A DNA stretch of 64,000 bases from IMG/VR virus record IMGVR_UViG_3300046542_000259; one strand, 5' to 3'. The position numbers were made by a program, and so were the translations under genes. This stretch comes from a virus. Its lineage: Duplodnaviria > Heunggongvirae > Uroviricota > Caudoviricetes. How positions within the stretch are numbered: position 1 is the first letter of the stretch; each line of letters begins with the position of its first letter. The notes under the pieces are model-generated. The model had not been told where the DNA came from and searched no databases. It saw nothing but the letters and a program-made list of their open reading frames with translations. Shown here one piece after another: positions 1-64,000 of the stretch.

Positions 1-534
1 GCTCACAATTATGAATCTAATGGGTGGAAAGTCTACCTATTCACTTCAGCCACAGATGATCGCGGCGGCGTAGGTTTTGTTTCATCTCGGGTCGGCTTGA
101 GGCGCGAAGCTATTGCCCTCAGTCCTGATGATTACTTTGTCAAACACTTAAGCATGTTTGACTGGGACAAGTCAGTAATCTTTGTGGACGAGATTCAATT
201 CTTTACCGACAAACAGGTTGAGGAATTAGCAGACATTGTTGATTATTTTAAGATTCCGGTATTGACATTTGGATTAAAAAATAATAGTAATGGTGAACTC
301 TTCGGTCCAGCGATTATCAGGCTGTTAGCCCTAAGTGATCAAATCAAAGAAATTAAAACTGTGTGCCATTGTGGATCTAAAGCCACTCAAATCCTGAGAC
401 GAAATGAGAACGGTGAGCCTGTAATCACTTCAGACGTGGTTGAAGTAGGCGATAGTAGCTACGAATCGGTATGCCGTCGCCACTGGAAAGACGCCTGCCC
501 TATCGTGGAAGAAATTTCAGAACGTAAATTATAA
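1..534 (+). CDS. tdk: Thymidine kinase (5'-truncated by window edge; frame open from base 1)
   Basis: FVDEIQF Walker B, FGLKNN, CHCG...ATQ..R and YESVCRRHW zinc/lasso motifs of type II TK; frame 1 is stop-free upstream of the called TTG at 97. Confidence 0.9.
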   Translation, partial: AHNYESNGWKVYLFTSATDDRGGVGFVSSRVGLRREAIALSPDDYFVKHLSMFDWDKSVIFVDEIQFFTDKQVEELADIVDYFKIPVLTFGLKNNSNGELFGPAIIRLLALSDQIKEIKTVCHCGSKATQILRRNENGEPVITSDVVEVGDSSYESVCRRHWKDACPIVEEISERKL

Positions 535-555
535 ATAAATAAATAGGAAATTATA

Positions 556-882
556 ATGGAAAAAGACCTTAAAGCACTAACCGCACTCGTTATTATCTCG
601 CTCATTACAGTCCCAATTGGCGTGTTTCTTAATGCTTATACACTTCTTTGCCTCTGGCTCTGGTTCATTGTCCCGCTCGGCGTACCAGCCATCGGACTGG
701 TTCACGCCATGGGAATTATGCTGATCAAAGGATTTATGATGGCAAAATATCTTCCAAAGGACCAAGAGGAAGATGAGGAGCCAGCCACAAAAATCGGAAA
801 ATTGAAGGGCTCTTTAGTTTTCACTTACACCATGCCTATTATCGCTCTCGGTGTTGGTTATATCTTTCAGAGCTTTATGTGA
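556..882 (+). CDS. Hypothetical membrane protein
   Basis: 108 aa, about three hydrophobic segments, RBS-like AGGAAA upstream. Confidence 0.7.
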   Translation: MEKDLKALTALVIISLITVPIGVFLNAYTLLCLWLWFIVPLGVPAIGLVHAMGIMLIKGFMMAKYLPKDQEEDEEPATKIGKLKGSLVFTYTMPIIALGVGYIFQSFM

Positions 883-915
883 AATTAGTAAATCAGAAAA
901 ATTGAGAATTAATAA

Positions 916-1434
916 ATGAGTTATATTACAACGTTTACTGGTATTAATTTTTTCGTTGACCGTTATACCGAAGACGACTTTGACATTGTTGACATAGCTC
1001 ACGCCCTCTCTAATAACTGCCGATGGGCCGGTCATTGTTCTTCTTATTTCTCCGTGGCCCAGCACAGTGTCTATGTCAGTCGCTTCATGGAAAAGCTGAA
1101 GATGTATGGCCTCCTACACGACGGCAGTGAGGCATATGGCTCTGACATGCCTACACCGTTTAAAGAAAAGCTTCCCGACTTTCAAAAGATGGAAAATCGG
1201 TTGCAGAATAAAATCTACAAGAAATTCCTTGGCGGTATCCCAACAGATGAAGATCATGAATACTTGAAGATTTATGACCGTCTCCTCCTCGATTTTGAGG
1301 GCTCGCTATTGATTAAGAATTGGCATAATCCTATCGACGTTTCAATTATTCAAAAAGTAGATGATAGGTTCCATCCGTGGAATCCAGAAGAAGCTAAAGA
1401 AAAGTTTTTAAAAGAATTTAGGAAATTGGTTTAA
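916..1434 (+). CDS. HD-domain 5'-deoxynucleotidase (YfbR/YfdR-like)
   Basis: DIAHALS..CRWAGH...SVAQHS and LLHDGSEAY..D.PTP motifs. Confidence 0.85.
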   Translation: MSYITTFTGINFFVDRYTEDDFDIVDIAHALSNNCRWAGHCSSYFSVAQHSVYVSRFMEKLKMYGLLHDGSEAYGSDMPTPFKEKLPDFQKMENRLQNKIYKKFLGGIPTDEDHEYLKIYDRLLLDFEGSLLIKNWHNPIDVSIIQKVDDRFHPWNPEEAKEKFLKEFRKLV

Positions 1435-2696
1435 TGGTTGATATTACTACGATCACTACTGTAGCAGAATCGCAGTTTCATACGTGGCTACAGGCGCAGA
1501 TGAGTAACGATTTCCTTATCGCTGGTATCGGAACTGTGGTTCTCAGTGGCGCGATGTACGCCCTGAAAAGCATTCCGGGTAAGTTGTGGAACGCCATTTA
1601 TCGGCGTTCCACAATCACGGTTGATGTTTTTAGTGATAATAATAATTTCGTAGACATTGTTACGGAATTAAATAAGAACACGATTAACCTCCTGAGCCGT
1701 AAGAACGTGCTTGACAAAGAATCTATGAGCGTTGGGCTCGGCGGGTCTTGGTCTTATTTCAGAGGCAAACTTGTTAAAATTAGCCGTGAAAAGGAAAAGA
1801 GCGATAGTAAGGAATTCAAACAGAACCTATCGCTTACGTTTTTTCTAAAGAAGAAAAGCACGGTGATTAAACTGTTTGAAGATTTTTTTGCAGAAAAGAA
1901 GCTGGTAAACAAGGCTAAGACTAAAGTTTATACCCTAAATAAGGATTGGGTCGAGCATCTAAAGGACATCCCCAAGCGTCCACGTGAAAGCGTTTTCATT
2001 GATCCTGCCACGCTAGATCATATTGAGAAAAGAGTTAAGTTCTTTCTTAGTAACAGAAAGTGGTACGAGGATCGCGGCATTCCCTACAAATACGCAATTC
2101 TTCTTCACGGCGTCCCCGGTACTGGCAAAACCACGTTGGCCAAGTACATCGCCGCGATTACTGATCGATCAGTGGTGATGGTAAGTCCTTCGCGTCTCCC
2201 CGGCCTAGCCGTGGCTCTGAATGATCACAACTATGACGAAAACCCAAACAGAAATGCTTATCTTGGGGTTATGGAAGATATCGATTGCGACAACATTACG
2301 TCTCGCCGCGACGATCCAACCGACACGCAAGATGATAAAGAGAAGACGGCAGAAAAATTCAGCATTGTTTCCCTAGCTGATCTGCTGAACGCTATAGACG
2401 GCATCAATAGCCCTGAGAATTTTATTCTTGTGGCCACGACTAATCATCTCGGTAGTCTCGATCCTGCGCTGTTCCGTAAAGGAAGGTTTGATGACGTGAT
2501 CGAAGTGATGCCGTTGGAGACTTCAGAGATCGTTCGAATGGTCAAGTATTTCTTCGGTGTGACAGAAATTAATGGTACGGCGGCGGAATACGAACCGACC
2601 CCCGGCTCAGTGGTTCAAGATGTTATTCTTCAATATTTTGACGACGGAATTGAAAAAGTAGTGAGTGTGCTCAATGAAAAATTTGCAAGAATTTGA
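1434..2696 (+). CDS. BCS1-like AAA+ ATPase with N-terminal membrane anchor
   Basis: N-terminal hydrophobic helix; RGIPYKYAILLHGVPGTGKT Walker A; MEDID Walker B; LLNAIDG; ATTNH..LDPAL.R.GRFD. Confidence 0.85.
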   Translation: MVDITTITTVAESQFHTWLQAQMSNDFLIAGIGTVVLSGAMYALKSIPGKLWNAIYRRSTITVDVFSDNNNFVDIVTELNKNTINLLSRKNVLDKESMSVGLGGSWSYFRGKLVKISREKEKSDSKEFKQNLSLTFFLKKKSTVIKLFEDFFAEKKLVNKAKTKVYTLNKDWVEHLKDIPKRPRESVFIDPATLDHIEKRVKFFLSNRKWYEDRGIPYKYAILLHGVPGTGKTTLAKYIAAITDRSVVMVSPSRLPGLAVALNDHNYDENPNRNAYLGVMEDIDCDNITSRRDDPTDTQDDKEKTAEKFSIVSLADLLNAIDGINSPENFILVATTNHLGSLDPALFRKGRFDDVIEVMPLETSEIVRMVKYFFGVTEINGTAAEYEPTPGSVVQDVILQYFDDGIEKVVSVLNEKFARI

Positions 2697-3396
2697 TAAG
2701 CTCAAGAAGCTGGAAGCAGAACACGAGATTCGCATCCCAAGTGATCAGTATATCGTGGCCCGTTTGGATGGACATGGTTTCTCGAAATTTACTAAAGGAT
2801 TAAAGAGACCGTTCGATGCCACGCTTAGAGAAGCGATGGCGGATACAACCAGAGCTTTGCATAAAAAGTTTAATGCTACGTATAGTTATACGCAATCAGA
2901 TGAAATAACTCTGATTTGGGAGCCTCGTATGGATCGCAGCGGCAAGGCATTGGTCGAGCATCCTCACTCAGGAAGAGTGGTAAAACTGTCCAGCCTAATG
3001 TCCAGCTATTGCTCTATTGAGTTCTATAAACTCATTCACCATTACAAAGAGAGTAGTTACAATGGCTTTGATTGTCGTGTCTATGGCTGCGACAAGCTCG
3101 ATGCTTTTGATTCTCTGCGGTTTCGCATGATTGATTGCGCCACGAATGCGTACCAGTCCGTGGCTCAAAGCATGTGGAGCCCGAAGCAATTACAACGTGT
3201 TTCGGTGCAGCAAATTAAGGCCATGCTTCTTGAAAAAGGAATCGATGTCTGGAAGGAATATGGCGACGACGCCATGTTGGGCGTTTATTTTTACAAGGAA
3301 ATGAATGAGGAGTTGGAACGTAGTAAGATCGTGCGTTCTAACGGCGGTGAAATGATGAAAGCAATTAAAGAAATGAATTTATCCATTGACATTTAA
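2665..3396 (+). CDS. Thg1-like tRNA-His guanylyltransferase / 3'-5' RNA polymerase
   Basis: RLDGHGFSKFT..RPFD, YTQSDEITL, GR..KLSS, FDCR motifs of the Thg1 family; start codon uncertain. Confidence 0.88.
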   Translation: MCSMKNLQEFDKLKKLEAEHEIRIPSDQYIVARLDGHGFSKFTKGLKRPFDATLREAMADTTRALHKKFNATYSYTQSDEITLIWEPRMDRSGKALVEHPHSGRVVKLSSLMSSYCSIEFYKLIHHYKESSYNGFDCRVYGCDKLDAFDSLRFRMIDCATNAYQSVAQSMWSPKQLQRVSVQQIKAMLLEKGIDVWKEYGDDAMLGVYFYKEMNEELERSKIVRSNGGEMMKAIKEMNLSIDI

Positions 3397-3414
3397 ATTT
3401 TAATGTGATATAAA
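3386..3414 (+). promoter_or_regulatory. Sigma70-type promoter
   Basis: TTGACA-17 nt-TATAAA upstream of ORF 3444. Confidence 0.7.
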
Positions 3415-3443
3415 GTCATTTCATCATTTTAAAAGGTAAATAT

Positions 3444-3830
3444 ATGTCTCAAATAAATTTTGATAAACATGAATTGATGGAACTTTTCTTAATGGATTGT
3501 TTCCCTACTGGAAAGTTTGAAATTAAATCAATGTTATTTCAAAAAGTGGCTCAAGCACTCTTTGATGCAGCTAATAGGGAAGAAATAGATACGCTGGCGA
3601 AACAATTCAGTCTAACACTAGAGGAAACTGACGAACTTCTGCTATTGGTACAACGATATAAAATTCAAAAATTGCGGGCCGGTATTCAAGAAGCTGAAAA
3701 AATCATTGCTCAAGTGGAGACTCAATTCGAGACCGAGACACGCCGCAAAGATAGAATTAAACTTTGGGTAGATGCTGTTAAGGCTGAAAAGAATAAACTG
3801 GAAGAAAAGAAAAATAATGAACTTATCTGA
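3444..3830 (+). CDS. Hypothetical protein with C-terminal coiled coil
   Basis: 128-aa ORF after promoter, RBS AAGGT. Confidence 0.7.
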   Translation: MSQINFDKHELMELFLMDCFPTGKFEIKSMLFQKVAQALFDAANREEIDTLAKQFSLTLEETDELLLLVQRYKIQKLRAGIQEAEKIIAQVETQFETETRRKDRIKLWVDAVKAEKNKLEEKKNNELI

Positions 3831-5403
3831 AAAAGAGATTTTCTCCGCGATTAAGAAATATGGATCAGCAAGAAAAGCAGCTGCTGCGTTAAACATCCCG
3901 AAATCCACCTTTAGCGATGCGGTACGCCGCGCCAGAACCCATAAGTTCACAGAGCGTCAAGTAGTCAAGCCTGTGATCCTGAAAGCCCCGAAGAAGAAGG
4001 GGACGGTTAAGCGGTACATCTTAACCAGCTGCCAAGATTCTACCAAACTGCACCCGTTTTTTGAAGTTCTCAAGGTCTATGCAAACTATTTGGATGCTGA
4101 ATTGATGGTTTCTGGCTATACTTACAATAAATCTTTATTCGAGGAACATAGTAAACATAAGGTAACTTTTCAATCTGAAGTTCTACCTTATCTCACTAAT
4201 GATAGAGTACTTATCAGCGAAAAAATCGCATTTTGCGGAGAGATGAATATTCTCCCGACAGCTGCCGATCCTTTATTAGGATTGAAGACCTATACGGGGA
4301 GCAAATGGAGTGTAATCCCTCACGCGAAAATTCGATTAGAATCAGTTCCAATGATGAAGGGTGATCCAGCTAAGATCGTCATGACGACTGGTACGATCTC
4401 GAAACCGAACTATGTTCCCAAACGTGCGGGCCTACTTGCTGAGTTTCACCACACCTACGGCGCGGTTCTGGTAGAGGTATGTGCGGATGGGGAATTTTTC
4501 TGTCGTCATCTAATGGGAGAAGATGATAGCGGGAATTTTTATGACTTGGATAGGTACGTCACCGTTGACGGTGTTACAACTTGTAATAGAATTGCGGCAT
4601 TGACGTATGGAGACATTCACTATGAGAAATTGTGTGAAGCTACCGCAGTAGCTTCACTAGGGTTCTCACCCTCACTGAAGAAGAATGTCTCCACCAGCAG
4701 CTTGCTTGACACGCTCAGACCGTACCAGCAGTTTTTCCATGACACGATTGATTTTCGTTCGAGGAATCACCATTCCATCAACGACCCCCACTTCCGTTTC
4801 GAAATGTATGTTAACGGAACTGAATCTGTTGAACAAGACCTCCGAGATGCTGCTAATTTCCTTCATCAGACTCGGCGGGATTGGTGTACCTCTGTTATTA
4901 TTGAATCTAACCATGATACGGCCCTTCTCAAGTGGCTCAAGACAGGAGACTACCGTCAAGACCCTGTTAACGCGATCTTCTTCCTAGAAAATCAGTTAGC
5001 TAAATATGTCGCGATCCGCGACGGTGATAAGAAACACAACGTTTTTTGGGAAGCGATCAAACGGTATAGCCCCGATAACGCCAATTCCCTCGTCTTTGTT
5101 TCCGAGGACACATCATACAAAATATGTGGCGACATTGAGGCAGGGATGCATGGACATCTTGGCGCAAATGGGGCGCGTCCTTCGCCGCGCTCTTTTTCCA
5201 AGATGGGGACCAAGGCCAACACCGCTCATACTCATTCTTGTTCCATCTTCGATGGAGTGTGGACCGCTGGTGTTATGGGGTCTCTAGACATGGGCTACAA
5301 TAAAGGATTATCGTCTTGGAGTCCGACACATATTGTTACCTATCTTAACGGTAAGCGAGCCATGCTCACCATGAGTGGAAGCGGTAAGTTTTATGCTGAG
5401 TGA
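3817..5403 (+). CDS. N-terminal HTH plus calcineurin-like metallophosphoesterase
   Basis: HTH-like SARKAAAALNIPKSTFSD; GDIH, HD..D, ESNHD, HGH, HTHS metal-binding motifs; start moved to ATG 3817. Confidence 0.7.
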   Translation: MNLSEKEIFSAIKKYGSARKAAAALNIPKSTFSDAVRRARTHKFTERQVVKPVILKAPKKKGTVKRYILTSCQDSTKLHPFFEVLKVYANYLDAELMVSGYTYNKSLFEEHSKHKVTFQSEVLPYLTNDRVLISEKIAFCGEMNILPTAADPLLGLKTYTGSKWSVIPHAKIRLESVPMMKGDPAKIVMTTGTISKPNYVPKRAGLLAEFHHTYGAVLVEVCADGEFFCRHLMGEDDSGNFYDLDRYVTVDGVTTCNRIAALTYGDIHYEKLCEATAVASLGFSPSLKKNVSTSSLLDTLRPYQQFFHDTIDFRSRNHHSINDPHFRFEMYVNGTESVEQDLRDAANFLHQTRRDWCTSVIIESNHDTALLKWLKTGDYRQDPVNAIFFLENQLAKYVAIRDGDKKHNVFWEAIKRYSPDNANSLVFVSEDTSYKICGDIEAGMHGHLGANGARPSPRSFSKMGTKANTAHTHSCSIFDGVWTAGVMGSLDMGYNKGLSSWSPTHIVTYLNGKRAMLTMSGSGKFYAE

Positions 5404-5725
5404 GTCTTTTATCAGTGTGGTGGAGGGTAAAGAATTAGATATCCTCCTAAAAGGTGAGGGTGTCGGCGGTTATCGGTGGTTCGCGGATCACGATACGTTG
5501 GAGCACTTTGGTAAAAACTATGTCGGTCGTAAAACGTTTTCTAATGATATTGGACTAGGAGGAAGCTATACCTATATCTGTTACACTTTTAAATTCGAAA
5601 CATGTGTCCCGCCGCTACATAAAATTGATTTTATCAAGAAACGTCCATGGTCCGACGAAATTATGGGTAGACATAGTGCGATTATCGAAGTCTTTCCAAC
5701 AAAGGATAAGAATGGCAATGGCTGA
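5393..5725 (+). CDS. Hypothetical protein
   Basis: ORF overlapping neighbours in operon; likely start ATG 5393. Confidence 0.55.
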   Translation: MLSESFISVVEGKELDILLKGEGVGGYRWFADHDTLEHFGKNYVGRKTFSNDIGLGGSYTYICYTFKFETCVPPLHKIDFIKKRPWSDEIMGRHSAIIEVFPTKDKNGNG

Positions 5726-5906
5726 AGAGATCGTAGAAACATTTAACGAGTGGAAAGCCAGAATGATTCGGGCAAATCCTGAGAAGGAAATTCAATACGT
5801 GCCATTAGCTCTACTGTCCTACCCTCCCATCCCGGTATATCGGGCGTATGTTGATGGGGTTATGGTGGATGAGTGGGTAGGACAGTCGGAACAACTATTC
5901 GATTAA
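5712..5906 (+). CDS. Hypothetical protein
   Basis: ATG at 5712 after AAGGA; same frame as called ORF 5604..5906. Confidence 0.55.
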   Translation: MAMAEEIVETFNEWKARMIRANPEKEIQYVPLALLSYPPIPVYRAYVDGVMVDEWVGQSEQLFD

Positions 5907-6235
5907 TCGTCAATATCGGATTCTTTGAGATCATAAACCGCGTCAGAAATTGCTGCGTCATTGATCAAATCCATAAGAATTTCTGTCCCGGCCCAAATAG
6001 CTTCGAAATCCTTTTTCGAAATGGTGAGATCGGGAAGCTGCTCACAACGCTTGGCAAACAAAGTTCCCATTTCATCGACATAGCCATCAGCGGATACGGC
6101 CCGAAGATGGATAGTTATTTTGTCATAACGAAGTCTTCCGAAGTTCTTTTGCCAGTTATTAAGGGCTTCAATAGTCGAATTGCCCTTTCCCCAGCAGTTT
6201 GCGCCTACGGCCATCACATGTGTCAAGGTTTCCAT
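5903..6235 (-). CDS. Hypothetical protein (lone reverse-strand gene with own promoter)
   Basis: 110-aa ORF, RBS GGAG, promoter at 6271-6299. Confidence 0.7.
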   Translation of the reverse strand: METLTHVMAVGANCWGKGNSTIEALNNWQKNFGRLRYDKITIHLRAVSADGYVDEMGTLFAKRCEQLPDLTISKKDFEAIWAGTEILMDLINDAAISDAVYDLKESDIDD

Positions 6236-6270
6236 TCAAATTCTCCTTTGGTGCTTTCCTTACATTTGGC

Positions 6271-6299
6271 AGTCTAGGACGAACTAAATACGCTGTCAA
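6271..6299 (-). promoter_or_regulatory. Sigma70-type promoter for ORF 5903..6235
   Basis: TTGACA-17 nt-TAGACT on - strand. Confidence 0.55.
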
Positions 6300-6329
6300 G
6301 AACTTTTGAATCACTTTAAGGAAAATTAA

Positions 6330-6797
6330 ATGACTTTACAAACTAAACGATATGTGTTAGGATTTGCGTTCTGGCGGGAGCAAGTCGCACTGATCTTCAA
6401 AACCAAAGGGCCGGAATATGTAATTGGGACTTGGAACGGTATTGGCGGCAAGATAGAAGCTGATGAAACCGGCCCAGACGCAATGGCGAGGGAATTCTTT
6501 GAAGAAACAGGGGTTAGGATCGATTCGGGATTCTGGTATCTATTCGCGGCCCAACGCGGCAAGTCATGGGACGGTCCTGAATATGAGCTAAATTGTTTCG
6601 TGGCCCATTTGCCGGAAGATGGTAATTTTACCGAAATTAACAATACTGAGGGTGATGGTGAGGTGGTTAGTTGGTTTACCTACGGCGACTATGAAACCAG
6701 AGATTCCTTTGAAGACATCATTACACCGAACCTTAAATGGCTCCTCCCTCTAGCGCTAGATCATACCACTGGTTTCCTAGAGATTAGAGAACATTAA
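6330..6797 (+). CDS. Nudix hydrolase
   Basis: Nudix box GGKIEADETGPDAMAREFFEETG. Confidence 0.9.
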   Translation: MTLQTKRYVLGFAFWREQVALIFKTKGPEYVIGTWNGIGGKIEADETGPDAMAREFFEETGVRIDSGFWYLFAAQRGKSWDGPEYELNCFVAHLPEDGNFTEINNTEGDGEVVSWFTYGDYETRDSFEDIITPNLKWLLPLALDHTTGFLEIREH

Positions 6798-6959
6798 ATG
6801 TGTAATAAAAAAGATTTAAGTGAGACAGAAATTGAAATATGGAACACGGCCTTAGAATATGCGGCACGTGCTATAGAAGAATTTCATCTCAGTAATACCG
6901 GCATTCCCCATCCAATAGCTGTTGCGGATGCTAAAAGAATCAGGAACTTAAAAATATGA
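6798..6959 (+). CDS. Small hypothetical protein (53 aa, not in ORF track)
   Basis: MCNKKDLSETEIEIWNTALEYAA...; abuts upstream stop, ATGA overlap with next gene. Confidence 0.55.
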   Translation: MCNKKDLSETEIEIWNTALEYAARAIEEFHLSNTGIPHPIAVADAKRIRNLKI

Positions 6960-7387
6960 CAATTTTACTAGAAGATTTTAGGCCGATTAGAAAATTTGAA
7001 GAATTGAAACTTAGTAATTGGCCTAAGTATTATTTTGTCTATGGTGATGAGTTTGAGCCTCGTTATAGAACAATGTTCTTGACGAAAGAGATTTATGAAA
7101 TCGGGAGTCACAAATTCTTTCAAACCTCAGAAAAAGTTATTTTGAAGGCTCATGCATTTAAGTACGACTATAACTTCAAGCAAATAAATGGTCCAGACCA
7201 AGAAATGGTTTGTCTGGCTCAGATTGTTGATGAGTGGACCGAAAACTGCTTCACGTTTAAACCGGAACGGTGGAACCTGTCTGAAACAGGAGAAGAGTCT
7301 CTATCTTCGAATAACCTGATTTTCACTGACGAACTGGACGCCGGGGCTTTCGTAATCTGGCTCAGGGAGCGTCGCGGTAGTGAGTGA
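6956..7387 (+). CDS. Hypothetical protein
   Basis: 143-aa ORF translationally coupled to neighbours. Confidence 0.65.
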   Translation: MTILLEDFRPIRKFEELKLSNWPKYYFVYGDEFEPRYRTMFLTKEIYEIGSHKFFQTSEKVILKAHAFKYDYNFKQINGPDQEMVCLAQIVDEWTENCFTFKPERWNLSETGEESLSSNNLIFTDELDAGAFVIWLRERRGSE

Positions 7388-7829
7388 GTTAGAGCTTTAT
7401 ATGATCCTATCTCATCTCCTGCCCGATGGAAATGAGATAGGTTTCTACCTGTCTAAGATTAATCTAATTAATCGGGACTATGAAGAGCTTGGTATTCCAA
7501 TAAATAGTTGGGGCGAGCTACGTCCAGAACATGCCTTTGAACTGGCACAAACGGAATTTTTTATTATTTTGATTGAAAAAATAATTGCTGTTGCGGAAGA
7601 AAATATGACCCGCTCGGAACGTAACAGAGCACTTAATAGTCCTTTACGTAGCGGAGCTTATCTCATTGATTACCTTGAAGATTGCCTTCCTAACGATGCT
7701 GGACTGAAGTCATTGGGAATAGATACACTAGGGTATTGGGACGAAACCCTGCGTGAAGAAATTCATGAAGATTTTTATTCCATGCTGGTAGAAAATATAG
7801 TAATGGCGGCTCGGTTAAATAATGTATAG
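7380..7829 (+). CDS. Hypothetical protein
   Basis: 149-aa ORF overlapping neighbours. Confidence 0.65.
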   Translation: MSELELYMILSHLLPDGNEIGFYLSKINLINRDYEELGIPINSWGELRPEHAFELAQTEFFIILIEKIIAVAEENMTRSERNRALNSPLRSGAYLIDYLEDCLPNDAGLKSLGIDTLGYWDETLREEIHEDFYSMLVENIVMAARLNNV

Positions 7830-8097
7830 TATTAGATATCTATTTAAAAATGCCGGATCACAAATCGCGTTCTGGAACAGAAACGTAGGGCAGGACGCTC
7901 TTACCGCGATGGAGATTGCTGATGTCATGCCTCGACAAACAAAATCCGAAACAATGACTGATACAGGCTGGGTCAATGAATCTCCTAACTTCTGGCGTAG
8001 GAAAATTGTCTTCGCTATCAGTTCTCCTGAAGAAAATAATTTCTCACTTCATATCAATATAGGACGCGAGGAAGATAGTCATTTATCAAATCTTTAA
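7822..8097 (+). CDS. Hypothetical protein
   Basis: 91-aa ORF overlapping upstream stop. Confidence 0.55.
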   Translation: MYSIRYLFKNAGSQIAFWNRNVGQDALTAMEIADVMPRQTKSETMTDTGWVNESPNFWRRKIVFAISSPEENNFSLHINIGREEDSHLSNL

Positions 8098-8125
8098 AAC
8101 CAAAGTAGTCGAAGTAGACGACATT

Positions 8126-8407
8126 TTGTTCCCTGATGACATGGAATTATCCAGAAAAATCCTTGCCACGCCTAGGTATTTTACGGAAACTTATAATGAA
8201 TTCGGTGAGTTAATCGCTGTTAAGGAACAAACTCTAGACGGCTCTGAGGCCACGTCGATTCTATCAAATTTTAAAATTGCCGAATATAGTAATTATTACC
8301 AATATGTTACCAATATCTTCACTCAAAAGTTTAAGAATACGGCTGAGGCGGTTTCGTGGTGTGAAAGCCACAGTGACGAGAGCAATAATTACTTAATTTG
8401 GGAATAA
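8126..8407 (+). CDS. Hypothetical protein
   Basis: 93-aa ORF; start uncertain. Confidence 0.5.
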   Translation: MFPDDMELSRKILATPRYFTETYNEFGELIAVKEQTLDGSEATSILSNFKIAEYSNYYQYVTNIFTQKFKNTAEAVSWCESHSDESNNYLIWE

Positions 8408-8410
8408 CCA

Positions 8411-8439
8411 TTGACTTTTTAAAAATTTTATGTTACCTT
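8411..8439 (+). promoter_or_regulatory. Possible sigma70-type promoter overlapping the polymerase ATG
   Basis: TTGACT-17 nt-TACCTT; same TTGACTTTTTAAAA spacer style as other phage promoters. Confidence 0.4.
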
Positions 8440-11150
8440 CCGTACATAATAAATATCACGGCACAGCGCCGGTCTCCGCTGTGTATTGTGGCCGTGGTTC
8501 TCGATACGGGAACCCTTTCGTCATCGGACGTGACGGCGATAGAGATGAAGTTTGTGATAAGTTCGAGCAACTTATCCTCCCTGATTTAGATGTTTCAAAG
8601 TTACGAGGAAAAGATTTGGTTTGTTTCTGCAAGCCAAAGCGTTGCCACTGTGACTCAATAATAAGAAAAGCGAATCTGCCTTTGGCCATAAATAGAAAAA
8701 AACTCCGTACAGCTATTTTTGACATAGAATCTGACGGCTTGCTTGACAGAATCACTAAGGTTCATGTTCTTTGCATCAAAGAATTTGAAACAGGTAAGAA
8801 ATTTAAGTTTTTAGAACATGAGATCGAAGAAGGGCTTGAGCTTCTTCGTGATGCTGAAATGGTAGTGGCTCATAACGGCTTAGGGTTTGATATTCCTGCG
8901 CTTTTCAAACTCTATCCAGATTTTGAAATCAATGGGAAGATTCGGGACAGTCTTGTGATGACACGTGTTATGTTCTCGCATCAGAAAGAACTTGACTTCC
9001 GCCTCTATGAAAAAGGTATGCTCCCATCTGAATTTATTGGAAAACATAGCCTCGATAGCTGGGGTTATCGTATCGGTAAGTACAAAGGTGATTATTCTAA
9101 AATTAAGCGGGCCGAAGCAAAAGCCCTTGGCATAACTGATGAAGATGAATTGCTAGACTACGTTTGGGGACATTATACTCCTGAGCTTGGCGAATATTGT
9201 GAAAACGACGTTGAAGTCACGGATGAATTGTGGAAAATGCTTCTGGAACAAGATTATCCAGAATTTCCTATCGTGTTCGAGCATGAGTTTGCGGACTACT
9301 GCGTAAGGCAAGAAGCTAACGGCTTCCCGTTCAACACTGAGGCGGCGCAAGCCCTAGAAGCTGACCTACGTGGCTCTAAAGATATTATCGTAACAGAGTG
9401 TGAAAAGAACTTTCCGTCTCGGTTAGAGGCTTCTTCGAAGACGACATACGGTAAGCTTCGTGAAGAATTTAACGCCGTTGATTGGGACAAAATTGATAAT
9501 CCTGAGTTAGAGGATATGGTTTACGATCTGTTATCAGGTCATGATCAAGACAAACCAGTCCCCACAATGACTATCCCTAAAAAGACCTTGAGATACAAAG
9601 ACCCGGCTCGTGGTGATAGAACCGCTGGATGCCCTTTCACACCGGTTTATTTCAAAGAATTTAATCCCGGTTCGCGCCAGCAAGTCGCTACACGGTTGAT
9701 GGAACAAGGTTGGGAACCTACTGATTTCACGGAAAAGGGTAATATCAAAATTGACGATATTATTCTCAAGAACGCAGCGGAACGTTTTCCAATCGCCGCA
9801 ACTCTAGCAGATTACTTCGGCGTTAACAAGACCCTTGGTCAGTTAGCCGATGGTGATAATGGTTGGCTAAAGCTTGTAACTCCTGAAAATAAAATCCATC
9901 ACTATGTAAATCCTTGCGGCGCTGTGACAGGTCGTTGTACCCATGCCAAACCTAACCTTGGTCAGGTTCCGGCTATTTCAAAGGATAAAGAAAAAAATAT
10001 TAAGATGGGTCGAGACGGCGGCTGGGGTTTTGAGTGCCGTTCTCTGTTCTACACCACATCTCCATTCGTTATGATGGGTAGTGACTTGAGCGGTATTGAG
10101 CTTCGTTGTTTGGCTCACTACATGGCAGAGTTTGATAATGGCGAATATGCGAAAGAACTGCTTGAAGGTGATATTCACACCGTTAATATGAACGCGGCGG
10201 GGCTTGAAAGTCGTGATCAGGCCAAGACCTTCATCTACGCCTGCCTTACTTTTGACACAATTGTACTTACCGCAAGCGGTTGGAAATCTTTTGACAAATT
10301 GGTTGATGGCGAAGCGGTTTGGTCGTGGAACTCTATCGATAGAGTAATGGAGTATTGTCCTATCACTGAAAAAGTGAGTTATGGCGAAGCTGATATTTGG
10401 ACCGTAAATACAGATAGTGGCAATATTCGTTGCACTCCGAATCATCGTTGGTATCTAATTAACGGTAAAGTAATTGAGGCACAAGACCTTATTGCCGGTG
10501 ATCAAATTAGAATTGATGAATTTAGTTATGCCAGAGTTCTCACTGTAACCGACTTGAAACAAAAAGCTCCTGTTTGGTGCATCGGGACTGTAAATAATAC
10601 ATTCTATTGCCGTTCCGCTACTGGCTATCAAGGCATTACAGGTAACACGCTTTATGGCGCTGGCCCTCAAAAGATTGGTTCAATTGTTTTACCTTTTGCT
10701 TCTGAAGCGGAACAGACTCGCGTCGGCAAAGAATTACTAGACCGCTTCCTACGTAACATGCCAGCGCTTAAGAAACTGATGAAGAATCTTAAGAATGAGG
10801 CCCGCCGTGGTTTCATTATTGGTCTAGATGGTCGTCGCCTCTATATCAGGGCGCAACACGCCGCGCTCAACACCTTGCTTCAAAACGCTGGTGCTATGAT
10901 CGCTAAAAAGTGGGTCCTACTGTTCGAGCAATACATGGAAGCTGAAGGATATGTTCATGGCTGGGACGGAGATTTCGCGATGATGGCTTTTGTTCACGAT
11001 GAAATTCAGGTTTCAGTTATGGAAGCTCTGGCTCAAATGGCTGGTGAAACATCTCAATTAGCTGCGGCTGATGCAGGGGATTTCTTCGGGTTCAAACTCC
11101 CCGTCGCGGCGGAATATAAAATTGGGTTGGATTGGGGCCAGACGCACTAA
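8430..11150 (+). CDS. Family A (T7-like) DNA polymerase with 3'-5' exonuclease, N-terminal DUF4326-like domain and mini-intein
   Basis: GRGSRYGNPF...LVCFCKPKRCHCD (DUF4326-like); FDIESDG, AHNGLGFD, YCENDV exo motifs; SDLSGIELR motif A; AKTFIYA-[intein]-TLYGAG motif B; VHDE motif C. Confidence 0.93.
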   Translation: MLPSVHNKYHGTAPVSAVYCGRGSRYGNPFVIGRDGDRDEVCDKFEQLILPDLDVSKLRGKDLVCFCKPKRCHCDSIIRKANLPLAINRKKLRTAIFDIESDGLLDRITKVHVLCIKEFETGKKFKFLEHEIEEGLELLRDAEMVVAHNGLGFDIPALFKLYPDFEINGKIRDSLVMTRVMFSHQKELDFRLYEKGMLPSEFIGKHSLDSWGYRIGKYKGDYSKIKRAEAKALGITDEDELLDYVWGHYTPELGEYCENDVEVTDELWKMLLEQDYPEFPIVFEHEFADYCVRQEANGFPFNTEAAQALEADLRGSKDIIVTECEKNFPSRLEASSKTTYGKLREEFNAVDWDKIDNPELEDMVYDLLSGHDQDKPVPTMTIPKKTLRYKDPARGDRTAGCPFTPVYFKEFNPGSRQQVATRLMEQGWEPTDFTEKGNIKIDDIILKNAAERFPIAATLADYFGVNKTLGQLADGDNGWLKLVTPENKIHHYVNPCGAVTGRCTHAKPNLGQVPAISKDKEKNIKMGRDGGWGFECRSLFYTTSPFVMMGSDLSGIELRCLAHYMAEFDNGEYAKELLEGDIHTVNMNAAGLESRDQAKTFIYACLTFDTIVLTASGWKSFDKLVDGEAVWSWNSIDRVMEYCPITEKVSYGEADIWTVNTDSGNIRCTPNHRWYLINGKVIEAQDLIAGDQIRIDEFSYARVLTVTDLKQKAPVWCIGTVNNTFYCRSATGYQGITGNTLYGAGPQKIGSIVLPFASEAEQTRVGKELLDRFLRNMPALKKLMKNLKNEARRGFIIGLDGRRLYIRAQHAALNTLLQNAGAMIAKKWVLLFEQYMEAEGYVHGWDGDFAMMAFVHDEIQVSVMEALAQMAGETSQLAAADAGDFFGFKLPVAAEYKIGLDWGQTH
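10242..10646 (+). mobile_element. 135-aa mini-intein (no endonuclease) in polymerase motif B
   Basis: Starts CLTFDTIVLT, block B TPNHRW, block F VWCIGT, ends ITGN followed by Thr+1; removal restores KTFIYATLYGAG. Confidence 0.92.
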
Positions 11151-11182
11151 TTAACGCATTGATTTTAAAGGATAAAATTCAA

Positions 11183-11407
11183 ATGGCTAGAAACGTTGAT
11201 CCGGTCCAAGACTTCGTAGACACTTGGGTCTCTAAAAATTCAAAAGATAAGAAACTTGCTGAGATTGAATTTCTTGGAGAATTGGCCATGAAATATGATT
11301 TTGTGGTTGTAGATTGGGGAGCTTACGAAATGCTGGTATGCGTCTATAGAGAAAAATGGCACGCCGACAGAGGCGAAATTGATCCGGCCATAGAAAATGA
11401 AAACTAG
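11183..11407 (+). CDS. Hypothetical protein
   Basis: ATG 11183 after AAGGA; same frame as called ORF 11132..11407. Confidence 0.6.
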   Translation: MARNVDPVQDFVDTWVSKNSKDKKLAEIEFLGELAMKYDFVVVDWGAYEMLVCVYREKWHADRGEIDPAIENEN

Positions 11408-11430
11408 TTTCAATTTAATAAACTTTTCGC

Positions 11431-11459
11431 TTGACATTTAAAACTTAATATGGTATAGT
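11431..11459 (+). promoter_or_regulatory. Sigma70-type promoter
   Basis: TTGACA-17 nt-TATAGT with TGG before -10. Confidence 0.75.
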
Positions 11460-11492
11460 CCGCAAGTTAAATCAAAAAGAAGAAAATAATAA

Positions 11493-11756
11493 ATGGAAAC
11501 TTTACTTTACTTTCTCGGTTTCGTTTTTCTCTTATGCACCTATTTTTATGTCACTACAACTGCTGTGACGATTGGTGTACGAGCCGGAATGGAAACCTTC
11601 GCCCAAGAATTTCTCCCTCTCTATCTAGCAACGCTTGAGCGTCTAGAAGACGACACTGATCCAGATGTGTTGACGGTTCTACAAGCCGAAGAAAATGGCG
11701 AAATCTCTTCCGAAGCTGCGGCTACAATTCTTAAGAATATGCGCGGCGAAAAATAA
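11493..11756 (+). CDS. Hypothetical membrane protein
   Basis: N-terminal hydrophobic helix; first gene after promoter. Confidence 0.65.
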   Translation: METLLYFLGFVFLLCTYFYVTTTAVTIGVRAGMETFAQEFLPLYLATLERLEDDTDPDVLTVLQAEENGEISSEAAATILKNMRGEK

Positions 11757-12349
11757 TGAAATATTTAGTTTTTGATACCGAAACCACTGGTTTGGTCCAG
11801 TGGGGTGCCTCCCCTATTGACCCAAGACATTGTAAGCTGGTCCAACTTGGTTGCATCCTATTCGACACCAATCATTATGAAATTGCTACATTAAAAACTA
11901 TCGTAATCCCTTTAGCTCCGATTGGGGCTAAAGCAGAAGAGACCCACGGCATTTCTATGGAAGTCGCTAAAGAATACGGTGTCTCGAATGAAAACGCTTT
12001 GGAAATCTTTTGTGATTTTGTCGATATAGCAGACGTTGTCGTGGCTCACAACATGTCATTTGATGCCTTGGTTATGCGCCACGCCGCACATAATGCGAAG
12101 ATGAAGGGCGATATCTTCGAAGGAAAAGAGCTTCGCTGTACCAAAGAAGCCACAACAAGCATCCTGCGCCTACCTAAACCAAATGGCAAAAAGGGCTATA
12201 AGTGGCCCAGCCTTCAAGAATGTATGACTTACTTTTTTAAAGAAGACATTCAAGGGGCGCATGATGCAATGGTTGATGTTAGGGCCTGCGCCAGAGTTTA
12301 CCAAAGCTTGACAAAGAATTTTGAACCGAGAGAGTTAAAGTGGCAATAG
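11756..12349 (+). CDS. DEDDh 3'-5' exonuclease (DnaQ/epsilon-like)
   Basis: FDTETTGL, AHNMSFD, AHDAMVDV. Confidence 0.9.
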   Translation: MKYLVFDTETTGLVQWGASPIDPRHCKLVQLGCILFDTNHYEIATLKTIVIPLAPIGAKAEETHGISMEVAKEYGVSNENALEIFCDFVDIADVVVAHNMSFDALVMRHAAHNAKMKGDIFEGKELRCTKEATTSILRLPKPNGKKGYKWPSLQECMTYFFKEDIQGAHDAMVDVRACARVYQSLTKNFEPRELKWQ

Positions 12350-13461
12350 ATAAAGTGGACATTAAAAAAGGCGCGGCTAAGCTGGTTGAAGAATCTAAAA
12401 TTCTAGACTTCGATAAAATCTTCAATAACTATATGTCTTCTGCGGGTAAGCAGAAGAAATGGATGTATGACCGTAACCTTTCCATGGGTGCGTCTGAAGT
12501 TTTTGATTGTCTCCGCAAGGCATTCTTCAAGAAGCGTGGCTTTGAAATCGATGAGGGTTATGATCAGTCTTGGGGCGCGATGGAGCGCGGCAACCTAATC
12601 GAAGATTACTATGTCGTTCCAGCACTTGACGTAGGTCTTCCTGAAGGTGTTGATCTTATCGGCGCGGGACAAAGTGATCAGACTACATTTCTAGATGAAG
12701 AAAATTTCCTTAGCGCGACACCAGACGGTCTAGTTGCCAATCTTCCTAGCAATGCTCTTAGCCTTTATGGTATTGAAGATATCGAAAGTGATTGTATCAC
12801 GGTTGAAGTGAAATCAATTGATCCTCGTGTCAATCTAACTGAAGAAAAGACGATTCACAGAGGTCAGGTCAATGTCCAAATGGGCTTGATCCGCGATCAG
12901 ACCGATTTCAAGCCACGCTACGCCGTCATTCTTTATGTTGACGCTTCATTCCTTGATAATATTAAACCGTTCATTGTTCGGTTCGATGAAAAAACTTATG
13001 CTGCTGCTAAGCAACGAGCTAAGAAGGTATTTGCGGCTAAAACACCAGAAGACCTAGCCGCTGAAGGCAAAATGACTGGCGCTTGTAAGCTTTGTCAATT
13101 TGCCAAACGTTGTAACATGCTCAATCTAGCAGCTGTGCCAACAGAAAGCTATGACAAAACGACTTCAGATAAAGATCGTGACGCAATGGCTAAATTGGTC
13201 GCTGCTGAGGCTAAGGCTAAAGAAGAATCCAAGAAGGCTGAGCAAGCCGTTGAAGTGGCTAAGCTAGAAATTAAGGAATACCTGAAGAAGCTTGGCACGA
13301 AGAACCTGAAAGCAATTGATGGTTCTTGGAACGTAAGTTACTCCACTCAAAAAGGTCGTACCACGTTAGACAAAGAAGCCATGATTGAAGATGGCATTGA
13401 TCTGACGAAGTATCAGGTGGAAGGAGAAGGTTTTGAGGTGCTGCGCGTAACGGTGAAGTAA
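12340..13461 (+). CDS. PD-(D/E)xK / Cas4-like exonuclease
   Basis: GASE..CLRK, ATPDG, EVKS, Q..Q, C..C.F...C cluster. Confidence 0.8.
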   Translation: MAIDKVDIKKGAAKLVEESKILDFDKIFNNYMSSAGKQKKWMYDRNLSMGASEVFDCLRKAFFKKRGFEIDEGYDQSWGAMERGNLIEDYYVVPALDVGLPEGVDLIGAGQSDQTTFLDEENFLSATPDGLVANLPSNALSLYGIEDIESDCITVEVKSIDPRVNLTEEKTIHRGQVNVQMGLIRDQTDFKPRYAVILYVDASFLDNIKPFIVRFDEKTYAAAKQRAKKVFAAKTPEDLAAEGKMTGACKLCQFAKRCNMLNLAAVPTESYDKTTSDKDRDAMAKLVAAEAKAKEESKKAEQAVEVAKLEIKEYLKKLGTKNLKAIDGSWNVSYSTQKGRTTLDKEAMIEDGIDLTKYQVEGEGFEVLRVTVK

Positions 13462-13576
13462 ACTCTCAATAAAATCAATGAGTTAATTGTCTCTAAATTC
13501 ATTGACATTATAAAAAGACTGTAGAGACAACGAACTAAGAAACCTAAACATAAGAAACGAAAAGAGTAAACTATAA

Positions 13577-14380
13577 ATGGCAAATGAACTAACAACACGT
13601 ACCAATAACGCTGTAGCAACTCCCGCCGCTGGTGGTAATCCGTTCCTACAAGCCGCTGGCGCACTAGGCGGCGGCAATGAAGGTCTCACCTATCTTTCAT
13701 TCTCAGGAAAGACGGGAGACTATACTTATGGTCAAGAAAAAGATGAGCTTGACGGTCCTTGGAAAGGCGCTGTCAATATGCAGTCAGCCGCTAGAGGCTG
13801 GATTTGCTGGATTAGTGGGGCGGTAGAAGGCGAAGAAATGGTTAAGATTCTTGAGGGCAATCCGCCGCTCAAGTCTCAGTTGGAAGACCCCGGCCCGCTT
13901 GACGATGAAGACGACGGTTGGTCTGAGCAGTTTAGCTTTGAAGTAGGTGAAATGAAAAGCGGCGAAAAGCTTCTTTTCAAGAACGGCTCAAAGTCCGGTC
14001 TCCGAGCCTTTGGTAATCTCCTGTCTCAGTACGGTCGCGCAATTCAGAAGGGTCAGAACCTCGATGACAATGGTGAAGAATTGCATCCTGTAGTGGAATT
14101 CGACTCTGTCGAATTTACCCCTAAAAATAGCAAATCCAAGAAAGATAGGGCCTATGCTCCATCATTCAAAATCATTGATTGGATTAGTGAAACTGAGCTT
14201 GAAGAAATGTTTGGTGGTGAAGACAATCCAGACAACTACGAGGAAGAAGAAGCTCCAAAGGCCGACGCCAAGAAGAAGGCTGCAAAGCCCGCTCCTGAGC
14301 CTGAAGCCGAAGAGGCAGAAGCTGAAACCCCTGCCGAGGAAGCTCCTGCTGAAGGCGGTCGCCGTCGTCGTAGGTTTTAA
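13577..14380 (+). CDS. Phage single-stranded DNA-binding / recombination protein
   Basis: Located between exonuclease and helicase; YLSFSGKTGDY, GWICW, P.F.II.W motifs; acidic low-complexity tail. Confidence 0.7.
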   Translation: MANELTTRTNNAVATPAAGGNPFLQAAGALGGGNEGLTYLSFSGKTGDYTYGQEKDELDGPWKGAVNMQSAARGWICWISGAVEGEEMVKILEGNPPLKSQLEDPGPLDDEDDGWSEQFSFEVGEMKSGEKLLFKNGSKSGLRAFGNLLSQYGRAIQKGQNLDDNGEELHPVVEFDSVEFTPKNSKSKKDRAYAPSFKIIDWISETELEEMFGGEDNPDNYEEEEAPKADAKKKAAKPAPEPEAEEAEAETPAEEAPAEGGRRRRRF

Positions 14381-14413
14381 TAAACCCATTTAAAGTCAAA
14401 TCGTAATTGAACA

Positions 14414-14443
14414 ACTCCGAAGCTATTGATTTAGCTTCGGAGT
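14414..14443 (+). terminator. 12-bp hairpin between SSB and the intein-like gene (terminator or translational control)
   Basis: ACTCCGAAGCTA-ttgatt-TAGCTTCGGAGT perfect inverted repeat. Confidence 0.6.
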
Positions 14444-14458
14444 ATTTGGAAATAATTT

Positions 14459-15514
14459 ATGTCATTAAGCAGTAATGCAGTTTTACAGACTCCTCATGGA
14501 GCAAAGCGGGCTAGTGACCTTAAAATGGGCGACCATATATTCAATAGCGGCGGACAAATAAACAATGTTTTAAGCATAGTTAACGAAGGCTTTAAGCCTT
14601 GTTATCGAGTAAAGTTCTCAGATAGCACTTACGTAGATACCGATTTATCACAAAAATTTAAAGTCAGAATCTACACAGCCACAATTGAAGGTATTAGAAA
14701 AGAATTTTTTAAGTTATTAAGCTTAGAAGATATAATTAAAAGAGAATTTAAAATGCCGTCAGGTGCTTTCAAACATGTAAACGTCATGAATTCCGCTGTG
14801 ATCTATCCTGAGAAAAGCGTATACATCCACCCTTATATTTTAGGTATTTTGCTCGGGGATGGTCATTTAAAGGGATCAAGCCCTTATTTCTCCCTTTGTA
14901 ATTCTGAAACTGAGATATTATCATTTATAGAAGATAAGTTACCTAAAAATATCGAATTAAGCTTAAAGCAATATCCCGGTTGTTGGAGGGTGTCTCTGAT
15001 AGAACCTTCTGTACATAAACAGAATAAAATGAAAGATGCCATTAAGCAATTAGGATTAGACGTTAAGGGAGATAAAAAATTTCTTCCTGATATTTACAAA
15101 TATAATAGTGTAGAAAATAGGATTGAACTTTTGAAAGGGTTGATGGATTCTGACGGCCATGCTCAGTTGATTGATGGGACAGCTAGATTTTACACAAGCA
15201 ACGAAAAACTAGCTACGGATGTAATTGAGTTAGTTAATTCACTGGGAGGCATAGTCTACAAATACGAATCAAAAAGAGGGGATAAAGTTAAACCAGCGAC
15301 AGAATTTACGTTAGTTTTGCGATTGAATTTCAATCCTTTTAAACTCTCGACAAAAAATAAAAATTGGCGGCCTATGAAACGCACTCGAATCAATAAAACA
15401 ATAATATCAGCTTCATACATTGGTGAAAAAGAAGTAATTTCTTTTAATATTAATGGCGGAGATAATTCATTTTTGGCTGATAATTTCATAGTGGTATCAG
15501 GAGATGCACAATGA
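14459..15514 (+). mobile_element. Free-standing intein-derived (HINT + LAGLIDADG) homing endonuclease gene
   Basis: Intein-like block A and F/G folds, two LAGLIDADG motifs (YILGILLGDG, LLKGLMDSDG); in-frame TAA 6 nt upstream of ATG so no N-extein; ends VVSGDAQ-stop with no HN/C-extein. Confidence 0.8.
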
Positions 15515-16845
15515 CAATCTCTCTTACAAATCACCAAAATGACGCTGTTAAAAAAGTAGTTAGATGGTTCAAGGAGGCATCACAGGTTGTGGAACCTAAA
15601 TATTGCTACTTAGCCGGGTATGCTGGCAGTGGTAAGAGCAGCGTGCTTCCTTTTATTATCGAAGCTTGCGGACTAGACGCTGATGAGGTTTGCGTACTTG
15701 CACCGACCGGTAAAGCAGCGAGAGTCGCTGGTAAAAAATTAAAGGGCGCTGGGGTGAATATTACCCCTAGAACTATTCACTCTATGATTTATCGGCCAAA
15801 AGCGTTGAAGGCTGAGGTTATTCAGTATAAAATTGCTGATCTTGGTAACGCTTTAAGGGCCGCAGCTGAATATAAAACGAACGAAGTGTTTTTTGAAGGT
15901 AAACGCTACGATATTAAACAAGCGCAGCAAACTCTAAAAATGCTTAATACTGATCTTGAAAAGGCTTACATTAGCACCGATGGGCCTACATGGCAGCTAA
16001 ACACTGAAAGTCCTATTAGAGAAGTCTCATTAATTATCATTGACGAGTCTTCAATGTGCGGGGCTTCAATGGCTGAAGATTTGAAGTCTTTTGGAAAACC
16101 TATTCTTGCCATTGGTGATCCGGGACAGCTTCCACCTGTAAAAGATTCTGCTGGATTCTGTGTCGGGGAGCCAGATGTATTTCTTTCGGAGATTCACCGT
16201 CAAGCCAAGGACAACCCCATAATCGCGCTTGCTACCCATATTCGCGAAGGAGGGGATTTCAAATTAGGGAATTGGGGGGACACAGTTAAGATCGTTAGCA
16301 GGAAAAACGATACCGACACATATGATGTTGATCAAGACTTGCAAGTTCTTTGTGGCACTCACGTGAAACGTTGGAATCTTACTAAAAAAATTAGGGCAGC
16401 AGCTGGTTATGACCTAATAGGTCCCATGGCTGGAGAACCGTTAATTGTTAGGAAGAATTCTAGAACATCCGAGACACTAGTCAACGGAATGTTATTAACT
16501 TGTGAGCAAGATTATGAATTAATTCATGGTAAGGCTACGTTTCCTTTAAAAGCTACAGACGAAGATGAAGTCCAAAGGAATATCATAACCTGTCAAGCGC
16601 TTTTTGAAGAGCATTTTGCACGGCAGTCAGGCTATGTAAGCGCTGATAAGAGAGATGGCTATGAAGCCAAGAAAAAACATCACCTCGTGGATTGGGCGTG
16701 GGCTCTGACCTGCCATTCGTCACAGGGCTCACAATGGAATAAAGTAGTTGTGCATGACGAAGGTAGTTCATTCCGCGAAGATATTGATCGTTGGCGTTAC
16801 ACCGCCGTAACTCGTGCCGCAGAAAAACTAACAGTGGTGATTTAA
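15511..16845 (+). CDS. RecD/Dda-like SF1B DNA helicase
   Basis: GYAGSGKS, LAPTGKAA, IDESSM, GDPGQLPPV, TCHSSQGSQW, YTAVTRA. Confidence 0.92.
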   Translation: MTISLTNHQNDAVKKVVRWFKEASQVVEPKYCYLAGYAGSGKSSVLPFIIEACGLDADEVCVLAPTGKAARVAGKKLKGAGVNITPRTIHSMIYRPKALKAEVIQYKIADLGNALRAAAEYKTNEVFFEGKRYDIKQAQQTLKMLNTDLEKAYISTDGPTWQLNTESPIREVSLIIIDESSMCGASMAEDLKSFGKPILAIGDPGQLPPVKDSAGFCVGEPDVFLSEIHRQAKDNPIIALATHIREGGDFKLGNWGDTVKIVSRKNDTDTYDVDQDLQVLCGTHVKRWNLTKKIRAAAGYDLIGPMAGEPLIVRKNSRTSETLVNGMLLTCEQDYELIHGKATFPLKATDEDEVQRNIITCQALFEEHFARQSGYVSADKRDGYEAKKKHHLVDWAWALTCHSSQGSQWNKVVVHDEGSSFREDIDRWRYTAVTRAAEKLTVVI

Positions 16846-16846
16846 T

Positions 16847-17425
16847 ATGGCTCAGCCTGAGTGGAAGAAATATAAAAAGAAAAGAATTATCGGCTTTTGT
16901 GGATATAAAGGTGTCGGTAAAAGTGTAGCGGCTAAAGGTCTGGATGAAGAAGGCTATACCGATGTGCAATTTTCAGGAGGGCTAAAGTCTATGTTACGGG
17001 CCTTCTTGGAATACAACGGTGTCGATAATCCTGAGATGTATACCGATGATTGGTACAAGAACCACAAAAGCAGGTATTTTTGCGACAAAGAATTCCGTCA
17101 CGCGATGCAAACTCTTGGGACGGAATGGGGACGAAATATGATTGGCTCTGATTTCTGGATCAATGCTTGGACCAGAAGAATCCAGATGTTCGACAAGATT
17201 ACAGTAAGCGATGTTAGGTTTCCAGACGAAGTTGATGCGATTCGTACCAAAGGTGGGATTATCATCAGAGTCTTTCGTCCCAGCTTCGCTAATGTCGATG
17301 ATCACGAATCTGAAGCCAACATGATGAAGCTAACCGCTGATTATGAAGTTGTAAACAACACTATAAACGCTCTCCAAGTTAAAGTTAGAAACATTGTAAA
17401 GGAACATTTTGAAAGTGGGAAATAA
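16847..17425 (+). CDS. Deoxynucleoside monophosphate kinase
   Basis: GFCGYKGVGKS, RHAMQTLGTEWGR, SDVRFPDE. Confidence 0.9.
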   Translation: MAQPEWKKYKKKRIIGFCGYKGVGKSVAAKGLDEEGYTDVQFSGGLKSMLRAFLEYNGVDNPEMYTDDWYKNHKSRYFCDKEFRHAMQTLGTEWGRNMIGSDFWINAWTRRIQMFDKITVSDVRFPDEVDAIRTKGGIIIRVFRPSFANVDDHESEANMMKLTADYEVVNNTINALQVKVRNIVKEHFESGK

Positions 17426-18263
17426 GTTTATTTTTGAACCTTCGGTTCATGTCGTGGCAGAAACCATTATGAATCCTGAAGGTCTTGAGGCTTGGGCCGA
17501 TGAGCACGATCTGTTAGAAGTCATGAGTGATCAGGGCACGCCACTTGGCATTCTATGGACCGATTTGGTTCACAAAGAGGCTGATGTTTCATTAGATGCT
17601 CTTCCTGAATTTGCGGGCCGTCACTGCTACCGTTCCTTTGCCAAGGGCCGCGAACGGGACGCGTATATCGCCAATATCATTGAGATGGAACATGGCTCGG
17701 TGTTAGAGCACGCCAGCATTTCATTCGCCATCTCAGGCGTTAGTCGATCACTGACGCATGAACTGATTCGTCATAGGGCAGGAGCCGCGCCTAGTCAAGA
17801 ATCTCAGCGTTATGTAAGTGCTGATCAAGTGAATTTTGTCGTTCCTCCACTAATTAAAAGCTTGACAAATGCCACGGCTTATGATACGTTTGAAGCCAGT
17901 TGTTTAGAGAGTTTAGATTATTATCGAGCCTTAATTCAATTGATGGAAACCGAAACAACAACTGAAGATAATGAATTGGGTCTCAAACTATCCACGATGC
18001 GTAAGAAGCGTATCCTTGAAGCGGCCCGTTCCGTCCTTCCCAACGCGGCTGAAACCCGTCTCACTTGGACTATGAATATGCGGGCCGCTAGGCATGTCTG
18101 TGCCCTTCGTGGCGGGGAAGGTGCTGATCTAGAAATCAGGGCCTTAGCCGTTGTTATGACTCAAATCCTTAAGCAACGTGCTCCTGTGATTTTCAGCGAT
18201 TTTGAAATCTATACCGCTGATGACGGATTTGAAGCGGTACGTTGTGAGAAGCCAAAAGTATGA
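17409..18263 (+). CDS. thyX: Flavin-dependent thymidylate synthase
   Basis: HGSVLEH, SRSLTHELIRHR, RHRx7S (RHRAGAAPSQESQRY), ARSVLPNA. Confidence 0.93.
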   Translation: MKVGNKFIFEPSVHVVAETIMNPEGLEAWADEHDLLEVMSDQGTPLGILWTDLVHKEADVSLDALPEFAGRHCYRSFAKGRERDAYIANIIEMEHGSVLEHASISFAISGVSRSLTHELIRHRAGAAPSQESQRYVSADQVNFVVPPLIKSLTNATAYDTFEASCLESLDYYRALIQLMETETTTEDNELGLKLSTMRKKRILEAARSVLPNAAETRLTWTMNMRAARHVCALRGGEGADLEIRALAVVMTQILKQRAPVIFSDFEIYTADDGFEAVRCEKPKV

Positions 18264-18478
18264 CTGACATTAAAGAAATGGTATCTAGCGGTAAATTGGT
18301 CCGTTTTAAATACTTCAGAGCTAACGAACTTTGGTACGAAACTGAAACAGGTTTTATCTTCCCCGTACCAATTGAAGATGTAGGAACAGCTACATTTTTG
18401 AATGAAGATAAGGCAATGCTGTTCATGCGTTATATTAGAAAACATCTCAAAAACTTAGAAAGCGAAACAAATAAATGA
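18260..18478 (+). CDS. Conserved small phage protein
   Basis: 72-aa ORF, ATGA overlap; LWY.TETGFIFPVPIEDVG.ATF. Confidence 0.7.
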   Translation: MTDIKEMVSSGKLVRFKYFRANELWYETETGFIFPVPIEDVGTATFLNEDKAMLFMRYIRKHLKNLESETNK

Positions 18479-18702
18479 CTATTGCAACTATTGTAGTTTC
18501 CGACGTTGAAGGCACCGAACTCGTTAATACCAATGTTAGTTATGACCTTGAGGATAGTGATCCAGATGGTCCGGTGACAAATGCGGGACTTTATGGCTAC
18601 CTTGTTCATTATCTTTTTAAGACCGGCAAAATTAATGATTATGTAGATGAAGTTATTGCTGATTTAAACAGCTTGACCGATAGCGAAACAGAAAGCGAAT
18701 AA
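18475..18702 (+). CDS. Small acidic hypothetical protein (paralog of next gene)
   Basis: ATGA overlap; similar hydrophobic pattern to 18703..18918. Confidence 0.65.
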   Translation: MTIATIVVSDVEGTELVNTNVSYDLEDSDPDGPVTNAGLYGYLVHYLFKTGKINDYVDEVIADLNSLTDSETESE

Positions 18703-18918
18703 ATGGCCAAGGTAACTATTGTTTTCACCGATGATCCAGAAGACGAATTCGATGCTGAGTACCACTATAAACCAGAAGATTATGATGGAGAGTCTTTCTC
18801 AATGGCCATCCTTCTTGGGGAATCAGTAAAGTATCTTTTGGATCGTGGAATTGTGGAAGATTTCATTCCAGCCGCTATCGAATCTTTAGATTCAGTTTGC
18901 TCTTGCTGTGGCGAATAA
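18703..18918 (+). CDS. Small acidic hypothetical protein
   Basis: Abuts upstream stop; C-terminal CSCC. Confidence 0.65.
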   Translation: MAKVTIVFTDDPEDEFDAEYHYKPEDYDGESFSMAILLGESVKYLLDRGIVEDFIPAAIESLDSVCSCCGE

Positions 18919-18942
18919 ATTTATTAGGAAGATAAAATAATA

Positions 18943-19473
18943 ATGACTGAACTTAAAATCAATGAACTTCTTGTAACTGATCTTCTCTCTTATCAAGACG
19001 AAATCTTTGAAATTAATAAAGCCAACGGCTTTTGGGACATGGGTGTAGAAAATCGCTCGTTTGCTCAACACATTGCCTTGGTTCACTCTGAAGTAAGTGA
19101 GGCTCTTGAAGCTGATCGTAAAGATTTGAATGACGACAAGCTTCCTGAATACTTGGGTCGAGACGTTGAACTAGCCGACGTTGTTATCCGTATCCTTGAC
19201 TGGAACGGGGCGAATAAGAACCGCTATGACGTTGATATCGATCTCCGTAATGAGATTGATATCGATTATACCGACTTCTCAGAATTTGCGGCTGAAATTC
19301 ATCTCCTTATTTCTCAATGGTATGGCACCGAGTTTAATGACTTTTCATTCATTATTCTAGAAGAAATTGTAGAATATGTCAATGATAACAATATCCCGTT
19401 CATTGAAATTATTGAGAAGAAGCTGGCCGTGAATAAGGCAAGGGGTTATAAGCACGGTGGTAAGAATTATTAA
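18943..19473 (+). CDS. MazG-like nucleotide pyrophosphohydrolase
   Basis: HSEVSEALEA and VELADVVIRILD EXXE motifs; EKKLAVN..RGYKHGGK. Confidence 0.85.
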   Translation: MTELKINELLVTDLLSYQDEIFEINKANGFWDMGVENRSFAQHIALVHSEVSEALEADRKDLNDDKLPEYLGRDVELADVVIRILDWNGANKNRYDVDIDLRNEIDIDYTDFSEFAAEIHLLISQWYGTEFNDFSFIILEEIVEYVNDNNIPFIEIIEKKLAVNKARGYKHGGKNY

Positions 19474-19499
19474 TACTTAGCCATTTGGTTAACTATACT

Positions 19500-19527
19500 G
19501 GCCCGCCGCGAATGGCGGGTCTTTTTA
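19500..19527 (+). terminator. Rho-independent terminator
   Basis: GGCCCGCC-gcgaat-GGCGGGTC followed by T-tract. Confidence 0.8.
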
Positions 19528-19542
19528 TGGGAGAAACTTGTT

Positions 19543-19824
19543 ATGGAAGAAAATGAAGAAAAATTTTACATGAAGCCACGAGATATTGTTGATCTTTTTA
19601 AAAAATATCAGATGGAAAAGAGAGATACCAAGACACCTAGGATTGAGAAGCCAAAGGCACAGAAGCGCCCAAAGAATTATGACGGCTTGCCGCTCATGGA
19701 ACGCTGCCAACTCATTCTAGGGCGACGTATGACGGAAAGAAGGGGTGTCGGTTATTTGCTCGATGGCGTCCCTGTTTCCTGTGAAAGACTTTTGCAAGAA
19801 GCTAAGTTATTTCTTTTGGACTAG
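19543..19824 (+). CDS. Hypothetical protein
   Basis: 93-aa ORF with GGGAG RBS. Confidence 0.6.
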   Translation: MEENEEKFYMKPRDIVDLFKKYQMEKRDTKTPRIEKPKAQKRPKNYDGLPLMERCQLILGRRMTERRGVGYLLDGVPVSCERLLQEAKLFLLD

Positions 19825-19836
19825 CTAGAAAATAAC

Positions 19837-19865
19837 TTGACTTTTTAAAACTTTTGTGTTAGTAT
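19837..19865 (+). promoter_or_regulatory. Sigma70-type promoter for RNR operon
   Basis: TTGACT-17 nt-TAGTAT. Confidence 0.6.
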
Positions 19866-19978
19866 TGTAGTCTTTCAGTCAATTCAAAATGGCTAAATAA
19901 ATTCGAAAGAGTAACGCTGGGATCAGGTAAAATGGATTCTAGTGGCGGTGAAACTTTAACAAAAATAAGAGAATAATT

Positions 19979-20959
19979 ATGGGTCTTTTTGACGAACAGA
20001 TTTCGAGAAAGCCAGACAACTATCCGTGGGCAAAAGATTTTATTCACGCTTTTTGGTCAACACAATGGACTCCTAATGAGTTCAATTTCAAAGCAGATTA
20101 CGGTCAATATAAAACTGAAATGACGGATCAAGAACGTCAAATTGTGGCAAGAACTTTGTCTTGTATCGGTCAAGTAGAGATCGCGGTAAAGACATTTTGG
20201 GCCAAGCTTGGTGACAATCTCCCGCATCCTTCCATTTCCGATCTTGGTTACACCATGGCTAATTCTGAGGTAGTCCATAATCTTGCCTACGAAAAGCTAC
20301 TAGATGTATTGCAAATGGGCCACGTCTTTGAAGAGAATTTAAAGGAGCCCGTGGTTAAGGGTCGCGTAGAGTATCTGCGCAAGCATAATAAAAAAGTTTA
20401 TAGTAATAATCGCAAGCAATATATCTATTCTATTATTCTCTTTACACTTTTTGTTGAAAACGTTTCACTATTTAGTCAATTCTATACCATTTTATGGTTC
20501 AATAGATTCAAAAATCTCCTCAAAGATACGGCCCAGCAAGTGGCTTACACGCGCCTTGAGGAAGATAGTCATAGTAAGGTTGGTATAACTATTATCAACA
20601 CACTTCGTCAAGAGTATCCAGAGATGTTTGATGAAGAACTAATCACTAAAATCACGCAGGAAATCCAAGAAGCTTTCAAAGCCGAAAGTAAATTGATTGA
20701 TTGGATGATTGGCGATTACAGTCATGACAACCTAAGTGCTGATATTCTGAAAGAATATATTAAAGATAGAATGAATGAATCCCTGTTAGCCATTGGTTTT
20801 GAATCTCCATTTGAGGTGGATAAAGAAATTATTAAGCTTACTAATTGGACTCGCGAAGAACAGTATGGCTATAATAACCAAGATTTTTTCGTGAATAAGC
20901 CGGTCTATTATTCTAAAAACGACAAAACATATAACGAAGACGACCTTTTCGATGATTAA
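19979..20959 (+). CDS. nrdB: Class I ribonucleotide reductase beta subunit
   Basis: EVVHNLAY (ExxH plus radical Tyr), VENVSLFSQF, EEDSH di-iron ligands. Confidence 0.95.
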   Translation: MGLFDEQISRKPDNYPWAKDFIHAFWSTQWTPNEFNFKADYGQYKTEMTDQERQIVARTLSCIGQVEIAVKTFWAKLGDNLPHPSISDLGYTMANSEVVHNLAYEKLLDVLQMGHVFEENLKEPVVKGRVEYLRKHNKKVYSNNRKQYIYSIILFTLFVENVSLFSQFYTILWFNRFKNLLKDTAQQVAYTRLEEDSHSKVGITIINTLRQEYPEMFDEELITKITQEIQEAFKAESKLIDWMIGDYSHDNLSADILKEYIKDRMNESLLAIGFESPFEVDKEIIKLTNWTREEQYGYNNQDFFVNKPVYYSKNDKTYNEDDLFDD

Positions 20960-21005
20960 TTCATCTATCCTCATCAAATAAGAACAAAAATAAAAGAGAA
21001 CAAAA

Positions 21006-22655
21006 ATGACTACAGCATATTGGTTAAATGCCGACGCACGCACATTCCTATCCCGTGATTATCTCGCGCCGGGACAATCAGCGGAAGATCGAATCAAGGT
21101 TATAGCAGAAGCCTCAGAACGTTGGACCGGTCGTAAAGGCTTGGCGGCTCGTGTTGAACGTTACATTTTAAATGGTTGGTGTTCCCTCTCATCACCTATT
21201 TGGTCAAATTTTGGTTTTGGAGAAAATCTACCCATCTCCTGTAACGGGTCTTTTATACCAGATGACACAGCTAAGTTGTATAGTAAAGTCTCTGAAATTG
21301 CCATGATGACCAAGTATGGTGCTGGTGTCTCTGGCTTTATGGGTGCGATTCGTGGTAGAGGTGAACCAATTAGAACTGGTGGTACTTCAGATGGTTCGGC
21401 TCACTTGGCTTACGCGTTTGAGAGTACTATCGATCTCATTTCGCAGAACAAGGTTCGTCGCGGCTCTGGTGCCTTCTATTGGCCAATCGATCATAAAGAC
21501 ATTGAAGAAGTTTTGGAGTTCCGGCACGAAGGAAGTTCGATCCAAAACCTGTTTTATGGTGTAAGTGTTTCTACGTCATGGCTTTCCGAGATGCGTGCCG
21601 GTGATAAGGCCAAGCGCAAGACATGGGCCAAGGTTCTTAAGAATCGTGCCGAAACTGGCATTCCCTACCTATTTTTCCATGATAATGCTAATAACGGTAA
21701 GCCACAAGTCTATAAAGATTTGGACATGACGATTTGGGCCTCAAATCTTTGTACCGAAATCATGGAGCCTTCAAGTGAAGATGAATCTTTCGTGTGCGAC
21801 CTCCTCAGCCTTAATGATCTACATTTTAATGAATGGAAAAATGATCCTCTATTCGTTCAAGATATGACATGGTTCCTAGACGGTGTTATGTCAGAGTACA
21901 TTGAGAAGGTCAGGGGCCGTCCCCATATGGACGCAGCTTACAATTTTGCGATCCGCCACAGGGCGTTGGGTCTTGGGCGATTAGGTTGGCACTCCTTCCT
22001 TCAGTCTAAAAATATTGCTTTCGAATCTATGGAAGCTAGAAAATATAACGTTGAAATTCAGCAGTTTATCGATGAACAATCTCTTATCGCCTCGAAAGAA
22101 ATGGCTATTGTACTAGGTGAGCCTGAATACCTAATAGGTCGCGGTTTACGCAACACAGTTCGCCAAGCCATTGCTCCTACAACTTCTAGTTCGTTTATCC
22201 TTGGTCAAGTATCACCTTCGGTTGAGCCAGAACAATCAAATTATTATGTTAAGGTGCTCGCTAAAGGCAAATTCACGTATCGAAATCCTTATCTTAAGAA
22301 GAGGCTCGTTGAATTAGGAAGAGATACTGAAGAAGTTTGGACCTCAATCCTGATGCAAGAGGGTTCGGTTCAACATCTAGACTTCCTCTCAGAGCATGAT
22401 AAAAACGTGTTCAAGACATTTGGTGAGATTTCTCAATATGAGATCATTGTACAAGCCGCAGAAAGACAAGTCTACATCGATCAGGGTCAATCAATCAATC
22501 TCATGATTCATCCAAAAATGCCTGTAAAAGATGTGAACGCATTAGTTCTTGCGGCTCACGACATGGGTCTAAAATCCCTTTACTATCAGCGTTCAACATC
22601 TCCCGTTGCAGAATTAAACAGAAATCTAGTTGCTTGCGTAAGCTGCGAAGCCTAA
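21006..22655 (+). CDS. nrdA: Class I ribonucleotide reductase alpha subunit (short, no ATP cone)
   Basis: PISC, SNLCTE active site, VCDL, AIAPTTSS, DQGQSINL, SLYY, C-terminal CVSCEA. Confidence 0.95.
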   Translation: MTTAYWLNADARTFLSRDYLAPGQSAEDRIKVIAEASERWTGRKGLAARVERYILNGWCSLSSPIWSNFGFGENLPISCNGSFIPDDTAKLYSKVSEIAMMTKYGAGVSGFMGAIRGRGEPIRTGGTSDGSAHLAYAFESTIDLISQNKVRRGSGAFYWPIDHKDIEEVLEFRHEGSSIQNLFYGVSVSTSWLSEMRAGDKAKRKTWAKVLKNRAETGIPYLFFHDNANNGKPQVYKDLDMTIWASNLCTEIMEPSSEDESFVCDLLSLNDLHFNEWKNDPLFVQDMTWFLDGVMSEYIEKVRGRPHMDAAYNFAIRHRALGLGRLGWHSFLQSKNIAFESMEARKYNVEIQQFIDEQSLIASKEMAIVLGEPEYLIGRGLRNTVRQAIAPTTSSSFILGQVSPSVEPEQSNYYVKVLAKGKFTYRNPYLKKRLVELGRDTEEVWTSILMQEGSVQHLDFLSEHDKNVFKTFGEISQYEIIVQAAERQVYIDQGQSINLMIHPKMPVKDVNALVLAAHDMGLKSLYYQRSTSPVAELNRNLVACVSCEA

Positions 22656-22666
22656 AGGAATTTAAA

Positions 22667-22936
22667 ATGTCAGACGATCTATTTGAAGAACAAGAATTTA
22701 AAAACACGTACCACATGATTAGCCGCGACGGGTGCGGCTATTGCGAAAAGGCTCTTTCGTTTTTTAATCTTTTGAGCGTTCCTGTGAACATTGAAAAAGT
22801 AGTTACGGAAGAGGAACAGCATAGATTTAAACGGGAAGGTCATCGAACCTTTCCTCGAATCTTTAAAAATGGGAAACTAATTGGTGGGTATGAGGAGCTA
22901 ATCAAATACACCGCCGACGTAATCGGTAACAAGTAA
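22667..22936 (+). CDS. Glutaredoxin
   Basis: CGYC, TFPRIF, IGGYEEL; start moved to ATG 22667. Confidence 0.9.
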   Translation: MSDDLFEEQEFKNTYHMISRDGCGYCEKALSFFNLLSVPVNIEKVVTEEEQHRFKREGHRTFPRIFKNGKLIGGYEELIKYTADVIGNK

Positions 22937-22939
22937 AAG

Positions 22940-22965
22940 AAAAGCCGCTCTGAGAGCGGCTTTTT
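22940..22965. terminator. Bidirectional terminator between convergent arms
   Basis: AAAAGCCGCTC-tga-GAGCGGCTTTT. Confidence 0.9.
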
Positions 22966-22970
22966 AATTA

Positions 22971-24512
22971 TCAAACTACAGCACTATCGTCGCTATCATA
23001 GAGCCACGCCGACCCACTAGAGTGTACACCGTATCCTTTACCACCAGCTGGATTTGAAATCTTTGTGAAATAACCGGAGTAAGTAGCTGGTGATAAAGCA
23101 AGTAAGGCCGTTTTGGTTAATGCTTTATGCAGAATAGGAGGCACTGATTCAATCTGCGTCACGGCGTTGCTGCTTCTACGCTCAACCCAATAAGGTACTT
23201 GCGTTCCGGCATTGTTTTCTGTGGCTCGTATCAATGCTGCGCCATTAACATACTCAAGCCAACGTCGATCATCAGCGCTAGCATCACTTTCGTAATAACC
23301 GCTGAAGGGATTCGATCCCGCGATTTGAAGGCCATTGTCAAGTCCACTCGCGCCAATCACTGAGTTGATGTTGCCAAGTGTTACCTTCTTAGACCCATTG
23401 TTGGAGCGAAATGCAAGCGGAGCATTTGATAAGCAGCCACTTTTTACGGTGTATGGAACAGAGACATTGACACCATCAGAGATAACATTAGGGTCTGTTC
23501 CGGTGTCATTAACTGTCGATATGCGTGCCTGCAATCCGACCCAATCAATATGTGGGGTGCTGCCGCCTTCTAGCTTTATAATATCTCCCGGCTTTTTAAA
23601 GTATAGTCCATCTGGAATGGCAGACACGTGCGTACCACCAAGAACCGTAATCACTGAGCCAGAAGATGGATTTTTAATCACTATCGCATTTAACTGAGCA
23701 TCAACGTTACCATAAAGAGTGTTGATAGCCATTTCACTTTTAAAATTTCTGATAACAACATTGCCTTTGGCGTCCAGATTTTCCAGTACGATCAAGCCGC
23801 CGATGTTACGATCTCCGGTGATATTATCCAGATCAATTGATTGATGAGCGCTTGAGCCGCCAAGGATACGAAGCCCAGCCGCACCATTATACCAAGTCTT
23901 GATACGTGCAAGCTTTACCGGAATACCTCCATCGGGGAACAGTAGTCCTTCTTCAGGCATTCCTCTGATCGTCATGTCATGAATATAGGTAGTATCTTGA
24001 GGACAAACTGTGTTTCCATCGGCATCGTAAAAAGCAATACCACGGCCCGTTGTGACGCTCGCTCCTGCATCAACCGTTTTATATCCGAAAATTGAAAATC
24101 CAAAAATATTCCCATAGAAGAATCTACGCCCATTGGCAGGATCGATATGACCAGTGACTCGAATCACGTCGCCACCACTAGGAGACTGAATCAGCCTCGT
24201 AACAGCTTTTGAAGTTGTTTCAATGTGGCCCATACTGAATAGAGTTACGCCTTCTGGCACAACAATTCTGCTGGTGATATAACGTCCCGGTGGAAGTCTT
24301 ACAGACTTCATTGTACTTGCAAGGGAAGCAGCGTCGTCAAGGGCGCTCTGAAAAACTGCTGCGTTTATGTCGGGATCGCCTGCCAACCCTTCTTGTAAAA
24401 CGCCGTAGCGATTTCCACTAATGCTTAAATCAATGACACCTCCGCCATAAATGGCATTTAGTTTAGCTCGGATAGTGCCCCAAGTTTCATCAGTTCCAAT
24501 ATAATTAACCAT
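22971..24512 (-). CDS. Tail spike / right-handed beta-helix depolymerase-like protein
   Basis: N-terminal TDETWGTIRAKLNAIY anchor-like helix; DPDINAAVFQSALDDA...V.LPPGRY pectate-lyase-3-like entry; G/N-rich beta-helix. Confidence 0.75.
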   Translation of the reverse strand: MVNYIGTDETWGTIRAKLNAIYGGGVIDLSISGNRYGVLQEGLAGDPDINAAVFQSALDDAASLASTMKSVRLPPGRYITSRIVVPEGVTLFSMGHIETTSKAVTRLIQSPSGGDVIRVTGHIDPANGRRFFYGNIFGFSIFGYKTVDAGASVTTGRGIAFYDADGNTVCPQDTTYIHDMTIRGMPEEGLLFPDGGIPVKLARIKTWYNGAAGLRILGGSSAHQSIDLDNITGDRNIGGLIVLENLDAKGNVVIRNFKSEMAINTLYGNVDAQLNAIVIKNPSSGSVITVLGGTHVSAIPDGLYFKKPGDIIKLEGGSTPHIDWVGLQARISTVNDTGTDPNVISDGVNVSVPYTVKSGCLSNAPLAFRSNNGSKKVTLGNINSVIGASGLDNGLQIAGSNPFSGYYESDASADDRRWLEYVNGAALIRATENNAGTQVPYWVERRSSNAVTQIESVPPILHKALTKTALLALSPATYSGYFTKISNPAGGKGYGVHSSGSAWLYDSDDSAVV

Positions 24513-24675
24513 TGTCGATCATCCGTAAATTGTCGTGCATAACGCGTCCATCACGTATAATGGTATGCGTAGTGATAATTCTCATCGGCCCAACGGGAGA
24601 GCGTTTCTTTAATGATCGTGATGGTGAATTCTTGGAAATACTTTTCAGCTTTCCGAATGGATAAGTAACAGGCAT
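24505..24675 (-). CDS. Small basic protein MPVTYPFGK... (56 aa, not in ORF track)
   Basis: Open frame between promoter and spike gene, AAGAG RBS, stop overlaps spike start, N-terminus matches ORF 40710..40913. Confidence 0.65.
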   Translation of the reverse strand: MPVTYPFGKLKSISKNSPSRSLKKRSPVGPMRIITTHTIIRDGRVMHDNLRMIDNG

Positions 24676-24712
24676 AACTATCTCTTAAATTTAAAAATTT
24701 TGAATAGCGCTA

Positions 24713-24740
24713 AGTATACCATATTTATTTTAAAAGTCAA
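24713..24740 (-). promoter_or_regulatory. Sigma70-type promoter
   Basis: TTGACT-16 nt-TATACT with TGG before -10. Confidence 0.65.
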
Positions 24741-24758
24741 GATAATCATTCTTGGTAC

Positions 24759-24790
24759 AAAATAACCCCGCCAAGTGGCGGGGTTATTTT
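24759..24790 (-). terminator. Terminator after lysis cassette
   Basis: AAAATAACCCCGCC-aagt-GGCGGGGTTATTTT. Confidence 0.85.
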
Positions 24791-24837
24791 TAACTTCTAA
24801 TTCCTTGTTTAGAACTTGTACCGTAACGTTTCTCTAC

Positions 24838-25137
24838 TCATTTCTTTGCTTCCCGTGCCGCCAGAGCGTTTTTATTTTGGTTATCGATAAGTCCAATAAG
24901 TTCTTCAAGCTTTGTCTTACAATCTTTCCTAGCACTATCGAGGCGAGCAATAAAATTCGCAACTTCACGCTGAGTATATGTCCCGCTAGGACGGTTAGGA
25001 AGATCAGCACAGCTACGTAAAGCTTCAGGTACTTCAACGGTGTAAATCAGTGGTTCATACTTTGTTACCGTCGTGCAGCCTGCTAATACCGCGACGGAGG
25101 AGAGGAGACACGTCCCCATTATCAGTTTCAGGTTCAT
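24838..25137 (-). CDS. Outer-membrane spanin (Rz1-like lipoprotein)
   Basis: Lipobox VLAG-C, Pro-rich VEVPEALRSC..LP, overlaps i-spanin 3' end. Confidence 0.85.
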   Translation of the reverse strand: MNLKLIMGTCLLSSVAVLAGCTTVTKYEPLIYTVEVPEALRSCADLPNRPSGTYTQREVANFIARLDSARKDCKTKLEELIGLIDNQNKNALAAREAKK

Positions 25138-25396
25138 TTCTAATTATCCCTAATTCGTCCTCTAATCTTTGTGAGGCTTCTTTTTCTTTCGCTAAAAGGT
25201 TTTGTAGAGTTTTTTGTGTTTCTTTAGAGTTTTGAAACTCTAATTCTTTAACCTTATAAGCAGATTTGAGATTATCTCTCTCAATGCTTATTTTCAAAAC
25301 CTCGTTTTTTAGGACTTGGTTTTTGGTATACATAGTACCAAAGGCTCCTGCAACTAGGAGCCCTATAATAACATAAATTGCGAGTTTGTCAAACAT
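25055..25396 (-). CDS. Inner-membrane spanin (Rz-like)
   Basis: N-terminal TM helix then coiled coil; directly after endolysin. Confidence 0.82.
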   Translation of the reverse strand: MFDKLAIYVIIGLLVAGAFGTMYTKNQVLKNEVLKISIERDNLKSAYKVKELEFQNSKETQKTLQNLLAKEKEASQRLEDELGIIRNEPETDNGDVSPLLRRGISRLHDGNKV

Positions 25397-25398
25397 TA

Positions 25399-26472
25399 TT
25401 ATTCCTCAAACGCTTTCCGGTAATTCTTGTAAGCCGAAATGATTTTATCTTGAGCAAAAATACCAAGAGCGGCAATGATCAATAGGCCAACGAAAAGTCC
25501 AAGTAGAATTCTCCAATCCGAAAACCATGCCATTCCCCCAGCGAATGGGAGTGAAGACATCCAGTAACCAAAACGACTGAAGAAACCCTGTTTGATTTCA
25601 GGCGGGACGCCTAAAACTCCAGAAGGATCGCCACCGTTTTCATCAACCTTTTCAGCCAACTTCTGTTTAGTTAGAGGACCGGCTTGGCCATCGACGTGCA
25701 AACCATTTTCTTCTTGGAACTGCTTAATAACTTCTTCGGTATGTCCACCAAAATCCCCATCAGCCTCAACATCATAACCAGCTGTTTGTAGCGCGGTTTG
25801 GACCGCAACAACGTCAGCACCTTTAGTCCCAATATCAAGAGTTGGATTGGTGTAAGATACTGGCGTAAACTTTGAGTCATTTAGTTTGGCTCTCCACTTA
25901 CGATCAGCCGTTTCAAGCTTAGTGTGATAGTTATTCGCTTCATAGCCATCACCGTTATAGCCTTGAGCAAAGACGCGCCACTTACCATCCTTAAGGGCCT
26001 GAAGAATACCTTTGGCTTTAGCGAATTTAATAATCCCTTCAAGCTGATTAGCTTCGGAAATGGCGAGCCACTTAACCATTGCCAAGGCATCAGAAAATCC
26101 TAGCATGGAGTGATTGAAACCCATGCATTGACCAAGGCCCCACGAGGTTGACATTGCTGCGACTTCTTCACCAGCGATGGAAGAACATAGGTCAATTCTA
26201 TCGTATGAAGTTTTAGGATAATCACGTTTCCATTTCGGATAAGCAATCCCAGCCTTAACGAGCTTATCCCGTGTCGCGCCTTTGGTATAGCGATATGCGA
26301 TATGACATTCGTACAGCGCGATTAGTCTGCCCGTGCTATCGTAGCCGGAACCACGCGCTTCTACTTCTGCCACGGCTCTCAGGCGCGATTCAGGGATATC
26401 GTATGCCTTAGCGATCCTTGAAAAATCGCTAGGTGTAAGTTTATTAATTTTCCCTACATAAAATTTTGTCAT
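25399..26472 (-). CDS. Endolysin: N-acetylmuramidase (DUF3380-like) + peptidoglycan-binding domain + C-terminal TM segments
   Basis: AVAEVEARG, STSWGLGQCMGFNH, YNG..Y; DGDFG..T...QFQ...GL.VDG..GPLT; hydrophobic C-terminus. Confidence 0.88.
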   Translation of the reverse strand: MTKFYVGKINKLTPSDFSRIAKAYDIPESRLRAVAEVEARGSGYDSTGRLIALYECHIAYRYTKGATRDKLVKAGIAYPKWKRDYPKTSYDRIDLCSSIAGEEVAAMSTSWGLGQCMGFNHSMLGFSDALAMVKWLAISEANQLEGIIKFAKAKGILQALKDGKWRVFAQGYNGDGYEANNYHTKLETADRKWRAKLNDSKFTPVSYTNPTLDIGTKGADVVAVQTALQTAGYDVEADGDFGGHTEEVIKQFQEENGLHVDGQAGPLTKQKLAEKVDENGGDPSGVLGVPPEIKQGFFSRFGYWMSSLPFAGGMAWFSDWRILLGLFVGLLIIAALGIFAQDKIISAYKNYRKAFEE

Positions 26473-26473
26473 G

Positions 26474-29400
26474 TTAAGTTACCGTTCTACTAAATTGTGA
26501 AGATGTAAGATAACCATCGCCACCGGCATAGCTATCGATTGTTCTAACTCTGTAATAATATGTCGTGCCGGATGAAAGCCCTGTGAGTGAAACACTTAGT
26601 GCGTTGGCATCAAGTACTCTATTACCTACACCCGGAGTAAAGCCGTTTGTCGTGCTTACGAATGCTTGATACTTAGTAACATCAGCTTCTGCAACTGCGT
26701 TCCATGAGATATTCAATTGGCCCGCACTTGGTGAAGTGGAGACAATGTTAGCTGGCACAGCTGGCGCTACATCAGATATATTTAGAGTGGTATACGATCC
26801 AGCAAGTGATGAAGACTCGGCGCGAACTTGGGCTGAGAAATTACGCCAAGGACCACCGTCAGCAGTTAATCTTGAATTAGAGTAATTGTAATTATTTGTG
26901 GTAACTAAAGTTTCTCGGACCAAGACCAAGCCTTCGTTATAGATTTTAATTCTGTATCCAGACGCGCCAGAAACTGCGTTCCACTGAATGTTAGCTTCTA
27001 CGCCATGGTAAGGATCAGTCAATGACAATCCTGTAACCGGACCTAACGTAATATCCAGTACTTGTTCACTTACGACATTACCTGAGCCATAATCGTTTGA
27101 GGCTGTCACATTCACTTGGATTCTTTCCCATGGTCCACCAGCAGCCAGTACTTCTGAACTATTGAAAGAAACGAAAGTTCCACTACTTGTTTTTGTAAGC
27201 TCAAGAACATTAAAATTCCCACTACCTACGGACGATTCAGAATAAACTTCAATCAGGTATTCATTAGCTCTAGGCGCGGCGGTGTATGAAACTTCCAAAG
27301 TCCCAGCGGTGATATCAGCTGAAACATTTAAATTACTTACAATTCCCGGCGTCAGGCTCGGTGTTCCGAAGTTGCTTGGACTTGGGCTCATATAAGCCCA
27401 CGGACCTAACACAGTTCCAACAGCTGCTACTCTGAGATAAAGATCGCCCGCGTTGGCAGTTATTTGCGTCTCAGCCGTTGTACCACTATATAACTGTTCC
27501 CAAGTCACACCGTCAGATGAGATTTGGACAATGTAATTCGTAGCACCAGACGCGGCGTTCCATGAAACATCGAGTAGGACTGGATCAGCCCCGCTTAATG
27601 GATTCTGATTTACAATAACGCCGGTAACGACTGGTCCGTTTGGAACAACTCCCGGTCCCAAATAATTCACACCATCGGGAGGAGTTCCAGTATCAGCGTC
27701 ATAAACTCTATCGTCATCAATGACCAACGAAATGTCAGTTCTATCCATGCCTTTGTTAGAAGTGCTGACGACTAAAAATTTCTTTTTATATTTAGAACTA
27801 TCATATAGAACAAAAGTAGTTCTTTTCGCTTCATCATCAATAGATAGGACTTGACCAATGGTCATTCCTTCTGCTATTTCCAATGCAGCGAGTGATCCTG
27901 CCTCTAATTTTATTTCATTAGAATAACCGTTAGAGAGGGCAGTGATAGGACCAAATTCTTTTCCATCTTTTCTTCTCAAAGAGACGTAATTTGTTCCAGA
28001 AGTTGCAAAACTAATGGTTCTGTCACAGATCAACGTGGTTTCGGCACTGATGTACTCATTAATAAAACCATTCTGAGACCATTGAAGAAGATCATGGCTA
28101 ACGATGACTGGATCGCCTTTCAACAGCAAACGACCATCCGCTTCGGTAGTGGCACTTGCTAGAACACGTCTGTAGGAATTGGCTGCGGCATAATACATCC
28201 CTTCTCGCCAAGCCTGCGATCTATTCGTTATTCCAAACATCTCGATACGCGCCGGTTTCGTAGACGTGGAACCGGGGAGCGTACATTGAACCTCACTCTG
28301 TTCCCACGTTGTAGAATCCATAAATTCTACAATAACGTCATCGGCACTATCTTCACCTTTAATGATGTGAGTAGTTTCAAAAGTGTTTTTCAAGATGCTT
28401 TGTGGCGTGATAACAGTTTTGGCCAAGGCGCGGGGCTGATCACGCATAAATGTAATCATACCAGCAACTAGAATTGGTTGACTTCTAACCACCGATAGAA
28501 CCGAAGCTAAAGCTTCCCAAAAAGTTTTGGCTGTATCAAATACCCCGTTAAACGAATCACCGCGTCCGTCATACACCGCTGAAAGCTCAAGCAACTTGTC
28601 TAGATCAATTCTGCTATCTGGTAAACTAGCGCCGTATACCGTGTTCCGCAACATGTCTGCCGCGATCCACGCCGGATTGCTGGTATTTTGAGGCGCGGAC
28701 CAAGTAGTTCCGTTCCAAACAGGAATCTTCCCTCTTTGAATAGTATTGATCTGCGTCGAACTCTGGCTGCTTAACTGATTCGAGGCGCGAATCTTCATCG
28801 CCAGAAGTGTTACTTCTGGATAAATATTATCGTCTGGTATGAAAGCTCTAAGGGACTGCCACGCAATATCGTTCCCGTACCGGCTATCGGTCAGCTTTTC
28901 CGTAGTTCTTCGCATCCTGACTTCATAACGTCCTCTTGTGACGTTAATTGTTTTAGTAATGCGCTGAGCCGTGGTAGTTTGTTTAATCAAGGTTTGAGTA
29001 AACGCGGTGGACCAAGCTCCAATAGGATCACCTAGATTATCAATTTCTCTAACCTGACAAGTATAAGTTAAAGTGGCTGTACTTAATCCACCACTATCAT
29101 TGGCGTAATAGAGACCACGCGACAACACAACATCTACTTGAAGTTTATCTGTGGCTTGGTTGTTTGGATTTGCAACGAAAGGACCGATCCAATCATCCAG
29201 AGCAAACGTTTTAGAAGCCAAAGTACCTGAAGTGAATGTTGTCCCAAATTCTAGCCAAGTCAATTCTCCCGAAGTATCTTTATCGGTGATAACGAACGTT
29301 CCATTATTAGCCCCGCTTCCAGTAATAATCACAAGATCGCCGGGAGCTAAAAATTCAATTTCAGGATGTGGGTCACTAAACGTAGCTCTATTTCCAGAGA

Positions 29401-30190
29401 ACGTAGTAGTATCGGTAAAGCGATAATTCTTAAGTTCTTGTCCCGAAACTTCAACAGACGTATTGACATTTGAAGGGAACAAAGTTATCGTTCCTCCCGG
29501 TGGAATTATTTCAAGTTCAACGTCTTGAAAAGTCGGGCTTAATCCGCTGGTTCTGTCCCATAGCTCGGTATCGGCAATATTGATTTTATCAACTTGATAC
29601 TGACCAACACCTAAACAAAATAATTGATAAAGATATTGTTCATTGTTTTCGAAGCCTTGATAAGGCTGTGACGCAAAGTCAGGGAATAGTTTATGTGTTC
29701 CATATAGTCGAGGAATAGGATTAAGCAGGCGGGCCCTATTTCCCTGAGATTCTAGCGAGTAAGTTGGACTGGCTTGCTGAGATGACTGGCTTTGGAGATT
29801 AGGTACTGTTGGGCCAAGTAGAGCGTTGATCAAGAACGTTCCACCAATGACAATAGCAGCGTTGGCTAGAGTAGCGGCGAATCCGGTTAATCCTAACAGT
29901 GTTCCGCTGATGTACGGAGCAACAACGGTCAACGCAATAAGAGCTAGAATTTTAAAAATGTTCTTGAACACATCCCCGCGTGGGACAATAATAAATTGAA
30001 TAGTGTCGGTCGCAATGCCTACAGGCTTGCCCCAATCTTTTCTAAGGACCGGAGTCCCGTTTCTGACACAAATAATTGGCTCACTTTTATAAGCCACGCC
30101 GAGACGATCTGCGATATCTAAGTAGCTATCGCCACATGAATATTCAGTGCCTTTAATTTTTCCTAATAGTGAATTATATTCAACTGTCAT
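26474..30190 (-). CDS. Tail tip / host-specificity protein (lambda J-like) with C-terminal FN3 repeats
   Basis: PIPRLYG, QLFCLGVG, SNPAWIAAD, F.GVFD, FN3-like TYYYRVR. Confidence 0.88.
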   Translation of the reverse strand: MTVEYNSLLGKIKGTEYSCGDSYLDIADRLGVAYKSEPIICVRNGTPVLRKDWGKPVGIATDTIQFIIVPRGDVFKNIFKILALIALTVVAPYISGTLLGLTGFAATLANAAIVIGGTFLINALLGPTVPNLQSQSSQQASPTYSLESQGNRARLLNPIPRLYGTHKLFPDFASQPYQGFENNEQYLYQLFCLGVGQYQVDKINIADTELWDRTSGLSPTFQDVELEIIPPGGTITLFPSNVNTSVEVSGQELKNYRFTDTTTFSGNRATFSDPHPEIEFLAPGDLVIITGSGANNGTFVITDKDTSGELTWLEFGTTFTSGTLASKTFALDDWIGPFVANPNNQATDKLQVDVVLSRGLYYANDSGGLSTATLTYTCQVREIDNLGDPIGAWSTAFTQTLIKQTTTAQRITKTINVTRGRYEVRMRRTTEKLTDSRYGNDIAWQSLRAFIPDDNIYPEVTLLAMKIRASNQLSSQSSTQINTIQRGKIPVWNGTTWSAPQNTSNPAWIAADMLRNTVYGASLPDSRIDLDKLLELSAVYDGRGDSFNGVFDTAKTFWEALASVLSVVRSQPILVAGMITFMRDQPRALAKTVITPQSILKNTFETTHIIKGEDSADDVIVEFMDSTTWEQSEVQCTLPGSTSTKPARIEMFGITNRSQAWREGMYYAAANSYRRVLASATTEADGRLLLKGDPVIVSHDLLQWSQNGFINEYISAETTLICDRTISFATSGTNYVSLRRKDGKEFGPITALSNGYSNEIKLEAGSLAALEIAEGMTIGQVLSIDDEAKRTTFVLYDSSKYKKKFLVVSTSNKGMDRTDISLVIDDDRVYDADTGTPPDGVNYLGPGVVPNGPVVTGVIVNQNPLSGADPVLLDVSWNAASGATNYIVQISSDGVTWEQLYSGTTAETQITANAGDLYLRVAAVGTVLGPWAYMSPSPSNFGTPSLTPGIVSNLNVSADITAGTLEVSYTAAPRANEYLIEVYSESSVGSGNFNVLELTKTSSGTFVSFNSSEVLAAGGPWERIQVNVTASNDYGSGNVVSEQVLDITLGPVTGLSLTDPYHGVEANIQWNAVSGASGYRIKIYNEGLVLVRETLVTTNNYNYSNSRLTADGGPWRNFSAQVRAESSSLAGSYTTLNISDVAPAVPANIVSTSPSAGQLNISWNAVAEADVTKYQAFVSTTNGFTPGVGNRVLDANALSVSLTGLSSGTTYYYRVRTIDSYAGGDGYLTSSQFSRTVT

Positions 30191-30593
30191 GATTATATCT
30201 GTAAAATTTAAACTTACGCCAGCCAGAAGCTTTTAGATTAAAAACTGTATCGAACATTACGCCGTTCATGCCACAATGCAGCACGCCACCTCCATCAATA
30301 TCTAGATAAACGCCTACATGATTGGGATGGATCAAATTAGCCATCTCAACCACAGAACCATGTTCAGGGATATCTACGGCGGTCCAATTTTTATGTTCTG
30401 GATGATCTTTAATAAATTTAATCAAATCCTTAATATTCGTTAATTCTTTAGTTTCAAGGACTTTCAATTCACGTTGAAAGACGTTTAACTGGATGTATCT
30501 GACCAAGCCCCAGCAATCAAAAGTATCAGGCCCCATCGATCCCAATTCGTAACGCTTGCCGATTACATCATTAATAATTTCAATCTCATCCAT
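30180..30593 (-). CDS. NlpC/P60 tail-associated peptidase (lambda K-like)
   Basis: G..Y..G..GPDTFDCWGLV, HVGVYL, VLHC. Confidence 0.88.
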   Translation of the reverse strand: MDEIEIINDVIGKRYELGSMGPDTFDCWGLVRYIQLNVFQRELKVLETKELTNIKDLIKFIKDHPEHKNWTAVDIPEHGSVVEMANLIHPNHVGVYLDIDGGGVLHCGMNGVMFDTVFNLKASGWRKFKFYRYNHDS

Positions 30594-31168
30594 TAAATCA
30601 AGCCTCTAAATTCTTCAGGGCGATAAATTTTTCCGGGAAAGTTTCTATTAATTAAATCGGCAAAGCTGGCTGAAATAGTGACTTGAAAAACTGTGGATTT
30701 TACTGATTGAATTGTCATCCCGTTCAAGACAAATTGAGGTTCTTCTTTATTGCTTAGGAGGTACTCACGATAAGTTAATTCAATAGGACTATCTAATTTA
30801 ACGGCTTCGTCTAGATATTGTGATAATTCTCTCGTAACGTTATCGATAGTAATTTCGATTGTGGGCAACGCGCCTTCTTGCTGGGCCGGAAGTTCGAAGT
30901 CAAACATAAGGGAATAAAATCTGACTTCTTCTCCCGCGTTAGCCGGTGCATCATTTTCAAGAAATAGGTTCCAGCCATAAACGTCTGGATCACCCTCTTC
31001 CAAGAGAACGCCATAATCTTTTACCAGTCTAATAGGGCTGACTACGTCATCCTCATTAATAAACGAAGGGTGGCGTAGTTCTAGGGTATACAGAATGATT
31101 TCTTCTACCGGGGCCGATGCATATGCCTCTTGAAGAGCCTGCTCCCAAATGTCGTCGGAATCTGCCAT
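30593..31168 (-). CDS. Minor tail protein (DUF1833 / lambda L-like)
   Basis: QEAYASAP..ILYTLELRHP, IDNV, YREYL; position in tail-tip operon. Confidence 0.8.
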   Translation of the reverse strand: MADSDDIWEQALQEAYASAPVEEIILYTLELRHPSFINEDDVVSPIRLVKDYGVLLEEGDPDVYGWNLFLENDAPANAGEEVRFYSLMFDFELPAQQEGALPTIEITIDNVTRELSQYLDEAVKLDSPIELTYREYLLSNKEEPQFVLNGMTIQSVKSTVFQVTISASFADLINRNFPGKIYRPEEFRGLI

Positions 31169-31189
31169 TTAATTAACTTACCATAATTT

Positions 31190-31780
31190 TTAACTAGCTA
31201 TTGCTATATACTCATTATCATCAACGTCGTCAAAAATGAAAATATAATCATTAGAGTCATCTGGATCGGTGAAAATAAGCTGAATAGTAAGTAAGTTCGC
31301 CATAACTTCTGGATAATCTATATTTACTATTTTTTGAAGCGGATCAGCCATTTCATTTAGCACAAAATCAATACCATATAACCCGATTAAATAAAGTGCA
31401 AAACCATCTAGACTTGGATATTCGCGGACTTCTAAACTAACTGATAGAGTATATTGGTCCCACGCTTCATCTCTTATTTCATATTTTTTAGAAAAACGAG
31501 CTTTGTGGCTAGCATAACTTGCCCCGTCCCAAACCGGCATTTCAAACCACTTAGAACCTTGGTTCAAAGTGTTCATGTAAAATCCTCTAAACAAAATAAA
31601 TTCATTATTTGTTAGAGTTATTGTGCCGTTGTATACCGTTGTTGGATTACTGAATCTAACTCTGACCAATTGAGGGCCATCGTCAAATTCAGTTCTCGCA
31701 ATATCACTGTGAGGGTCAATTGAAAATGACCCTCTATCCAGTACATAATTTAAAGCCGGAGGCCAAATTTCTGCCATCAA
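31190..31780 (-). CDS. Distal tail protein with acidic C-terminal extension
   Basis: WP..L, RTEFDDGP...R.RF, GSKWFEMP; directly after tape measure. Confidence 0.75.
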   Translation of the reverse strand: MMAEIWPPALNYVLDRGSFSIDPHSDIARTEFDDGPQLVRVRFSNPTTVYNGTITLTNNEFILFRGFYMNTLNQGSKWFEMPVWDGASYASHKARFSKKYEIRDEAWDQYTLSVSLEVREYPSLDGFALYLIGLYGIDFVLNEMADPLQKIVNIDYPEVMANLLTIQLIFTDPDDSNDYIFIFDDVDDNEYIAIAS

Positions 31781-34700
31781 TTATCTCTTATTACCTGCGG
31801 CGGCACTTGCACCGTATCTGGTTTCAAAAGCTCTGTTTAACGGTGTTCCGCCCTTAGAAACATCAGAAGCCACAGCACTTTTAACCTGTTCCAACAATAC
31901 ATTGATATCCAAGCTACCATCTGGATTCTGTTTGGATTCTACTTCGGCGTTACCAGAACCACCAGTAATGTTGACGTTAACTCTTGGTTGAACCACAACG
32001 TTAGTTGAGGCTTGAGCCGCACCGCTTGCTGCAACGCCAAGAGAACCATCTGGACCACGCCGTAGTGGCATAATTGCCTCTGGCCCTGCCTCACCCATTA
32101 AGCCGGTTTTGTTACCAGACATTTCAAAATAGGTAGGAGACGCGACTATACCACTATTTGAACTATTTGTCAAGCCCCCTTTAGCAAAAGGAACCACTTT
32201 TCCAGAATTAAATGCAGCACCATTAGCATATAATCCACCAGTTGGTGCAGATGGGAAGAAACTTGTACCTGAATTACCTCCACCTAACAGTCCGCCAAGA
32301 AGACCTCCACCTGATCCTCCACCCATCATGCCAGACAATGCTTGAATAATGGGCTGAATTACCATGTAACGAATAACAAGGCGTGAAATATCGCTCAAGA
32401 TACTTTCAGTAAGTGCCTTGAAGTCGAGTTTGCCGGTTGAGACCCATTCAGTTAAAGCATCTTCAAGACCACCGAAAGCGTTTGAGACCACGCCAGCAAT
32501 ATCAGTGGTGAAATCTTCACCGGTTTTGGTTAGGTCAAGTAGACCTTTATTAATACCATCGATAAAGTTATTGCCGGAACCACCTGATGCGGCTTCAGCA
32601 TTAGCTTTACGAAGACGAAGCATTAGATCGGTATATTCCGAAAGTTTGATCTTACCAGTGTCAAGGGCTTGCTGAAGCAAGGCTTGCTTGTTGATAAAGT
32701 CAGTTAGGCCGGAATTTGAAGGCATTAGTTCATTGCGTAACGCTTCAAACTCAGCATTAAATCCTTGAAGCCCAGCCGTTGTCCCGGCATACTTGGCCTT
32801 CAAGTTTTCCATCGCCCCGTTATACTGATCTTGTGTAATTTTGCCTTTGGATAAAGCTTTTTCAAGAAGCTCTTGCTCTTTACGGAATTGGACCGTGGCT
32901 TTACCATCAGAGTCTAGGAGTTTACCTAGAGCGCCCCCACTACCGCCACCGCCGCCTTTACTCTTCTCTTGAGATTTTACCCAAGAATCGTATTCATCTT
33001 GAAGTCCTTTAATAGTGTTATTACGCTGACTATCAGTTATATCAGTTAAGCTCTTGACACCAGAAATATCTTCTTTAAGTTTAGAAAGTTTTCGTGACGT
33101 TTCGTCAGCATCTGAACCGAATTTTTCGACATAATTTTGCGCCGACTTCTTGGTGTCCATTTTGTCGTTAATTCCAAGAAGCTCATTAGCTGAAGAATTC
33201 AAATTCTTCAGAGTCAAATCGTAACGTTTATTGATATCGGCGTTTAATTCTCTTTTGTCAGATAGGCTACCTTCTTCATCGGCAATTTCTTTCAACGCAT
33301 CAACCCGCGACTTTGCCGCGCCAATGAATTCATCAGCTAATAAAGTCTGCGCCTTAGATAAGTTCATTCTGGCGTTAGCTTCTACCACTTTATTGGCGGC
33401 ATTAGCTACAGCTTCGGCCATACCAGCCGCCGCGTTCCCGGCCTGAGCCATTTCACCAGCAAAAGAATCCGCTGTGGTGCCATTCATTACAGCATTAAGA
33501 CGTTGTACTTGCTCCTGAGCATACGCGCTCTCTTTACCATACATCGCCACAGCGTTTTGAGCGCGAAGATAAGCATCCCTTAATTGATCAGCTTGCTTTG
33601 TATCAAACTTTTTAGCACCTAACTCTCTAATAAATTGATCGTAGGTCTTCCCGGTATCATCCAGATAAACCTTAACATTTTTCAATTGATCAGCTAATTC
33701 CTGAACTTCTACCCAACGTCTTCCAGATGGTGCGTTGGTTAGCAACGATTGATATTCAGTTCTGGTTTCAGAAATTTTTGTTTGTAAATCTTTTAAAGTT
33801 GTAGCTAGCTTCTCTTGCTCCAACACTAGCTGAGCCATGGTTAAAGTTTGGAGGGAGTCCTGATATCTATCTAAAGATTCTTTTGACGTATCAACTACTG
33901 TCGTAAATTCTTGTCCCTTTTGTGAACTGGCATACCAAGCCGCGCCTAGAATACCAAGCGTTGTGACAACAAGCCCAATAGGTCCAGCTAATAGGCTAGC
34001 TGCCGCTGCGGCTCTACCGAAGAAACCAACGGCTGTGGCTGCACCAGCGGCGGCAGGAGCTAAGCCAGTGAAAAGAATTCTAAGATTTGTTAAGGCTCCA
34101 CCCCATGCCGTCATGTTGGCGATGTTACCAAGAAGCATAGCACCAAATGACGTGAAAAATCTTGCGATGTTTAACGCTAATAAAACTTTAAGCCCACCGA
34201 TTACTAAATCAATGTTTTTAATTAATCCAGCAAAAACGGTTCCCATACCTTCGATAACTCTCGCTGTTCTCTCACCAAACTGAGATGCGAAGGTTAGAAA
34301 TTCTGGTGCAGAAATAGCGTTCTTAATTCTTTCGAAAGCTTTGGACAGAGCGTCCATCGTTCCGCTTTGGCCGATAATGATAAACAGATCATATACTGCA
34401 TTCTGAAGTAAGTTAAACTGTGCCGTTGCGTTTTTCAAAGCAGATTGCAAGCTTCCGCCGAAAGTTCTTTGAACTTCAGCAGCAAACTTAGGTAGAGCAT
34501 CCGCAGCTAATACTTGGCCTTTCTTAAGCATATCTTGAAGTTCACCAGTAGATACTTTAAGACCTCGTGCCATTAAGTTAACAGCACCGGGAAGTTGCTC
34601 TCCTAGCTGGCGTCTAAGCTCTTCACTACTTACGGTTCCTTTTGACATCATCTGCTCAAGCGCAAGTAGAGCAAGTTTTGTTCTATCAGAACTACGATGC

Positions 34701-36052
34701 AATACTGTCATAGCAGTGATAGTTGCTTCGAATACACTTCGGGTCTGTTCCGTGGAAACCCCAGCTAGACGAGAAGAGATAGAGAATGAACCGAAGGATT
34801 CTTGAATGTCCTGCACACGCTGGCCAAGGCGATTAGCCATATCTTCGGTGTACCGCATTTCTTCGCCAGTAGCTTTTAAGTCGCCGTTATTGACAGCGAG
34901 TAGAGTAGACTTGAACGCATTAAAATTCGTGTTAGCGTCATAAAGGGCTTTAGACAGAGTGCCAAGCGTGATTGAGCCGATGAGGGTGCGGAACACCGAC
35001 GCGGCTTGGAACGTGCCAGAGAAGGCATTCTCAAGGCCACGAAGGTTCGTTGTTAGTCCTTGGGCACCCTGACTTACGTTACCAAAACCAATGCCGTTTA
35101 AGTTGCTTCTAAAATTATGAAGATAGCCGTTGGCACGAGTCGCGGCTTGGCCAATTCTTTCAAGATAAGACGCAATTTGACCCACATTAGCAGGAACTTT
35201 CAAACTCCCTAACATGGTAACGAAGTCGCGTAGATTTTTGGTCTGAGCCGCAGTTGGGCCTTTGAAGCCTGAAAACGCCGCTGTAATATTAGCAATGGAA
35301 GATGTGCCACTAACTGGCTTGAACGTAGCCAGTGTAGCAAATAGATCGCGTAGGTTTTTAACAGCAGTGCCGCTTGGGCTTTTTAATCCACCCATGGCAG
35401 AGCTAAGGTTAACAATCCCACTTACGAGAGAACCACTGATTGAGGCTTTTGCGCCGCTGTTATTTAAAGCATTAAAAAATGCTCTCATATTGGCTACAGC
35501 TTTTTCAGATGGGGCTCTGAAAGCTCCCATAGCCGTTCCAAGCTTTTCGATGTTGCCGAAATTGCCTACGATTTTTAACGAAGGAGCGATAGCTTTTAAA
35601 CCATCAGCAAACGTTCTCAAACCCTCAAGCTTCTTAGCGCTTGGGATTTTAAGACCGTTTAACGCGGTGCTAATTTTATTAACAGAATCGGCAAAGTTCC
35701 CGCTAACATTGAAACTGTTTAGCAGGGCCGGGATTACAGTGGCGAAATTTGTAATATTTTTAATAAGCGCAGGGCTTGGGGCTTTCAAGTTTCTGAAAGC
35801 AGTGCCAAGGCTATTGATATTTTTAACCGCAGCTGGATTGATTTTAACATCATTCAGCTTGCCAAGGTCTTTAGCTAGTTTACTAAAGTTTCCAGTGCTG
35901 GCTCCCATAAGTTTGGAGAATGCAGCTTCGCCCTTAGCGTCTAAACCGTCGAGGGACTTAGTAACGTTATTAATAGCAGTGGTAAACTTTTTAGCCCCCG
36001 CTTCGGCGCGGGAGGCGTCAATTTCGAAGCGGAGGCTAAATGTGTCTGCCAT
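31781..36052 (-). CDS. Tail tape measure protein
   Basis: 1423 aa, Ala/Gly-rich; QMMSKGTVSSEELRRQLGEQLPGA tape-measure motif; MGEAGPEAIMPL C-terminus. Confidence 0.95.
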   Translation of the reverse strand: MADTFSLRFEIDASRAEAGAKKFTTAINNVTKSLDGLDAKGEAAFSKLMGASTGNFSKLAKDLGKLNDVKINPAAVKNINSLGTAFRNLKAPSPALIKNITNFATVIPALLNSFNVSGNFADSVNKISTALNGLKIPSAKKLEGLRTFADGLKAIAPSLKIVGNFGNIEKLGTAMGAFRAPSEKAVANMRAFFNALNNSGAKASISGSLVSGIVNLSSAMGGLKSPSGTAVKNLRDLFATLATFKPVSGTSSIANITAAFSGFKGPTAAQTKNLRDFVTMLGSLKVPANVGQIASYLERIGQAATRANGYLHNFRSNLNGIGFGNVSQGAQGLTTNLRGLENAFSGTFQAASVFRTLIGSITLGTLSKALYDANTNFNAFKSTLLAVNNGDLKATGEEMRYTEDMANRLGQRVQDIQESFGSFSISSRLAGVSTEQTRSVFEATITAMTVLHRSSDRTKLALLALEQMMSKGTVSSEELRRQLGEQLPGAVNLMARGLKVSTGELQDMLKKGQVLAADALPKFAAEVQRTFGGSLQSALKNATAQFNLLQNAVYDLFIIIGQSGTMDALSKAFERIKNAISAPEFLTFASQFGERTARVIEGMGTVFAGLIKNIDLVIGGLKVLLALNIARFFTSFGAMLLGNIANMTAWGGALTNLRILFTGLAPAAAGAATAVGFFGRAAAAASLLAGPIGLVVTTLGILGAAWYASSQKGQEFTTVVDTSKESLDRYQDSLQTLTMAQLVLEQEKLATTLKDLQTKISETRTEYQSLLTNAPSGRRWVEVQELADQLKNVKVYLDDTGKTYDQFIRELGAKKFDTKQADQLRDAYLRAQNAVAMYGKESAYAQEQVQRLNAVMNGTTADSFAGEMAQAGNAAAGMAEAVANAANKVVEANARMNLSKAQTLLADEFIGAAKSRVDALKEIADEEGSLSDKRELNADINKRYDLTLKNLNSSANELLGINDKMDTKKSAQNYVEKFGSDADETSRKLSKLKEDISGVKSLTDITDSQRNNTIKGLQDEYDSWVKSQEKSKGGGGGSGGALGKLLDSDGKATVQFRKEQELLEKALSKGKITQDQYNGAMENLKAKYAGTTAGLQGFNAEFEALRNELMPSNSGLTDFINKQALLQQALDTGKIKLSEYTDLMLRLRKANAEAASGGSGNNFIDGINKGLLDLTKTGEDFTTDIAGVVSNAFGGLEDALTEWVSTGKLDFKALTESILSDISRLVIRYMVIQPIIQALSGMMGGGSGGGLLGGLLGGGNSGTSFFPSAPTGGLYANGAAFNSGKVVPFAKGGLTNSSNSGIVASPTYFEMSGNKTGLMGEAGPEAIMPLRRGPDGSLGVAASGAAQASTNVVVQPRVNVNITGGSGNAEVESKQNPDGSLDINVLLEQVKSAVASDVSKGGTPLNRAFETRYGASAAAGNKR

Positions 36053-36054
36053 TA

Positions 36055-36848
36055 TTATTTCTTCTTATTTTTGTTGGCCGTTTCTTCTGCCTTCTTACGC
36101 TTCTTTTCTTTTTCGTAATAATCTTCGATCCAAAGATTATCTAAAGTTTTGACGTAATCCGCAAAATCAACTTTTTTATTGTAACTTTCTATTCCATAAA
36201 TATTACAGTAATGATTTATTTCAGAGAAAGTTATATGGAGAGGCCCGTTCATTCCGACTGGTCTTGAATTAGATAGGATTAGAAATCCGTCCCAAACCCA
36301 AATTAAATCTTCAAATAAAGGAGGCCCCTCTTCTTGTGTTTCGTCAACCGCGACTTCACCTTTTTCTTCTTTAAGTCTTTTGATCCATTCACGATCCGCT
36401 TTGGAGCGCTGATGGACCGTTTTTGTTAAGAAGAAAGTGAGTCGCTGTGTTAGTTTTTTACCGCGTCATCCTTGGCCTGAATCTTGAACGCGTCGTCATC
36501 TGTAACGAGCTTGGCTACGAGGTTACGGAATTCACGATAAGTAGCTAATTTTTCTTCCGCAACTTTGGCAGAGAACTTAACGTCATTATCGTCATCGTCC
36601 TTAAAGCCTTCCCAGCCAGCAATAATGGCTTGAGCCATCTGCCTAATTAGAAGGGTTTCTTGATCGGACTGCGGAATACCTTTACCGCTGCGCTTAAGGG
36701 CAAGATAGGGGGCTTCTAGAGCTTCGCGAACGTCTTGAGACTTCTTGCTCTGGAACGAGCGCAGTTTAATCTTTGTGCCGCCGCCAAGTTCGAACCACTT
36801 GCCGTCTTCTTCAGATTCAATATCAGTAGCAAATTCAGAAAATTTCAT
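36055..36848 (-). CDS. Tail assembly chaperone -1 frameshift product (gpGT-like)
   Basis: A AAA AAC heptamer at 36453-36459; -1 frame is open through SRPVGMNGPLHITFSEI to stop at 36055. Confidence 0.8.
36450..36848 (-). CDS. Tail assembly chaperone (gpG-like)
   Basis: Between tail tube and tape measure; ends DDAVKN at slippery site. Confidence 0.85.
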   Translation of the reverse strand: MKFSEFATDIESEEDGKWFELGGGTKIKLRSFQSKKSQDVREALEAPYLALKRSGKGIPQSDQETLLIRQMAQAIIAGWEGFKDDDDNDVKFSAKVAEEKLATYREFRNLVAKLVTDDDAFKIQAKDDAVKN

Positions 36849-36897
36849 ATCGGGATACCTTTTGTTTTTTTGTAAGTCGGGATTACGGTTAGTGAGA

Positions 36898-36932
36898 AAT
36901 AAAATGGCGGCGTCCCGACAACCACCGCCATT
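36898..36932 (-). terminator. Terminator after major tail gene
   Basis: AATGGCGG...CCGCCATT stem followed by TTATTT on - strand. Confidence 0.65.
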
Positions 36933-36964
36933 CCATCATTTAATCAATTGCTTGATTAAAATTT

Positions 36965-38812
36965 TTAAACGGAGACGTTAGTAACATCGCTCCAACGGTC
37001 GATCTGGAACATTGTGCCGGTTGAGCCGTCGCGGAACGCCATGAATTCAAGGGGTTCAACAACGTCTTGGTCGATACCAGATGGGGCAATCGTGTCGCTT
37101 GAGAACTTAACAGCTGGGAGGGTATACTTGTAAGTATTGCCATCAATGTCTGTAAATTTAAAAGCTAGTGACGTAGTTTCGTGGTTGATGAAGTCGTCAT
37201 AGAGCGTACCGTTTTCGAAGTAAGCCGTAACAGTTCCGGTTAGGTTGAAACGTCCAGTACCGATACCACGGGCAAACTTAGAACCAACAGCTGGTTGCTG
37301 ACGAAGCGTAGCATCACCCTCGATTGAAATTGACTGAAGCGCTGAAGCGAGTTCAACACCGTCTTTTTCAATTGAACCAACGTTAGTGGTTGAGTTCATG
37401 ACTTCAGTACCAGTGGTACGAAGTGGGGTAAATGGTGAAGCGCCAAGCTTAGTCGTATTAGTGATCTGACGCTTGGTTTCTTTACCTTCGAACGTGTAAG
37501 TTCCTGTAACGATAGCACCAGTGCTAACATCCATAGAGAATGAACCGACACGGAGACCGTTGTGGACAAAGAACTGATTCACGTCGTTAAACGCTGTTTC
37601 AGCGGTAAAGCTCTGAGCCACGATTTGCTGGTGCGGCAATGAGCCTGTACCATCAGGGTTACGAAGCATTGAGCCCTTAATCGTTACGGCAAGGGTAGAA
37701 CCGTTTGCATCCGTTGCAGGAGCGGGCGAAACTGTGAGAACGTCGTCAGTTACGGCGAGGATTTTAAAGAAGCCACCAGAACCCGCAATACCACCGGCAA
37801 AGTTAGATACAGTTCCGTTCGTTGAAACTTTAGAAAGTGTTCCACCGGAACGCTGAAGGTTGGTAACGGTTACGGTTGTGGTTGACGAAGTAGCTTTAAC
37901 TTTAAGTCTACCGTCTACGCGAGCCGCGTTGATCGCAGCAGCGAGATTGGTAGCTGTGATAGTGCCGGAGCCTCCAAGAGTAACACTCTGATTACCGAAA
38001 GTAACACCAGTACCGCTATCTAATTCAAAGATTACAGAATTAACGCCGTCATATACCGTGAACGTGTCGTTGTCAGCCGCGTTAGTCGCAAATCCGAATG
38101 TGCCTGTTTCACGGCCTGAAGCATTATCTACATAAATGTTCTGACCCGATACGAGGTTTCCAGCTGCGATGGCAGAAGCGAAAGCATTTGTACCATTTGA
38201 ATCGATTGTAGCAGCGCTGCCAGTTCCGAACCGAATAGTAGTGTTATTAAGAATAACGACATCGTTGGCATCTTGCACCTTTGTATAAGCGGAACCTGCT
38301 TCAACTACAGCAGTGGCAGTTGTTACAGTAACTTGAGTAACACCGCTGGCGAAAGCAAGTGAAGCGACTTCTACGTATTTGTTATTTAGCGGGTTAGCAA
38401 AACCAGTTGTCTTGAGGCGGCGACCCACGACGAAGTAATCACGATAATCGCCACCAGCAATATCGATGCGACTCGTAGTGCCCCATGAAACGTTAGTCCC
38501 CTTGAAGTAATCAAACTCCATTGGTCTGGTCCAAAGGCCGAGCAAGAAGGCTTGCATCAGAATGTCATGCGAACCGGCGCTAAATTCGTAATTAATATCG
38601 CCAGTGGTTGAGGCAGCAACTTCAACGACCGAACTAACCATACGGTCGGAACGGAGTTCGTCAGAAACTACAGTTTCTTTTTCAGCTGCTAGGGATGAGG
38701 ACGTGATACGAATTTCACGTGTCTTACCGGATGTTGGGCTTACGCCCCACGTTAGATTATTCTCTTGAATAAGTCTAATACCGGCGCGGTTGCTATCAGA
38801 AAAGTTAGCCAC
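36965..38812 (-). CDS. Major tail tube protein with internal extra domains
   Basis: SDELRSDR, GDINYEFS, F.G..V.SFS...TG.IVTG, GTVTAYFEN, Y...LPAVK; GTG start with GGAG RBS. Confidence 0.85.
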   Translation of the reverse strand: MANFSDSNRAGIRLIQENNLTWGVSPTSGKTREIRITSSSLAAEKETVVSDELRSDRMVSSVVEVAASTTGDINYEFSAGSHDILMQAFLLGLWTRPMEFDYFKGTNVSWGTTSRIDIAGGDYRDYFVVGRRLKTTGFANPLNNKYVEVASLAFASGVTQVTVTTATAVVEAGSAYTKVQDANDVVILNNTTIRFGTGSAATIDSNGTNAFASAIAAGNLVSGQNIYVDNASGRETGTFGFATNAADNDTFTVYDGVNSVIFELDSGTGVTFGNQSVTLGGSGTITATNLAAAINAARVDGRLKVKATSSTTTVTVTNLQRSGGTLSKVSTNGTVSNFAGGIAGSGGFFKILAVTDDVLTVSPAPATDANGSTLAVTIKGSMLRNPDGTGSLPHQQIVAQSFTAETAFNDVNQFFVHNGLRVGSFSMDVSTGAIVTGTYTFEGKETKRQITNTTKLGASPFTPLRTTGTEVMNSTTNVGSIEKDGVELASALQSISIEGDATLRQQPAVGSKFARGIGTGRFNLTGTVTAYFENGTLYDDFINHETTSLAFKFTDIDGNTYKYTLPAVKFSSDTIAPSGIDQDVVEPLEFMAFRDGSTGTMFQIDRWSDVTNVSV

Positions 38813-38878
38813 TAGTTAAATCTCCAAATTATTTTAATTGGGCTTCTTGAGTGGCCCATTAACTTTTAGTGTTTGAGC

Positions 38879-38907
38879 ATAATACTACATTTATTAAAAA
38901 AAGTCAA
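38879..38907 (-). promoter_or_regulatory. Sigma70-type promoter for tail operon
   Basis: TTGACT-17 nt-TATTAT. Confidence 0.65.
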
Positions 38908-38918
38908 GTAAAAAGTGA

Positions 38919-38971
38919 TTAGTCCAGAATTTTAAATCACTTAATAAAAATGATTTAAAATTCTGGACTAA
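38919..38971 (-). terminator. 21-bp perfect hairpin (terminator) just upstream of the promoter
   Basis: TTAGTCCAGAATTTTAAATCA-11 nt-TGATTTAAAATTCTGGACTAA. Confidence 0.75.
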
Positions 38972-39000
38972 ATAAGCGGTTTAATAAGCGAGGATAGAGG

Positions 39001-40707
39001 TTAGGTTATAGCGATATTCTTTTTAGTCAGAGTTAAGCCGCCGCCTGTTTGATCAGAAAAAGCTACTAGGGTTCCTTCGGCCCTTCCGTCTAAGACCGAT
39101 AAATGGGCGTAGGTTAAGGTTACAGAAGTAACTCCGGCTGTGGCATAAGCAAAAGCGGCATTAGGCACGTTACCGCCCGTCAATAGACAGTCGATGGTTG
39201 CTCTAATAGCGGTTAATTTAGTGCCGGTGGCACAGTTAAAACTTTTTGCTGTGCTAGGCTTAATCGTGGAATCGTAAATCCGCCACTCATCATTAGCACC
39301 GAGACTCATATTTACTGGATTGGTGATTACACAGTTATGGAATTGATGGTATCCTCCTGAAGAAGGTGATGAAGGCCATCCGCCTGTGGTCTTACCCCAA
39401 TCTAGACGGCATCCAATGTACTCATCATCTATAGTGGTTTCATATTTAATATAGAAGCCATCTACATTAAATGCTCGGAACTTATGGGCTCCCGCACCTT
39501 GTTTAGAGAAGAATCTGAAAGTTACCAGTTCGTTAACATAACTACCAGCTAATGCACCAGAAATTCTGTTCCGGTGACGGACATTCTGCACCACAGTTTC
39601 ACTATCTCTATAGGCATATACATCGTAAGTGATACCAATATTTTCATCCGTATCAAGGCCATCGATAGTCACATTAGTGCCACGAATCTGGACCGAGGCT
39701 GTGCCACCAAGAGCGGTTTGGAAATCATCATTATGAATATTAATGACGCGGATGTTTTCGAATCTAGCTCCATCAGAATACGGGTGAGTATCCCAAGCCG
39801 CTGCGGTGCAAGAAACAGCTACACCAGAGATAGTCATATCTAATGCCACACCAGCGTTTAGATCTTGACCGTTCCACATACCGTCAGTATAAGCATGACG
39901 AACACTTTCGGCGTGAACAAAAACTCTACCACCTTTACAAGCACCGTAAGCAACAACACCATATCCTAGATTTTGTGGATTGGAGTTTGGGTCGTCCTTC
40001 AAGTTTTTGGTCTTAACGGTGTAATTACCAAGATAGCAGGAGCGGAGGAAGAGACCGACGTGACAATTTCCGTCAATGACCACATCAACAGTTGGATCGA
40101 CACAATAATCAAGTTGAATAACGTTCCTTTTGGTGATCTGATCCCCAGCAAACGATCCTTTAATAGAGCATTTATTTTGATCTACTTTATAAACCGTGCC
40201 ACTCGTCATGGCATCTCTAATTCTACCTTCTAGATAGATCGTGGTTCCAGATACTTTTAATACTCTAAAGTATTCTGCCACGTATACTGGATTGCCAGTG
40301 CTATCGTTGGCATAGAAGGCTGTACTATCCTTAATGTACAAAACATCCTTAGCAGCTATATTAGAATTACTAGCCACAGTTATGGTAGATACATAAGCTC
40401 CAGTGGATGTAGGATACCTAACTAACGAAGTTGCGGAGAATGTAGTAATCTGCTGGTAAGTGTTTGTAACTTTGACGCCCTCTGTTCCAGTAAATACAAT
40501 ACTTCCTTTACCTTCAGTTCTGATGTCACACCAACCAGAAACATTTAAGCCGCTAGATAAAACTAGGGGGTCTTGAATTACTAGTGGGATTTTCTTAGCC
40601 GACATCGCAGCTAAAGCGGCTGATAAATCATCGCCGCTGAAGAAATCAATTTTCCCCGTTAAATTACTTAACAAGTCTTTTGCATTTATAACTGGAACTA
40701 CGGCCAT
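39001..40707 (-). CDS. Right-handed beta-helix spike/depolymerase-like protein
   Basis: GDDLSAALAA entry; EYFRV...G.TIYL insertion; YGV..YG, RHAY, WDTH beta-helix rungs. Confidence 0.72.
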   Translation of the reverse strand: MAVVPVINAKDLLSNLTGKIDFFSGDDLSAALAAMSAKKIPLVIQDPLVLSSGLNVSGWCDIRTEGKGSIVFTGTEGVKVTNTYQQITTFSATSLVRYPTSTGAYVSTITVASNSNIAAKDVLYIKDSTAFYANDSTGNPVYVAEYFRVLKVSGTTIYLEGRIRDAMTSGTVYKVDQNKCSIKGSFAGDQITKRNVIQLDYCVDPTVDVVIDGNCHVGLFLRSCYLGNYTVKTKNLKDDPNSNPQNLGYGVVAYGACKGGRVFVHAESVRHAYTDGMWNGQDLNAGVALDMTISGVAVSCTAAAWDTHPYSDGARFENIRVINIHNDDFQTALGGTASVQIRGTNVTIDGLDTDENIGITYDVYAYRDSETVVQNVRHRNRISGALAGSYVNELVTFRFFSKQGAGAHKFRAFNVDGFYIKYETTIDDEYIGCRLDWGKTTGGWPSSPSSGGYHQFHNCVITNPVNMSLGANDEWRIYDSTIKPSTAKSFNCATGTKLTAIRATIDCLLTGGNVPNAAFAYATAGVTSVTLTYAHLSVLDGRAEGTLVAFSDQTGGGLTLTKKNIAIT

Positions 40708-40709
40708 GT

Positions 40710-40913
40710 TTAAATTTCCTGAATTACATAATTACCTTCATCATCGATGAGGTAATTTGGAGGAGTGGAATCGTCAATGACATAGGCGTAACCAGCGGGG
40801 AGCGATCCAATGGGTGGATCAATGGACCATGATCCACCGCGACTCCTACCACCGCCTTTTGCTGTTGGTGCAGTTTTAAAAGATTTTTTACCAAAAGGAT
40901 ATGAAATTACCAT
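40710..40913 (-). CDS. Small protein MVISYPFGK... with C-terminal DD-Y motif
   Basis: 67-aa ORF coupled to flanking genes. Confidence 0.7.
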   Translation of the reverse strand: MVISYPFGKKSFKTAPTAKGGGRSRGGSWSIDPPIGSLPAGYAYVIDDSTPPNYLIDDEGNYVIQEI

Positions 40914-40917
40914 TTTA

Positions 40918-41355
40918 TTAACTTCTTAGGATTTGCTCATCACGCCTAAATGGGATTCGAACCACGACACGATCCGCGCCTCGCTCCATACCAACGACTA
41001 AATGACTTGGTGTTCTAAAAATTAAAGTCCCCGCATTTAGGGTAGGGATACTTTGGCGACGATAAATTTTACCTAAAAAATCGGAAACATTGTTTTGTTT
41101 CATTGTTCCGCTATCTAGTGGAGTAATGACATCGAACTGAAGTATACCGACGTGCCGATCAATTTCTCTCGTTTTAGCTAATTGGGCTTGATCCGAGTCG
41201 CCATGAATGATAGAGATTTTAATATATGTTTTATTATCTGGTGTTTCGAAAGGCTGATTCGGGAACTGAATCGGCACGTCTGGAAACGTAGTAGTGAATC
41301 CAGATGTAGCGAGTTTTTGAGTAATGGCTTGGCGTACTTCATCTAGTGCTGACAT
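40918..41355 (-). CDS. Tail terminator protein
   Basis: I..PNQPF..P, G.L..DV.TP..SG, V.IPF motifs; position. Confidence 0.8.
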   Translation of the reverse strand: MSALDEVRQAITQKLATSGFTTTFPDVPIQFPNQPFETPDNKTYIKISIIHGDSDQAQLAKTREIDRHVGILQFDVITPLDSGTMKQNNVSDFLGKIYRRQSIPTLNAGTLIFRTPSHLVVGMERGADRVVVRIPFRRDEQILRS

Positions 41356-41366
41356 TTATTAATTCC

Positions 41367-43418
41367 TCAGTTCGCGACCCAATCAGTACCGTTCCAACGC
41401 AGCCTCAATGTTCTGCCGATAGCAATAGTTTCATTGGTTCCGATATTGATGCGGTTCGCACCGGTAGTGACTTGTAACGTATTGGTGGAAGCGGCAAGAT
41501 TTCTGATGATCATTTCTTGACCAAAAAATAATCCAGCCGATATGTTATTGATCGCGATTGAGGCAGCACTTGTTGTGACATCAACGTTAATCACTGGTGA
41601 CATTCTATGATCAATGTCTAGTGTTTGTGTCGTTCCACTGCTATAGGTTACAGCTATGGTTGAGCGAGCCGCTGATCGTAGATCATTAGTGATAGTTCTA
41701 ACTTCATAATCAACGCCATAAACCGGCGAACCACTTCCAGCAATAATTCCATCCACGTTTGACGGGGTTCTATTCGCGATAATGTTTTTGACATAAGCCG
41801 TGGCTGAAACGTTGACGAATTGTACCAGTGCGGTCCAAGTACTAACTACAGCATTAATTCTCAGACCATCAATAAGTAGTACGGCGGATGAAGAAGTCAT
41901 TCTTCCCGTTCTTAATTGTGTTCCAGTTGTGCCGGTATAATCAAGTTCGCCGCCTCTAACAATCATCGTGGCTGTGGCGTTAACTTCGAAAATACGGGCC
42001 ACAGCTGCGCCGGTTTGCGCCGCTTTGATCCATGGTTCGATGATTGTCATTTCCCCATTTGTAGCCTCAAAAGAAGGAGTGGAACCAGAAGTTTGAATCA
42101 CACTAGGTCTAGTAATTCTAATACCAGTGACTTGGCCCCCGGATTGACCCACGATTTGAAAACCAGCTAGATCGCCATTAGCGCCCCCGGTTTGATTTGG
42201 GTTAGCCACGTGTTTACAATTAATGGCTTCGTGATCGCGTGAGTTATCTGGACTACCATAATCGGTGAAGAAATTGTACCCAATACCACCGACTGAGACG
42301 CAATCAATAGCTCTAGTTCTACGTCCTCTAAAGCCGTAGTTGACAGGATTTCCGTTTTCGCCAGAATATGCGTATTCAGCGAAACAGCCAATGAATGTCA
42401 CGTCATCAGCGTCGGAATGGGTTTCGAACGCAGCTGTTTTGCAATTAAAGCCTCTACCGCCAATTACTACCGTACCATAAGTTCCACCATAATTTTCAAC
42501 AAATGCGGAACCGTTATCAGCACCTAGGGCAGAGCAGGAATACACGTGGCGAACATCAAATCCTGTAGGATTATAATGTCTACCTTGATGACAGCCGACT
42601 TCGTGAATGAGATATCCGAACGCGTCGTATGTGACGCTTGTTCTAATATTTTTACCACTTAGATCGTATGTCGTCGGTTCATAGCAGGAGACCAATCGAA
42701 CAAAACGTTCCACCAGATTAGAGACCTTAATATTTTCAAGACTTGGTTGATAAAATCCGATAACGTCGATATAAGACTTTGACCAAGTAGGGTCAGGAGA
42801 AGTCTGCCCTATAATTTCACAATTCTTAAATGAGAAGCGCTGACTTTCGTTGTGGATAGAAACGCGGGGAGATGTTGTATAACTCCGTCTAAGGCGAGAA
42901 AATAATTGAATTTTTTTATTGGGTACATCTATGGCTGAGACTCGGGCAAACTCCGCAATCTTTTGATTGTCGGCAGGGTCTGCACCAGAAATAATGTCGT
43001 CGGAAAAAATTTTAACCAGAGCACCTACGGCGTAACCCGTAATACTAGAAACGGTTAGTGTAGTGACTTCGTTAGCCAGAGCTACAGTGCCATTAGATAA
43101 ATCAGCTGTGGTCGTATTGTCAATAAGTGTAATATTTGTTGTATTCGTATATGAAGCTTTAGCTGCTAGGAGTTGGGTGTCGCCAGCAATTTTAATCTTA
43201 CATCCTTGACCGTCGAAAATAACATCTTTGTTTGTTTGGGTATGAGACGTGGTAATAAGATAAGTAGCATCCGCTCTTCCTTTGAAGGGAATACCTTTGG
43301 ACAGGGCAAGATCAAACGCAGCGTCATCCGGGGTTACACCATCGCCTTTAGCTCCGCAAGCTTCTAGGCTGACGTAACCAATTAAACTATCAATATGGAT
43401 TGTAGGGACGCTAGCCAT
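41367..43418 (-). CDS. Right-handed beta-helix spike/depolymerase-like protein (pectate lyase 3-like)
   Basis: GAKGDGVTPDDAAF entry; GYLI, RHVY, FETH rungs; C-terminal beta-sandwich. Confidence 0.8.
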   Translation of the reverse strand: MASVPTIHIDSLIGYVSLEACGAKGDGVTPDDAAFDLALSKGIPFKGRADATYLITTSHTQTNKDVIFDGQGCKIKIAGDTQLLAAKASYTNTTNITLIDNTTTADLSNGTVALANEVTTLTVSSITGYAVGALVKIFSDDIISGADPADNQKIAEFARVSAIDVPNKKIQLFSRLRRSYTTSPRVSIHNESQRFSFKNCEIIGQTSPDPTWSKSYIDVIGFYQPSLENIKVSNLVERFVRLVSCYEPTTYDLSGKNIRTSVTYDAFGYLIHEVGCHQGRHYNPTGFDVRHVYSCSALGADNGSAFVENYGGTYGTVVIGGRGFNCKTAAFETHSDADDVTFIGCFAEYAYSGENGNPVNYGFRGRRTRAIDCVSVGGIGYNFFTDYGSPDNSRDHEAINCKHVANPNQTGGANGDLAGFQIVGQSGGQVTGIRITRPSVIQTSGSTPSFEATNGEMTIIEPWIKAAQTGAAVARIFEVNATATMIVRGGELDYTGTTGTQLRTGRMTSSSAVLLIDGLRINAVVSTWTALVQFVNVSATAYVKNIIANRTPSNVDGIIAGSGSPVYGVDYEVRTITNDLRSAARSTIAVTYSSGTTQTLDIDHRMSPVINVDVTTSAASIAINNISAGLFFGQEMIIRNLAASTNTLQVTTGANRINIGTNETIAIGRTLRLRWNGTDWVAN

Positions 43419-43439
43419 AATAAATATACCTTAAATAAA

Positions 43440-43494
43440 ATAATCCCCAATTATACCATACTTTTCTAAAAAGTCAAGTATAATTGAGGATTAT
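43440..43494 (-). terminator. 17-bp hairpin terminator with a promoter (TTGACT-16-TATAAT, 43450-43477) spanning its loop
   Basis: Arms 43440-43456 and 43478-43494 (one G-U in - strand RNA), followed by TTTATTT. Confidence 0.7.
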
Positions 43495-43512
43495 CCAGTT
43501 TTTTGAGCCCCG

Positions 43513-43566
43513 TTTAATTTACTTAACAATTGTTCCATCGTAATTCCAAACATACCGCTTGGACTA
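43513..43566. repeat. 54-bp direct repeat, copy A (orphan 3' end of neck gene)
   Basis: 53/54 identical to 45648-45701; reads SPSGMFGITMEQLLSKLN-GAQKTG-stop on - strand. Confidence 0.95.
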
Positions 43567-43577
43567 AGGTTTTCTCG

Positions 43578-45563
43578 TTAAGCTAAATCGTTAGTTCCAG
43601 TTACGGTAGGTGCTACGGCCATACCACTAACATCGTATGCCACGGTATAACCAGTTCCTAGATTTCTATCTATAATCAGCTTGTTCGGAGCTGAGCTATT
43701 TGATTGTTCAAGTTTAATAGGAGCTGTTCCGTTTACAGTTCGTAGACTGTTTTCATAAATTGTATTCTGATGGATCGTGCCAATATTAAAGTTGAAAGTT
43801 GAACCAGCATTGGTTCTTAAACGAATAGCAGACGTAGTTGTGCCTAGTCTCGTGTGGTTATATATTTGATTGTTTGCTATCTGTAATTCTCTAATACTCA
43901 AAGTGCTGCTGCCAGCGACCTCGACAAGAATGGCTTCTAGTGGACAACTGTTAATTATGTTTCTGGATATATTAAGGACGCCAAGAGTTCTATTACGTGC
44001 TATCTGGACAAAAATAGCTGAGTTCGAATTGCCACCAGCACTGTTTAAATCATTATCCGTAATACTAATTTCTTGAGTACCAAACGTCGATACATAGATA
44101 AAAGGGCACCGACCAACATTGGACAATCGATTTCTACGGCATCTTACATCTTCAGCCGCAATGTAAATACATTGAAGGGATGATACAATTGTGGCCATGT
44201 TAACATTATCACCTTCAGTATCTTCTACCGTGACATGCCCATTATTATTTATCTGAACCGCAACGGCATACGTGTCAGTATTCTTAATTTTATTCCTAGC
44301 GACGATCTTAGTATTTTCATTGCCATCAGAAAGGCTAATAGCACCAACGGTCATGCCGATACTACCATCAGCCATTTTACCGTCTAGAATATTGTCATGC
44401 ACATGAGCATCGCCGGGGATGTAAACACCGCCATTAGTAGTCACTGTGTCTAGGACGTTGAAACCGGCTGCTTGGCCTTCAATGCCGATTTCATAAATTT
44501 GCCTGAATGTGTTATTATGAACGTGAGCATCGGTGTAGTGGAATTCTACGCCACTGCCTTTAATATTTTCATGTTCATTAAAAGCATACTCAAGTAGGTC
44601 GCCGTTTAATGATGGATTGGTACGTACATAAATACCACCTACAGTAGCGCCATTTCTATCCGCCGCTGCTGTTCCAGTTCCGGCAGTTCCGCCGAATCCT
44701 AAATTTTTAAATTTATTACCAATGAGAGTACGTCTCTTAACATCGTTACAAAAAACGCCGGAGTGTGGGAAATTGTTAAATTCACAATCAGTCACTTCTA
44801 TGTCAAGGCATCCTACAAATTTTACGCCAAAGAGCGTTTTCGTAGTTGAAAGAATTCCAGAGGTGTAGCCACCATCAAAAACAATACCAGATATTTTAGA
44901 CCATTCCGCAAAACTAGAAGGGTCTAAAATTCTGTCTTGAATTCGATTACCAAAACTTGTGGTCTGCGCCACAGGGTTAGTAGGGGCTACGGCATACGTG
45001 CCGGGAGACCCAACCGTGACAGTGGTAATGGCCCCATAAGCCGTGCCACTAATTGCTGATACAATAAGTTGACCACCTGTAATGTTTATAGCATCTCCGA
45101 CGTTGTAACCCGTTCCTCCTGAAGCCACAGTTGCGGATACAATGCTTAGGTTAGGTGCAGAGCCAGTCATCACCAAATTGAACGTAGCTCCTGTACCTGA
45201 AGCCATACGTCCAGTTTGTGTTCCATATCGTTGGGCCGTGGTTCTGTTACCTAGATTTAACAATCCTCCACCTACGCTAGGGAATGTGGGATTATTTGGA
45301 TAGTTAGTGCCAAGTCCTTGAAATTTGGAGGCTCCTTTTATACCGTGGATATGTATGTTTTGTGGTAAGGTAATATTTGCAGCCACATCAATACCGTATT
45401 CGCCGGGAGGAATAAAAAGAGAATGATCACCAGCATCGTATACTGAATTAATTGCGTTTTGAATCGCAACAGATTTATCAGTTCCGCCTTTATGAATGGC
45501 AAAATCAGATAATGAAGGACTGGCAATGGCAGTCGATAATTTAATTGTATTGACGCGTGCCAT
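43578..45563 (-). CDS. Right-handed beta-helix spike/depolymerase-like protein (pectate lyase 3-like)
   Basis: GGTDKSVAIQNAI...LFIPPGEY entry; Asn ladder; Gly/Thr-rich insertion. Confidence 0.8.
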   Translation of the reverse strand: MARVNTIKLSTAIASPSLSDFAIHKGGTDKSVAIQNAINSVYDAGDHSLFIPPGEYGIDVAANITLPQNIHIHGIKGASKFQGLGTNYPNNPTFPSVGGGLLNLGNRTTAQRYGTQTGRMASGTGATFNLVMTGSAPNLSIVSATVASGGTGYNVGDAINITGGQLIVSAISGTAYGAITTVTVGSPGTYAVAPTNPVAQTTSFGNRIQDRILDPSSFAEWSKISGIVFDGGYTSGILSTTKTLFGVKFVGCLDIEVTDCEFNNFPHSGVFCNDVKRRTLIGNKFKNLGFGGTAGTGTAAADRNGATVGGIYVRTNPSLNGDLLEYAFNEHENIKGSGVEFHYTDAHVHNNTFRQIYEIGIEGQAAGFNVLDTVTTNGGVYIPGDAHVHDNILDGKMADGSIGMTVGAISLSDGNENTKIVARNKIKNTDTYAVAVQINNNGHVTVEDTEGDNVNMATIVSSLQCIYIAAEDVRCRRNRLSNVGRCPFIYVSTFGTQEISITDNDLNSAGGNSNSAIFVQIARNRTLGVLNISRNIINSCPLEAILVEVAGSSTLSIRELQIANNQIYNHTRLGTTTSAIRLRTNAGSTFNFNIGTIHQNTIYENSLRTVNGTAPIKLEQSNSSAPNKLIIDRNLGTGYTVAYDVSGMAVAPTVTGTNDLA

Positions 45564-45597
45564 AACAAACCCTTAGTAGAAAAATTGAATATCGTGT

Positions 45598-45625
45598 ATT
45601 ATACCACGATATTTAAAAAAGTCAA
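45598..45625 (-). promoter_or_regulatory. Sigma70-type promoter of the repeat-flanked cassette
   Basis: TTGACT-16 nt-TATAAT with TGG. Confidence 0.75.
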
Positions 45626-45631
45626 GTTTTA

Positions 45632-46114
45632 TCAGAGTGATCCGCTATTTAATTTACTTAACAATTGTTCCATCGTGATTCCAAACATACCGCTTGGACT
45701 ACGAGACTTAAACGGAGCGCCGGGAAGTTCTCCTACTTCAAGACCAGCCACACTATCTGTGTTGTTAGAAATGAAAATTTTAACGAATGGTTTGTTGGGA
45801 TCAATCTTTAAATTAGTTAATGATCCTTCAGCCGCTTTTTCATTCGCGCCACGACGTGGCTCAAGCCCTAATGGCATATTATTAGTTTGACCGATGGGCC
45901 CCGATTCGATAGGGCTGTAAACCGCGCCAGAAGGTGCATTCATGGTGAGGATGTAATTTCTCACCGTAGTGCCTTCGTGAACCGGCGTTTTAGACATTAA
46001 TTGCTTATGGCTATATCTTGCAGCCGTGTCGAGGCGCTTCGCGAAATCCTTTTTCCATTTCGGGAAGTACGCCTCTAGCTGTTTCGTAAATTGGACAGAA
46101 TTGGATTTAAACAT
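45632..46114 (-). CDS. Neck / tail-completion protein (HK97 gp10-like)
   Basis: TPVHEGT.VRNY, IFISNN, LE.G, SP.GMFGIT; position among joining genes. Confidence 0.7.
   Translation of the reverse strand: MFKSNSVQFTKQLEAYFPKWKKDFAKRLDTAARYSHKQLMSKTPVHEGTTVRNYILTMNAPSGAVYSPIESGPIGQTNNMPLGLEPRRGANEKAAEGSLTNLKIDPNKPFVKIFISNNTDSVAGLEVGELPGAPFKSRSPSGMFGITMEQLLSKLNSGSL
45648..45701. repeat. 54-bp direct repeat, copy B (within neck gene 3' end)
   Basis: One synonymous difference from copy A. Confidence 0.95.
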
Positions 46115-46888
46115 TTATAATTCTACAGGTAGCGGTGGAGGACTGGTAATACGCCCTGATAAATCAGTTTTACCTACCGAAAGGTTTGCGACACGAACCT
46201 TAAAAGTTTCAGTAGTCTCATATCTATAAATACCTACTTTCCAATAAGGCCCAACCACGTCTTGGTATCCCATGGGAAAGTTTGTCGCGTTAACAATTTG
46301 GTTCTCATTTAACCAAACACTTAACTCAGCCGCTGTGGGAGAAAATATAAAACGTGCAACAAACCGATACCATTGGTTTAAATTGAAAGGCCCTGATTGA
46401 TAGTGAGTCGTAGGATTCACTGTATCAACCAAAGGGTCTTGCGTTGTCCCGTAAGTTCTAATTCTCCAACCAGTATCAACCAGTTCAAGTTTATAAATTG
46501 GTTGGGCCGTCACATCATCAGGATCAGGTGTGGCGTGCCATTGTCCTAGATATAACCATTGAGCATTGGTTGGTGCTCCAAGTAATTTAAAATCGTAAGC
46601 TACCCAATATGTCTCTCCAAAATTAGCAGTCTCAACTTTGGAGATTTCTGCTCTCTCATACGGTCGAGACAGTGAAGCATCGGTGGCCCATTTATCCCCT
46701 GATCTAACCTCAAACAAGAAATCATTGTCTTGGGCGTTTCTTTGAATGTTCCAACTATTCTCAGCTGTGCTAAGGATATAATTGTTTTCCTCTATCGCAG
46801 GAGTAAAGGAGTAATTAATTGTTTGAAAATTAGGAATAGGAGTTGGCTTTACGTACAATCTATTTCTTAATCTGACGAAATTACTCAT
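46115..46888 (-). CDS. Polysaccharide lyase-like (heparin lyase fold) protein
   Basis: FEVRSGD, ERAE, LGQWH, L.VWLN, YWKVGIYR. Confidence 0.8.
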   Translation of the reverse strand: MSNFVRLRNRLYVKPTPIPNFQTINYSFTPAIEENNYILSTAENSWNIQRNAQDNDFLFEVRSGDKWATDASLSRPYERAEISKVETANFGETYWVAYDFKLLGAPTNAQWLYLGQWHATPDPDDVTAQPIYKLELVDTGWRIRTYGTTQDPLVDTVNPTTHYQSGPFNLNQWYRFVARFIFSPTAAELSVWLNENQIVNATNFPMGYQDVVGPYWKVGIYRYETTETFKVRVANLSVGKTDLSGRITSPPPLPVEL

Positions 46889-46889
46889 A

Positions 46890-47420
46890 TTACCACCTCA
46901 ATACAGCGGCGGTCCCCGTTCCTGATGCTACGATACCATAAAGGGTCGAGGTGTATCCGGTTAGGATATTGGAAGGCAATTCTTCATCTGGTTTTAATCT
47001 ATATCCATTAGAAACAGTGACGCTGCTGGAACCACCTACATAAATATCGACAGAGCCAATGTTTTTTACCACGCCACCTAATCTAGCAGTATTGCTAGCC
47101 ACAATTACGGTAGCTGTAGTGGTAACAGTCACTTGTGAATGGTTCATTACCGATGTAGTTTTTTGACTATCGACTCTGAGTCGCCCCGTTAGAGTTAGTG
47201 ATGGCGGTCTTGCTTGACCTTCACCATAAACTGGTTCTGCTGCGGATGCAGAAGATAGTGTAAGATTCCCCTTTAAGCCGGTTAACGACGCGCCTTGATC
47301 AAGCTCTGAGGACACGTGAGTAATCGCTACCGGAATATCGATATCAATGGGAAGCCCGGTATCCGGGTCTATAATTTTTGCTTCTAAGACACCTAGTTTT
47401 GCGGTAGGGACTACTGCCAT
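46890..47420 (-). CDS. Putative head-spike base / jelly-roll virion protein
   Basis: C-terminal V.N.G...IYVG...GY.L.P...YGI beta-sandwich pattern; position among spike genes. Confidence 0.5.
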   Translation of the reverse strand: MAVVPTAKLGVLEAKIIDPDTGLPIDIDIPVAITHVSSELDQGASLTGLKGNLTLSSASAAEPVYGEGQARPPSLTLTGRLRVDSQKTTSVMNHSQVTVTTTATVIVASNTARLGGVVKNIGSVDIYVGGSSSVTVSNGYRLKPDEELPSNILTGYTSTLYGIVASGTGTAAVLRW

Positions 47421-47432
47421 TTTAATTTCCTT

Positions 47433-48878
47433 TTAAGATGAAACAACGTCATAAAGTCTATTGCCACCAATGGTTAGGTTCAAAATTTCAGCCGGTTTAA
47501 TTCCGTTTGCACCGTAGAACCAACAAGTTCCTCGCATTCTATTATGGCGCAACGCTCTTAAAAAGTTTTTCTGTAACGCTCTCCAATCAGCATCGCTGGA
47601 TGGGACACCAAATTCCCCGTAAAATCCTTTGACACCTACTTCGGTACACCAAGCGTTAAATTTATCAAAAGCTTCCACGCCGCTGTTGGGCGTGATGTTA
47701 TAGGATGCATAGCTGCCAGAATATGATCCACCGCCGCCGACACCTTGTGGACCATCAAAATATTGGTGAGCTTCAAAAATTATATTACCGCCTGTAACAA
47801 GGCACATTTCATAATTCTCTCTGTACCAACGATCCCCATTACCAAAGTCGAATCCAGCGACATAAATCGGCATGTCAGCATCAATGGCACGAATTGCTGT
47901 TACAGCGGCTTGGGCATGGCCTAGCCACGGATTAGGCTCATATGTCGTGGCTGAAGAACCTAATTCAAGCTGAGCATTGGCGACGATGATAGAATTACCC
48001 GCCGCCATGTTACATTGAACTCCAATATCCTGAGTACCAGCCGTTGGTGTGCCGGTAAGAGTGAAACGCTGCCATGTTGTTGTGACTGTGTGAGTGCTTG
48101 CCAGTGCGCCGATATGCAGGCGAAGATTCCCTGTCCCGCTGGCAACTTTGGCGTACACGGAATGAGCCATAGGAACCGCCGTAACGGCAATTTGCTGAAA
48201 TACTTTACCAAAGCCGCCAGACGAACCGCTGTTAAGTTGCCATGCCGGTCCATAACCAGCGCCAAGTGGATTTGAGCCTACGGCAAGCTGAACCGCGCTT
48301 CCGCCGTTAGCTGTGGACCAAGGAAAGCTTCCCGGTGGCATGAAATAATTTGGTATCTTGAGAAGGTTTTTAGCCGGAATACCTGACCCCGGTTCATTCA
48401 TGATGCCATAACCAACTACCCCAGCTACATCTTTAATAGCTGTGGTTAACTTTTGCCAAACATCAACTAGATGAGCCGTGGTTAGTGTGCCATCACCAAT
48501 GACGTTCACACCAGAAGCTAGGGTATGGCGATTACCGGCATAACCAACAGTCGTGGTCCAAACAGATTGATCCGCGTAATAACCAAAGTTGTGAAGATCA
48601 ACTATAACGCCCATGCCAAGAGTATGGGCAATATTAATAGTGTTTTTTAAATTATTCAAATAGGTAGTGTCGAGATTGCCACCGAGAGTAGGTTGCAAAC
48701 TTTCCCAAGCAATCGGCAATCGGACAAGGTTTACTCGCTGCGCCGCTAGAAATGTTAGATCAGCCGTGGTGGGCCAAGTTTGACCATTCCATGGAGAAAA
48801 TTCAGGCCCTGATAAATTTACGCCGAAGAAGCCTCTAACTCCTCTACGAGTTTTGCGGGAATCTTTTTGAATCGTCAT
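47433..48878 (-). CDS. Glycoside hydrolase family 5 with inserted carbohydrate-binding-like domain
   Basis: GVNLSG.EF, RLPIAWE, DLHN, IMNEP (acid/base), EAHQYFD, GEFG (nucleophile); insert ending AQLELGSSATTYEP. Confidence 0.88.
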   Translation of the reverse strand: MTIQKDSRKTRRGVRGFFGVNLSGPEFSPWNGQTWPTTADLTFLAAQRVNLVRLPIAWESLQPTLGGNLDTTYLNNLKNTINIAHTLGMGVIVDLHNFGYYADQSVWTTTVGYAGNRHTLASGVNVIGDGTLTTAHLVDVWQKLTTAIKDVAGVVGYGIMNEPGSGIPAKNLLKIPNYFMPPGSFPWSTANGGSAVQLAVGSNPLGAGYGPAWQLNSGSSGGFGKVFQQIAVTAVPMAHSVYAKVASGTGNLRLHIGALASTHTVTTTWQRFTLTGTPTAGTQDIGVQCNMAAGNSIIVANAQLELGSSATTYEPNPWLGHAQAAVTAIRAIDADMPIYVAGFDFGNGDRWYRENYEMCLVTGGNIIFEAHQYFDGPQGVGGGGSYSGSYASYNITPNSGVEAFDKFNAWCTEVGVKGFYGEFGVPSSDADWRALQKNFLRALRHNRMRGTCWFYGANGIKPAEILNLTIGGNRLYDVVSS

Positions 48879-48889
48879 TTTATTTTCCT

Positions 48890-50515
48890 TTAAGGTGCGA
48901 CGGCGTAGATAGTTTGTACTACTGGATGATTTAGTGAATCAACGGGTAGGGAATACGAACCACCGCTCAACGTGGCATTGAGTGTTTGTTTTCCAAGATT
49001 TAGAGCAAGAGGAGCGCCAACACGTGGGAATAGTGACACGGTATCTTCTTCCCAATTCTGGTACTCAACAATGGCTGTGCCACCATTTCCAGCGTTGCGG
49101 TAAATGCCCCACTTCCAATAACCACCATTGGTGTGATCCCAATAACCAAACGGAATTAAGCCAGTATCTACGACTTGGACGCCATTGATCCAAACCTTGG
49201 CATACCCAACTGTCGCATCAACCTTGTGAGTCATGACGATGTTATGATATACATCTCTGGGAAAATTGATCCAACGATAAAGCTCAACCACGGCGGATTG
49301 TCCCCCGCTACCATTATAAATTCTTTTATCAATCACGAGATCATTTCCAACCATCTTGATTGAGAAATATGGAGAGCGGTCGTCGGAGGCATCACCGTGC
49401 CATTGACCAATGATAAACCAAGCCTGTGGATTGGTAGAGGTTGTGAAATTACTGTCAACTTTAAATGCATGACTGTTCCAAACATCAACACTCTTAGCAA
49501 AGCGCGAACCAGTCATCATTTCAGAGCGCTCTTTTTCTGCGGTATCTTCGATACAAACGTCACCGTTTTTCACAGTAAAGCGCTGTACATCACTGTTCCA
49601 GTAAAGATGATTGATGGGCCACTCTGCGCCAGATTGAGCCACGAACGTTTGGCATACCTTGTCTCTATATTGCACCGTTCGTTGAAGAACTGCACGAGGA
49701 TTGTCAGCGAATTTAACTTCGACTTGAGCATTCTGTGGTAGCAGGAGTGGTAGTGCATCAGCGGCGCGAGTTACTTGCGCTGTGGTGGTTTGAATTGGGC
49801 TGGTTGGGGATTTCCCAACTTCTACCTGCATGTTTGAAACAAGAACAGATGTAAATAGATCGGTGTTTCCGACGTGTAGCACAGGCGAGATTGCAGTATT
49901 GCCAGTAATGGTCTGAAAGAAAACTGAAACCAGTTGTGGTTTATCAGTCAGTCTTACAGTAACGGTATTTCCCGCATAGCTACCGCCAGCATATCTTTTA
50001 ATTTCTAACGCAGCAAGTTTACCAATATTGGCTCCTTCGCCCATGACATAACACCAAGCACAATACCATTCACCAACGGTTACACCAGTAGTAATTTGTT
50101 GATCGCAAAGAAGGGCATTAGCGGTTTCACTGTTACGATAAAAGCGTGTGAAGTTACCATAAGCTGGGGCTGGGATTGCGGTGGCTTCGCTTGTGGCAGT
50201 ACCTAAGAGTCGCCAAGCTGCGTTCGTCAAATCACCAGAATATAGCGCCATGTTAGTCGCGGCCTTTTCTAGCCGAGCCCCTTGGCTTCCTTGACGAATC
50301 ACATTACTACTAACACTGGCCCAAACATTTGTGCCAGTGTTTTGGTACGCCGAGCTATTCCGAGTAAATGTTAGGGCTTGGGTTTGGGTGACTTTGGAGC
50401 CAAGCAGAGCGTACCGTGCGCCAACGGCGTCCCAAGCCCACATGCCGTTCCACCAAATATTTGCTTTTAAAAATTTAGCTGCTTTTTTCTTTTTATCGCG
50501 TTGGCTTAAGGCCAT
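48890..50515 (-). CDS. Head-spike fibre domain protein fused to a polysaccharide lyase-like domain
   Basis: TFTRNSSA...LEKAATN...Q.E.G..PTSPI.TT...VTRAAD; ERSE, IGQWH, YWKWGIYR. Confidence 0.72.
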   Translation of the reverse strand: MALSQRDKKKKAAKFLKANIWWNGMWAWDAVGARYALLGSKVTQTQALTFTRNSSAYQNTGTNVWASVSSNVIRQGSQGARLEKAATNMALYSGDLTNAAWRLLGTATSEATAIPAPAYGNFTRFYRNSETANALLCDQQITTGVTVGEWYCAWCYVMGEGANIGKLAALEIKRYAGGSYAGNTVTVRLTDKPQLVSVFFQTITGNTAISPVLHVGNTDLFTSVLVSNMQVEVGKSPTSPIQTTTAQVTRAADALPLLLPQNAQVEVKFADNPRAVLQRTVQYRDKVCQTFVAQSGAEWPINHLYWNSDVQRFTVKNGDVCIEDTAEKERSEMMTGSRFAKSVDVWNSHAFKVDSNFTTSTNPQAWFIIGQWHGDASDDRSPYFSIKMVGNDLVIDKRIYNGSGGQSAVVELYRWINFPRDVYHNIVMTHKVDATVGYAKVWINGVQVVDTGLIPFGYWDHTNGGYWKWGIYRNAGNGGTAIVEYQNWEEDTVSLFPRVGAPLALNLGKQTLNATLSGGSYSLPVDSLNHPVVQTIYAVAP

Positions 50516-50529
50516 TTTTAAAATCCTTA

Positions 50530-50901
50530 TTAAGCCTTACGGCATTGGAGTATCCAAACACTATCGCCGGGGACACCCTTAACTTGACGAACGGCCCATC
50601 GAAGATTATTCTCATCCAGAAAATAATCATTCTCTTTCGGGACGACGCCGTTCAAATCTTTATTTGCAATAATAAATTTGGCGTCTCTATCAACGATAAT
50701 GGACTCATTTATTTCTTCAGCTTTATAACGAGCCTTAACCACTTTAACAATTACCTGCACATCAACTGAAGTTTCGGTATCGGTGACAGGATCATAAACC
50801 GGATCGAGACCTTTGGAGACATAAGTGATCTGAATCGGAATGTCTCCAATAATCTTAATCGCGGTGGATACTAGATTATTAAGGGTTCCTTTGAGAGCCA
50901 T
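50530..50901 (-). CDS. Head closure / head-tail adaptor
   Basis: YDPVTD, D.KFII, P..ND, W.V..V, WILQCR; follows adaptor. Confidence 0.75.
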   Translation of the reverse strand: MALKGTLNNLVSTAIKIIGDIPIQITYVSKGLDPVYDPVTDTETSVDVQVIVKVVKARYKAEEINESIIVDRDAKFIIANKDLNGVVPKENDYFLDENNLRWAVRQVKGVPGDSVWILQCRKA

Positions 50902-50903
50902 GT

Positions 50904-51419
50904 TTAGCTCCTTCTAATCTTAGCGACTGTGGCACTGCCACCCTTAATTCTCCCGATACCGTAAATCAATTCATTGATGTAGCTTGGAACAGCAGCCAGT
51001 CTGTAGCTGGAATCAAATTTAAGTTCAATGACATCAACTACGATCTCGGTCAGACCGTCTGTTTCTTGTTCCGCCGTTCTATCGTTCTCGACAAGATATC
51101 TGGCGTATTGCGCCGTGGCTTGTTTTAATTGTTTTGGAATTGAATCACTTGGAATGGTGACACAATCCCGGTCAACCACGTATTTTCTAGGCCATCTAAG
51201 CGCTGAAGTGGGATAGGTCTTTTCCCCATCCCAATCAGCTTTTGTATCAAGTAGACTTGTGGCCCAAGATAACAAATACTCTTTTTGAGTATTTGTTAGT
51301 GCATCCCAAGCCGCGTTGTGGATGTTAGTAACAAGTATATCTTCAGCTTCTGCCAATGAGACATAAGAATTGGCGTTCGGTAATCCGGTGCCATCCTCGA
51401 CTACGAATGTGAACGCCAT
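50904..51419 (-). CDS. Head-tail adaptor (DnaT-like ssDNA-binding family)
   Basis: VEDGTGLPNANSYVS, QALRWPR-like ALRWPR, IP..LKQA. Confidence 0.85.
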   Translation of the reverse strand: MAFTFVVEDGTGLPNANSYVSLAEAEDILVTNIHNAAWDALTNTQKEYLLSWATSLLDTKADWDGEKTYPTSALRWPRKYVVDRDCVTIPSDSIPKQLKQATAQYARYLVENDRTAEQETDGLTEIVVDVIELKFDSSYRLAAVPSYINELIYGIGRIKGGSATVAKIRRS

Positions 51420-51424
51420 TTACA

Positions 51425-52150
51425 TTAATCCTTTTTAGTCTTATTAAATACCGTGACCCATTCTTTCGCTTCGGCGGAACGTACCACATCTTCTTCAGTG
51501 AATTCTACCACGGCGGGACTTAGATCGTGGTCATAGATTAAATCAATAATAGTCTCTAATCCGCTATCTGGAATATCGATTTGATCAATGTCGCCGTTCA
51601 CGATAGTTAGAGAATTTTCTCCTATACGAGTAAGGAACAGTTTAAGATCGCTATAGTCGCAGTTCTGAGCCTCATCCAAAATAATTACACTGTTATTAAA
51701 AGTTCTGCCCCTCATATGCTCAAAACTAAGGAACTCGATTTGGCCTAAATTTTTAAGTTTATCAACATCAGCGGGTGACACTTCATCCGCGAAAGAAGAA
51801 AGGATAGGCACGAGCCAAGGCTTTAGTTTAGCTTCTAGATTTCCGGGTAGGAAACCCAATTCGTGACGTTTCTTAGCCACAGTCGGTCTTGCAATAATTA
51901 ATTTTTCGTACCGTCCTTCAACAAGTTTTCTAATTGCAAAGCGAGACGCGATATATGTTTTACCTGTGCCTGCGCCACCAATGGCGAAAATCTGCGTTTC
52001 AGTATTAAGGCACTCTAAATAAAATTTCTGTGTTTCTGTCTTAGCTACTAGAGGTCTTTTAATTTTATGTTCTGTTCGAATTTCTTTGGCATTTTTCCTA
52101 ACATTACGTTTTTCAGATTTGGTTAGTTGAACAGAAGAGTTTTGTGTCAC
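51425..52150 (-). CDS. phoH: PhoH-like ATPase
   Basis: GGAGTGKT, LGFLPG, HMRGRTF, LDEAQN, LTRIGE, GD..QID. Confidence 0.93.
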   Translation of the reverse strand: MTQNSSVQLTKSEKRNVRKNAKEIRTEHKIKRPLVAKTETQKFYLECLNTETQIFAIGGAGTGKTYIASRFAIRKLVEGRYEKLIIARPTVAKKRHELGFLPGNLEAKLKPWLVPILSSFADEVSPADVDKLKNLGQIEFLSFEHMRGRTFNNSVIILDEAQNCDYSDLKLFLTRIGENSLTIVNGDIDQIDIPDSGLETIIDLIYDHDLSPAVVEFTEEDVVRSAEAKEWVTVFNKTKKD

Positions 52151-52223
52151 TATGTGTTTACCTTTAAGGAGGATTATTGGATTTATATCGTGCCGAGGGT
52201 AAAGCTAATTATGTATTCATTAA

Positions 52224-52442
52224 TTATTGTCCAGTTATTTTATCTGTTAAAAAATTCCATAGGAAGAGCCAAGCTGTTAATACAGCCGCTGCGCTTAATA
52301 GAATTGTTTTGACATAACGGCCAACAACCGTCATGCTTTCGTCGCGCTCAATCATAGTCATCATACGACGATAATCTTTGACACGCATTTTAACTGTAAT
52401 CAATTCTTCATCTTTGAAGATATCGTGATCGTCGTCGTTCAT
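52224..52442 (-). CDS. Small membrane protein, possible holin
   Basis: Charged N-terminus, single C-terminal TM helix; function inferred only. Confidence 0.5.
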   Translation of the reverse strand: MNDDDHDIFKDEELITVKMRVKDYRRMMTMIERDESMTVVGRYVKTILLSAAAVLTAWLFLWNFLTDKITGQ

Positions 52443-52461
52443 GGTAAACCATCCCCTTTAA

Positions 52462-52491
52462 TAAAAAGAGCCACATTTTGAGTGTGGCTCT
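52462..52491 (-). terminator. Terminator
   Basis: AGAGCCACATT-ttg-AGTGTGGCTCT with A-tract on + strand. Confidence 0.7.
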
Positions 52492-52540
52492 GAGTTGTTC
52501 ACCACATTTTAGTTGGTGGTAAAATATATTTTGTTTTTAA

Positions 52541-52837
52541 TTATTTCTTGGAAGGACGACCACGAGAAACAGAAGTTTTTACTTCTTCGACTTCTTCTTT
52601 AGCCACTTCTTCAACTTCGATGACTTCACTGACTTTTTCAACTTCGATTGCCTTTTCTTCTACAGGTTCAGGCTCGGGTTCAGAAACAGTCTCAGTGACT
52701 TTAACTTCAGGTACGATTACCGCTACTACAGCAACATCGTAACTCCATCCGGCATGAACTACGAGATCACGAGCATTAACAGGTGAGTTCTCAAATACTT
52801 CGCCAGTGGGGGAATATACTTTGACTAATTCAGACAT
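52541..52837 (-). CDS. Hypothetical virion-associated protein
   Basis: Glu/Val-rich low-complexity tail ending RGRPSKK, downstream of capsid genes. Confidence 0.65.
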   Translation of the reverse strand: MSELVKVYSPTGEVFENSPVNARDLVVHAGWSYDVAVVAVIVPEVKVTETVSEPEPEPVEEKAIEVEKVSEVIEVEEVAKEEVEEVKTSVSRGRPSKK

Positions 52838-52863
52838 TTAAATCTCTTTCATCGGGGGATGGC

Positions 52864-52908
52864 ATTCCTGTCCTCTTCCTGAATTATTCAGGAAGAGGAC
52901 GTAGGAAT
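52864..52908 (-). terminator. Hairpin/terminator
   Basis: GTCCTCTTCCTGAA-tta-TTCAGGAAGAGGAC. Confidence 0.7.
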
Positions 52909-52910
52909 TA

Positions 52911-53354
52911 TTAAGCGCCGACGACTGGAGCGAGATAAGCGTCGTAGTCGAGGATCGGGGTAGTACCGCCGAGTGTCGCTGTGATGCGGATGAATGCGGC
53001 AGAAGGAACCTGCTTGAGTACACGATCCATATCTAGAATAAGAGTGTAAACACCAGCTGTAGTAAGAGCAGCAAGCGTACCAACAACAGTATAAGAACCT
53101 CCAAGGGTTGTCGCCACTTCTACAGTTATGGTGTAGGTTTCGTCGCCCGTGGTGCGGTCAATCGTCTTAACTAAGACGTTAACAGCGAACGGCTGAAGTG
53201 GAATATTTCCAATGTTCCAATAAGCAGTACCCGGATTAAGGGAAATACCTGTTTCAGAAGCTGTTGCAGTGATTTGAGCCGCAGAAGAGGCACGAAGGGT
53301 TACAGAAGGGTCTTTATCAACTGTAAACTTAACTTTAGAATTCATATTAGCCAT
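52911..53354 (-). CDS. Putative capsid decoration protein
   Basis: All-beta 147-aa protein directly after MCP; D.TTGDETY.I.V, FIRI...LGGT.P. Confidence 0.65.
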   Translation of the reverse strand: MANMNSKVKFTVDKDPSVTLRASSAAQITATASETGISLNPGTAYWNIGNIPLQPFAVNVLVKTIDRTTGDETYTITVEVATTLGGSYTVVGTLAALTTAGVYTLILDMDRVLKQVPSAAFIRITATLGGTTPILDYDAYLAPVVGA

Positions 53355-53385
53355 TTTAATTCTCCTAAATGGTTTTCTTTTGTTA

Positions 53386-53417
53386 GTGTCAATAAGGACT
53401 TAAATCCTTATTGACAC
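53386..53417 (-). terminator. Terminator after major capsid gene
   Basis: GTGTCAATAAGGA-cttaaa-TCCTTATTGACAC. Confidence 0.75.
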
Positions 53418-53435
53418 CTTAGTCTCTAGTTGATA

Positions 53436-54368
53436 TTAGAGAGTTACGTTAGCGTTTGTGATACCCCAAACACGGGACGCGGCGCGACCATGTTCAACGA
53501 CCATACCGACATACCATTCAACGCGTGTGCGGAAGACTGGCTTCGTGTCAAGTTCGCCAATATCGCGAACGTCAATGAAGCCGTTCTGGATACCCTTGAT
53601 CTTACCGGGACCGATTGAAAGTACGTAGATTGAGCTAGCGGTTGAACCACCACCCGGACCAGCTTCGTTGAAGCCAATCATGCGTGTACCAGTTTCATCG
53701 TAATCAGCGATAAGGATTGGGAGGCCGTTGTAGTAAGCAACGCGCTGACCAAACTCATCGATGTCAAACACGATGTCACCACCGATACCAGCACGAACAG
53801 CTGTTGAAAGCTTGTTACGCATTGACTTGGACATTAGAAGGTGAGTAGGAGCGTCTACGCGGTCAATAGCTTCGTCAATAGCTTCAAGTGAAAGCGGTGA
53901 GTTAGCTGAAGGAGCGGTTAGGTTAGCGGCAACTAGCTGATCACCAGTGATACGCTTACGAAGGCCGTCGAACTCAAGCTCAGTGTTAAGTTCAGAGTCA
54001 CCGTTGATCATCTTGTTCATGATCGAAAGTGAAAGGGACTTAACTTTCATTGCTTCGTGCTCGGAACGAACTTCCTGACCACGAGTAGCGATAAGGAACT
54101 TATCGACATCAAGGTCGCCACCAGCGATACGGAGGGCTTCAGTGCGTGGGTTTAGAACGCCGACTGATTCTGAGTAGCCGTCGTTAACGCCACGGAAACC
54201 AATACCCGGAAGCTTGTGCTCTTCGGTGTAGGTATATGAACCACCCGGAATGTTCTCAAAAGGAAGAACACGTAGGAGGTCAGCATTCATTGCAAACATT
54301 TCTACGATAGCAGAACGCTTGATGTCGCCGTCATTGATTTTATTTGCTTCTAAAAGTGTCATTGCCAT
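53436..54368 (-). CDS. Major capsid protein (HK97 fold)
   Basis: LPF..I.G.SY.Y..E..LP...FR.VN, GGD.DVD, FDGL, YNG.PI, VEWY. Confidence 0.92.
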   Translation of the reverse strand: MAMTLLEANKINDGDIKRSAIVEMFAMNADLLRVLPFENIPGGSYTYTEEHKLPGIGFRGVNDGYSESVGVLNPRTEALRIAGGDLDVDKFLIATRGQEVRSEHEAMKVKSLSLSIMNKMINGDSELNTELEFDGLRKRITGDQLVAANLTAPSANSPLSLEAIDEAIDRVDAPTHLLMSKSMRNKLSTAVRAGIGGDIVFDIDEFGQRVAYYNGLPILIADYDETGTRMIGFNEAGPGGGSTASSIYVLSIGPGKIKGIQNGFIDVRDIGELDTKPVFRTRVEWYVGMVVEHGRAASRVWGITNANVTL

Positions 54369-54526
54369 TGGAAAATCTCCTTGCTAGGCATTTATTTTGT
54401 TATTAGTTTTGGGCCGTAGTTGTTAAACTTGGGGAACTTCCCTAAAGATTTTCCCCGACACAGCCATACCGAGGAGTTTTGTTTTTCAAATTACCTAGCT
54501 AAGAGGTTTTATGTTAAAGTAATTAC

Positions 54527-55306
54527 TTACTTTTTAAAGGCCGCTTTATTAGCAAGCTCAAGCCTCTGTTGAGGAGAAAGCTTCATCAAATCGTCCTTAG
54601 TCATATTTCCGTAGCCAGTAAGTTGACCGCCGTTAGCACCGCCACCGTTGGATTCTCTAAACAGGTAAGGCATCTGTTTCTGAAGCTGCTTCATCCACTC
54701 AATAGGAGACATTGGGCTTGCACCGTCTGCACCGTAAATCGTAGAATCACCATTCTTCGGGATGATCTTATCGCCGTCTATTTTAAAGACTTTCTTCGCT
54801 TCTAGAAGAATATGTGATTCAGCTTCGGGACGCGCTCCTGACTTAGGATCGTGAATTGCTGAACGGATGTAGTTATCGACTTGAACGCCCTTAAGCTGTT
54901 CCGTAACATCACCGAAATTCTTCTTCCACTCTGAGGCATCAGTCGCTAGGCGGCGAAGCTCTTCTTCGTGGTTTTCACGCATCTTCTTTGTACGTTCGGC
55001 TAGGATTTCTTCGATCTTGCCCGACTCAGAAAGCTTACCATCTTCAACTAGCTGCTTCGTCTTGCGAAGATCACTTAGTTCGTCAATAAACTTGTCTTCA
55101 TCTTCTCCAACAAACTTAGAGAATTTGGCGATGCGGGCGGTAAAGGTTTCATTGTCCTTAGAAAGTGCAATGTTCTTTTCTCTAAATTCATCTACACGAG
55201 CTTTAGGTACTAGGTTAATTACAATCTTACCGTCTGCGTTCTTCTTTGCTTCTGATTGAAGTTCCTCTGGAAGCTGTTCAATCGTATCGAAAAAAATTTC
55301 TGCCAT
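54527..55306 (-). CDS. Capsid scaffolding protein
   Basis: Coiled coil upstream of MCP; EW...L....PYLF..SNGGGA; C-terminal SP.QRL helix. Confidence 0.82.
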   Translation of the reverse strand: MAEIFFDTIEQLPEELQSEAKKNADGKIVINLVPKARVDEFREKNIALSKDNETFTARIAKFSKFVGEDEDKFIDELSDLRKTKQLVEDGKLSESGKIEEILAERTKKMRENHEEELRRLATDASEWKKNFGDVTEQLKGVQVDNYIRSAIHDPKSGARPEAESHILLEAKKVFKIDGDKIIPKNGDSTIYGADGASPMSPIEWMKQLQKQMPYLFRESNGGGANGGQLTGYGNMTKDDLMKLSPQQRLELANKAAFKK

Positions 55307-55560
55307 GCGTACATCTCCGATGTATTAAGTATTTAAAATAAAGGGCCTACTCTGTAGTTTCCCACCAGTTCCACCTAGGAACTGGATTTTTAGGCTTGAT
55401 CAGGAGTATTTACTAATTCAGTAAGTTTGCGTTGAGCCGCCCTGCGATCTTTAAATGGTCCTACTCGTACCACGATGTAGGATTCGTCAGTTTCAGGGTT
55501 AGTTTCAACAGCGGCTATACCAGACTGTTTCAAAGTTAATTTCCTATCATTATGTTTTGT

Positions 55561-55589
55561 ATTATACATTAAAAAATTAAAAAAGTCAA
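55561..55589 (-). promoter_or_regulatory. Strong sigma70-type promoter for head genes
   Basis: TTGACT-17 nt-TATAAT with TG. Confidence 0.8.
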
Positions 55590-55595
55590 GTTATT

Positions 55596-55781
55596 TTAAT
55601 TTGATCCATTTTTATTTGGCTTTTTCTTGACTTTACCTAAGTATTCTTCTAAAGATTCTAGCTCAATATCAAAGAAAGCATCATCTTCATCGGGTAAATC
55701 TAATTCGAATTCTTTGAGTAAGTCATTGACGTTTTCCACGTCTTCGAAGTCGTTATCAAAGTTGTTTTGTTTTCTTGACAT
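55596..55781 (-). CDS. Small acidic hypothetical protein
   Basis: 61-aa ORF overlapping portal stop. Confidence 0.5.
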   Translation of the reverse strand: MSRKQNNFDNDFEDVENVNDLLKEFELDLPDEDDAFFDIELESLEEYLGKVKKKPNKNGSN

Positions 55782-57366
55782 TTCTATTGAGCTTATTTTC
55801 TTGAGCTTGGAAGCTCTGTGTCATTTTAAGTTGATTTTGTGCCGCTGTTCTATCCCTATCCGCCCCTTCAATCTCAACCTTAGTCTTCGCGTCGGGGTAC
55901 CCTTCACGTCGAGCTTCGAAGTCTGGATTGTTCGGGAATTGGTCTGGATTTTCGAGCATAGCTTTAAATTCTTCAACAGTGATGCTATCAGGCATGACAT
56001 CTGTTTTTTGAAGAATATCAAAAAGAACATCAATTGGAATGATATTCTCTTGGTACATCATAGTGAAGGCCCTAAACTCACGAGCATCGATCTGTGCGAA
56101 TAGGAAGTCACGGTTGACTTCTACCTGAGCATCGATGGTGTCGAGATTTTCGTTCTGCCAGTACAGCCACCAAGTGATTAGTTTGGTGAAGCCTTCATTG
56201 AGGCTGTTTGTAAGATTAAGGAGAAGAGACATTTCGTTCTTCTCTTTAACTTTAACAAGGTTATCAGATTCAGCAACAGCGGTTGATTTAGTGCCAAGCA
56301 TTCTTCCCCCCATGGCAGAAATGTTGGCCTCTTTTTCTTCCAATGCGCGTTCAAGGAAGATAAGCCCTTGACCATTATATTCAGCGATGCCGGGGGCCTT
56401 GTCGCCCTCGTACTCCCAAACGACATTAGGGCCGACGACATAATCGCCACCCTTATCATTTTGATTTTTAACTTGTACGTGGTAAATCGGAATGGCGGTA
56501 TAAAAACGTCCATGCTCTAATTGAGCTACGCTTTGATAGTGTGAAAGATTCATCAAAGCAATGTCGATTACGGGAGGCTTCTCGACTTGGGGGTTATTTG
56601 AGTAAGGGCCGAAGAAGACGAATGGAATGAAATTAAATGGGACGCCGAGACGCGTAGGTTCAATAACTTCAGGCTCTTCATCCGTCACCATCGACATGTT
56701 AAAAAATTTGGTGCGGTAAACGTATTGGCGATAAACGCCGTCATCGTCTAGACGGAGCTTACGATATAAGGCTTTATAACGGAGTGAGGAGGTTCTGAGT
56801 TGAACCGGGAAACTGTCACGATCTTCTTCAATTTCACGGAGAAGAACTTCTTTGAGTACGTAACGACCGTCAATTTCAACCACGGACCAATCAAGAATAT
56901 TTTCAGCAATATAATTTACAAGGAATGGAGTGCCACGGCCATTCTTATCCATATCGAGAAGGACGCCAGTTCTTCCAACGGAGAGAACTTCGTTAGCTGT
57001 ATCACGAATAAAGGTATTTAATCCAGAGCCATCTTTCGCTATGGATTTAATACCTTTATCAAATTGCTTTGGGAGATTTTTTACTTTAGGTTCGCGACGG
57101 AAGATTGTGCCACATAGGCCAGCAACGGTGCGCTGGGTCATATTGTAGAAATATGCTCTGTCCAAGAACGCAGAATACTCATCATTATTCTGAGCTTCCA
57201 TTTGTCTCAGATACTTGGAACCTTTGGATTTTACCGCGATTTCACCAATAATGGTATCGCGGAGTACTTCCCACGAGTAAGCCCAATATTGGTATTCAGG
57301 GTGACATTGGACAGATTCTTGTCCCACCGCTGTAACCACCTGTAAATTTTTATCGTTCGTCGCCAT
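55756..57366 (-). CDS. Portal protein (DUF4055-like)
   Basis: HPEY, YL, RA.FYN.T.RT, GR.GVL.D, AENI.DW, IPFV, KPP..D.A..N..HYQ..A.LEH. Confidence 0.9.
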   Translation of the reverse strand: MATNDKNLQVVTAVGQESVQCHPEYQYWAYSWEVLRDTIIGEIAVKSKGSKYLRQMEAQNNDEYSAFLDRAYFYNMTQRTVAGLCGTIFRREPKVKNLPKQFDKGIKSIAKDGSGLNTFIRDTANEVLSVGRTGVLLDMDKNGRGTPFLVNYIAENILDWSVVEIDGRYVLKEVLLREIEEDRDSFPVQLRTSSLRYKALYRKLRLDDDGVYRQYVYRTKFFNMSMVTDEEPEVIEPTRLGVPFNFIPFVFFGPYSNNPQVEKPPVIDIALMNLSHYQSVAQLEHGRFYTAIPIYHVQVKNQNDKGGDYVVGPNVVWEYEGDKAPGIAEYNGQGLIFLERALEEKEANISAMGGRMLGTKSTAVAESDNLVKVKEKNEMSLLLNLTNSLNEGFTKLITWWLYWQNENLDTIDAQVEVNRDFLFAQIDAREFRAFTMMYQENIIPIDVLFDILQKTDVMPDSITVEEFKAMLENPDQFPNNPDFEARREGYPDAKTKVEIEGADRDRTAAQNQLKMTQSFQAQENKLNRNVKKTKQL

Positions 57367-57398
57367 TGTTTTTCTTACATTCTTTTTATTATGTCGCG

Positions 57399-57427
57399 AC
57401 TATACCATAATAAATTTAAAATGTCAA
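57399..57427 (-). promoter_or_regulatory. Sigma70-type promoter for portal
   Basis: TTGACA-17 nt-TATAGT with TGG. Confidence 0.78.
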
Positions 57428-57467
57428 GCATTATTTTAATAAATACAGAAATAAAATTATTAAGTTA

Positions 57468-57935
57468 CTAAAAACTTGTTTTTAATTTCTCTCTAATTTC
57501 TTCTAAGATGTTACAAAATTCATTAGCGGTGAGGATTGTTCTGGACTTTACTTTTCCGCCGATGGGATGGAGCAGCATTTTATCCCCGGTATCGAGCAGA
57601 GCCTTTTTAAATTTCCTATTATCACAAATAGCAATAAATGCTGACTTTAATAGCTCGTAGTATTCGGCGCTGTCACGTTTATAGACCGTCCCGTTCCAAT
57701 ACAATAATTGCTTCGGTTGCCAGAGGAAATATTTTCCATACGTCTTAGCTTCAAATGGAGAAAGATCGCAGCACTTCAATTGAAGTTCGCGATCTTCTAC
57801 CTTAAAACTTTGGAGCAACGATTCCATGCTTCTTACTTTAACATTATCGAAAACAAATTTGTGTGGATAGAGGTTGCTCAGATGGGAGCCGGGATAGGCC
57901 ATGCCAGATGAAATAGTGATCACTTCTTCAAACAA
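57468..57935 (-). CDS. Phage NADAR protein (T4 gp30.3-like ADP-ribose hydrolase)
   Basis: LSNLYPH.F, SMESLLQSFK, LYWNG...RDS..Y, N..F..ALL.T, L.H..G, T.LT..EF. Confidence 0.75.
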   Translation of the reverse strand: MFEEVITISSGMAYPGSHLSNLYPHKFVFDNVKVRSMESLLQSFKVEDRELQLKCCDLSPFEAKTYGKYFLWQPKQLLYWNGTVYKRDSAEYYELLKSAFIAICDNRKFKKALLDTGDKMLLHPIGGKVKSRTILTANEFCNILEEIREKLKTSF

Positions 57936-58213
57936 TCCAAAAATTCTCTAACGTCTTGTGTCTTGATCAGCCAAACCGCTTCCTCCCTTGACACAGGTTC
58001 GATGTAATCATAATCTGTTTCGTAATAGTGGGTTCGAATTCCGAGCCAGAATTGCGCCGTCTTATCCTTGTTCCAATTTCTGAAAATGTACCATCCAGAA
58101 TTTGAGCCTAGATAATTGTTTTTCATGACACCGACAAGAATATTCTTTCTGTTCGGATCAACGCCGTCTGGATCGGGCGGGGTTACTAGTGGTAGTTCTA
58201 GTTGTTGTTCCAT
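57920..58213 (-). CDS. Hypothetical protein
   Basis: 97-aa ORF immediately after tRNA-Leu, AGGA RBS. Confidence 0.6.
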   Translation of the reverse strand: MEQQLELPLVTPPDPDGVDPNRKNILVGVMKNNYLGSNSGWYIFRNWNKDKTAQFWLGIRTHYYETDYDYIEPVSREEAVWLIKTQDVREFLDCLKK

Positions 58214-58232
58214 CCTAGCTTTCTTTAATAAA

Positions 58233-58318
58233 TGGTGCGGGCGAGAGGAGTCGAACCTCCATGCCTTGCGGCGCTGGAACCTAAATCCAGTGCGTATGAC
58301 CTATTTCGCCACGCCCGC
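58233..58318 (-). tRNA. tRNA-Leu(UAG)
   Basis: Cloverleaf, CUGGA-UU UAG GU-UCCAG, long variable arm, GGUUCGACUCC, encoded CCA. Confidence 0.93.
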
Positions 58319-58331
58319 AATTCCTTAAATA

Positions 58332-58407
58332 TGGTGCTCGTTGATGGAATCGAACCACCGATTAACTGACATGTAAAATCAGTGCCTTACCACTTGGCGA
58401 AACGAGC
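58332..58407 (-). tRNA. tRNA-Val(UAC)
   Basis: CUGAU-UU UAC AU-GUCAG, GGUUCGAUUCC, A73, encoded CCA. Confidence 0.85.
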
Positions 58408-58415
58408 TTTTATTT

Positions 58416-58489
58416 TGGACCAAACTCTAGGTAACTCTCCTAGTTAACTGATTCCACAGATCAGTGCATTAATTTTATGCTAAGCTTGG
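58416..58489 (-). tRNA. Non-canonical tRNA-His(GUG) or tRNA-like RNA
   Basis: 7-bp acceptor CCAAGCU/AGUUUGG, U73, CCA; 4-bp D stem; CUGAU-CU GUG GA-AUCAG; 5-bp T stem; D loop AAAAUUA and T loop AGAGUUA lack consensus. Confidence 0.7.
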
Positions 58490-59385
58490 ATTTTATTTTC
58501 TTCTCTTTTTATATCTTCATCAAACCATACAACTAAATTAATTCCTTGAGCTTTAGCGGCGTCCCATTTCAATTGATCGTTTTCACGCTTAAAGCCTTTA
58601 GTTTCAATATAGTATACAGTATCATCATTATTTTCAACTTTGAAATCTAGAAGATATGTCGCATCTTTCCCATTAACTTTGACATAAGGTATTCTATCTC
58701 TAGTATAATCCCATGATTTAATTAAGTTATTGTCTAACCAATTATCAAGGATAGCACAAGTCCTTAATTCATAAGTACCTTGAACTCGGTGATTTTTATA
58801 GGTGTACCACTTTGTTCTCCCGCCTAGAGGCAACTTGGTTCCGTCTCTATATTGCTGGGCAACAAAATTACTAATATATGTAGAAAAATTCCCATAATTT
58901 TCTGCGTTCTTTTTATGCATTTTCCTTATGTTAATTTTTCCAGCGCATTTTATCGAGCAATATATCTTCCTATTTTGGGCTTTATTATTTTTACTAACTG
59001 TGAATGTATTTCCGCAATAACAGGTCTTCTGTATTTCAATCTTTTTAGTTTTATTTAAAAGTGTAGTAGAAATTTTCTTATTCTTAGAGGCTTTAAAATC
59101 TTCGGATTTCTCTCTTTCCGCATTATTAAAACTTGCGGCATGTGAGGAATTACAAAATTTATTGTGTCTCTTCTCATACGGAAGGATAGAAAAACAAAAT
59201 AAGCACTTAGAGGGATTTAATCCATAATTAGTAGTATTATCTTTTATAATCTTTAAATTATCTTGTATCCTCCTTTCTTTATATTCTTCCATCAAAACTT
59301 TGTCATGAACTTTTTTATGTCCATTTAATGCTTGACTAGTTTTAAATTCTTTATTACAGATTTCGCACTCATAAATTTTATTCAT
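58480..59385 (-). mobile_element. Free-standing homing endonuclease-like gene: C2H2 and Cys-rich zinc fingers plus TnsA-like PD-(D/E)xK domain
   Basis: CEICNKEFKTSQALNGHKKVH; C..C/FC..SH and C.C/YCS..C knuckles; QG.YE, YLLDFKV, YYIETKG; AT-rich, inserted within tRNA array. Confidence 0.75.
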
Positions 59386-59408
59386 AATATTTTCTTGTTT
59401 TTATATAA

Positions 59409-59484
59409 TGGTTCTCAAGGCTGGCTACGATCCAACAACCTCTCGGGCCAAAACCGAGTGCTCTACCAATTGAGCTACTTGAGA
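59409..59484 (-). tRNA. tRNA-Gln(UUG), atypical T loop
   Basis: U1-A72, CUCGG-UU UUG GC-CCGAG, T loop AUCGUAG, encoded CCA. Confidence 0.82.
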
Positions 59485-59495
59485 TTATAATTTTT

Positions 59496-59582
59496 TGGTG
59501 GGTGTGGAAGGAATCGAACCTACTCACTCATAGAGAACGGATTTACAGTCCGCTGCACACTCTCCTACTTGGCCGCACACCC
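59496..59582 (-). tRNA. tRNA-Tyr(GUA)
   Basis: GCGGA-CU GUA AA-UCCGU, extended variable region, GGUUCGAUUCC, CCA. Confidence 0.9.
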
Positions 59583-59589
59583 TTATTAT

Positions 59590-59982
59590 TTAAACATCGT
59601 CGGGATATTTTTCTTTCAGTTTTTGTAGCGTTTCCAAATCTTTATTCTTCTTCGCCGCTAATCGTTTCGCTTTCTTAAGATCAGCCTCTTTCTTTTTCCG
59701 ATCTTCCTCGTCCTTAATCTTTTTAAGCGAAGCCTTGATAGAAGTGATTCGTTCCGTTACAGTAGCTTCATCTTTGCGGATCAGAACTAAACGGCCCATC
59801 GATTTGTTATTATACAAGTGGTGAAGGTTTCGTTGCAGAAATTCGAATTCTGCCTCAGTAATCTCTTCCCAGTCGGAGATGGAATTGGCTAATACTGTTC
59901 TGCTATTGTAATCATCGTAGTCCGAATAATCCATAGCTATAAAAATTTTAACTTCAACCATTGCTAAATTCCCATCTTTCAA
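59590..59982 (-). CDS. Hypothetical protein with basic coiled-coil tail
   Basis: 130-aa ORF between tRNAs; start possibly at the internal ATG (MVEVKI). Confidence 0.65.
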   Translation of the reverse strand: MKDGNLAMVEVKIFIAMDYSDYDDYNSRTVLANSISDWEEITEAEFEFLQRNLHHLYNNKSMGRLVLIRKDEATVTERITSIKASLKKIKDEEDRKKKEADLKKAKRLAAKKNKDLETLQKLKEKYPDDV

Positions 59983-59987
59983 AACTT

Positions 59988-60077
59988 TGGCTGGATCGGT
60001 TGGGGTCGAACCAACGTCTAACTCTCGTTAGAGACTCGGATTAACAATCCGGCACCTTACCACTCGGTCACGATCCA
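59988..60077 (-). tRNA. tRNA-Asn(GUU) with long (20-nt) variable arm
   Basis: UGGAUCG/CGAUCCA, G73, UU GUU AA loop, GGUUCGACCCC, CCA; 90 nt. Confidence 0.85.
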
Positions 60078-60368
60078 TTAAAAGGTTATACTATCTCTTT
60101 TAGTATTCCGTAATTACCTTATTCATTAACAATCAGAAAGTGTGCTATTACGCCAAATTCTCTAAGGGTCTTACGCAACATCTAAGGGGATTCTTGCCCT
60201 ACCCTCCCCAAATTAATTCAATGGCTTCGCCCATCAAACGTATCACGTAAACTGCGCTAATTCCTTCCCCTGTTGATCTATCTAAAACGTGGGCCGCTTT
60301 AGCCTCTTCAACTCGAAACTCTTTAAAAGATGGCTGCTTTTAAGCCAACTTCCTTAACTGATATTCTT

Positions 60369-60397
60369 GTGATACTTCAACATCTGTTTTGTGTCAA
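60369..60397 (-). promoter_or_regulatory. Possible internal promoter in tRNA cluster
   Basis: TTGACA-17 nt-TATCAC. Confidence 0.4.
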
Positions 60398-60406
60398 GCA
60401 TTAAAT

Positions 60407-60498
60407 TGGCAGAGGATGTGGGTTTCGAACCCACGAAACCTATTTCTAGGTTTGTCTCTTTAGCAAAGAGATGGTTTAGACCACTCACCCAATCCTCT
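60407..60498 (-). tRNA. tRNA-Ser(GCU)
   Basis: UCUCU-UU GCU AA-AGAGA, long variable arm, G73, CCA. Confidence 0.92.
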
Positions 60499-60506
60499 TT
60501 AATATA

Positions 60507-60725
60507 TTAAGAAATCGCGGCGTAATTTACCTTAGCCGGATCGACTAGATAGAGCTTGCCATCATTCGTCTTGATGCGCCACCAACTGCCTTCTAGATTT
60601 ACTTCAATCACATCTCTAATATTTAGATCGCGGCCCTGAGCGAAAACAACCTTTCGTTTATTTTCTAGAATAGTTTCAGAAGCAACGAAATCAGCGGTCT
60701 TGTCCTGCGGTGTAATAATACCCAT
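60507..60725 (-). CDS. Hypothetical protein
   Basis: 72-aa ORF with AGGA RBS between tRNAs. Confidence 0.65.
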   Translation of the reverse strand: MGIITPQDKTADFVASETILENKRKVVFAQGRDLNIRDVIEVNLEGSWWRIKTNDGKLYLVDPAKVNYAAIS

Positions 60726-60752
60726 TTTTAAATCCTATTAATAGTTAAATTT

Positions 60753-60827
60753 TGGAGACGAGAGTGAGATTCAAACTCACACTTGAGGGATTTGCAGTCC
60801 CTTGCATAATCCTTCTGCCTTCTCGTC
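60753..60827 (-). tRNA. tRNA-Cys(GCA)
   Basis: AGGGA-CU GCA AA-UCCCU, U73, T loop UUUGAAU, CCA. Confidence 0.88.
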
Positions 60828-60832
60828 GTTAA

Positions 60833-61438
60833 TTACTTACCAGCAGCTACACTTCGCTCTTGATCTGTAAAATCTCGAACCATGCCAGTACTTGCATATG
60901 TTGCGCTCTTCATCGCCATGCTACGAAACGCACCTTCATAACCACCAGCATACATATTAAGTGTCTGACCCATCGAATTACCTAGACCACCACTTTGACC
61001 AAACGCGTCAAAATCCGCGCCGATAAAGACTACCTCATAACCCTTGCCACGAAGATTGTCAAGGATAATTTTAGCGCCATCCTTAGTAATTTCGCGGCTC
61101 GCATTTTCCAAGCCATCAGTAACAATTACGATAGAAGCTTTCTTAGGCTTTGCCAAAGTAATGGTCTGATTCAGAATGCCAATTGAATCTAGGAGCGGCG
61201 TCATGGCGCGAGGCGTAAATTCCTGAACCGCGATTGGGGTCCAGTCCTTGACCTTGACATCCTTGCGAACGACTTTGAAAGGTTCTTGGCTGTCAAAGAC
61301 TGCAACGGTGACATCAGCCTTCTTAGTCGCCTTGTCCTCACCTAGGGCTTCGACATAAGCATTCACAGCGCCGATGGTTTCTACCCAGCGGGTATGCATC
61401 GAACCGGAACCATCAATAAGAATATATGATTTCATCAT
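60833..61438 (-). CDS. von Willebrand factor A domain protein
   Basis: MIDAS LIDGSGSM, TPLLDSIG, IVTDGLENAS, FIGA. Confidence 0.9.
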   Translation of the reverse strand: MMKSYILIDGSGSMHTRWVETIGAVNAYVEALGEDKATKKADVTVAVFDSQEPFKVVRKDVKVKDWTPIAVQEFTPRAMTPLLDSIGILNQTITLAKPKKASIVIVTDGLENASREITKDGAKIILDNLRGKGYEVVFIGADFDAFGQSGGLGNSMGQTLNMYAGGYEGAFRSMAMKSATYASTGMVRDFTDQERSVAAGK

Positions 61439-61464
61439 TTAAATTTCCTTGTGTCGGGAGGATA

Positions 61465-61556
61465 TGGAAGAGGGCGGGCAGTATCGAACTCCAATCGTAT
61501 CACTACGATCCGCCAGTTTTCAAGACTGGGCCTATCACCTGACAGGATCACCCTCC
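61465..61556 (-). tRNA. tRNA-Ser(UGA) with 8/4 acceptor/T geometry and Sec-like D arm
   Basis: 8-bp acceptor GGAGGGUG/CGCCCUCU, 6-bp D stem with 4-nt loop, CU UGA AA, 7-bp variable stem, 4-bp bulged T stem, CCA. Confidence 0.8.
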
Positions 61557-61566
61557 AAATTTTATT

Positions 61567-61854
61567 TCAAGCAAACAACGGTCTGGTGAAACAACGTTCT
61601 TCCTCAACCGTGGCATGCCCGTTAATAATTAAACCATATTGGATGTAGCCGAGCCAACCTCTAACTTTTCCATATGTGTAAACTTGACTAATACCAATAT
61701 TAGTTCTCAGGATATACAGCATCCAGAGAAGGTGTGGGAGACTTGTGCCTCCCGCATCTAATTCGTTTTTAGCTTCAATCCCAGCGTCATGCAGAATTTT
61801 AATGTATTTGTCAACCACTGTTACGCAGTTTAATAATCTTTCATCATCGGTCAT
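61567..61854 (-). CDS. Hypothetical protein
   Basis: 95-aa ORF overlapping speD stop; HLLWML, K..GWLGYIQ. Confidence 0.65.
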   Translation of the reverse strand: MTDDERLLNCVTVVDKYIKILHDAGIEAKNELDAGGTSLPHLLWMLYILRTNIGISQVYTYGKVRGWLGYIQYGLIINGHATVEEERCFTRPLFA

Positions 61855-62233
61855 AAGCTAGAAGAGGCTCCAACACAGCGTCGCGGTTTACAATTTTATA
61901 TGAGTATGACAGGGGCTGAAAATACTCATCAATCAATTTAAGTACTTCATCGGTGGAGAACGCTTTACAGGAAAATACATCCAAATAAAAGTCTCCTGAC
62001 ACATCCACGAAGTGACCACAAATGTTGCTGGTTTCGATCATTTGCACAAATGAAATTCCAGACTTAACCGGATCATGTGTGGCGAACCGCTCGATCCAGA
62101 GCGGGCCGTACTTAATCATATCGATCTTAACTACCAAGTCATCTACAAACTTAGCGATATTTTCCTTCGATGTTACAGAAGGGATATGCCCCGCTCTAGC
62201 GTCGATCAAGAGGTGCTGTCCCCAATACATCAT
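61844..62233 (-). CDS. speD: S-adenosylmethionine decarboxylase proenzyme
   Basis: GQHLLID, GISFVQMIETSNICGH (self-cleavage region), YLDVFSC. Confidence 0.85.
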   Translation of the reverse strand: MMYWGQHLLIDARAGHIPSVTSKENIAKFVDDLVVKIDMIKYGPLWIERFATHDPVKSGISFVQMIETSNICGHFVDVSGDFYLDVFSCKAFSTDEVLKLIDEYFQPLSYSYKIVNRDAVLEPLLAYDR

Positions 62234-62409
62234 GCCGGTAGTCCTTGAGATAGAACAATAATTGCGTTTACGCCGTCATGGATGACATAGGTCCACAACA
62301 TAAGCCCAAGATACCAATCGAAGTTCCATAAATCTTTCTTAAGCATTACATAAGCAATATATGGAATTACTAGGAACAAAGTAATTAAAGCAAGTGCAAA
62401 ACTCAACAT
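62230..62409 (-). CDS. Small membrane protein (59 aa, not in ORF track)
   Basis: MLSFALALITLFLVIPYIAY...; two hydrophobic segments; ATGA overlap with speD. Confidence 0.6.
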   Translation of the reverse strand: MLSFALALITLFLVIPYIAYVMLKKDLWNFDWYLGLMLWTYVIHDGVNAIIVLSQGLPA

Positions 62410-62412
62410 ATA

Positions 62413-62697
62413 TTAGAACCCTTGTCTCTTAGAACCAAATGGATACTTTTTACCTAGACATACAAACGGCTCGTAGCGTTCGTAACGTGGCTTGCGATAC
62501 GCGACCCATAACCGAGCCGAAGACGTAGTACCATCTTCGTTCTTGGTACGAGTTACAGTTGTGCGTCCCTCTACGAGTTGATCCAGAGCATGGACCTTGT
62601 AACCCTTCTTCTCCGACGTTTCAGTAGTTACTACGTAACGGCGTTCTTCTTCTGAAATTGGTGTTAAGCTTTCTAGTACGCTTGGTGTCGAATCCAT
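62413..62697 (-). CDS. Hypothetical protein
   Basis: 94-aa ORF with AAGGA RBS. Confidence 0.65.
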   Translation of the reverse strand: MDSTPSVLESLTPISEEERRYVVTTETSEKKGYKVHALDQLVEGRTTVTRTKNEDGTTSSARLWVAYRKPRYERYEPFVCLGKKYPFGSKRQGF

Positions 62698-62728
62698 TTA
62701 TTAATCCTTGTTACAGTTTCTAATTTAC

Positions 62729-62824
62729 TGGTGCGCGATCTAACCTCTAGAGGGATGTGGTCTAAGCATCCGCGATACTAGAGGTAGGAAAGAGGTGCAT
62801 ACCCTGAGACCATTTAATAGGGCA
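62729..62824 (-). ncRNA. Putative structured non-coding RNA ending in ACCA
   Basis: Stems UGCCCU/AGGGUA, ACCUCUAG/CUAGAGGU, GGAUG/CAUCC; loops share a 6-bp complementarity; 3' GCGCACCA. Confidence 0.55.
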
Positions 62825-62846
62825 GTGGGACATCTTTCAGTATTAT

Positions 62847-62921
62847 TGGAGCGGGCAGGGAATTTCGAAATCCCGACACCTAGTTTGGAAAACTAGTGCT
62901 CTACCTCTGAGCTATGCCCGC
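62847..62921 (-). tRNA. tRNA-Gly(UCC)
   Basis: CUAGU-UU UCC AA-ACUAG, U73, CCA. Confidence 0.92.
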
Positions 62922-62927
62922 ATTGTT

Positions 62928-63155
62928 TTACATTCTAATCGATTTTACTTCATCATCACTTAAGATTTGAGACAGTACGAACGCCTTGAAAAAGATTTCT
63001 GCATCTTCAGGGACGAAGGAGCAATCATGAAACATTCCTCGTTCTGATAAGGTGTAAAAGATTTCAGATGCTTTACGCCTGTCGTAACTTGGCATTTTTA
63101 CCCTGTCTAGATATTCACTCAGAAGCTCTGCCCTGTTATCTTCTTCATCGTCCAT
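62928..63155 (-). CDS. Hypothetical protein
   Basis: Start moved to ATG 63155 (MDDEED...) because called start lies in tRNA-Phe. Confidence 0.6.
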   Translation of the reverse strand: MDDEEDNRAELLSEYLDRVKMPSYDRRKASEIFYTLSERGMFHDCSFVPEDAEIFFKAFVLSQILSDDEVKSIRM

Positions 63156-63177
63156 ATTCGTCGTTCCTAATTTTAAA

Positions 63178-63253
63178 TGGTGCACCCAAAAGGGCTCGAA
63201 CCTTTGGCCTCTGGTGCTTCAAACCAGCGCTCTACCAACTGAGCTACAGGTGC
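63178..63253 (-). tRNA. tRNA-Phe(GAA)
   Basis: CUGGU-UU GAA GC-ACCAG, GGUUCGAGCCC, A73, CCA. Confidence 0.92.
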
Positions 63254-63261
63254 TAAACTAT

Positions 63262-63531
63262 TTACTTTAAATTTTTAATCTGATCCGTAAGTTCTAGATA
63301 TCTGTGCCAGAGATCAAGGTTATCTTCTAGATAGCCAACGATCTTGTCTTGGTAGATCGTGTTTTCGTCCAAAAATTTTCCTTCAGAATCTAACCTTCCG
63401 CAAATATAGCCATCTTCAGTTTTTGAAGGTCGAGTTACATAATCGGTGTAGTACCACAATTCATAGACTTCTAGCGTAGAATCGCTGTGTCTGTAAATGA
63501 CTTTACGTTCTGTATCGTATAATTGTGGCAC
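63262..63531 (-). CDS. Hypothetical protein
   Basis: 89-aa ORF, GTG start with GAGG RBS. Confidence 0.6.
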   Translation of the reverse strand: MPQLYDTERKVIYRHSDSTLEVYELWYYTDYVTRPSKTEDGYICGRLDSEGKFLDENTIYQDKIVGYLEDNLDLWHRYLELTDQIKNLK

Positions 63532-63551
63532 TATCGTTCCTCTACTTAAAA

Positions 63552-63625
63552 TGGTGCCCCTACACTGGATCGAACAGAGAATTTCGCGTTACAAAGGCGG
63601 TGTTATACCATTTAACTATAAGGGC
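63552..63625 (-). tRNA. tRNA-Thr(UGU)
   Basis: GCCCUUA/UAGGGGC, UU UGU AA loop, GUUCGAUCC, CCA; weak anticodon stem. Confidence 0.82.
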
Positions 63626-63635
63626 GTTATCTACT

Positions 63636-63962
63636 TTAGACTTCGAACCAATCTACGATATCTTGTTTAGTCAGCCGTGCAGTGCCATATTTATTAACCA
63701 TGGCCAAGACGCGAGGCAGGATGGAATAATAAAGCTTAGGCAGATCGTGAACCTTACGTTCCACAGTTTTATAAGCTTTACCGGCGAGAAATGCGCGGGC
63801 CAAGAAAGTGGCACGGTTTTCGTTTCTGACATCTAATTTTCTGTGCTCACGCAGTGAGAAAAATTTGTCTCGGTTTTTGTGGCGAAGTTTTTCTTCTTCA
63901 AAGCGAATGATTTTTGCTTCTTCAGAAAGATGCTTGGATTTGATTTTTAGTTCAACACACAT
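63636..63962 (-). CDS. Conserved-looking basic hypothetical phage protein
   Basis: LKIKSKHL.EEA.IIR.EE, L..HR...VR.E.RAT.LARA; GTG start with GGAG RBS. Confidence 0.7.
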   Translation of the reverse strand: MCVELKIKSKHLSEEAKIIRFEEEKLRHKNRDKFFSLREHRKLDVRNENRATFLARAFLAGKAYKTVERKVHDLPKLYYSILPRVLAMVNKYGTARLTKQDIVDWFEV

Positions 63963-64000
63963 TTGTTATTCTCCATTAGATAATTTTTATTTAGTCAATA

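Follow-up and report, generated by a model that had tools for sequence, protein, structure and literature searches.

Inteins are commonly regarded as bound to the protein that hosts them, since splicing alone makes their insertion harmless. Class 3 inteins, defined by a Trp/Cys/Thr signature, occupy the P-loops of phage and bacterial helicases, SNF2 proteins, PhoH and terminase large subunits, with mycobacteriophage Bethlehem DnaB as the prototype; their block F Cys is absolutely required, and its change to Ser is dead (PMC2807308). PI-SceI (1vde, 1ef0, 1lwt), an active intein of class 1 that resides in VMA1, has a two-domain layout in which Hint adds DNA contacts. Another close system is yeast WHO/HO (Coughlan et al. 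2020, PMC7282813; Osborne, Monnin and Wolfe 2026 preprint, 10.64898/2026.08.13.744650), where LAGLIDADG endonucleases derived from a VMA1-type intein lie 3' of an essential conserved gene, replace its end and carry a C-terminal zinc-finger domain. Free-standing endonuclease genes of the T4 Seg/Mob type, which spread by intron-less homing, belong to the GIY-YIG or HNH families and have neither a Hint domain nor intein ancestry. No description of free-standing phage inteins was found in the literature, a weak evidence of absence with subscription journals largely outside coverage.

The window analysed here, i.e. the whole 64,000-nt stretch of Caudoviricetes DNA (IMG/VR record IMGVR_UViG_3300046542_000259), contains a free-standing gene for a 351-aa protein (P0001; 14459-15514, on the + strand, as are all features of this locus given below). 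The gene is probably a homing endonuclease gene that arose from an escaped class 3, P-loop-targeting intein. This reading is based on its ancestry, its fold, the nuclease residues it has kept, its membership of a stand-alone clade and its presence or absence at one locus among related phages, and the same evidence upholds the preliminary description of this DNA, which had proposed that an intein has become a free-standing, splicing-dead LAGLIDADG endonuclease gene. Here the intein would have left its host protein, kept the nuclease together with the DNA-binding Hint scaffold, and persisted as a free-standing homing gene within the replication module of a phage, a course of events that parallels, in a prokaryotic virus, that of WHO/HO in yeast. 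Such a path from intein to free-standing nuclease is the reverse of the usual model, in which a free-standing nuclease invades an intein.

No exteins accompany the gene: both neighbouring genes are complete, only Asp-Ala-Gln lies beyond the last Hint residue, and the ORF does not stand in frame inside a host protein between N- and C-exteins. A TAA read directly from the sequence at 14453-14455, in frame and one codon 5' of the ATG (the stop reported earlier as 6 nt upstream), excludes any N-extein. The left flank is an SSB-like or 'nucleotidyltransferase' gene with an acidic tail (13577-14380; phrog_9528, PHROG match 3.6e-57), closed by a double stop (14378-14383), and the ORF is further preceded by a 78-nt untranslated stretch that contains a hairpin. 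The downstream neighbour is an intact Dda/RecD-like SF1 helicase gene (15511-16845; Pfam AAA_30 and UvrD_C_2; PHROG Dda-like helicase, 2.3e-88), whose ATG overlaps the TGA of the ORF in the ATGA at 15511-15514, the coupling already noticed in the first reading. The helicase is complete, as evident from its alignment with homologues, which begins at residue 1-4; it is 61-71% identical to the helicases of the related phages L086, L088, L089 and L091, and its Walker A motif GYAGSGKSS (15616-15642) is uninterrupted. The whole intein layout without exteins, as previously described, was thus recovered from the Hint fold, the two LAGLIDADG motifs and the complete neighbours.

These boundaries also bear on whether the ORF might be a true intein, misread through an assembly or frame error or through recoding and in reality splicing out of a fusion with either the SSB-like protein or the helicase. 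The ATGA junction and the adjoining helicase, whose orthologues host such inteins, would fit such a fusion, but its probability is practically nil in the face of the double stop, the untranslated stretch with its hairpin, the upstream TAA, the complete helicase with an uninterrupted Walker A, the missing obligatory residues (block F Cys, terminal Asn and +1 Ser/Thr) and the recurrence of the same layout on independent contigs. The fusion with SSB or helicase, named in the preliminary description as the mark of a true intein, is contradicted by the upstream stops, the complete helicase and these independent contigs. An assembly artefact is unlikely to be the source of the stand-alone layout, because the identical protein is found on three contigs and the layout recurs in a 34-35%-identical relative, which is encoded on a 185-kb contig independent of these.

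The splicing positions were read from an alignment against ~300 true inteins. In block B, His is changed to Gln, consistent with the loss of this His noted before, and Trp to Phe; at position 4 of block F, Cys is changed to Ser; and in block G, Thr-His-Asn has become Val-Ser-Gly, followed by Asp-Ala-Gln and the stop, exactly as the terminal change of HN to SG before DAQ-stop had been described. The class 3 set that goes with a non-nucleophilic residue 1 (Trp B12, Cys F4, Thr G5, C-terminal Asn and +1 Ser/Thr) is absent from the ORF, and the residue at +1 is Asp. Replacement of every class 3 splicing residue suggests that the protein is splicing-dead. Met1 occupies the exact -1 extein position, which is that of the Lys of GxGK. 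Ser2 is not a relic nucleophile: Ala is the first residue of the class 3 parent inteins and still that of two stand-alone relatives of the ORF (P0002 and P0293).

A Hint fold with blocks A, B, F and G is evident from HMMER matches and from an AlphaFold model. The N-terminal Hint lobe, with blocks A and B (14462-14743), was delimited from its alignment with 6bs8, a class 3 DnaB intein, and with gp41-1, and from model strands 8-88; the C-terminal lobe, with blocks F and G (15395-15502), was delimited from alignments and model strands 313-347. Residues 5-99 match DnaB and gp41-1 mini-inteins and residues 158-266 match PI-SceI by HMMER, while the intein-covering part of a PHROG terminase family profile matches residues 6-266 at 1.5e-27. 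The model of the 351-aa protein has a pLDDT of 94 and a pTM of 0.92; its top fold match is PI-SceI (TM 0.74, E 9e-18), DNA complexes 1lwt and 1lws included. It superposes over its full length on PI-SceI, and its N-terminal Hint lobe (81-101 columns) superposes on mini-inteins. The two-domain layout of PI-SceI is shared, at ~16% sequence identity.

Both LAGLIDADG motifs of a single-chain enzyme are present, each helix ending in an acidic residue. The first motif, PYILGILLGDGHL (residues 125-137; 14831-14869), retains Asp134; in an alignment of 49 sequences G133 and D134 never vary and G135 is kept in at least 90%, and the stand-alone proteins show no variation at any of these residues. The second, RIELLKGLMDSDG (residues 221-233; 15119-15157), retains Asp230 and Asp232, of which D230, along with G233, is invariant and D232 at least 90% conserved in the same alignment; Pfam LAGLIDADG_3 matches residues 222-276 with 31.8 bits against a cut-off of 22.5. 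Lys207 (15077-15079), invariant in the stand-alone proteins, lies 25 residues before the second catalytic Asp, the Lys/Asp spacing of PI-SceI. From this spacing and the HMMER match of residues 158-266 to 253-361 of PI-SceI, Lys207 is inferred to be the counterpart of PI-SceI Lys301. Retention of D134, K207, D230 and D232 indicates that the DNA-cutting site is likely to be intact.

Full-length identity of 30-38% links the ORF to hundreds of inteins with a GxGK|(A/x)QP...VTHN|T/S junction, which carry the class 3 Trp/Cys/Thr signature in their consensus. The tree supports descent from the class 3 inteins that sit in the Walker A loop of phage helicases, PhoH and terminases, and the search for the closest intein relatives and their host genes, suggested in the preliminary description, led to the same families. 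The Hint and LAGLIDADG architecture is that of class 3 P-loop inteins, and the ORF is nested in their helicase-type branch; unlike them, it lacks exteins and the terminal His-Asn, and it is a gene in its own right, with a start and a stop codon, that lies between genes instead of within P-loop codons. P0002 and P0293 share the stand-alone layout and are ~34-38% identical to the window protein; all three proteins are 351-357 aa long, start with M-(A/S)-L-S and finish with x-G-(D/E). Their clade has an SH-aLRT support of 99 and lies within a helicase-intein clade with the same support of 99. Orthologous helicases (P0229 and P0218) host true inteins of the latter clade at GYAGSGK|... No fourth family member was found by HMMER among 1.84 billion cluster representatives or among 5.8 billion clusters searched with a word-filtered profile, and with a profile of the three stand-alone proteins the scores fall from 544 to 237 bits past the members.

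The rarity of this family, together with the complete loss of splicing residues, a weak ribosome-binding site and terminal branches of 0.75-1.2 as against a median of 0.45, might point to a decaying relic, that is, an intein stranded by rearrangement, inactive and drifting to loss. Neutral decay over such divergence would have brought stops and frameshifts, whereas the reading frames are uninterrupted in all three lineages. Variation is confined to the splicing positions, with no change in the two LAGLIDADG motifs, K207 or the fold core, and the model is very confident; decay is hence a distinctly improbable explanation.

The locus was compared among five phages (the window, L086, L088, L089 and L091) and Microcystis phage Mwe-JY26. 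P0293 occupies the same slot, between the SSB-like gene and the Dda/RecD-like helicase gene, in the related 185-kb phage L086, whereas in L088, L089, L091 and Mwe-JY26 the SSB-like gene directly precedes the helicase gene without an insert. The slot is fixed: a conserved hairpin precedes it, and the start codon of the helicase is no more than ~20 nt away. Between the carriers the ORF is 34-35% identical, as compared to 63-79% for the flanking genes. SSB-like proteins show 77% identity for window-L091 and 63% for L086-L091, while the helicases show 61% and 89%, respectively; the slot coincides with a recombination breakpoint. Searches for further relatives by alignment with the helicases and with RecE-like proteins returned only the same four contigs, one metagenome scan gave only 25%-identical helicases, and the window helicase alone had no relative in IMG/VR.

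The gene thus seems to come and go in related phages like a mobile nuclease, which makes it a likely phage counterpart of WHO/HO. In common with WHO/HO, it encodes an intein-derived LAGLIDADG endonuclease without protein splicing beside an essential conserved gene, evolves fast and is polymorphic for presence and absence; it differs in its phage host, its class 3 parent, its position 5' of the neighbouring gene, and its end only 3 residues past block G, with no zinc finger or further Pfam domain. The replacement of a neighbour-gene end by WHO/HO contrasts with the helicase N-terminus here, which groups like the rest of the helicase gene, at a divergence too saturated for conversion tracts to show. 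Third-position identity is 0.4-0.55 in every comparison, so that with synonymous sites saturated neither dN/dS nor co-conversion tracts are measurable. As with T4 Seg/Mob genes, the ORF is optional, AT-rich, intergenic between conserved genes and packed in such a way that the neighbouring gene is still expressed, and its position at a breakpoint recalls the 'nuclease genes at boundaries of genetic exchange' (Barth et al. 2023, PMC10448857). It is set apart from Seg/Mob by its two LAGLIDADG motifs and a complete, dead splicing domain.

Tight coupling to the helicase start in both carriers, and maintenance of an intact ORF across divergence to ~34% identity, could also be expected of a domesticated ex-intein serving the phage, no longer spreading selfishly but acting either as a site-specific DNA-binding or nicking factor that cooperates with its translationally coupled helicase or as a means of excluding related phages in a co-infection, with HO as a precedent (PMC7282813). 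A beneficial partner of the helicase would, however, be expected in L088, L089, L091 and Mwe-JY26 too, and the patchy occurrence in close relatives, the foreign composition and the recombination breakpoint are typical of a selfish cassette. Cleavage that excludes competitors would, moreover, be the same mechanism as homing. Domestication is accordingly considered rather unlikely.

If the ORF is a free-standing homing endonuclease gene, its enzyme would, in a mixed infection, cleave cassette-free genomes in or close to one of three places, namely the SSB-helicase junction, the start of the helicase gene and the DNA coding for its Walker A, and repair off the carrier genome would copy the cassette in, by intron-less homing of the T4 Seg/Mob type or in a WHO-like manner. 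The Hint domain may have been kept because it helps to bind DNA, as in PI-SceI. The two carriers at one site could also reflect one ancient gain plus losses and not ongoing homing. A broader proposal, that a third, WHO-like kind of homing element exists in phages, formed by intein escape, cutting the helicase start or Walker A-coding DNA of phages without it, spread by conversion with no need of splicing and engaged in an arms race with its target, is tentative and somewhat less likely to hold than to fail. Under this proposal, the arms race would explain the ~34% ORF identity, the unusual GK-SS Walker A of the carrier and the breakpoint at the slot.

Aim at intein-free helicase alleles at Walker A, as put forward in the preliminary description, has circumstantial backing in the inteins of P0229 and P0218 at that site; the insertion itself is at the helicase start, and the canonical class 3 intein site K42|S43 of the helicase lies 122 nt past the stop of the ORF. 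The helicase start ATGTCAATTAC is common to all three insert-free phages and altered in both carriers; like the breakpoint at the slot, this is an indirect hint of homing near the insertion site, but the requirements of translation initiation might account for it just as well. When identity between the window and L088 is followed along the helicase in a sliding manner, it is lowest at codons 16-45, the P-loop included (nt 0.54); this stretch was rejected as a sign of a Walker A target, being unremarkable between L086 and L091 and a naturally variable linker. No homing target could be read from the five diverged genomes. The target probably lies within a stretch of a few hundred base pairs, which, with a compact and confidently modelled enzyme of 351 aa, makes the protein a tractable candidate for specificity mapping.

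Mobilisation in trans of the endonuclease-less mini-intein of the DNA polymerase gene (10242-10646), another earlier suggestion, was not substantiated. The mini-intein does share a genome with the ORF and is without a nuclease domain, but its Hint domain has no similarity to that of the ORF (BLAST E = 11), it groups with ribonucleotide reductase inteins, and relatives of the ORF target GxGK|T/S sites and not polymerase motif B. L086 has the ORF without a polymerase intein, and L088 and L089 have neither, leaving this role highly improbable.

The ORF has a GC content of 0.343 as compared to 0.424 for the window, placing it in the lowest 1.1% of 1056-nt windows, and the L086 copy has 0.274 as compared to 0.357 for L086. 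The gene is therefore ~8 points AT-richer than its own genome in both carriers, in line with the AT-richness first noticed against its neighbours. The 12-bp terminator-like hairpin 3' of the SSB-like gene (14414-14443; centroid fold -20.9 kcal/mol; folding z = -3.1 for the 101-nt stretch containing it) is real, as had been described. It does not belong to the insert: an equivalent hairpin of 11-13 bp, different in sequence in each phage, is found at the same place in L086, L088, L089 and L091, and its occurrence in 5/5 phages, with or without the ORF, shows that it predates the insert. A promoter and terminator scan gave nothing above shuffled expectation, and the hairpin fails the T-run criterion of that scan. 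The ribosome-binding site of the ORF is weak (GGAG, 17 nt upstream, within the hairpin).

The Shine-Dalgarno sequence of the helicase, AGGAG (15499-15503), falls within the final Ser-Gly-Asp codons of the ORF, and insert-free phages have a homologous ribosome-binding site for the helicase (AGGAGATGCACAATG in the window vs AGGAGATTGCAATG in L088; the L086 counterpart is GGGAGAATGAGCGTG). By carrying or retaining this signal, the cassette preserves helicase expression. In both carriers with readable DNA, GGAGA encodes the C-terminal Gly-Asp/Glu and serves as the helicase Shine-Dalgarno, and the presence of this signal in the last codons of the cassette accounts for the conserved Gly-Asp/Glu in place of His-Asn. 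This C-terminus should not be taken as a protein motif; the overwriting of the terminal His-Asn by the Shine-Dalgarno of the next gene suggests that genome packing shapes such cassettes.

The intein-derived LAGLIDADG ORF (P0001) occupies 14459-15514 (+) and encodes 351 amino acids. It lies between an SSB-like gene (13577-14380, +), which ends in a double stop, and a Dda/RecD-like SF1 helicase gene (15511-16845, +; Pfam AAA_30 and UvrD_C_2; PHROG Dda-like helicase, 2.3e-88). No upstream extension of the ORF is possible because of the in-frame TAA at 14453-14455 (+) and the double stop of the preceding gene. The TGA of the ORF overlaps the helicase ATG; homologue alignments of the window helicase start at residue 1-4, and its Walker A motif GYAGSGKSS (15616-15642, +) is uninterrupted. 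The GC content of the ORF is 0.343 as compared to 0.424 for the window, in the bottom 1.1% among equal-sized windows. Its ribosome-binding site is poor, GGAG being located 17 nt upstream, within an arm of a perfect 12-bp hairpin (14414-14443, +). The factual statements of the preliminary description were all correct.

By fold and ancestry, the ORF is a whole intein. Pfam LAGLIDADG_3 scores over its cut-off, and a PHROG terminase family with an intein in its profile matches residues 6-266 (1.5e-27). Residues 5-99 match the solved DnaB and gp41-1 mini-inteins, and residues 158-266 match PI-SceI (HMMER). From an alignment of 49 sequences, AlphaFold yields a model with a pLDDT of 94 and a pTM of 0.92, whose top structural matches are PI-SceI entries, including DNA complexes (E 9e-18, TM 0.74), followed by archaeal VMA and PI-PfuI inteins.

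Full-length homologues of the ORF number in the hundreds, at 30-38% identity, and almost all carry the homologous segment as an insert, with junctions between GxGK and (A/x)-Q-P on the left and between V-T-H-N and T/S on the right. Insertion is into the Walker A loop of SF1 helicases (Dda-, UvrD-like), SNF2 helicases, PhoH and terminases. PhoH has a second insertion site, after RG(R) and before TF. Inteins of the same clade at this second site (P0004, P0006, P0008, P0010 and others) read ..FMRG R, AQP...THN and TF, and the two PhoH sites have a common flavour of G-(K/R) followed by (T/S). In the homologue consensus, block B has a Trp, position 4 of block F is Cys, position 5 of block G is Thr and residue 1 is non-nucleophilic. 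This combination defines class 3 inteins, which prefer P-loops of helicase-like proteins (PMC2807308). On this sequence evidence, the ancestors of the ORF are class 3 P-loop inteins.

Judged from its residues, the ORF cannot splice, while those of the endonuclease are intact. In the alignment to true inteins, Met1 falls on the extein Lys (-1) and Ser2 on intein residue 1. His and Trp of block B in true inteins are Gln and Phe in the ORF, Cys at block F position 4 is Ser, Thr-His-Asn of block G is Val-Ser-Gly, and the +1 Ser/Thr is Asp. The prototype class 3 intein cannot do without its block F Cys, and a Cys-to-Ser change there kills both splicing and cleavage (PMC2807308). The ORF lacks what defines an intein, having neither exteins nor splicing residues. 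LAGLIDADG motif 1 (residues 125-137) keeps Asp134 and motif 2 (residues 221-233) keeps Asp232; the motifs, both Asp residues and Lys207 are conserved in the stand-alone proteins described below and in the 49-sequence alignment. Lys207 lies 25 residues ahead of the second catalytic Asp, a spacing identical to that of Lys301 and Asp326 in PI-SceI; this spacing and the HMMER register suggest Lys207 to be the counterpart of Lys301. The Hint domain of PI-SceI has an established role in DNA binding, and the simplest explanation for the retention of a dead Hint domain in the ORF would be a similar role.

The layout of the ORF is repeated in two other proteins, P0002 (357 aa, on a 4.4-kb ENA contig) and P0293 (352 aa, on the related phage contig L086), which share 38 and 35% identity with the window protein, respectively. 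All three start with M-(A/S)-L-S, have lost the block F Cys and end in x-Gly-(Asp/Glu) with 0-8 more residues. A quick, unrooted LG+G4 tree of 90 intein domains, which supports only this clade and its neighbourhood, unites them in one clade (SH-aLRT 99, stem 0.49) nested in a 99-supported helicase-type group (Dda, UvrD, SNF2), away from the PhoH/terminase-rich group. Their tip branches are long (0.75-1.2 vs a median of 0.45). When 5.8 billion clusters were searched with a profile of this trio (word-filtered, 8,000 candidates scored), no further member was found. Further degenerate, intein-like LAGLIDADG proteins that stand alone are P0072 (359 aa), P0067 (402 aa) and P0069 (336 aa). The tree includes P0072, which falls outside the clade, among PhoH/terminase inteins; the other two were compared by alignment only. 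P0072, P0067 and P0069 look like independent escapes, which suggests that intein escape has been repeated.

The replication module (polymerase, exonuclease, RecE-like, SSB-like, helicase, dNMP kinase, ThyX) is syntenic in Microcystis phage Mwe-JY26, Sphingobium phage Lacusarx and Erythrobacter phage L02, and in Mwe-JY26 the helicase directly follows the SSB-like gene. Four much closer IMG/VR contigs have helicases 61-71% and RecE-like proteins 77-81% identical to those of the window. L086 (184,940 bp) carries P0293 at 6001-7059, exactly the window slot; the SSB-like/helicase gaps of L088 (158 nt), L089 (159 nt) and L091 (76 nt) hold no ORF. By helicase, the window groups with L088 (71%) and L089 (70%), and L086 with L091 (89%), so that each sublineage has one carrier and at least one non-carrier. 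Between the two carriers, the ORF is 34% identical as compared to 63-79% for the flanking genes, and in both it lies ~8 GC points under its own genome. The SSB-like genes group differently (window-L091 77%, L086-L088 73%; 63-65% for the helicase-type pairs), which places a recombination breakpoint at the cassette slot, a pattern reported for phage nuclease genes (PMC10448857). Across 13577-16845, the window has mosaic neighbours relative to the four contigs, with module exchange exactly at this slot. The RecE-like and SSB-like genes flank a second variable slot, which holds a 138-aa ORF without Pfam match in L086 (4616-5032) and two small ORFs in L091 (2459-3029); nothing comparable occurs in the window, L088 or L089.

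The hairpin upstream of the ORF had been pointed out earlier, and it does precede the gene, but it is not specific to the cassette. A hairpin of 11-13 bp, variable in sequence and constant in place, lies 3' of the SSB-like gene in all five phages, with or without the ORF, 15-30 nt ahead of the next ATG; it is therefore part of the conserved intergenic region and is probably the terminator of the SSB-like gene. Downstream of the hairpin, L091 has AAAGGATTTAAAT-ATG of the helicase and L086 has TAAGGATTTATT-ATG of the ORF, indicating that in the L086-type left junction the cassette has taken over the helicase leader. The right end reads TCA GGA GAT GCA CA-ATG-A in the window and ATG GGA GAA TGA GC-GTG in L086, where alignment puts GTG at the helicase start; insert-free L088 has GAAGGAGATTGCA-ATG ahead of the helicase. 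GGAGA encodes the Gly-Asp/Glu that stands in place of the +1 residue and the terminal Asn of the intein; it is the helicase Shine-Dalgarno sequence in the window and L086, and presumably in P0002. The conserved C-terminal Gly-Asp/Glu is thus an apparent protein motif due to a DNA-level constraint.

These observations support an intein-derived LAGLIDADG gene that is free-standing and mobile and has inserted ~20 nt or less from the helicase start, with neither neighbour harmed. By homing, the cassette would be copied into insert-free genomes as they repair a cut that the enzyme makes nearby. One candidate target is the junction with the helicase start, where ATGTCAATTAC is found in all three insert-free phages, although in comparisons with L091 the codons of shared residues agree at only ~45-50% of their third positions; both carriers differ there. 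The other candidate lies 122 nt downstream, where the Walker A codons contain the ancestral class 3 site. The orthologous helicases P0229 and P0218, with exteins 45-47% identical to the window helicase, carry true inteins of the same clade directly after GYAGSGK; Walker A reads GK-SS in the window alone, GK-TA in L088/L089 and GK-TT in L086/L091. Both targets are candidates only, the sequences being too few and too diverged to decide.

The ORF functionally resembles T4-type free-standing homing genes and, in ancestry, the yeast WHO/HO elements. These LAGLIDADG genes are intein-like, home next to an essential gene with no splicing step and, engaged in an arms race, evolve rapidly (PMC7282813; 10.64898/2026.08.13.744650). 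The ORF differs from WHO/HO in having no zinc finger, in being placed 5' of the neighbouring gene and in showing, among these diverged sequences, no replacement of that gene's end. In the literature, as far as covered, no description of a stand-alone intein-derived nuclease gene in phages was found.

A 135-aa mini-intein (10242-10646, +) lies in motif B of the family A DNA polymerase (8430-11150), with junctions AKTFIYA, C...GN and TLYGAG. The polymerases of L086, L088 and L089 are uninterrupted (AKTFIYA[L/T]LYGAG), and the mini-intein is therefore optional. Its mobilisation in trans by the ORF, as suggested earlier, is unsupported: the two have no sequence similarity, the nearest phage matches of the mini-intein are ribonucleotide reductase inteins, and it is missing from L086, the other carrier, as from L088 and L089. 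A DUF4326 domain (Pfam 1.9e-18; 8430-8720, +) is fused to the polymerase N-terminus; the L086 polymerase (687 aa) lacks it and begins at the exonuclease domain. A 301-aa ORF lies in the most AT-rich stretch of the window (58480-59385, -; GC 0.31). Its single domain match is a C2H2 zinc finger at the N-terminus (Pfam zf-C2H2_6, 8.5e-09), and it may be another foreign or mobile gene.

Follow-up and report, generated by a model that had tools for sequence, protein, structure and literature searches.

The 64-kb stretch of DNA analysed here (the window) belongs to a T5-like siphovirus of about 165 kb, in which a 4.3-kb block with two unrelated promoter-plus-beta-helix genes lies between the neck gene and the tail terminator gene; the block is an insertion that is specific to this phage. 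Its two cassettes are separated by a stranded copy of the 3' end of the neck gene (copy A), which is probably a recombination seam, left by the stacking of two versions of the locus through homologous joining at the neck gene and illegitimate joining at the opposite end, and not a dedicated recombination site. All genes at the locus are encoded on the minus strand (Table 1).

Table 1. Features of the neck–terminator locus, in coordinates of the window
Feature	Position	Strand	Evidence or remark
Tail terminator gene	40918..41355	-	Pfam Phage_tail_terminator_5; immediately adjacent to the neck gene in every relative
683-aa depolymerase-like beta-helix protein, second stacked cassette	41367..43418	-	Pfam Phage_depo_C, E 4e-10
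Composite hairpin with 26-nt arms around the 683-aa gene promoter, then UUUUAUUU	43440..43494	-	Inverted repeat; -30.5 kcal/mol, z = -5.4
Derived tail past copy A, coding for GAQKTG*	43491..43512	-	Unlike the end of any neck homologue
Repeat copy A, orphan non-coding neck 3' end	43513..43566	-	In frame with the 661-aa gene past its TAA
11-nt spacer CGAGAAAACCT from the 661-aa stop to copy A	43567..43577	-	Presumed illegitimate junction
661-aa parallel beta-helix protein, putative polysaccharide depolymerase/spike	43578..45563	-	Cargo of the 2135-nt unit
Promoter of the 661-aa gene, TTGACT-16-TATAAT with TG, hairpin over the -10 box	45588..45625	-	11/12 match
Neck gene (Neck1/tail-completion type), 160 aa, ending in LLSKLNSGSL*	45632..46114	-	PHROG 169, E 3e-4
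Repeat copy B, live 3' part of the neck gene	45648..45701	-	SPSGMFGITMEQLLSKLN

The ancestral state of the junction can be read from the relatives. The neck gene, whose homologues in large siphoviruses are annotated as neck or tail completion genes, is placed between the gene for a 123-aa head-tail protein and the tail terminator gene in all of them. In eight distinct relatives (70–84% amino acid identity of the neck protein) these three genes are contiguous, with a TAATG stop/start overlap, so that the 4.3 kb found here between neck and terminator must be an insertion. Most neck homologues, of which all but one are called at 160 aa, share the C-terminus xG[ST][LI]*. Copy B, the terminal portion of the neck ORF of 160 aa, keeps such an end (LLSKLN-SGSL*), whereas copy A reads LLSKLN-GAQKTG*, with its stop codon at 43491–43493, immediately before the next promoter, and the GAQKTG* tail is absent from every neck homologue examined. 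The right edge of copy A is therefore a junction, and as judged from the sequences copy B is the ancestral copy, in agreement with the initial annotation, which had described copy B as the live neck end and copy A as an orphan. A neck variant ending in GAQKTG was not found in a protein set of 5.8 billion clusters, and no orphan neck or terminator 3' end was present in any relative examined. A sequence immediately before the terminator start might be a relic of the neck end of the ancestor (GGAATTAATAAATG versus GGAAGTTTATAATG), but the resemblance was too weak to be used. Megablast with positions 39000–47500 retrieved no similar phage record.

The two copies form a direct repeat of 54 nt with a spacing of 2135 nt, in which all but one of the positions are identical; no comparable match arose in 100 dinucleotide shuffles. 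The sole mismatch (ATC versus ATT) is synonymous, as both codons specify Ile. The duplication was recognized correctly from the start, being confirmed both by alignment and by independent assemblies. Similarity of the two contexts begins sharply at repeat base 1, as at an illegitimate join, and the flanks are dissimilar on both sides. While the neck gene as a whole averages 69% nucleotide identity to its relatives, the copies differ at only 1 of 54 positions, which implies that both come from very close kin. Only two copies are present in the window, and the repeat occurs at one of its approximately seven accessory-gene boundaries. The neck gene has two patches of highest conservation, and copy B coincides in part with one of them, yet it is not the best 54-nt window, and the notion that the repeat is the most conserved patch was rejected. 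A third, partial copy at 40654–40679 (21/26, in frame, at the start of a 568-aa spike gene) is probably due to chance: it looked non-random in mononucleotide shuffles, but reaches only E 0.2 with blastn-short, and by the same program the J-like gene contains an internal match that is equal to it. The repeat had no match in a scan of viral contigs, nor in scans of metagenome contigs (with the neck alignment and then the repeat), which carry no information because even the parental contigs are missing from that collection.

The same arrangement was recovered from four other samples, whose accessions gave no hit in the literature. Both copies, with the same C/T difference, are present in a JGI contig from sample 3300046615 (one mismatch in 12,835 nt) and in a Logan contig from SRR26076635 (100% identity over 9,728 nt), and the gene maps of contigs from 3300048090 and SRR26077535 agree with the two-copy structure. 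The two-cassette form was found in all five assemblies that reach both genes.

The cargo genes of the two cassettes are not homologous. Their 661- and 683-aa products are unrelated (E > 1), which excludes an origin as diverged tandem duplicates and requires two acquisitions. The only homologue of the 661-aa protein is 28% identical and carries Pfam Beta_helix, and the Atlas model of the 661-aa protein itself is a parallel beta-helix with TM scores of 0.55–0.59 to pectate-lyase/GH28-type folds. Homologues of the 683-aa protein show 35–69% identity, and those examined sit in unrelated phage or prophage contexts. No relatives of either protein were detected in the viral-contig scan, and sequence searches against solved structures gave no useful match. 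Each gene is preceded by a promoter of native type: the 661-aa gene by a consensus extended -10 promoter (45598–45625) with a terminator-like hairpin, and the 683-aa gene by an 11/12 extended -10 match (43450–43477) inside the composite hairpin. Both promoters share a ACTTGACTTTTT core with the conserved tail-tube promoter of this phage family, indicating that the cassettes have circulated within the family. Compared with each other, the two promoter regions reach only about 77% identity along 35 nt, and this stretch has a different offset. The tail-tube gene (a palindrome plus promoter) and another spike unit are likewise preceded by similar terminator-promoter composites, and a GC-hairpin terminator plus promoter lies at about 24715–24790. 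The content first assigned to the 2135-nt unit, namely a neck end, a promoter and a 661-aa beta-helix gene, is thus supported by the promoter match and by the fold of the Atlas model.

From this arrangement we infer a cross between two parents and the following order of events. In the ancestor the neck stop codon would have overlapped the terminator start, and at this point the lineage would have gained two unrelated genes for beta-helix glycan-degrading enzymes, each with a strong promoter of the family type. The stacking was probably achieved by one exchange between two close phage variants bearing different cassettes behind the neck gene. The homologous join would lie within or upstream of the neck gene, and at the illegitimate join the sequence downstream of the 661-aa gene would have been linked to the neck gene of the partner, 54 nt short of where homology ends. 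Such an event, by homology-facilitated illegitimate recombination (HFIR) or unequal crossover, would have stranded copy A as non-coding DNA between the cassettes. The repeat would now be only a 54-bp substrate for general homologous recombination by phage or host, through which the 2135-bp unit may be deleted, circularised or amplified at a low rate.

HFIR is defined by one homologous and one illegitimate end, through which foreign DNA is inserted beside a conserved anchor, with short duplications or deletions at the seam; it has been described for linear DNA that enters bacteria by transformation or conjugation, where deletion is usual (PMC3240628). The present case differs in that it would represent a cross of phage by phage and has left a 54-nt duplication. 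In accordance with HFIR or unequal crossover, copy A duplicates part of a resident conserved gene (53/54) and its homology ends sharply at the edges. Orphan copies were absent from the other boundaries in the window and from the relatives, as expected for a one-off seam, and the phage encodes a RecE/Cas4-type recombination exonuclease at 12340–13461. Under HFIR one would expect parental forms, or 3–10 bp of microhomology where the illegitimate join lies; a single-cassette parent (neck-661 or neck-683) was not found in any collection searched, and the viability of a parent with a neck protein ending in GAQKTG* is uncertain, as it would lack the conserved C-terminal motif. Against a passive scar, a contig of 2165 nt suggests that the repeat may be more active in nature.

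This contig, from the k=31 Logan assembly of SRR26076610, encodes the exact 661-aa protein, with the gene at 139–2124, and its length equals 2135 + 30, i.e. 2135 + k-1. If colinear with the window, it would run from base 1 of the repeat in copy B to base 30 in copy A. In a simulation of k=31 graphs, 2165 nt arose only from a closed cycle (a circle or a tandem array), and none of the simulated parental, homogenised, deleted and tandem linear mixtures gave a contig of this length with the gene at 139. The contig thus hints that the unit between the repeats may occur in looped or tandem form as well. That this unit outnumbers the phage backbone in at least one natural sample (SRR26076610), either as a closed circle or in a tandem array, is a tentative proposal that we consider doubtful.

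The principal alternative to the one-off seam is an active cycling of the 661-aa cassette: recombination at the neck-end repeat would time and again release it as a circle of 2135 bp, put it back or multiply it in tandem, and populations would thereby switch their enzyme repertoire. This we consider unlikely. In its favour, the length and gene position of the SRR26076610 contig fit a closed cycle alone in the simulation, two other runs read through both copies, showing that the parental form does not break there, and contigs of several samples break at the neighbouring lyase/neck boundary, which suggests a cassette-polymorphic population. Against this, the cycle is deduced from three numbers only and could be mimicked by identical repeats with weakly covered, pruned flanks; five of five assemblies spanning both genes have the two-cassette form; there is a single repeat pair, with none in relatives; and no neck protein of the deletion form is on record in the protein set of 5.8 billion clusters. 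The initial annotation had also predicted that a single crossover would excise the unit cleanly and leave an intact neck gene. Such a crossover would indeed leave a neck gene ending in GAQKTG*, followed by a promoter and the 683-aa gene, but this neck gene would hardly be intact, since the deletion product loses the C-terminal motif kept in almost every homologue. The predicted variation in cassettes holds insofar as the content around the neck gene varies, every relative having no cassette at this junction, whereas no single-cassette intermediate was present in the same protein set.

The addition and loss of phage cassettes through short repeats, in the absence of an integrase, is already known from the promoter-early stem-loop (PeSL) cassettes of T4-type phages, which rely on general recombination (PMC2839356; PMC4122927). 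PeSL cassettes combine accessory genes with a strong sigma-70-type promoter and a stem-loop, and are flanked by short direct repeats (Arbiol et al. 2010, PMC2839356; Comeau et al. 2014, PMC4122927). Deletion, insertion and mini-circles have been proposed for them, mini-circles were shown by inverse PCR, and the authors liken the cassettes to integrons; small homology patches (<50 bp) are cited in this literature for T4 recombination (PMC2839356; PMC4122927). The mini-circles provide a precedent for active cycling, and the 54 bp of the present repeat are close to the size of these patches. As in PeSL, both cassette promoters described here lie in or beside hairpins, among them the 26-nt-arm hairpin with U-run at the 683-aa gene promoter. 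Unlike PeSL, the bracketing homology is the coding end of a core structural gene and not a promoter/stem-loop motif, one repeat pair is present instead of dozens, and the phage is a T5-like siphovirus whose cargo, large enzymes of virion-associated type, lies in the head-tail joining module, whereas PeSL cassettes carry small ORFans and lie in hyperplastic regions. If the unit did occur as a circle or tandem array in SRR26076610, it would mean that a depolymerase-type cassette is excised or amplified via the stranded end of a core gene by general recombination only, and a PeSL-like mini-circle or 'gene accordion' involving a siphovirus host-recognition enzyme would have been seen for the first time in a natural population.

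A single replication accident with several template switches, of the MMBIR/FoSTeS type, is a less probable origin of copy A. MMBIR/FoSTeS is a replication mechanism with template switches, and here a polymerase copying the 683-aa cassette behind the 661-aa gene would briefly have copied 54 nt of the nearby neck gene, without any single-cassette sibling ever having existed. This would account for the failure to find intermediates, for the abruptness of both edges of copy A and for a nearly identical patch source only 2.1 kb away, and under it no phage whose neck protein ends in the non-conserved GAQKTG* need be assumed. It requires, however, three illegitimate joins in one event, its predictions at this locus are indistinguishable from those of a two-parent cross, and the codon-exact, in-frame neck reading frame is equally expected from a cross.

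It is very improbable that copy A is itself functional, be it as an extension that read-through adds to the C-terminus of the 661-aa protein (TAA, then RENLSPSGMFGITMEQLLSKLNGAQKTG*), as a 20-codon ORF or as an RNA or regulatory element retained upstream of both promoters. The frame of the 661-aa gene continues into copy A past a single TAA and the lone difference between the copies is synonymous, but such a frame has a one-in-three chance and one difference in 54 nt is uninformative on selection. Moreover, the repeat contains no convincing ribosome site or stable structure, the structure being that of the downstream promoter hairpin, and the relatives are devoid of such an element upstream of their cassette promoters. 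An assembly artefact, raised initially as a possible refutation, was refuted, since different assemblers gave the same structure and C/T difference in several samples, while the repeat is shorter than the read length and its exact runs of 24 and 29 nt are below k-1 = 30, and no support for an artefact was found.

In the initial annotation the locus was likened to an integron-like array, and a comparison of relatives for 0, 1 or more cassettes, each preceded by the neck 3' repeat, was proposed as a check. The relatives have zero cassettes and no orphan ends, only one cassette is bracketed, the promoters are native-type and belong to the individual cassettes, and no single-cassette or deleted form was found; the comparison with integrons was not sustained beyond the general picture of stacked cassettes that can be added or dropped. 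Unlike integrons, the locus has no attC-like folded sites at cassette ends and no single upstream Pc promoter, each cassette having its own 11/12 promoter. No IntI-type integrase was present among the ORFs of the 36–52 kb region (all structural proteins or glycan enzymes) or among 20 further ORFs of the window, and a common recombination site ending every cassette is absent at the other cassette boundaries of the window.

Two further kinds of phage units bear comparison with these cassettes. Morons, as described by Hendrix and colleagues, are units of a promoter and a gene that have been inserted where relatives have two neighbouring genes; in their classical form they are small and frequently foreign in composition, and occur in temperate phages. 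The present cassettes likewise have their own promoters and lie between genes that abut in every relative, but their genes encode enzymes and are 2 kb long, the promoters are of the phage's own type and the GC content is like that of the backbone. In SP6/K1-5-type phages and Ackermannviridae, tandem receptor-degrading spikes are exchanged by recombination in conserved flanks, the conserved sequence being either a promoter region between genes or the anchor domain at the N-terminus, whereas here it is a stranded copy of the end of another gene. Among the relatives of the present phage, one (L004) carries two tandem paralogous spikes that share a 239-nt 5' repeat, at the place where another (L002) has a single spike.

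At single-base level, the locus documents how a large phage from the environment can assemble an arsenal of several enzymes, in that one promoter-plus-enzyme gene after another is placed downstream of a conserved structural gene, with the location of the seam still visible. Such a locus can be of use in reading the evolution of host range and in recognizing similar scars. The mechanism is of known kinds. If reads were to confirm a circular or amplified cassette, this would indicate that such seams stay recombinationally active in nature and can alter the dosage or presence of receptor-degrading enzymes.

The locus behind the neck gene of this large T5-like siphovirus (165 kb on record) is best read as a seam left by recombination where depolymerase-type cassettes were stacked. 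The window encodes a T5-type DNA-transfer protein, dNMP phosphatase and DNA polymerase I, and also a RecE/Cas4-type exonuclease, a Dda-like helicase and RNR. All genes at the locus are encoded on the minus strand; two cassettes, each a promoter with a gene for one of two unrelated proteins (661 and 683 aa), are followed further downstream by the tail terminator, a 67-aa ORF, a 568-aa spike, the tail-tube protein, a chaperone and the tape measure. The seam is marked by a 54-nt repeat, consisting of the live neck-gene end (copy B) and an orphan neck end (copy A), which are identical at 53/54 nt and lie 2135 nt apart. No match of such quality was found in any of the dinucleotide shuffles of the window. 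The sole difference (ATC versus ATT) encodes Ile in both, and the copy A reading ends at a stop (43491-43493) immediately ahead of the next promoter. The initial annotation was right in every detail of this repeat.

Features of the neck locus and of a related composite element
Feature	Position	Strand	Description
Copy B	45648-45701	-	end of the 160-aa ORF, closing ...SPSGMFGITMEQLLSKLN-SGSL*
Copy A	43513-43566	-	11 nt past the TAA of the 661-aa ORF; reads on ...LLSKLN-GAQKTG*
160-aa ORF	45632-46114	-	Neck1/tail-completion protein; PHROG 169; distant homologues annotated neck
661-aa protein	43578-45563	-	predicted parallel beta-helix (Atlas model); almost no sequence relatives
683-aa protein	41367-43418	-	downstream of neck; depolymerase-like; Pfam Phage_depo_C
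661-aa gene promoter			hairpin over -10 box
683-aa gene promoter			inside 26-nt-arm hairpin, then U-run
Four glycan-enzyme genes	46115-50515		between 123-aa head-tail gene and neck
PeSL-like composite	24715-24790	-	GC-rich hairpin terminator (AACCCCGCC...GGCGGGGTT + T-run), then TTGACT/TATACT promoter

Copy A shares its frame with the 661-aa gene across the TAA alone (TAA-RENL-SPSGMFGITMEQLLSKLNGAQKTG*; 43567-43580), which is probably coincidence, given a chance of one in three and no supporting signals. A third copy was considered at 40654-40679, where codons 10-18 of the 568-aa spike show an in-frame 21/26 match to the copy A end (DLLSNLTG versus QLLSKLNG); this match is probably due to chance (blastn-short E 0.2).

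Judged from the homologues, copy B carries the ancestral end. Most neck homologues (160 aa as called in all but one) close with xG[ST][LI]* (SGSI, AGSL, GGSL, SGTI; exceptions are ARSL and AKAI), and copy B retains this end. The GAQKTG* end of copy A occurs in none of them, and thus its right edge is a junction with cassette DNA; the left edge is equally abrupt. The neck protein cluster of the window has a single member sequence.

Comparison with 13 loci, representing eight distinct relatives (neck identity 70–84%), places the cassettes in context. The 123-aa gene, neck and terminator are contiguous in eight of eight, with the neck stop and terminator start overlapping as TAATG, and the 4.3-kb stretch that separates these two genes in the window is therefore an insertion peculiar to its lineage. 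The same holds for the close-packed, promoterless block of four glycan-enzyme genes (a 541-aa lyase-like protein, a 481-aa GH5, a 176-aa protein and a 257-aa polysaccharide lyase), missing from all relatives. Variable carbohydrate-active genes of the relatives are found only between the terminator and tube genes, and number none (L006, L011), one (L009, L015) or two to four (L002, L003, L004, L016). Within this hotspot, L004 has two tandem paralogous spikes (568/572 aa; 10952-14437) with a common 239-nt 5' repeat (74%) and similar C-termini, and L002 has one (10970-12676), a copy-number variation via a different repeat. The expectation that cassettes of relatives would each be preceded by the neck 3' repeat was not borne out, as no orphan neck or terminator 3' end was present in any of them.

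The simplest history from these comparisons would be a cross between siblings, by homology-facilitated illegitimate recombination (HFIR) or unequal crossover (PMC3240628), because the cargo genes are unrelated, the copy B end appears ancestral, and the copies are 98% alike versus an average of only 69% nucleotide identity between the overall neck gene and its nearest kin. Two close sibling phages would each have carried a different promoter-plus-enzyme gene behind the neck, and one exchange would have stacked both cassettes, with a homologous join at the neck and an illegitimate one on the other side, linking the region just 3' of the 661-aa gene to a point 54 nt within the neck end of the partner. 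The same scar would be expected from a multi-switch replication error, which would not need sibling intermediates; no such single-cassette form was found in the collections searched, and both routes fit the data. Under either route, copy A is a non-coding relic left stranded.

Besides the sibling cross as origin, ongoing excision or amplification of the 2135-nt unit is possible. As proposed initially, a single crossover would excise precisely 2135 nt, with neck(...GAQKTG*)-promoter-683-aa gene as the product; that this would be "clean" is uncertain, because the resulting neck protein would be without the conserved motif at its C-terminus. The exact 661-aa protein is encoded on a Logan contig of SRR26076610 that measures 2165 nt, i.e. 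one unit + k-1 (2135 + 30), and has the gene at 139-2124; assuming colinearity with the window, this contig would start at base 1 of copy B and stop at base 30 of copy A. A k=31 unitig simulation covered the parental form, homogenised repeats, circles, and two types each of deletion and tandem, in every combination of up to three; in it, 2165 nt arose from a closed cycle only, and with the gene at 139 from no linear mixture. A cut at repeat base 1 is expected if the repeat unitig is glued to the body unitig and weakly covered flanks are pruned, and would imply that the unit is deeper than its flanks in this sample. Three numbers thus hint at a circle or tandem array. The proposed likeness to an integron array fails for every defining feature tested: no integrase is found near the cassettes, the repeat as a common site is absent from the other cassette ends, and, unlike in integrons, both cassettes are self-promoted.

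An assembly artefact is ruled out by the same structure in contigs from other samples, where the exact neck, 661-aa and 683-aa proteins also occur: JGI 3300046615 departs from the window at a single position in 12,835 nt and carries the repeat pair, C/T difference included; Logan SRR26076635 likewise carries the pair and shows 100% identity across 9,728 nt; JGI 3300048090 and Logan SRR26077535 are consistent over their extent. Neither of the exact runs common to the two copies (24 and 29 nt) reaches k-1 for a k=31 assembler.

The motif TTGACTTTTT-N10-14-GGTATAAT matches only twice in 64 kb, at the two cassette promoters, which are also the top two promoter-like sites in the 16.5 kb scanned. 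Exact copies of the promoter core ACTTGACTTTTT number five (about one expected; 19835, 38898, 43468, 45616, 55580), and each precedes a gene, namely those for the RNR small subunit and the tail tube, the two cassette genes and one of the head module. They probably represent a promoter class of the phage itself. Since the core precedes, besides the cassette genes, an RNR gene, a head-module gene and the tail-tube gene, the last in the window and in the relatives alike, the cassettes bear the family's own promoter type; their GC content is like that of the backbone. Terminator-promoter composites of a similar kind are found ahead of the tube gene and of another spike unit, and the composite at 24715-24790 lies upstream of a 56-aa YPFGK ORF and a 513-aa spike. 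The promoter-plus-hairpin architecture matches that of the PeSL (promoter-early stem-loop) cassettes of T4-type phages.

Four accessory proteins (starts 40707, 43418, 45563, 47420) open with MA(V/S/R)V(P/N)(T/V)... and have almost no N-terminal anchor domain ahead of the beta-helix. Their location among neck genes suggests that, if virion-attached, they are neck- or collar-mounted. A homologue of the 683-aa protein (43% identical) closes a prophage-like block beside genes for RND efflux and TetR on a bacterial contig of 118 kb from the same study (L019:10001-22481), a possible clue to the host group.

The lyase|neck boundary (46065-46109, first 50 nt of the neck gene) is a breakpoint in assemblies of several samples: the Logan contigs of SRR26076635 and SRR26077535 both begin at 46094, a unitig ends at 46065 with an exact 30-nt overlap (a one-sided graph branch), and a JGI contig ends at 46109. 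These breaks point to a population variant with other DNA upstream of the neck gene. A 1417-nt Logan unitig (46065-47481), seen in three samples, contains no genes other than the 176-aa one and that for the 257-aa polysaccharide lyase, and begins 48 nt ahead of the GH5 stop; this block may itself be a polymorphic cassette with its left boundary inside the 3' end of the upstream gene.

The kinds of seam and cassette seen here are already known, the seam resembling HFIR-type scars and the cassettes PeSL-like self-promoted cassettes and morons. The general idea of adding and dropping cassettes by an integrase-free route is likewise established for PeSL cassettes, for which the integron analogy was drawn and mini-circles were proven by PCR (PMC2839356; PMC4122927). 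From the assembly breaks and the recurring two-gene unitig, the natural population seems to vary in the cassettes that it carries near the neck gene.

Follow-up and report, generated by a model that had tools for sequence, protein, structure and literature searches.

A phage tRNA-His gene with a D/T elbow probably rebuilt from matched loop substitutions

Introduction

By standard teaching, almost every tRNA has G18, G19, U54, U55, C56, and A58. The canonical elbow is held by the pairs G19:C56 and U54:A58 and by a contact of G18 with U55; the flat 19:56 pair is recognized by RNase P and the L1 stalk, chiefly through stacking (PMC4810234). The D-loop GG and T-Psi-C are missing from tRNA-Pyl and from type II mitochondrial tRNAs, and contacts between positions 16 and 59 are known in tRNA-Sec (PMC7609411). 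In T-box riboswitches AGAGA is a known T-loop consensus beside UGxRA (PMC7583486). With regard to histidine tRNAs, species without G-1 and with A73 or U73 have been described in alphaproteobacterial phages (PMC5389517), and the measured identity set of Caulobacter HisRS consists of A73, U72, and the anticodon (PMC9976931). CbCash is a nuclease whose target is a UUC motif in T loops; cleavage is lost on changing U54 or U55 singly and is weakened by adenine substitutions (PMC13462974).

Here we describe a tRNA-His(GUG) gene in a 64,000-nt stretch of phage DNA (IMG/VR record IMGVR_UViG_3300046542_000259, hereafter the window). Compared with the canonical bacterial and phage tRNA-His (RF00005), the cloverleaf, U8, A14, U33, GUG, G37, G53-C61, purine 57, and CCA are alike, but G18, G19, U54, U55, C56, and A58 are all replaced, with a Watson-Crick 19:56 pair still possible. 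The gene resembles tRNA-Pyl and type II mitochondrial tRNAs in what it lacks; the type II mitochondrial tRNAs, however, have no D/T interaction (PMC7609411), whereas the window gene has normal arm lengths and belongs to a class with strict D/T covariation (18/55, 19/56, and 16/59). As in the T-box T-loop motif (PMC7583486), the pentaloop is A-G-A-G-N with G in second place, but the fifth base is U and it would dock with the tRNA D loop instead of another T loop. The absence of G-1 is shared with alphaproteobacterial and phage tRNA-His, including the (8/4) forms (PMC5389517; PMC9976931), U73 occurs in some of the phage species, and the window cluster also contains a Sec-like (8/4)-type tRNA-Ser, as in the systems of PMC5389517. 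Unlike the tRNA-His of those two reports, the window gene is of the 7/5 type and has C1:G72 in place of U72/A73; a rewired elbow is not described there. A search of the literature outside subscription papers found no description of an AG-N-GU-W-A T-loop class.

Results

Phage setting and structure of the tRNA-His gene

The window belongs to a phage genome, with recognizable genes for a portal protein, major head protein, PhoH, DNA polymerase A, and ribonucleotide reductase. The best isolate matches of the portal protein are 37-46% identical and belong mostly to phages infecting Alphaproteobacteria. The best-matching sequencing runs are rhizosphere metagenomes, and the longest recorded contig measures 165 kb. 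A tRNA cluster runs on the minus strand from position 58233 to past the window end (Table 1). Promoter and terminator scans gave results at chance level.

Table 1. Positions of the tRNA-His gene, its parts, and neighboring features in the window
Feature	Position	Strand	Remarks
tRNA-His(GUG) gene, 74 nt	58416..58489	minus	U at -1, no G-1; C1:G72, C2:G71, U73, encoded CCA, 4-nt variable loop
D loop AAAAUUA	58470..58476	minus	A14 A15 A16 A18 U19 U20 A21; A16 at 58474, A18 at 58473, U19 at 58472
T loop AGAGUUA	58432..58438	minus	A54 G55 A56 G57 U58 U59 A60; covariation points to contacts A54/U58, A18/G55, U19:A56, and A16:U59
Anticodon loop CUGUGGA	58453..58459	minus	GUG at 58457-58455
301-aa ORF	58480..59385	minus	Zinc fingers and C-terminal PD-(D/E)XK-like nuclease domain (predicted); stop codon coincides with tRNA-His nucleotides 8-10
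tRNA-Val(UAC) and tRNA-Leu(UAG)	58233..58407	minus	Downstream of tRNA-His; canonical elbows; synteny markers
tRNA-Tyr and tRNA-Gln	59409..59582	minus	Upstream of tRNA-His; tRNA-Gln at 59409-59484, T loop AUCGUAG with the A54/U58 swap alone
tRNA-Asn(GUU)	59988-60077	minus	20-nt variable arm
tRNA-Cys	60753-60827	minus	A19:U56 swap only
tRNA-Ser(UGA)	61466-61556	minus	Sec-like

A first-pass annotation of the sequence had reported a perfect 7/4/5/5 cloverleaf with GUG, CCA, and odd D and T loops. This was confirmed and placed on the minus strand: all 21 of 21 pairs are standard, the sole wobble being G5-U68, and U8, A14, U33, G37, G53-C61, purine 57, and U73 are present together with 7-nt anticodon and T loops. 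The canonical elbow set is absent, with A18 U19 in the place of G18 G19 and A54 G55 A56 U58 in that of U54 U55 C56 A58. The minimum free energy fold of the element is the cloverleaf, at a modest z-score of -2.0. When both strands of window positions 1-57000 were scanned without regard to loop sequence, no zero-mismatch cloverleaf having U33 and CCA was detected, nor did any occur in 10 shuffled versions of the window. Two contigs, one from JGI and one from Logan (L007 and L008), have identical letters, and an additional run covers the gene without differences; since independent assemblies carry the same letters, the loops are not an assembly error. An alternative 8/4 fold (8-bp acceptor and 4-bp T stem) was ruled out in favor of 7/5, in which all pairs are standard.

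Five related phages were obtained via their portal proteins (72-80% identical). In four of them (L018, L020, L021, and L022) a canonical tRNA-His follows tRNA-Gln, and Val-Leu comes next in L020 and L021. C1:G72 and C2:G71 are common to the window tRNA-His and its counterparts in L018, L021, and L022, and U73 with a 4-nt variable loop to those in L018, L020, and L021. The stem sequences differ throughout yet pair, and none has G-1. We concluded from these sequence comparisons that the window gene and the canonical tRNA-His genes of the related phages are orthologues. All 17 nt of the anticodon arm recur unchanged in L004, in a canonical phage tRNA-His. Origin by duplication of the adjacent tRNA-Val, which has a similar anticodon stem, was ruled out, since the anticodon arm equals that of the L004 tRNA-His and the acceptor ends agree with those of the His orthologues. 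No relative of the element or its region turned up among INPHARED phages by BLASTN, a portal-peptide scan of IMG/VR gave no match, and an exact T-arm search in metagenomes returned nine matches, none of them within a tRNA. In sequencing run X3 a contig joint (depth 5.4, 31 letters on the short side) bypasses the His-nuclease-Gln-Tyr block, window 58412 to 59579, which hints weakly at a co-occurring strain with this block missing or replaced.

Covariation in the rewired elbow

In pattern searches of IMG/VR part of the T loop was held fixed, D-loop positions 16, 18, and 19 were left free, and cloverleaves with at most one stem mismatch were kept for the covariation counts. The pattern matches included ∼95 distinct tRNAs of many anticodons with an AG-type T loop. 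We define the rewired-elbow class by the T loop AG(C/A/U)GU(U/A)A, that is, A54-G55-U58. Among 282 unique viral tRNAs with a 7-nt D loop, G55 occurred with A18 in 87 of 89 cases and U55 with G18 in 188 of 190; the viral class members with such a D loop had A18 without exception (62/62). At 19:56 the class contained 57 G-C, 6 U-A, and 1 A-U combinations (p = 1.5e-8, ignoring relatedness; n = 64 viral tRNAs with a 7-nt D loop), and at 16:59 there were 46 A-U, 14 U-A, and 2 U-U combinations (p = 4e-12, ignoring relatedness; n = 64 viral tRNAs). No complementarity was seen at neighboring loop positions, and the 16:59 rule was not found in canonical tRNAs. Five anticodon types include both states of 16:59, and five contain G-C as well as a swapped pair at 19:56; the presence of both states within several anticodon types argues that the class pattern is not one inherited event. 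Exceptions were a tRNA-Gln (L200) with G19 and A56, the two class members with U16/U59, and a group with similar loops and broken stems (L232).

The window tRNA-His obeys all four rules, with A18, U19:A56, A54/U58, and A16:U59. Both of its loops recur letter for letter in a tRNA-His with C73 on an unrelated 161-kb viral contig (L237), on which the pattern found no second tRNA-His. The U19:A56 subtype was also seen in another tRNA-His (L235) and in Cys, Gly, and Lys tRNAs, on viral contigs only. The three elbow modules also occur singly: the window tRNA-Gln has only A54/U58, and the window tRNA-Cys keeps G18 and has A19 with U56. Such single-module intermediates suggest a stepwise path to the full swap. 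The first-pass annotation had taken the elbow to be gone, as in mitochondrial tRNAs. That did not hold: for every consensus base lost there is a matching change in its partner, and the loop changes covary across tens of phage and bacterial tRNAs. Judged by these counts, the window elbow is recoded by matched substitutions and not lost; the A54/U58 and A18/G55 contacts are proposed from covariation, which does not give their geometry.

Further T-loop classes were observed at many loci (for example L020:521-596), namely G54-G55-G58 and U54-G55-A58 with A18, and A54-U55-U58 with G18.

Occurrence in cellular genomes

In a scan of GTDB the AGCGUUA type was detected in Verrucomicrobia, where it lies mostly in tRNA arrays, and in CPR genomes as a stand-alone tRNA-His with G-1 and C73. 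The CPR genes are of the G19:C56 subtype, unlike the U19:A56 of the window gene. Across 96 genomes of one CPR order (incomplete MAGs), an AGCGUUA tRNA-His was detected in 14, a canonical one in 54, and both in none (Fisher p = 2e-6); both types were present together in one CPR genome from outside the order. Because a cell requires a tRNA-His and the two types do not overlap in this order, the simplest reading is that the AGCGUUA gene replaced the canonical one there. It is very likely, on these genome comparisons, that the rewired elbow design translates. The CPR genomes in which the AGCGUUA elbow is the only detected tRNA-His are L251, L255, L289, L346, and L371-L380, and annotation may miss these genes.

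Detection by tRNA scanners

The suspicion of the first-pass annotation that standard scanners may miss the gene proved right for default ARAGORN and Rfam. ARAGORN missed the tRNA-His at its default threshold by ∼1% and picked it up at -ps99 and below; Rfam RF00005 gave no match to it at E ≤ 1, and the neighboring tRNAs scored 50-68 bits. Counts of tRNAs in phage and CPR genomes are thus too low where default scanners drop rewired-elbow genes, and some reported cases of missing tRNA-His could be of this kind.

Acceptor end and histidine identity

The common bacterial G-1/C73 pair is absent from the window tRNA-His, which has U-1 and U73. The lack of G-1 and the U73 fit the phage type (PMC5389517), but C1:G72 and U73 differ from the Caulobacter set, G72 being a departure from its U72 (PMC9976931); the Caulobacter set may not be that of the host. 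Since the acceptor fits the one and not the other, charging with histidine is plausible only. Among 151 alphaproteobacterial genomes, a small sample in which CCA-encoding genes with A73 or U73 were considered, no clear tRNA-His with C1:G72 and U73 was found.

The overlapping nuclease ORF

The 301-aa protein encoded upstream contains a C2H2 finger, further Cys pairs, and the invariant residues D247 and E261-x-K263. Its structure model has a pLDDT of 85, and the top fold matches fall nearly all into the PD-(D/E)XK superfamily, although they are weak and none reaches E ≤ 0.001. No PHROG matched this zinc-finger PD-(D/E)XK-like nuclease family. Homologues (L391-L472) lie almost always near tRNA genes according to relaxed ARAGORN calls; among 25 close homologues, some of them redundant, 10 overlap the 5' end of the next tRNA and 5 more stop within 40 nt of it. 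The ORF probably encodes a free-standing homing endonuclease of tRNA clusters.

Discussion

The comparisons above point with good probability to a working phage tRNA-His whose D/T elbow was rebuilt from alternative matched contacts. The D and T loops would still dock to give the L shape, with the flat U19:A56 face kept; host RNase P would cut the tRNA out of the cluster transcript; a G-1-independent HisRS of alphaproteobacterial type would charge it; and the charged tRNA would add to the histidine pool during infection, decoding CAC and CAU. Since the 19:56 pair is kept, RNase P and the L1 stalk should still act on this tRNA. Without U54 and U55 the usual T54/Psi55 modifications are impossible, so the window tRNA-His, which has neither base, cannot carry them, and readers of the U54/U55 sequence, such as T-loop uridine-modifying enzymes and Cash nucleases, should not act on it.

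An uncharged decoy or regulatory mimic, which would bind host tRNA-binding proteins and not decode, was an option raised in the first-pass annotation. The U-1, C1:G72, and U73 of the acceptor form no proven HisRS substrate set, and irregular tRNAs that are charged yet do not translate are known (PMC5389517). However, the canonical-elbow orthologues have the same acceptor signature, which is therefore not special to the window copy, and in 14 CPR genomes no tRNA-His other than one with this elbow design was found; we regard a decoy as very unlikely. The A+T-rich loops and the weak folding z-score could also be those of a decaying pseudogene or of a mitochondrial-type degenerate tRNA without D/T contact, the gene being known from one phage lineage only, where the weak X3 joint hints at a strain lacking or replacing the block. 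Decay is very unlikely, given that all 21 stem pairs are intact, that four tertiary contacts are changed in match, and that the same loops occur in an unrelated phage tRNA-His. The first-pass annotation was right in arguing against decay. It is highly improbable that the loops were altered to make the tRNA immune to the adjacent endonuclease, as self-protection of a homing site. The nuclease ORF does overlap the first 10 nt of the tRNA and its family is found almost always in tRNA clusters, but where close homologues overlap a tRNA (Asp, His, Gly, or Cys), that tRNA has a canonical UUCRA loop, so that nuclease overlap does not explain the elbow, and most class members were found without reference to the nuclease.

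As for the reason for the swap, the rewiring of a working tRNA might have been selected for escape from a host nuclease that reads T loops, for example a CRISPR-associated Schlafen (Cash), which would be an addition to the working-tRNA reading. The T loop of the window tRNA-His reads A54-G55-A56, and the anticodon loop contains no UC; as CbCash is blocked by changes of U54 or U55 (PMC13462974), the tRNA should resist it. The class is also found mostly in phages and tRNA arrays. Against escape, 11 of the 14 parsed tRNAs of the window phage keep UUC, and because Cash cuts most tRNAs, one resistant tRNA would not rescue translation. Moreover, related phages vary different tRNAs, the class makes up ∼2% of phage tRNAs sampled without bias (4/185), and it also serves as a CPR housekeeping tRNA. 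Escapes of the T5 tRNA-Lys/PARIS type reportedly involve changes in the anticodon arm. Such nuclease-resistant phage tRNAs (T5 tRNA-Lys versus PARIS, cited in PMC13462974) are alike as variants possibly escaping a host tRNase, but in the window tRNA the change lies in the elbow and resistance is a prediction. We consider selection by a nuclease conceivable but doubtful. The UUC-keeping tRNAs, the variation of other tRNAs in relatives, and the rarity of the class lead us to rank above it a mainly near-neutral exchange between equivalent elbows, toward which we lean slightly.

More tentatively, there may exist in translating tRNAs a second, fully alternative elbow code, made of A18/G55, A54/U58, a 16:59 pair, and any Watson-Crick 19:56 pair, by which phages would avoid the need for T54/Psi55 and resist Cash-like T-loop nucleases; the window gene, with no canonical elbow base left, would be its most extreme form. 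A natural covarying replacement set of this kind makes it possible to test directly which elbow features ribosomes, RNase P, and synthetases require. To such a test the window gene contributes the triple-swap subtype, the 16:59 rule, the evidence of replacement in CPR, and a named nuclease candidate. If resistance to T-loop nucleases is true, the variant would represent a new route of phage counter-defense and a useful scaffold for engineered tRNAs.

Other tRNAs in the phage group

Several other tRNAs of the group depart from the usual forms. The window tRNA-Ser(UGA) has a Sec-like long D stem with a tetraloop and an 8-bp acceptor; ARAGORN misses it, and Rfam scores it as tRNA-Sec at 50.4 bits. 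It fits the (8/4) tRNA-Ser of PMC5389517, and L021:7119-7199 looks similar. The variable arm of the window tRNA-Asn(GUU) is unusual for a class I tRNA, the relatives having 5 nt. A tRNA-Pro-like gene (L018:4730-4807) has an 8-nt anticodon loop (UUUG), which may reflect a four-base anticodon or an assembly error. One slot of the phage group is occupied by short type I tRNAs with a UCA anticodon (CUA in L021), located at L007:1785-1860 (just past the window end), L018:4810-4885, L022:4261-4335, and L021:2843-2917. These are possible opal or amber suppressors; the genes here appear to use table 11 stops.
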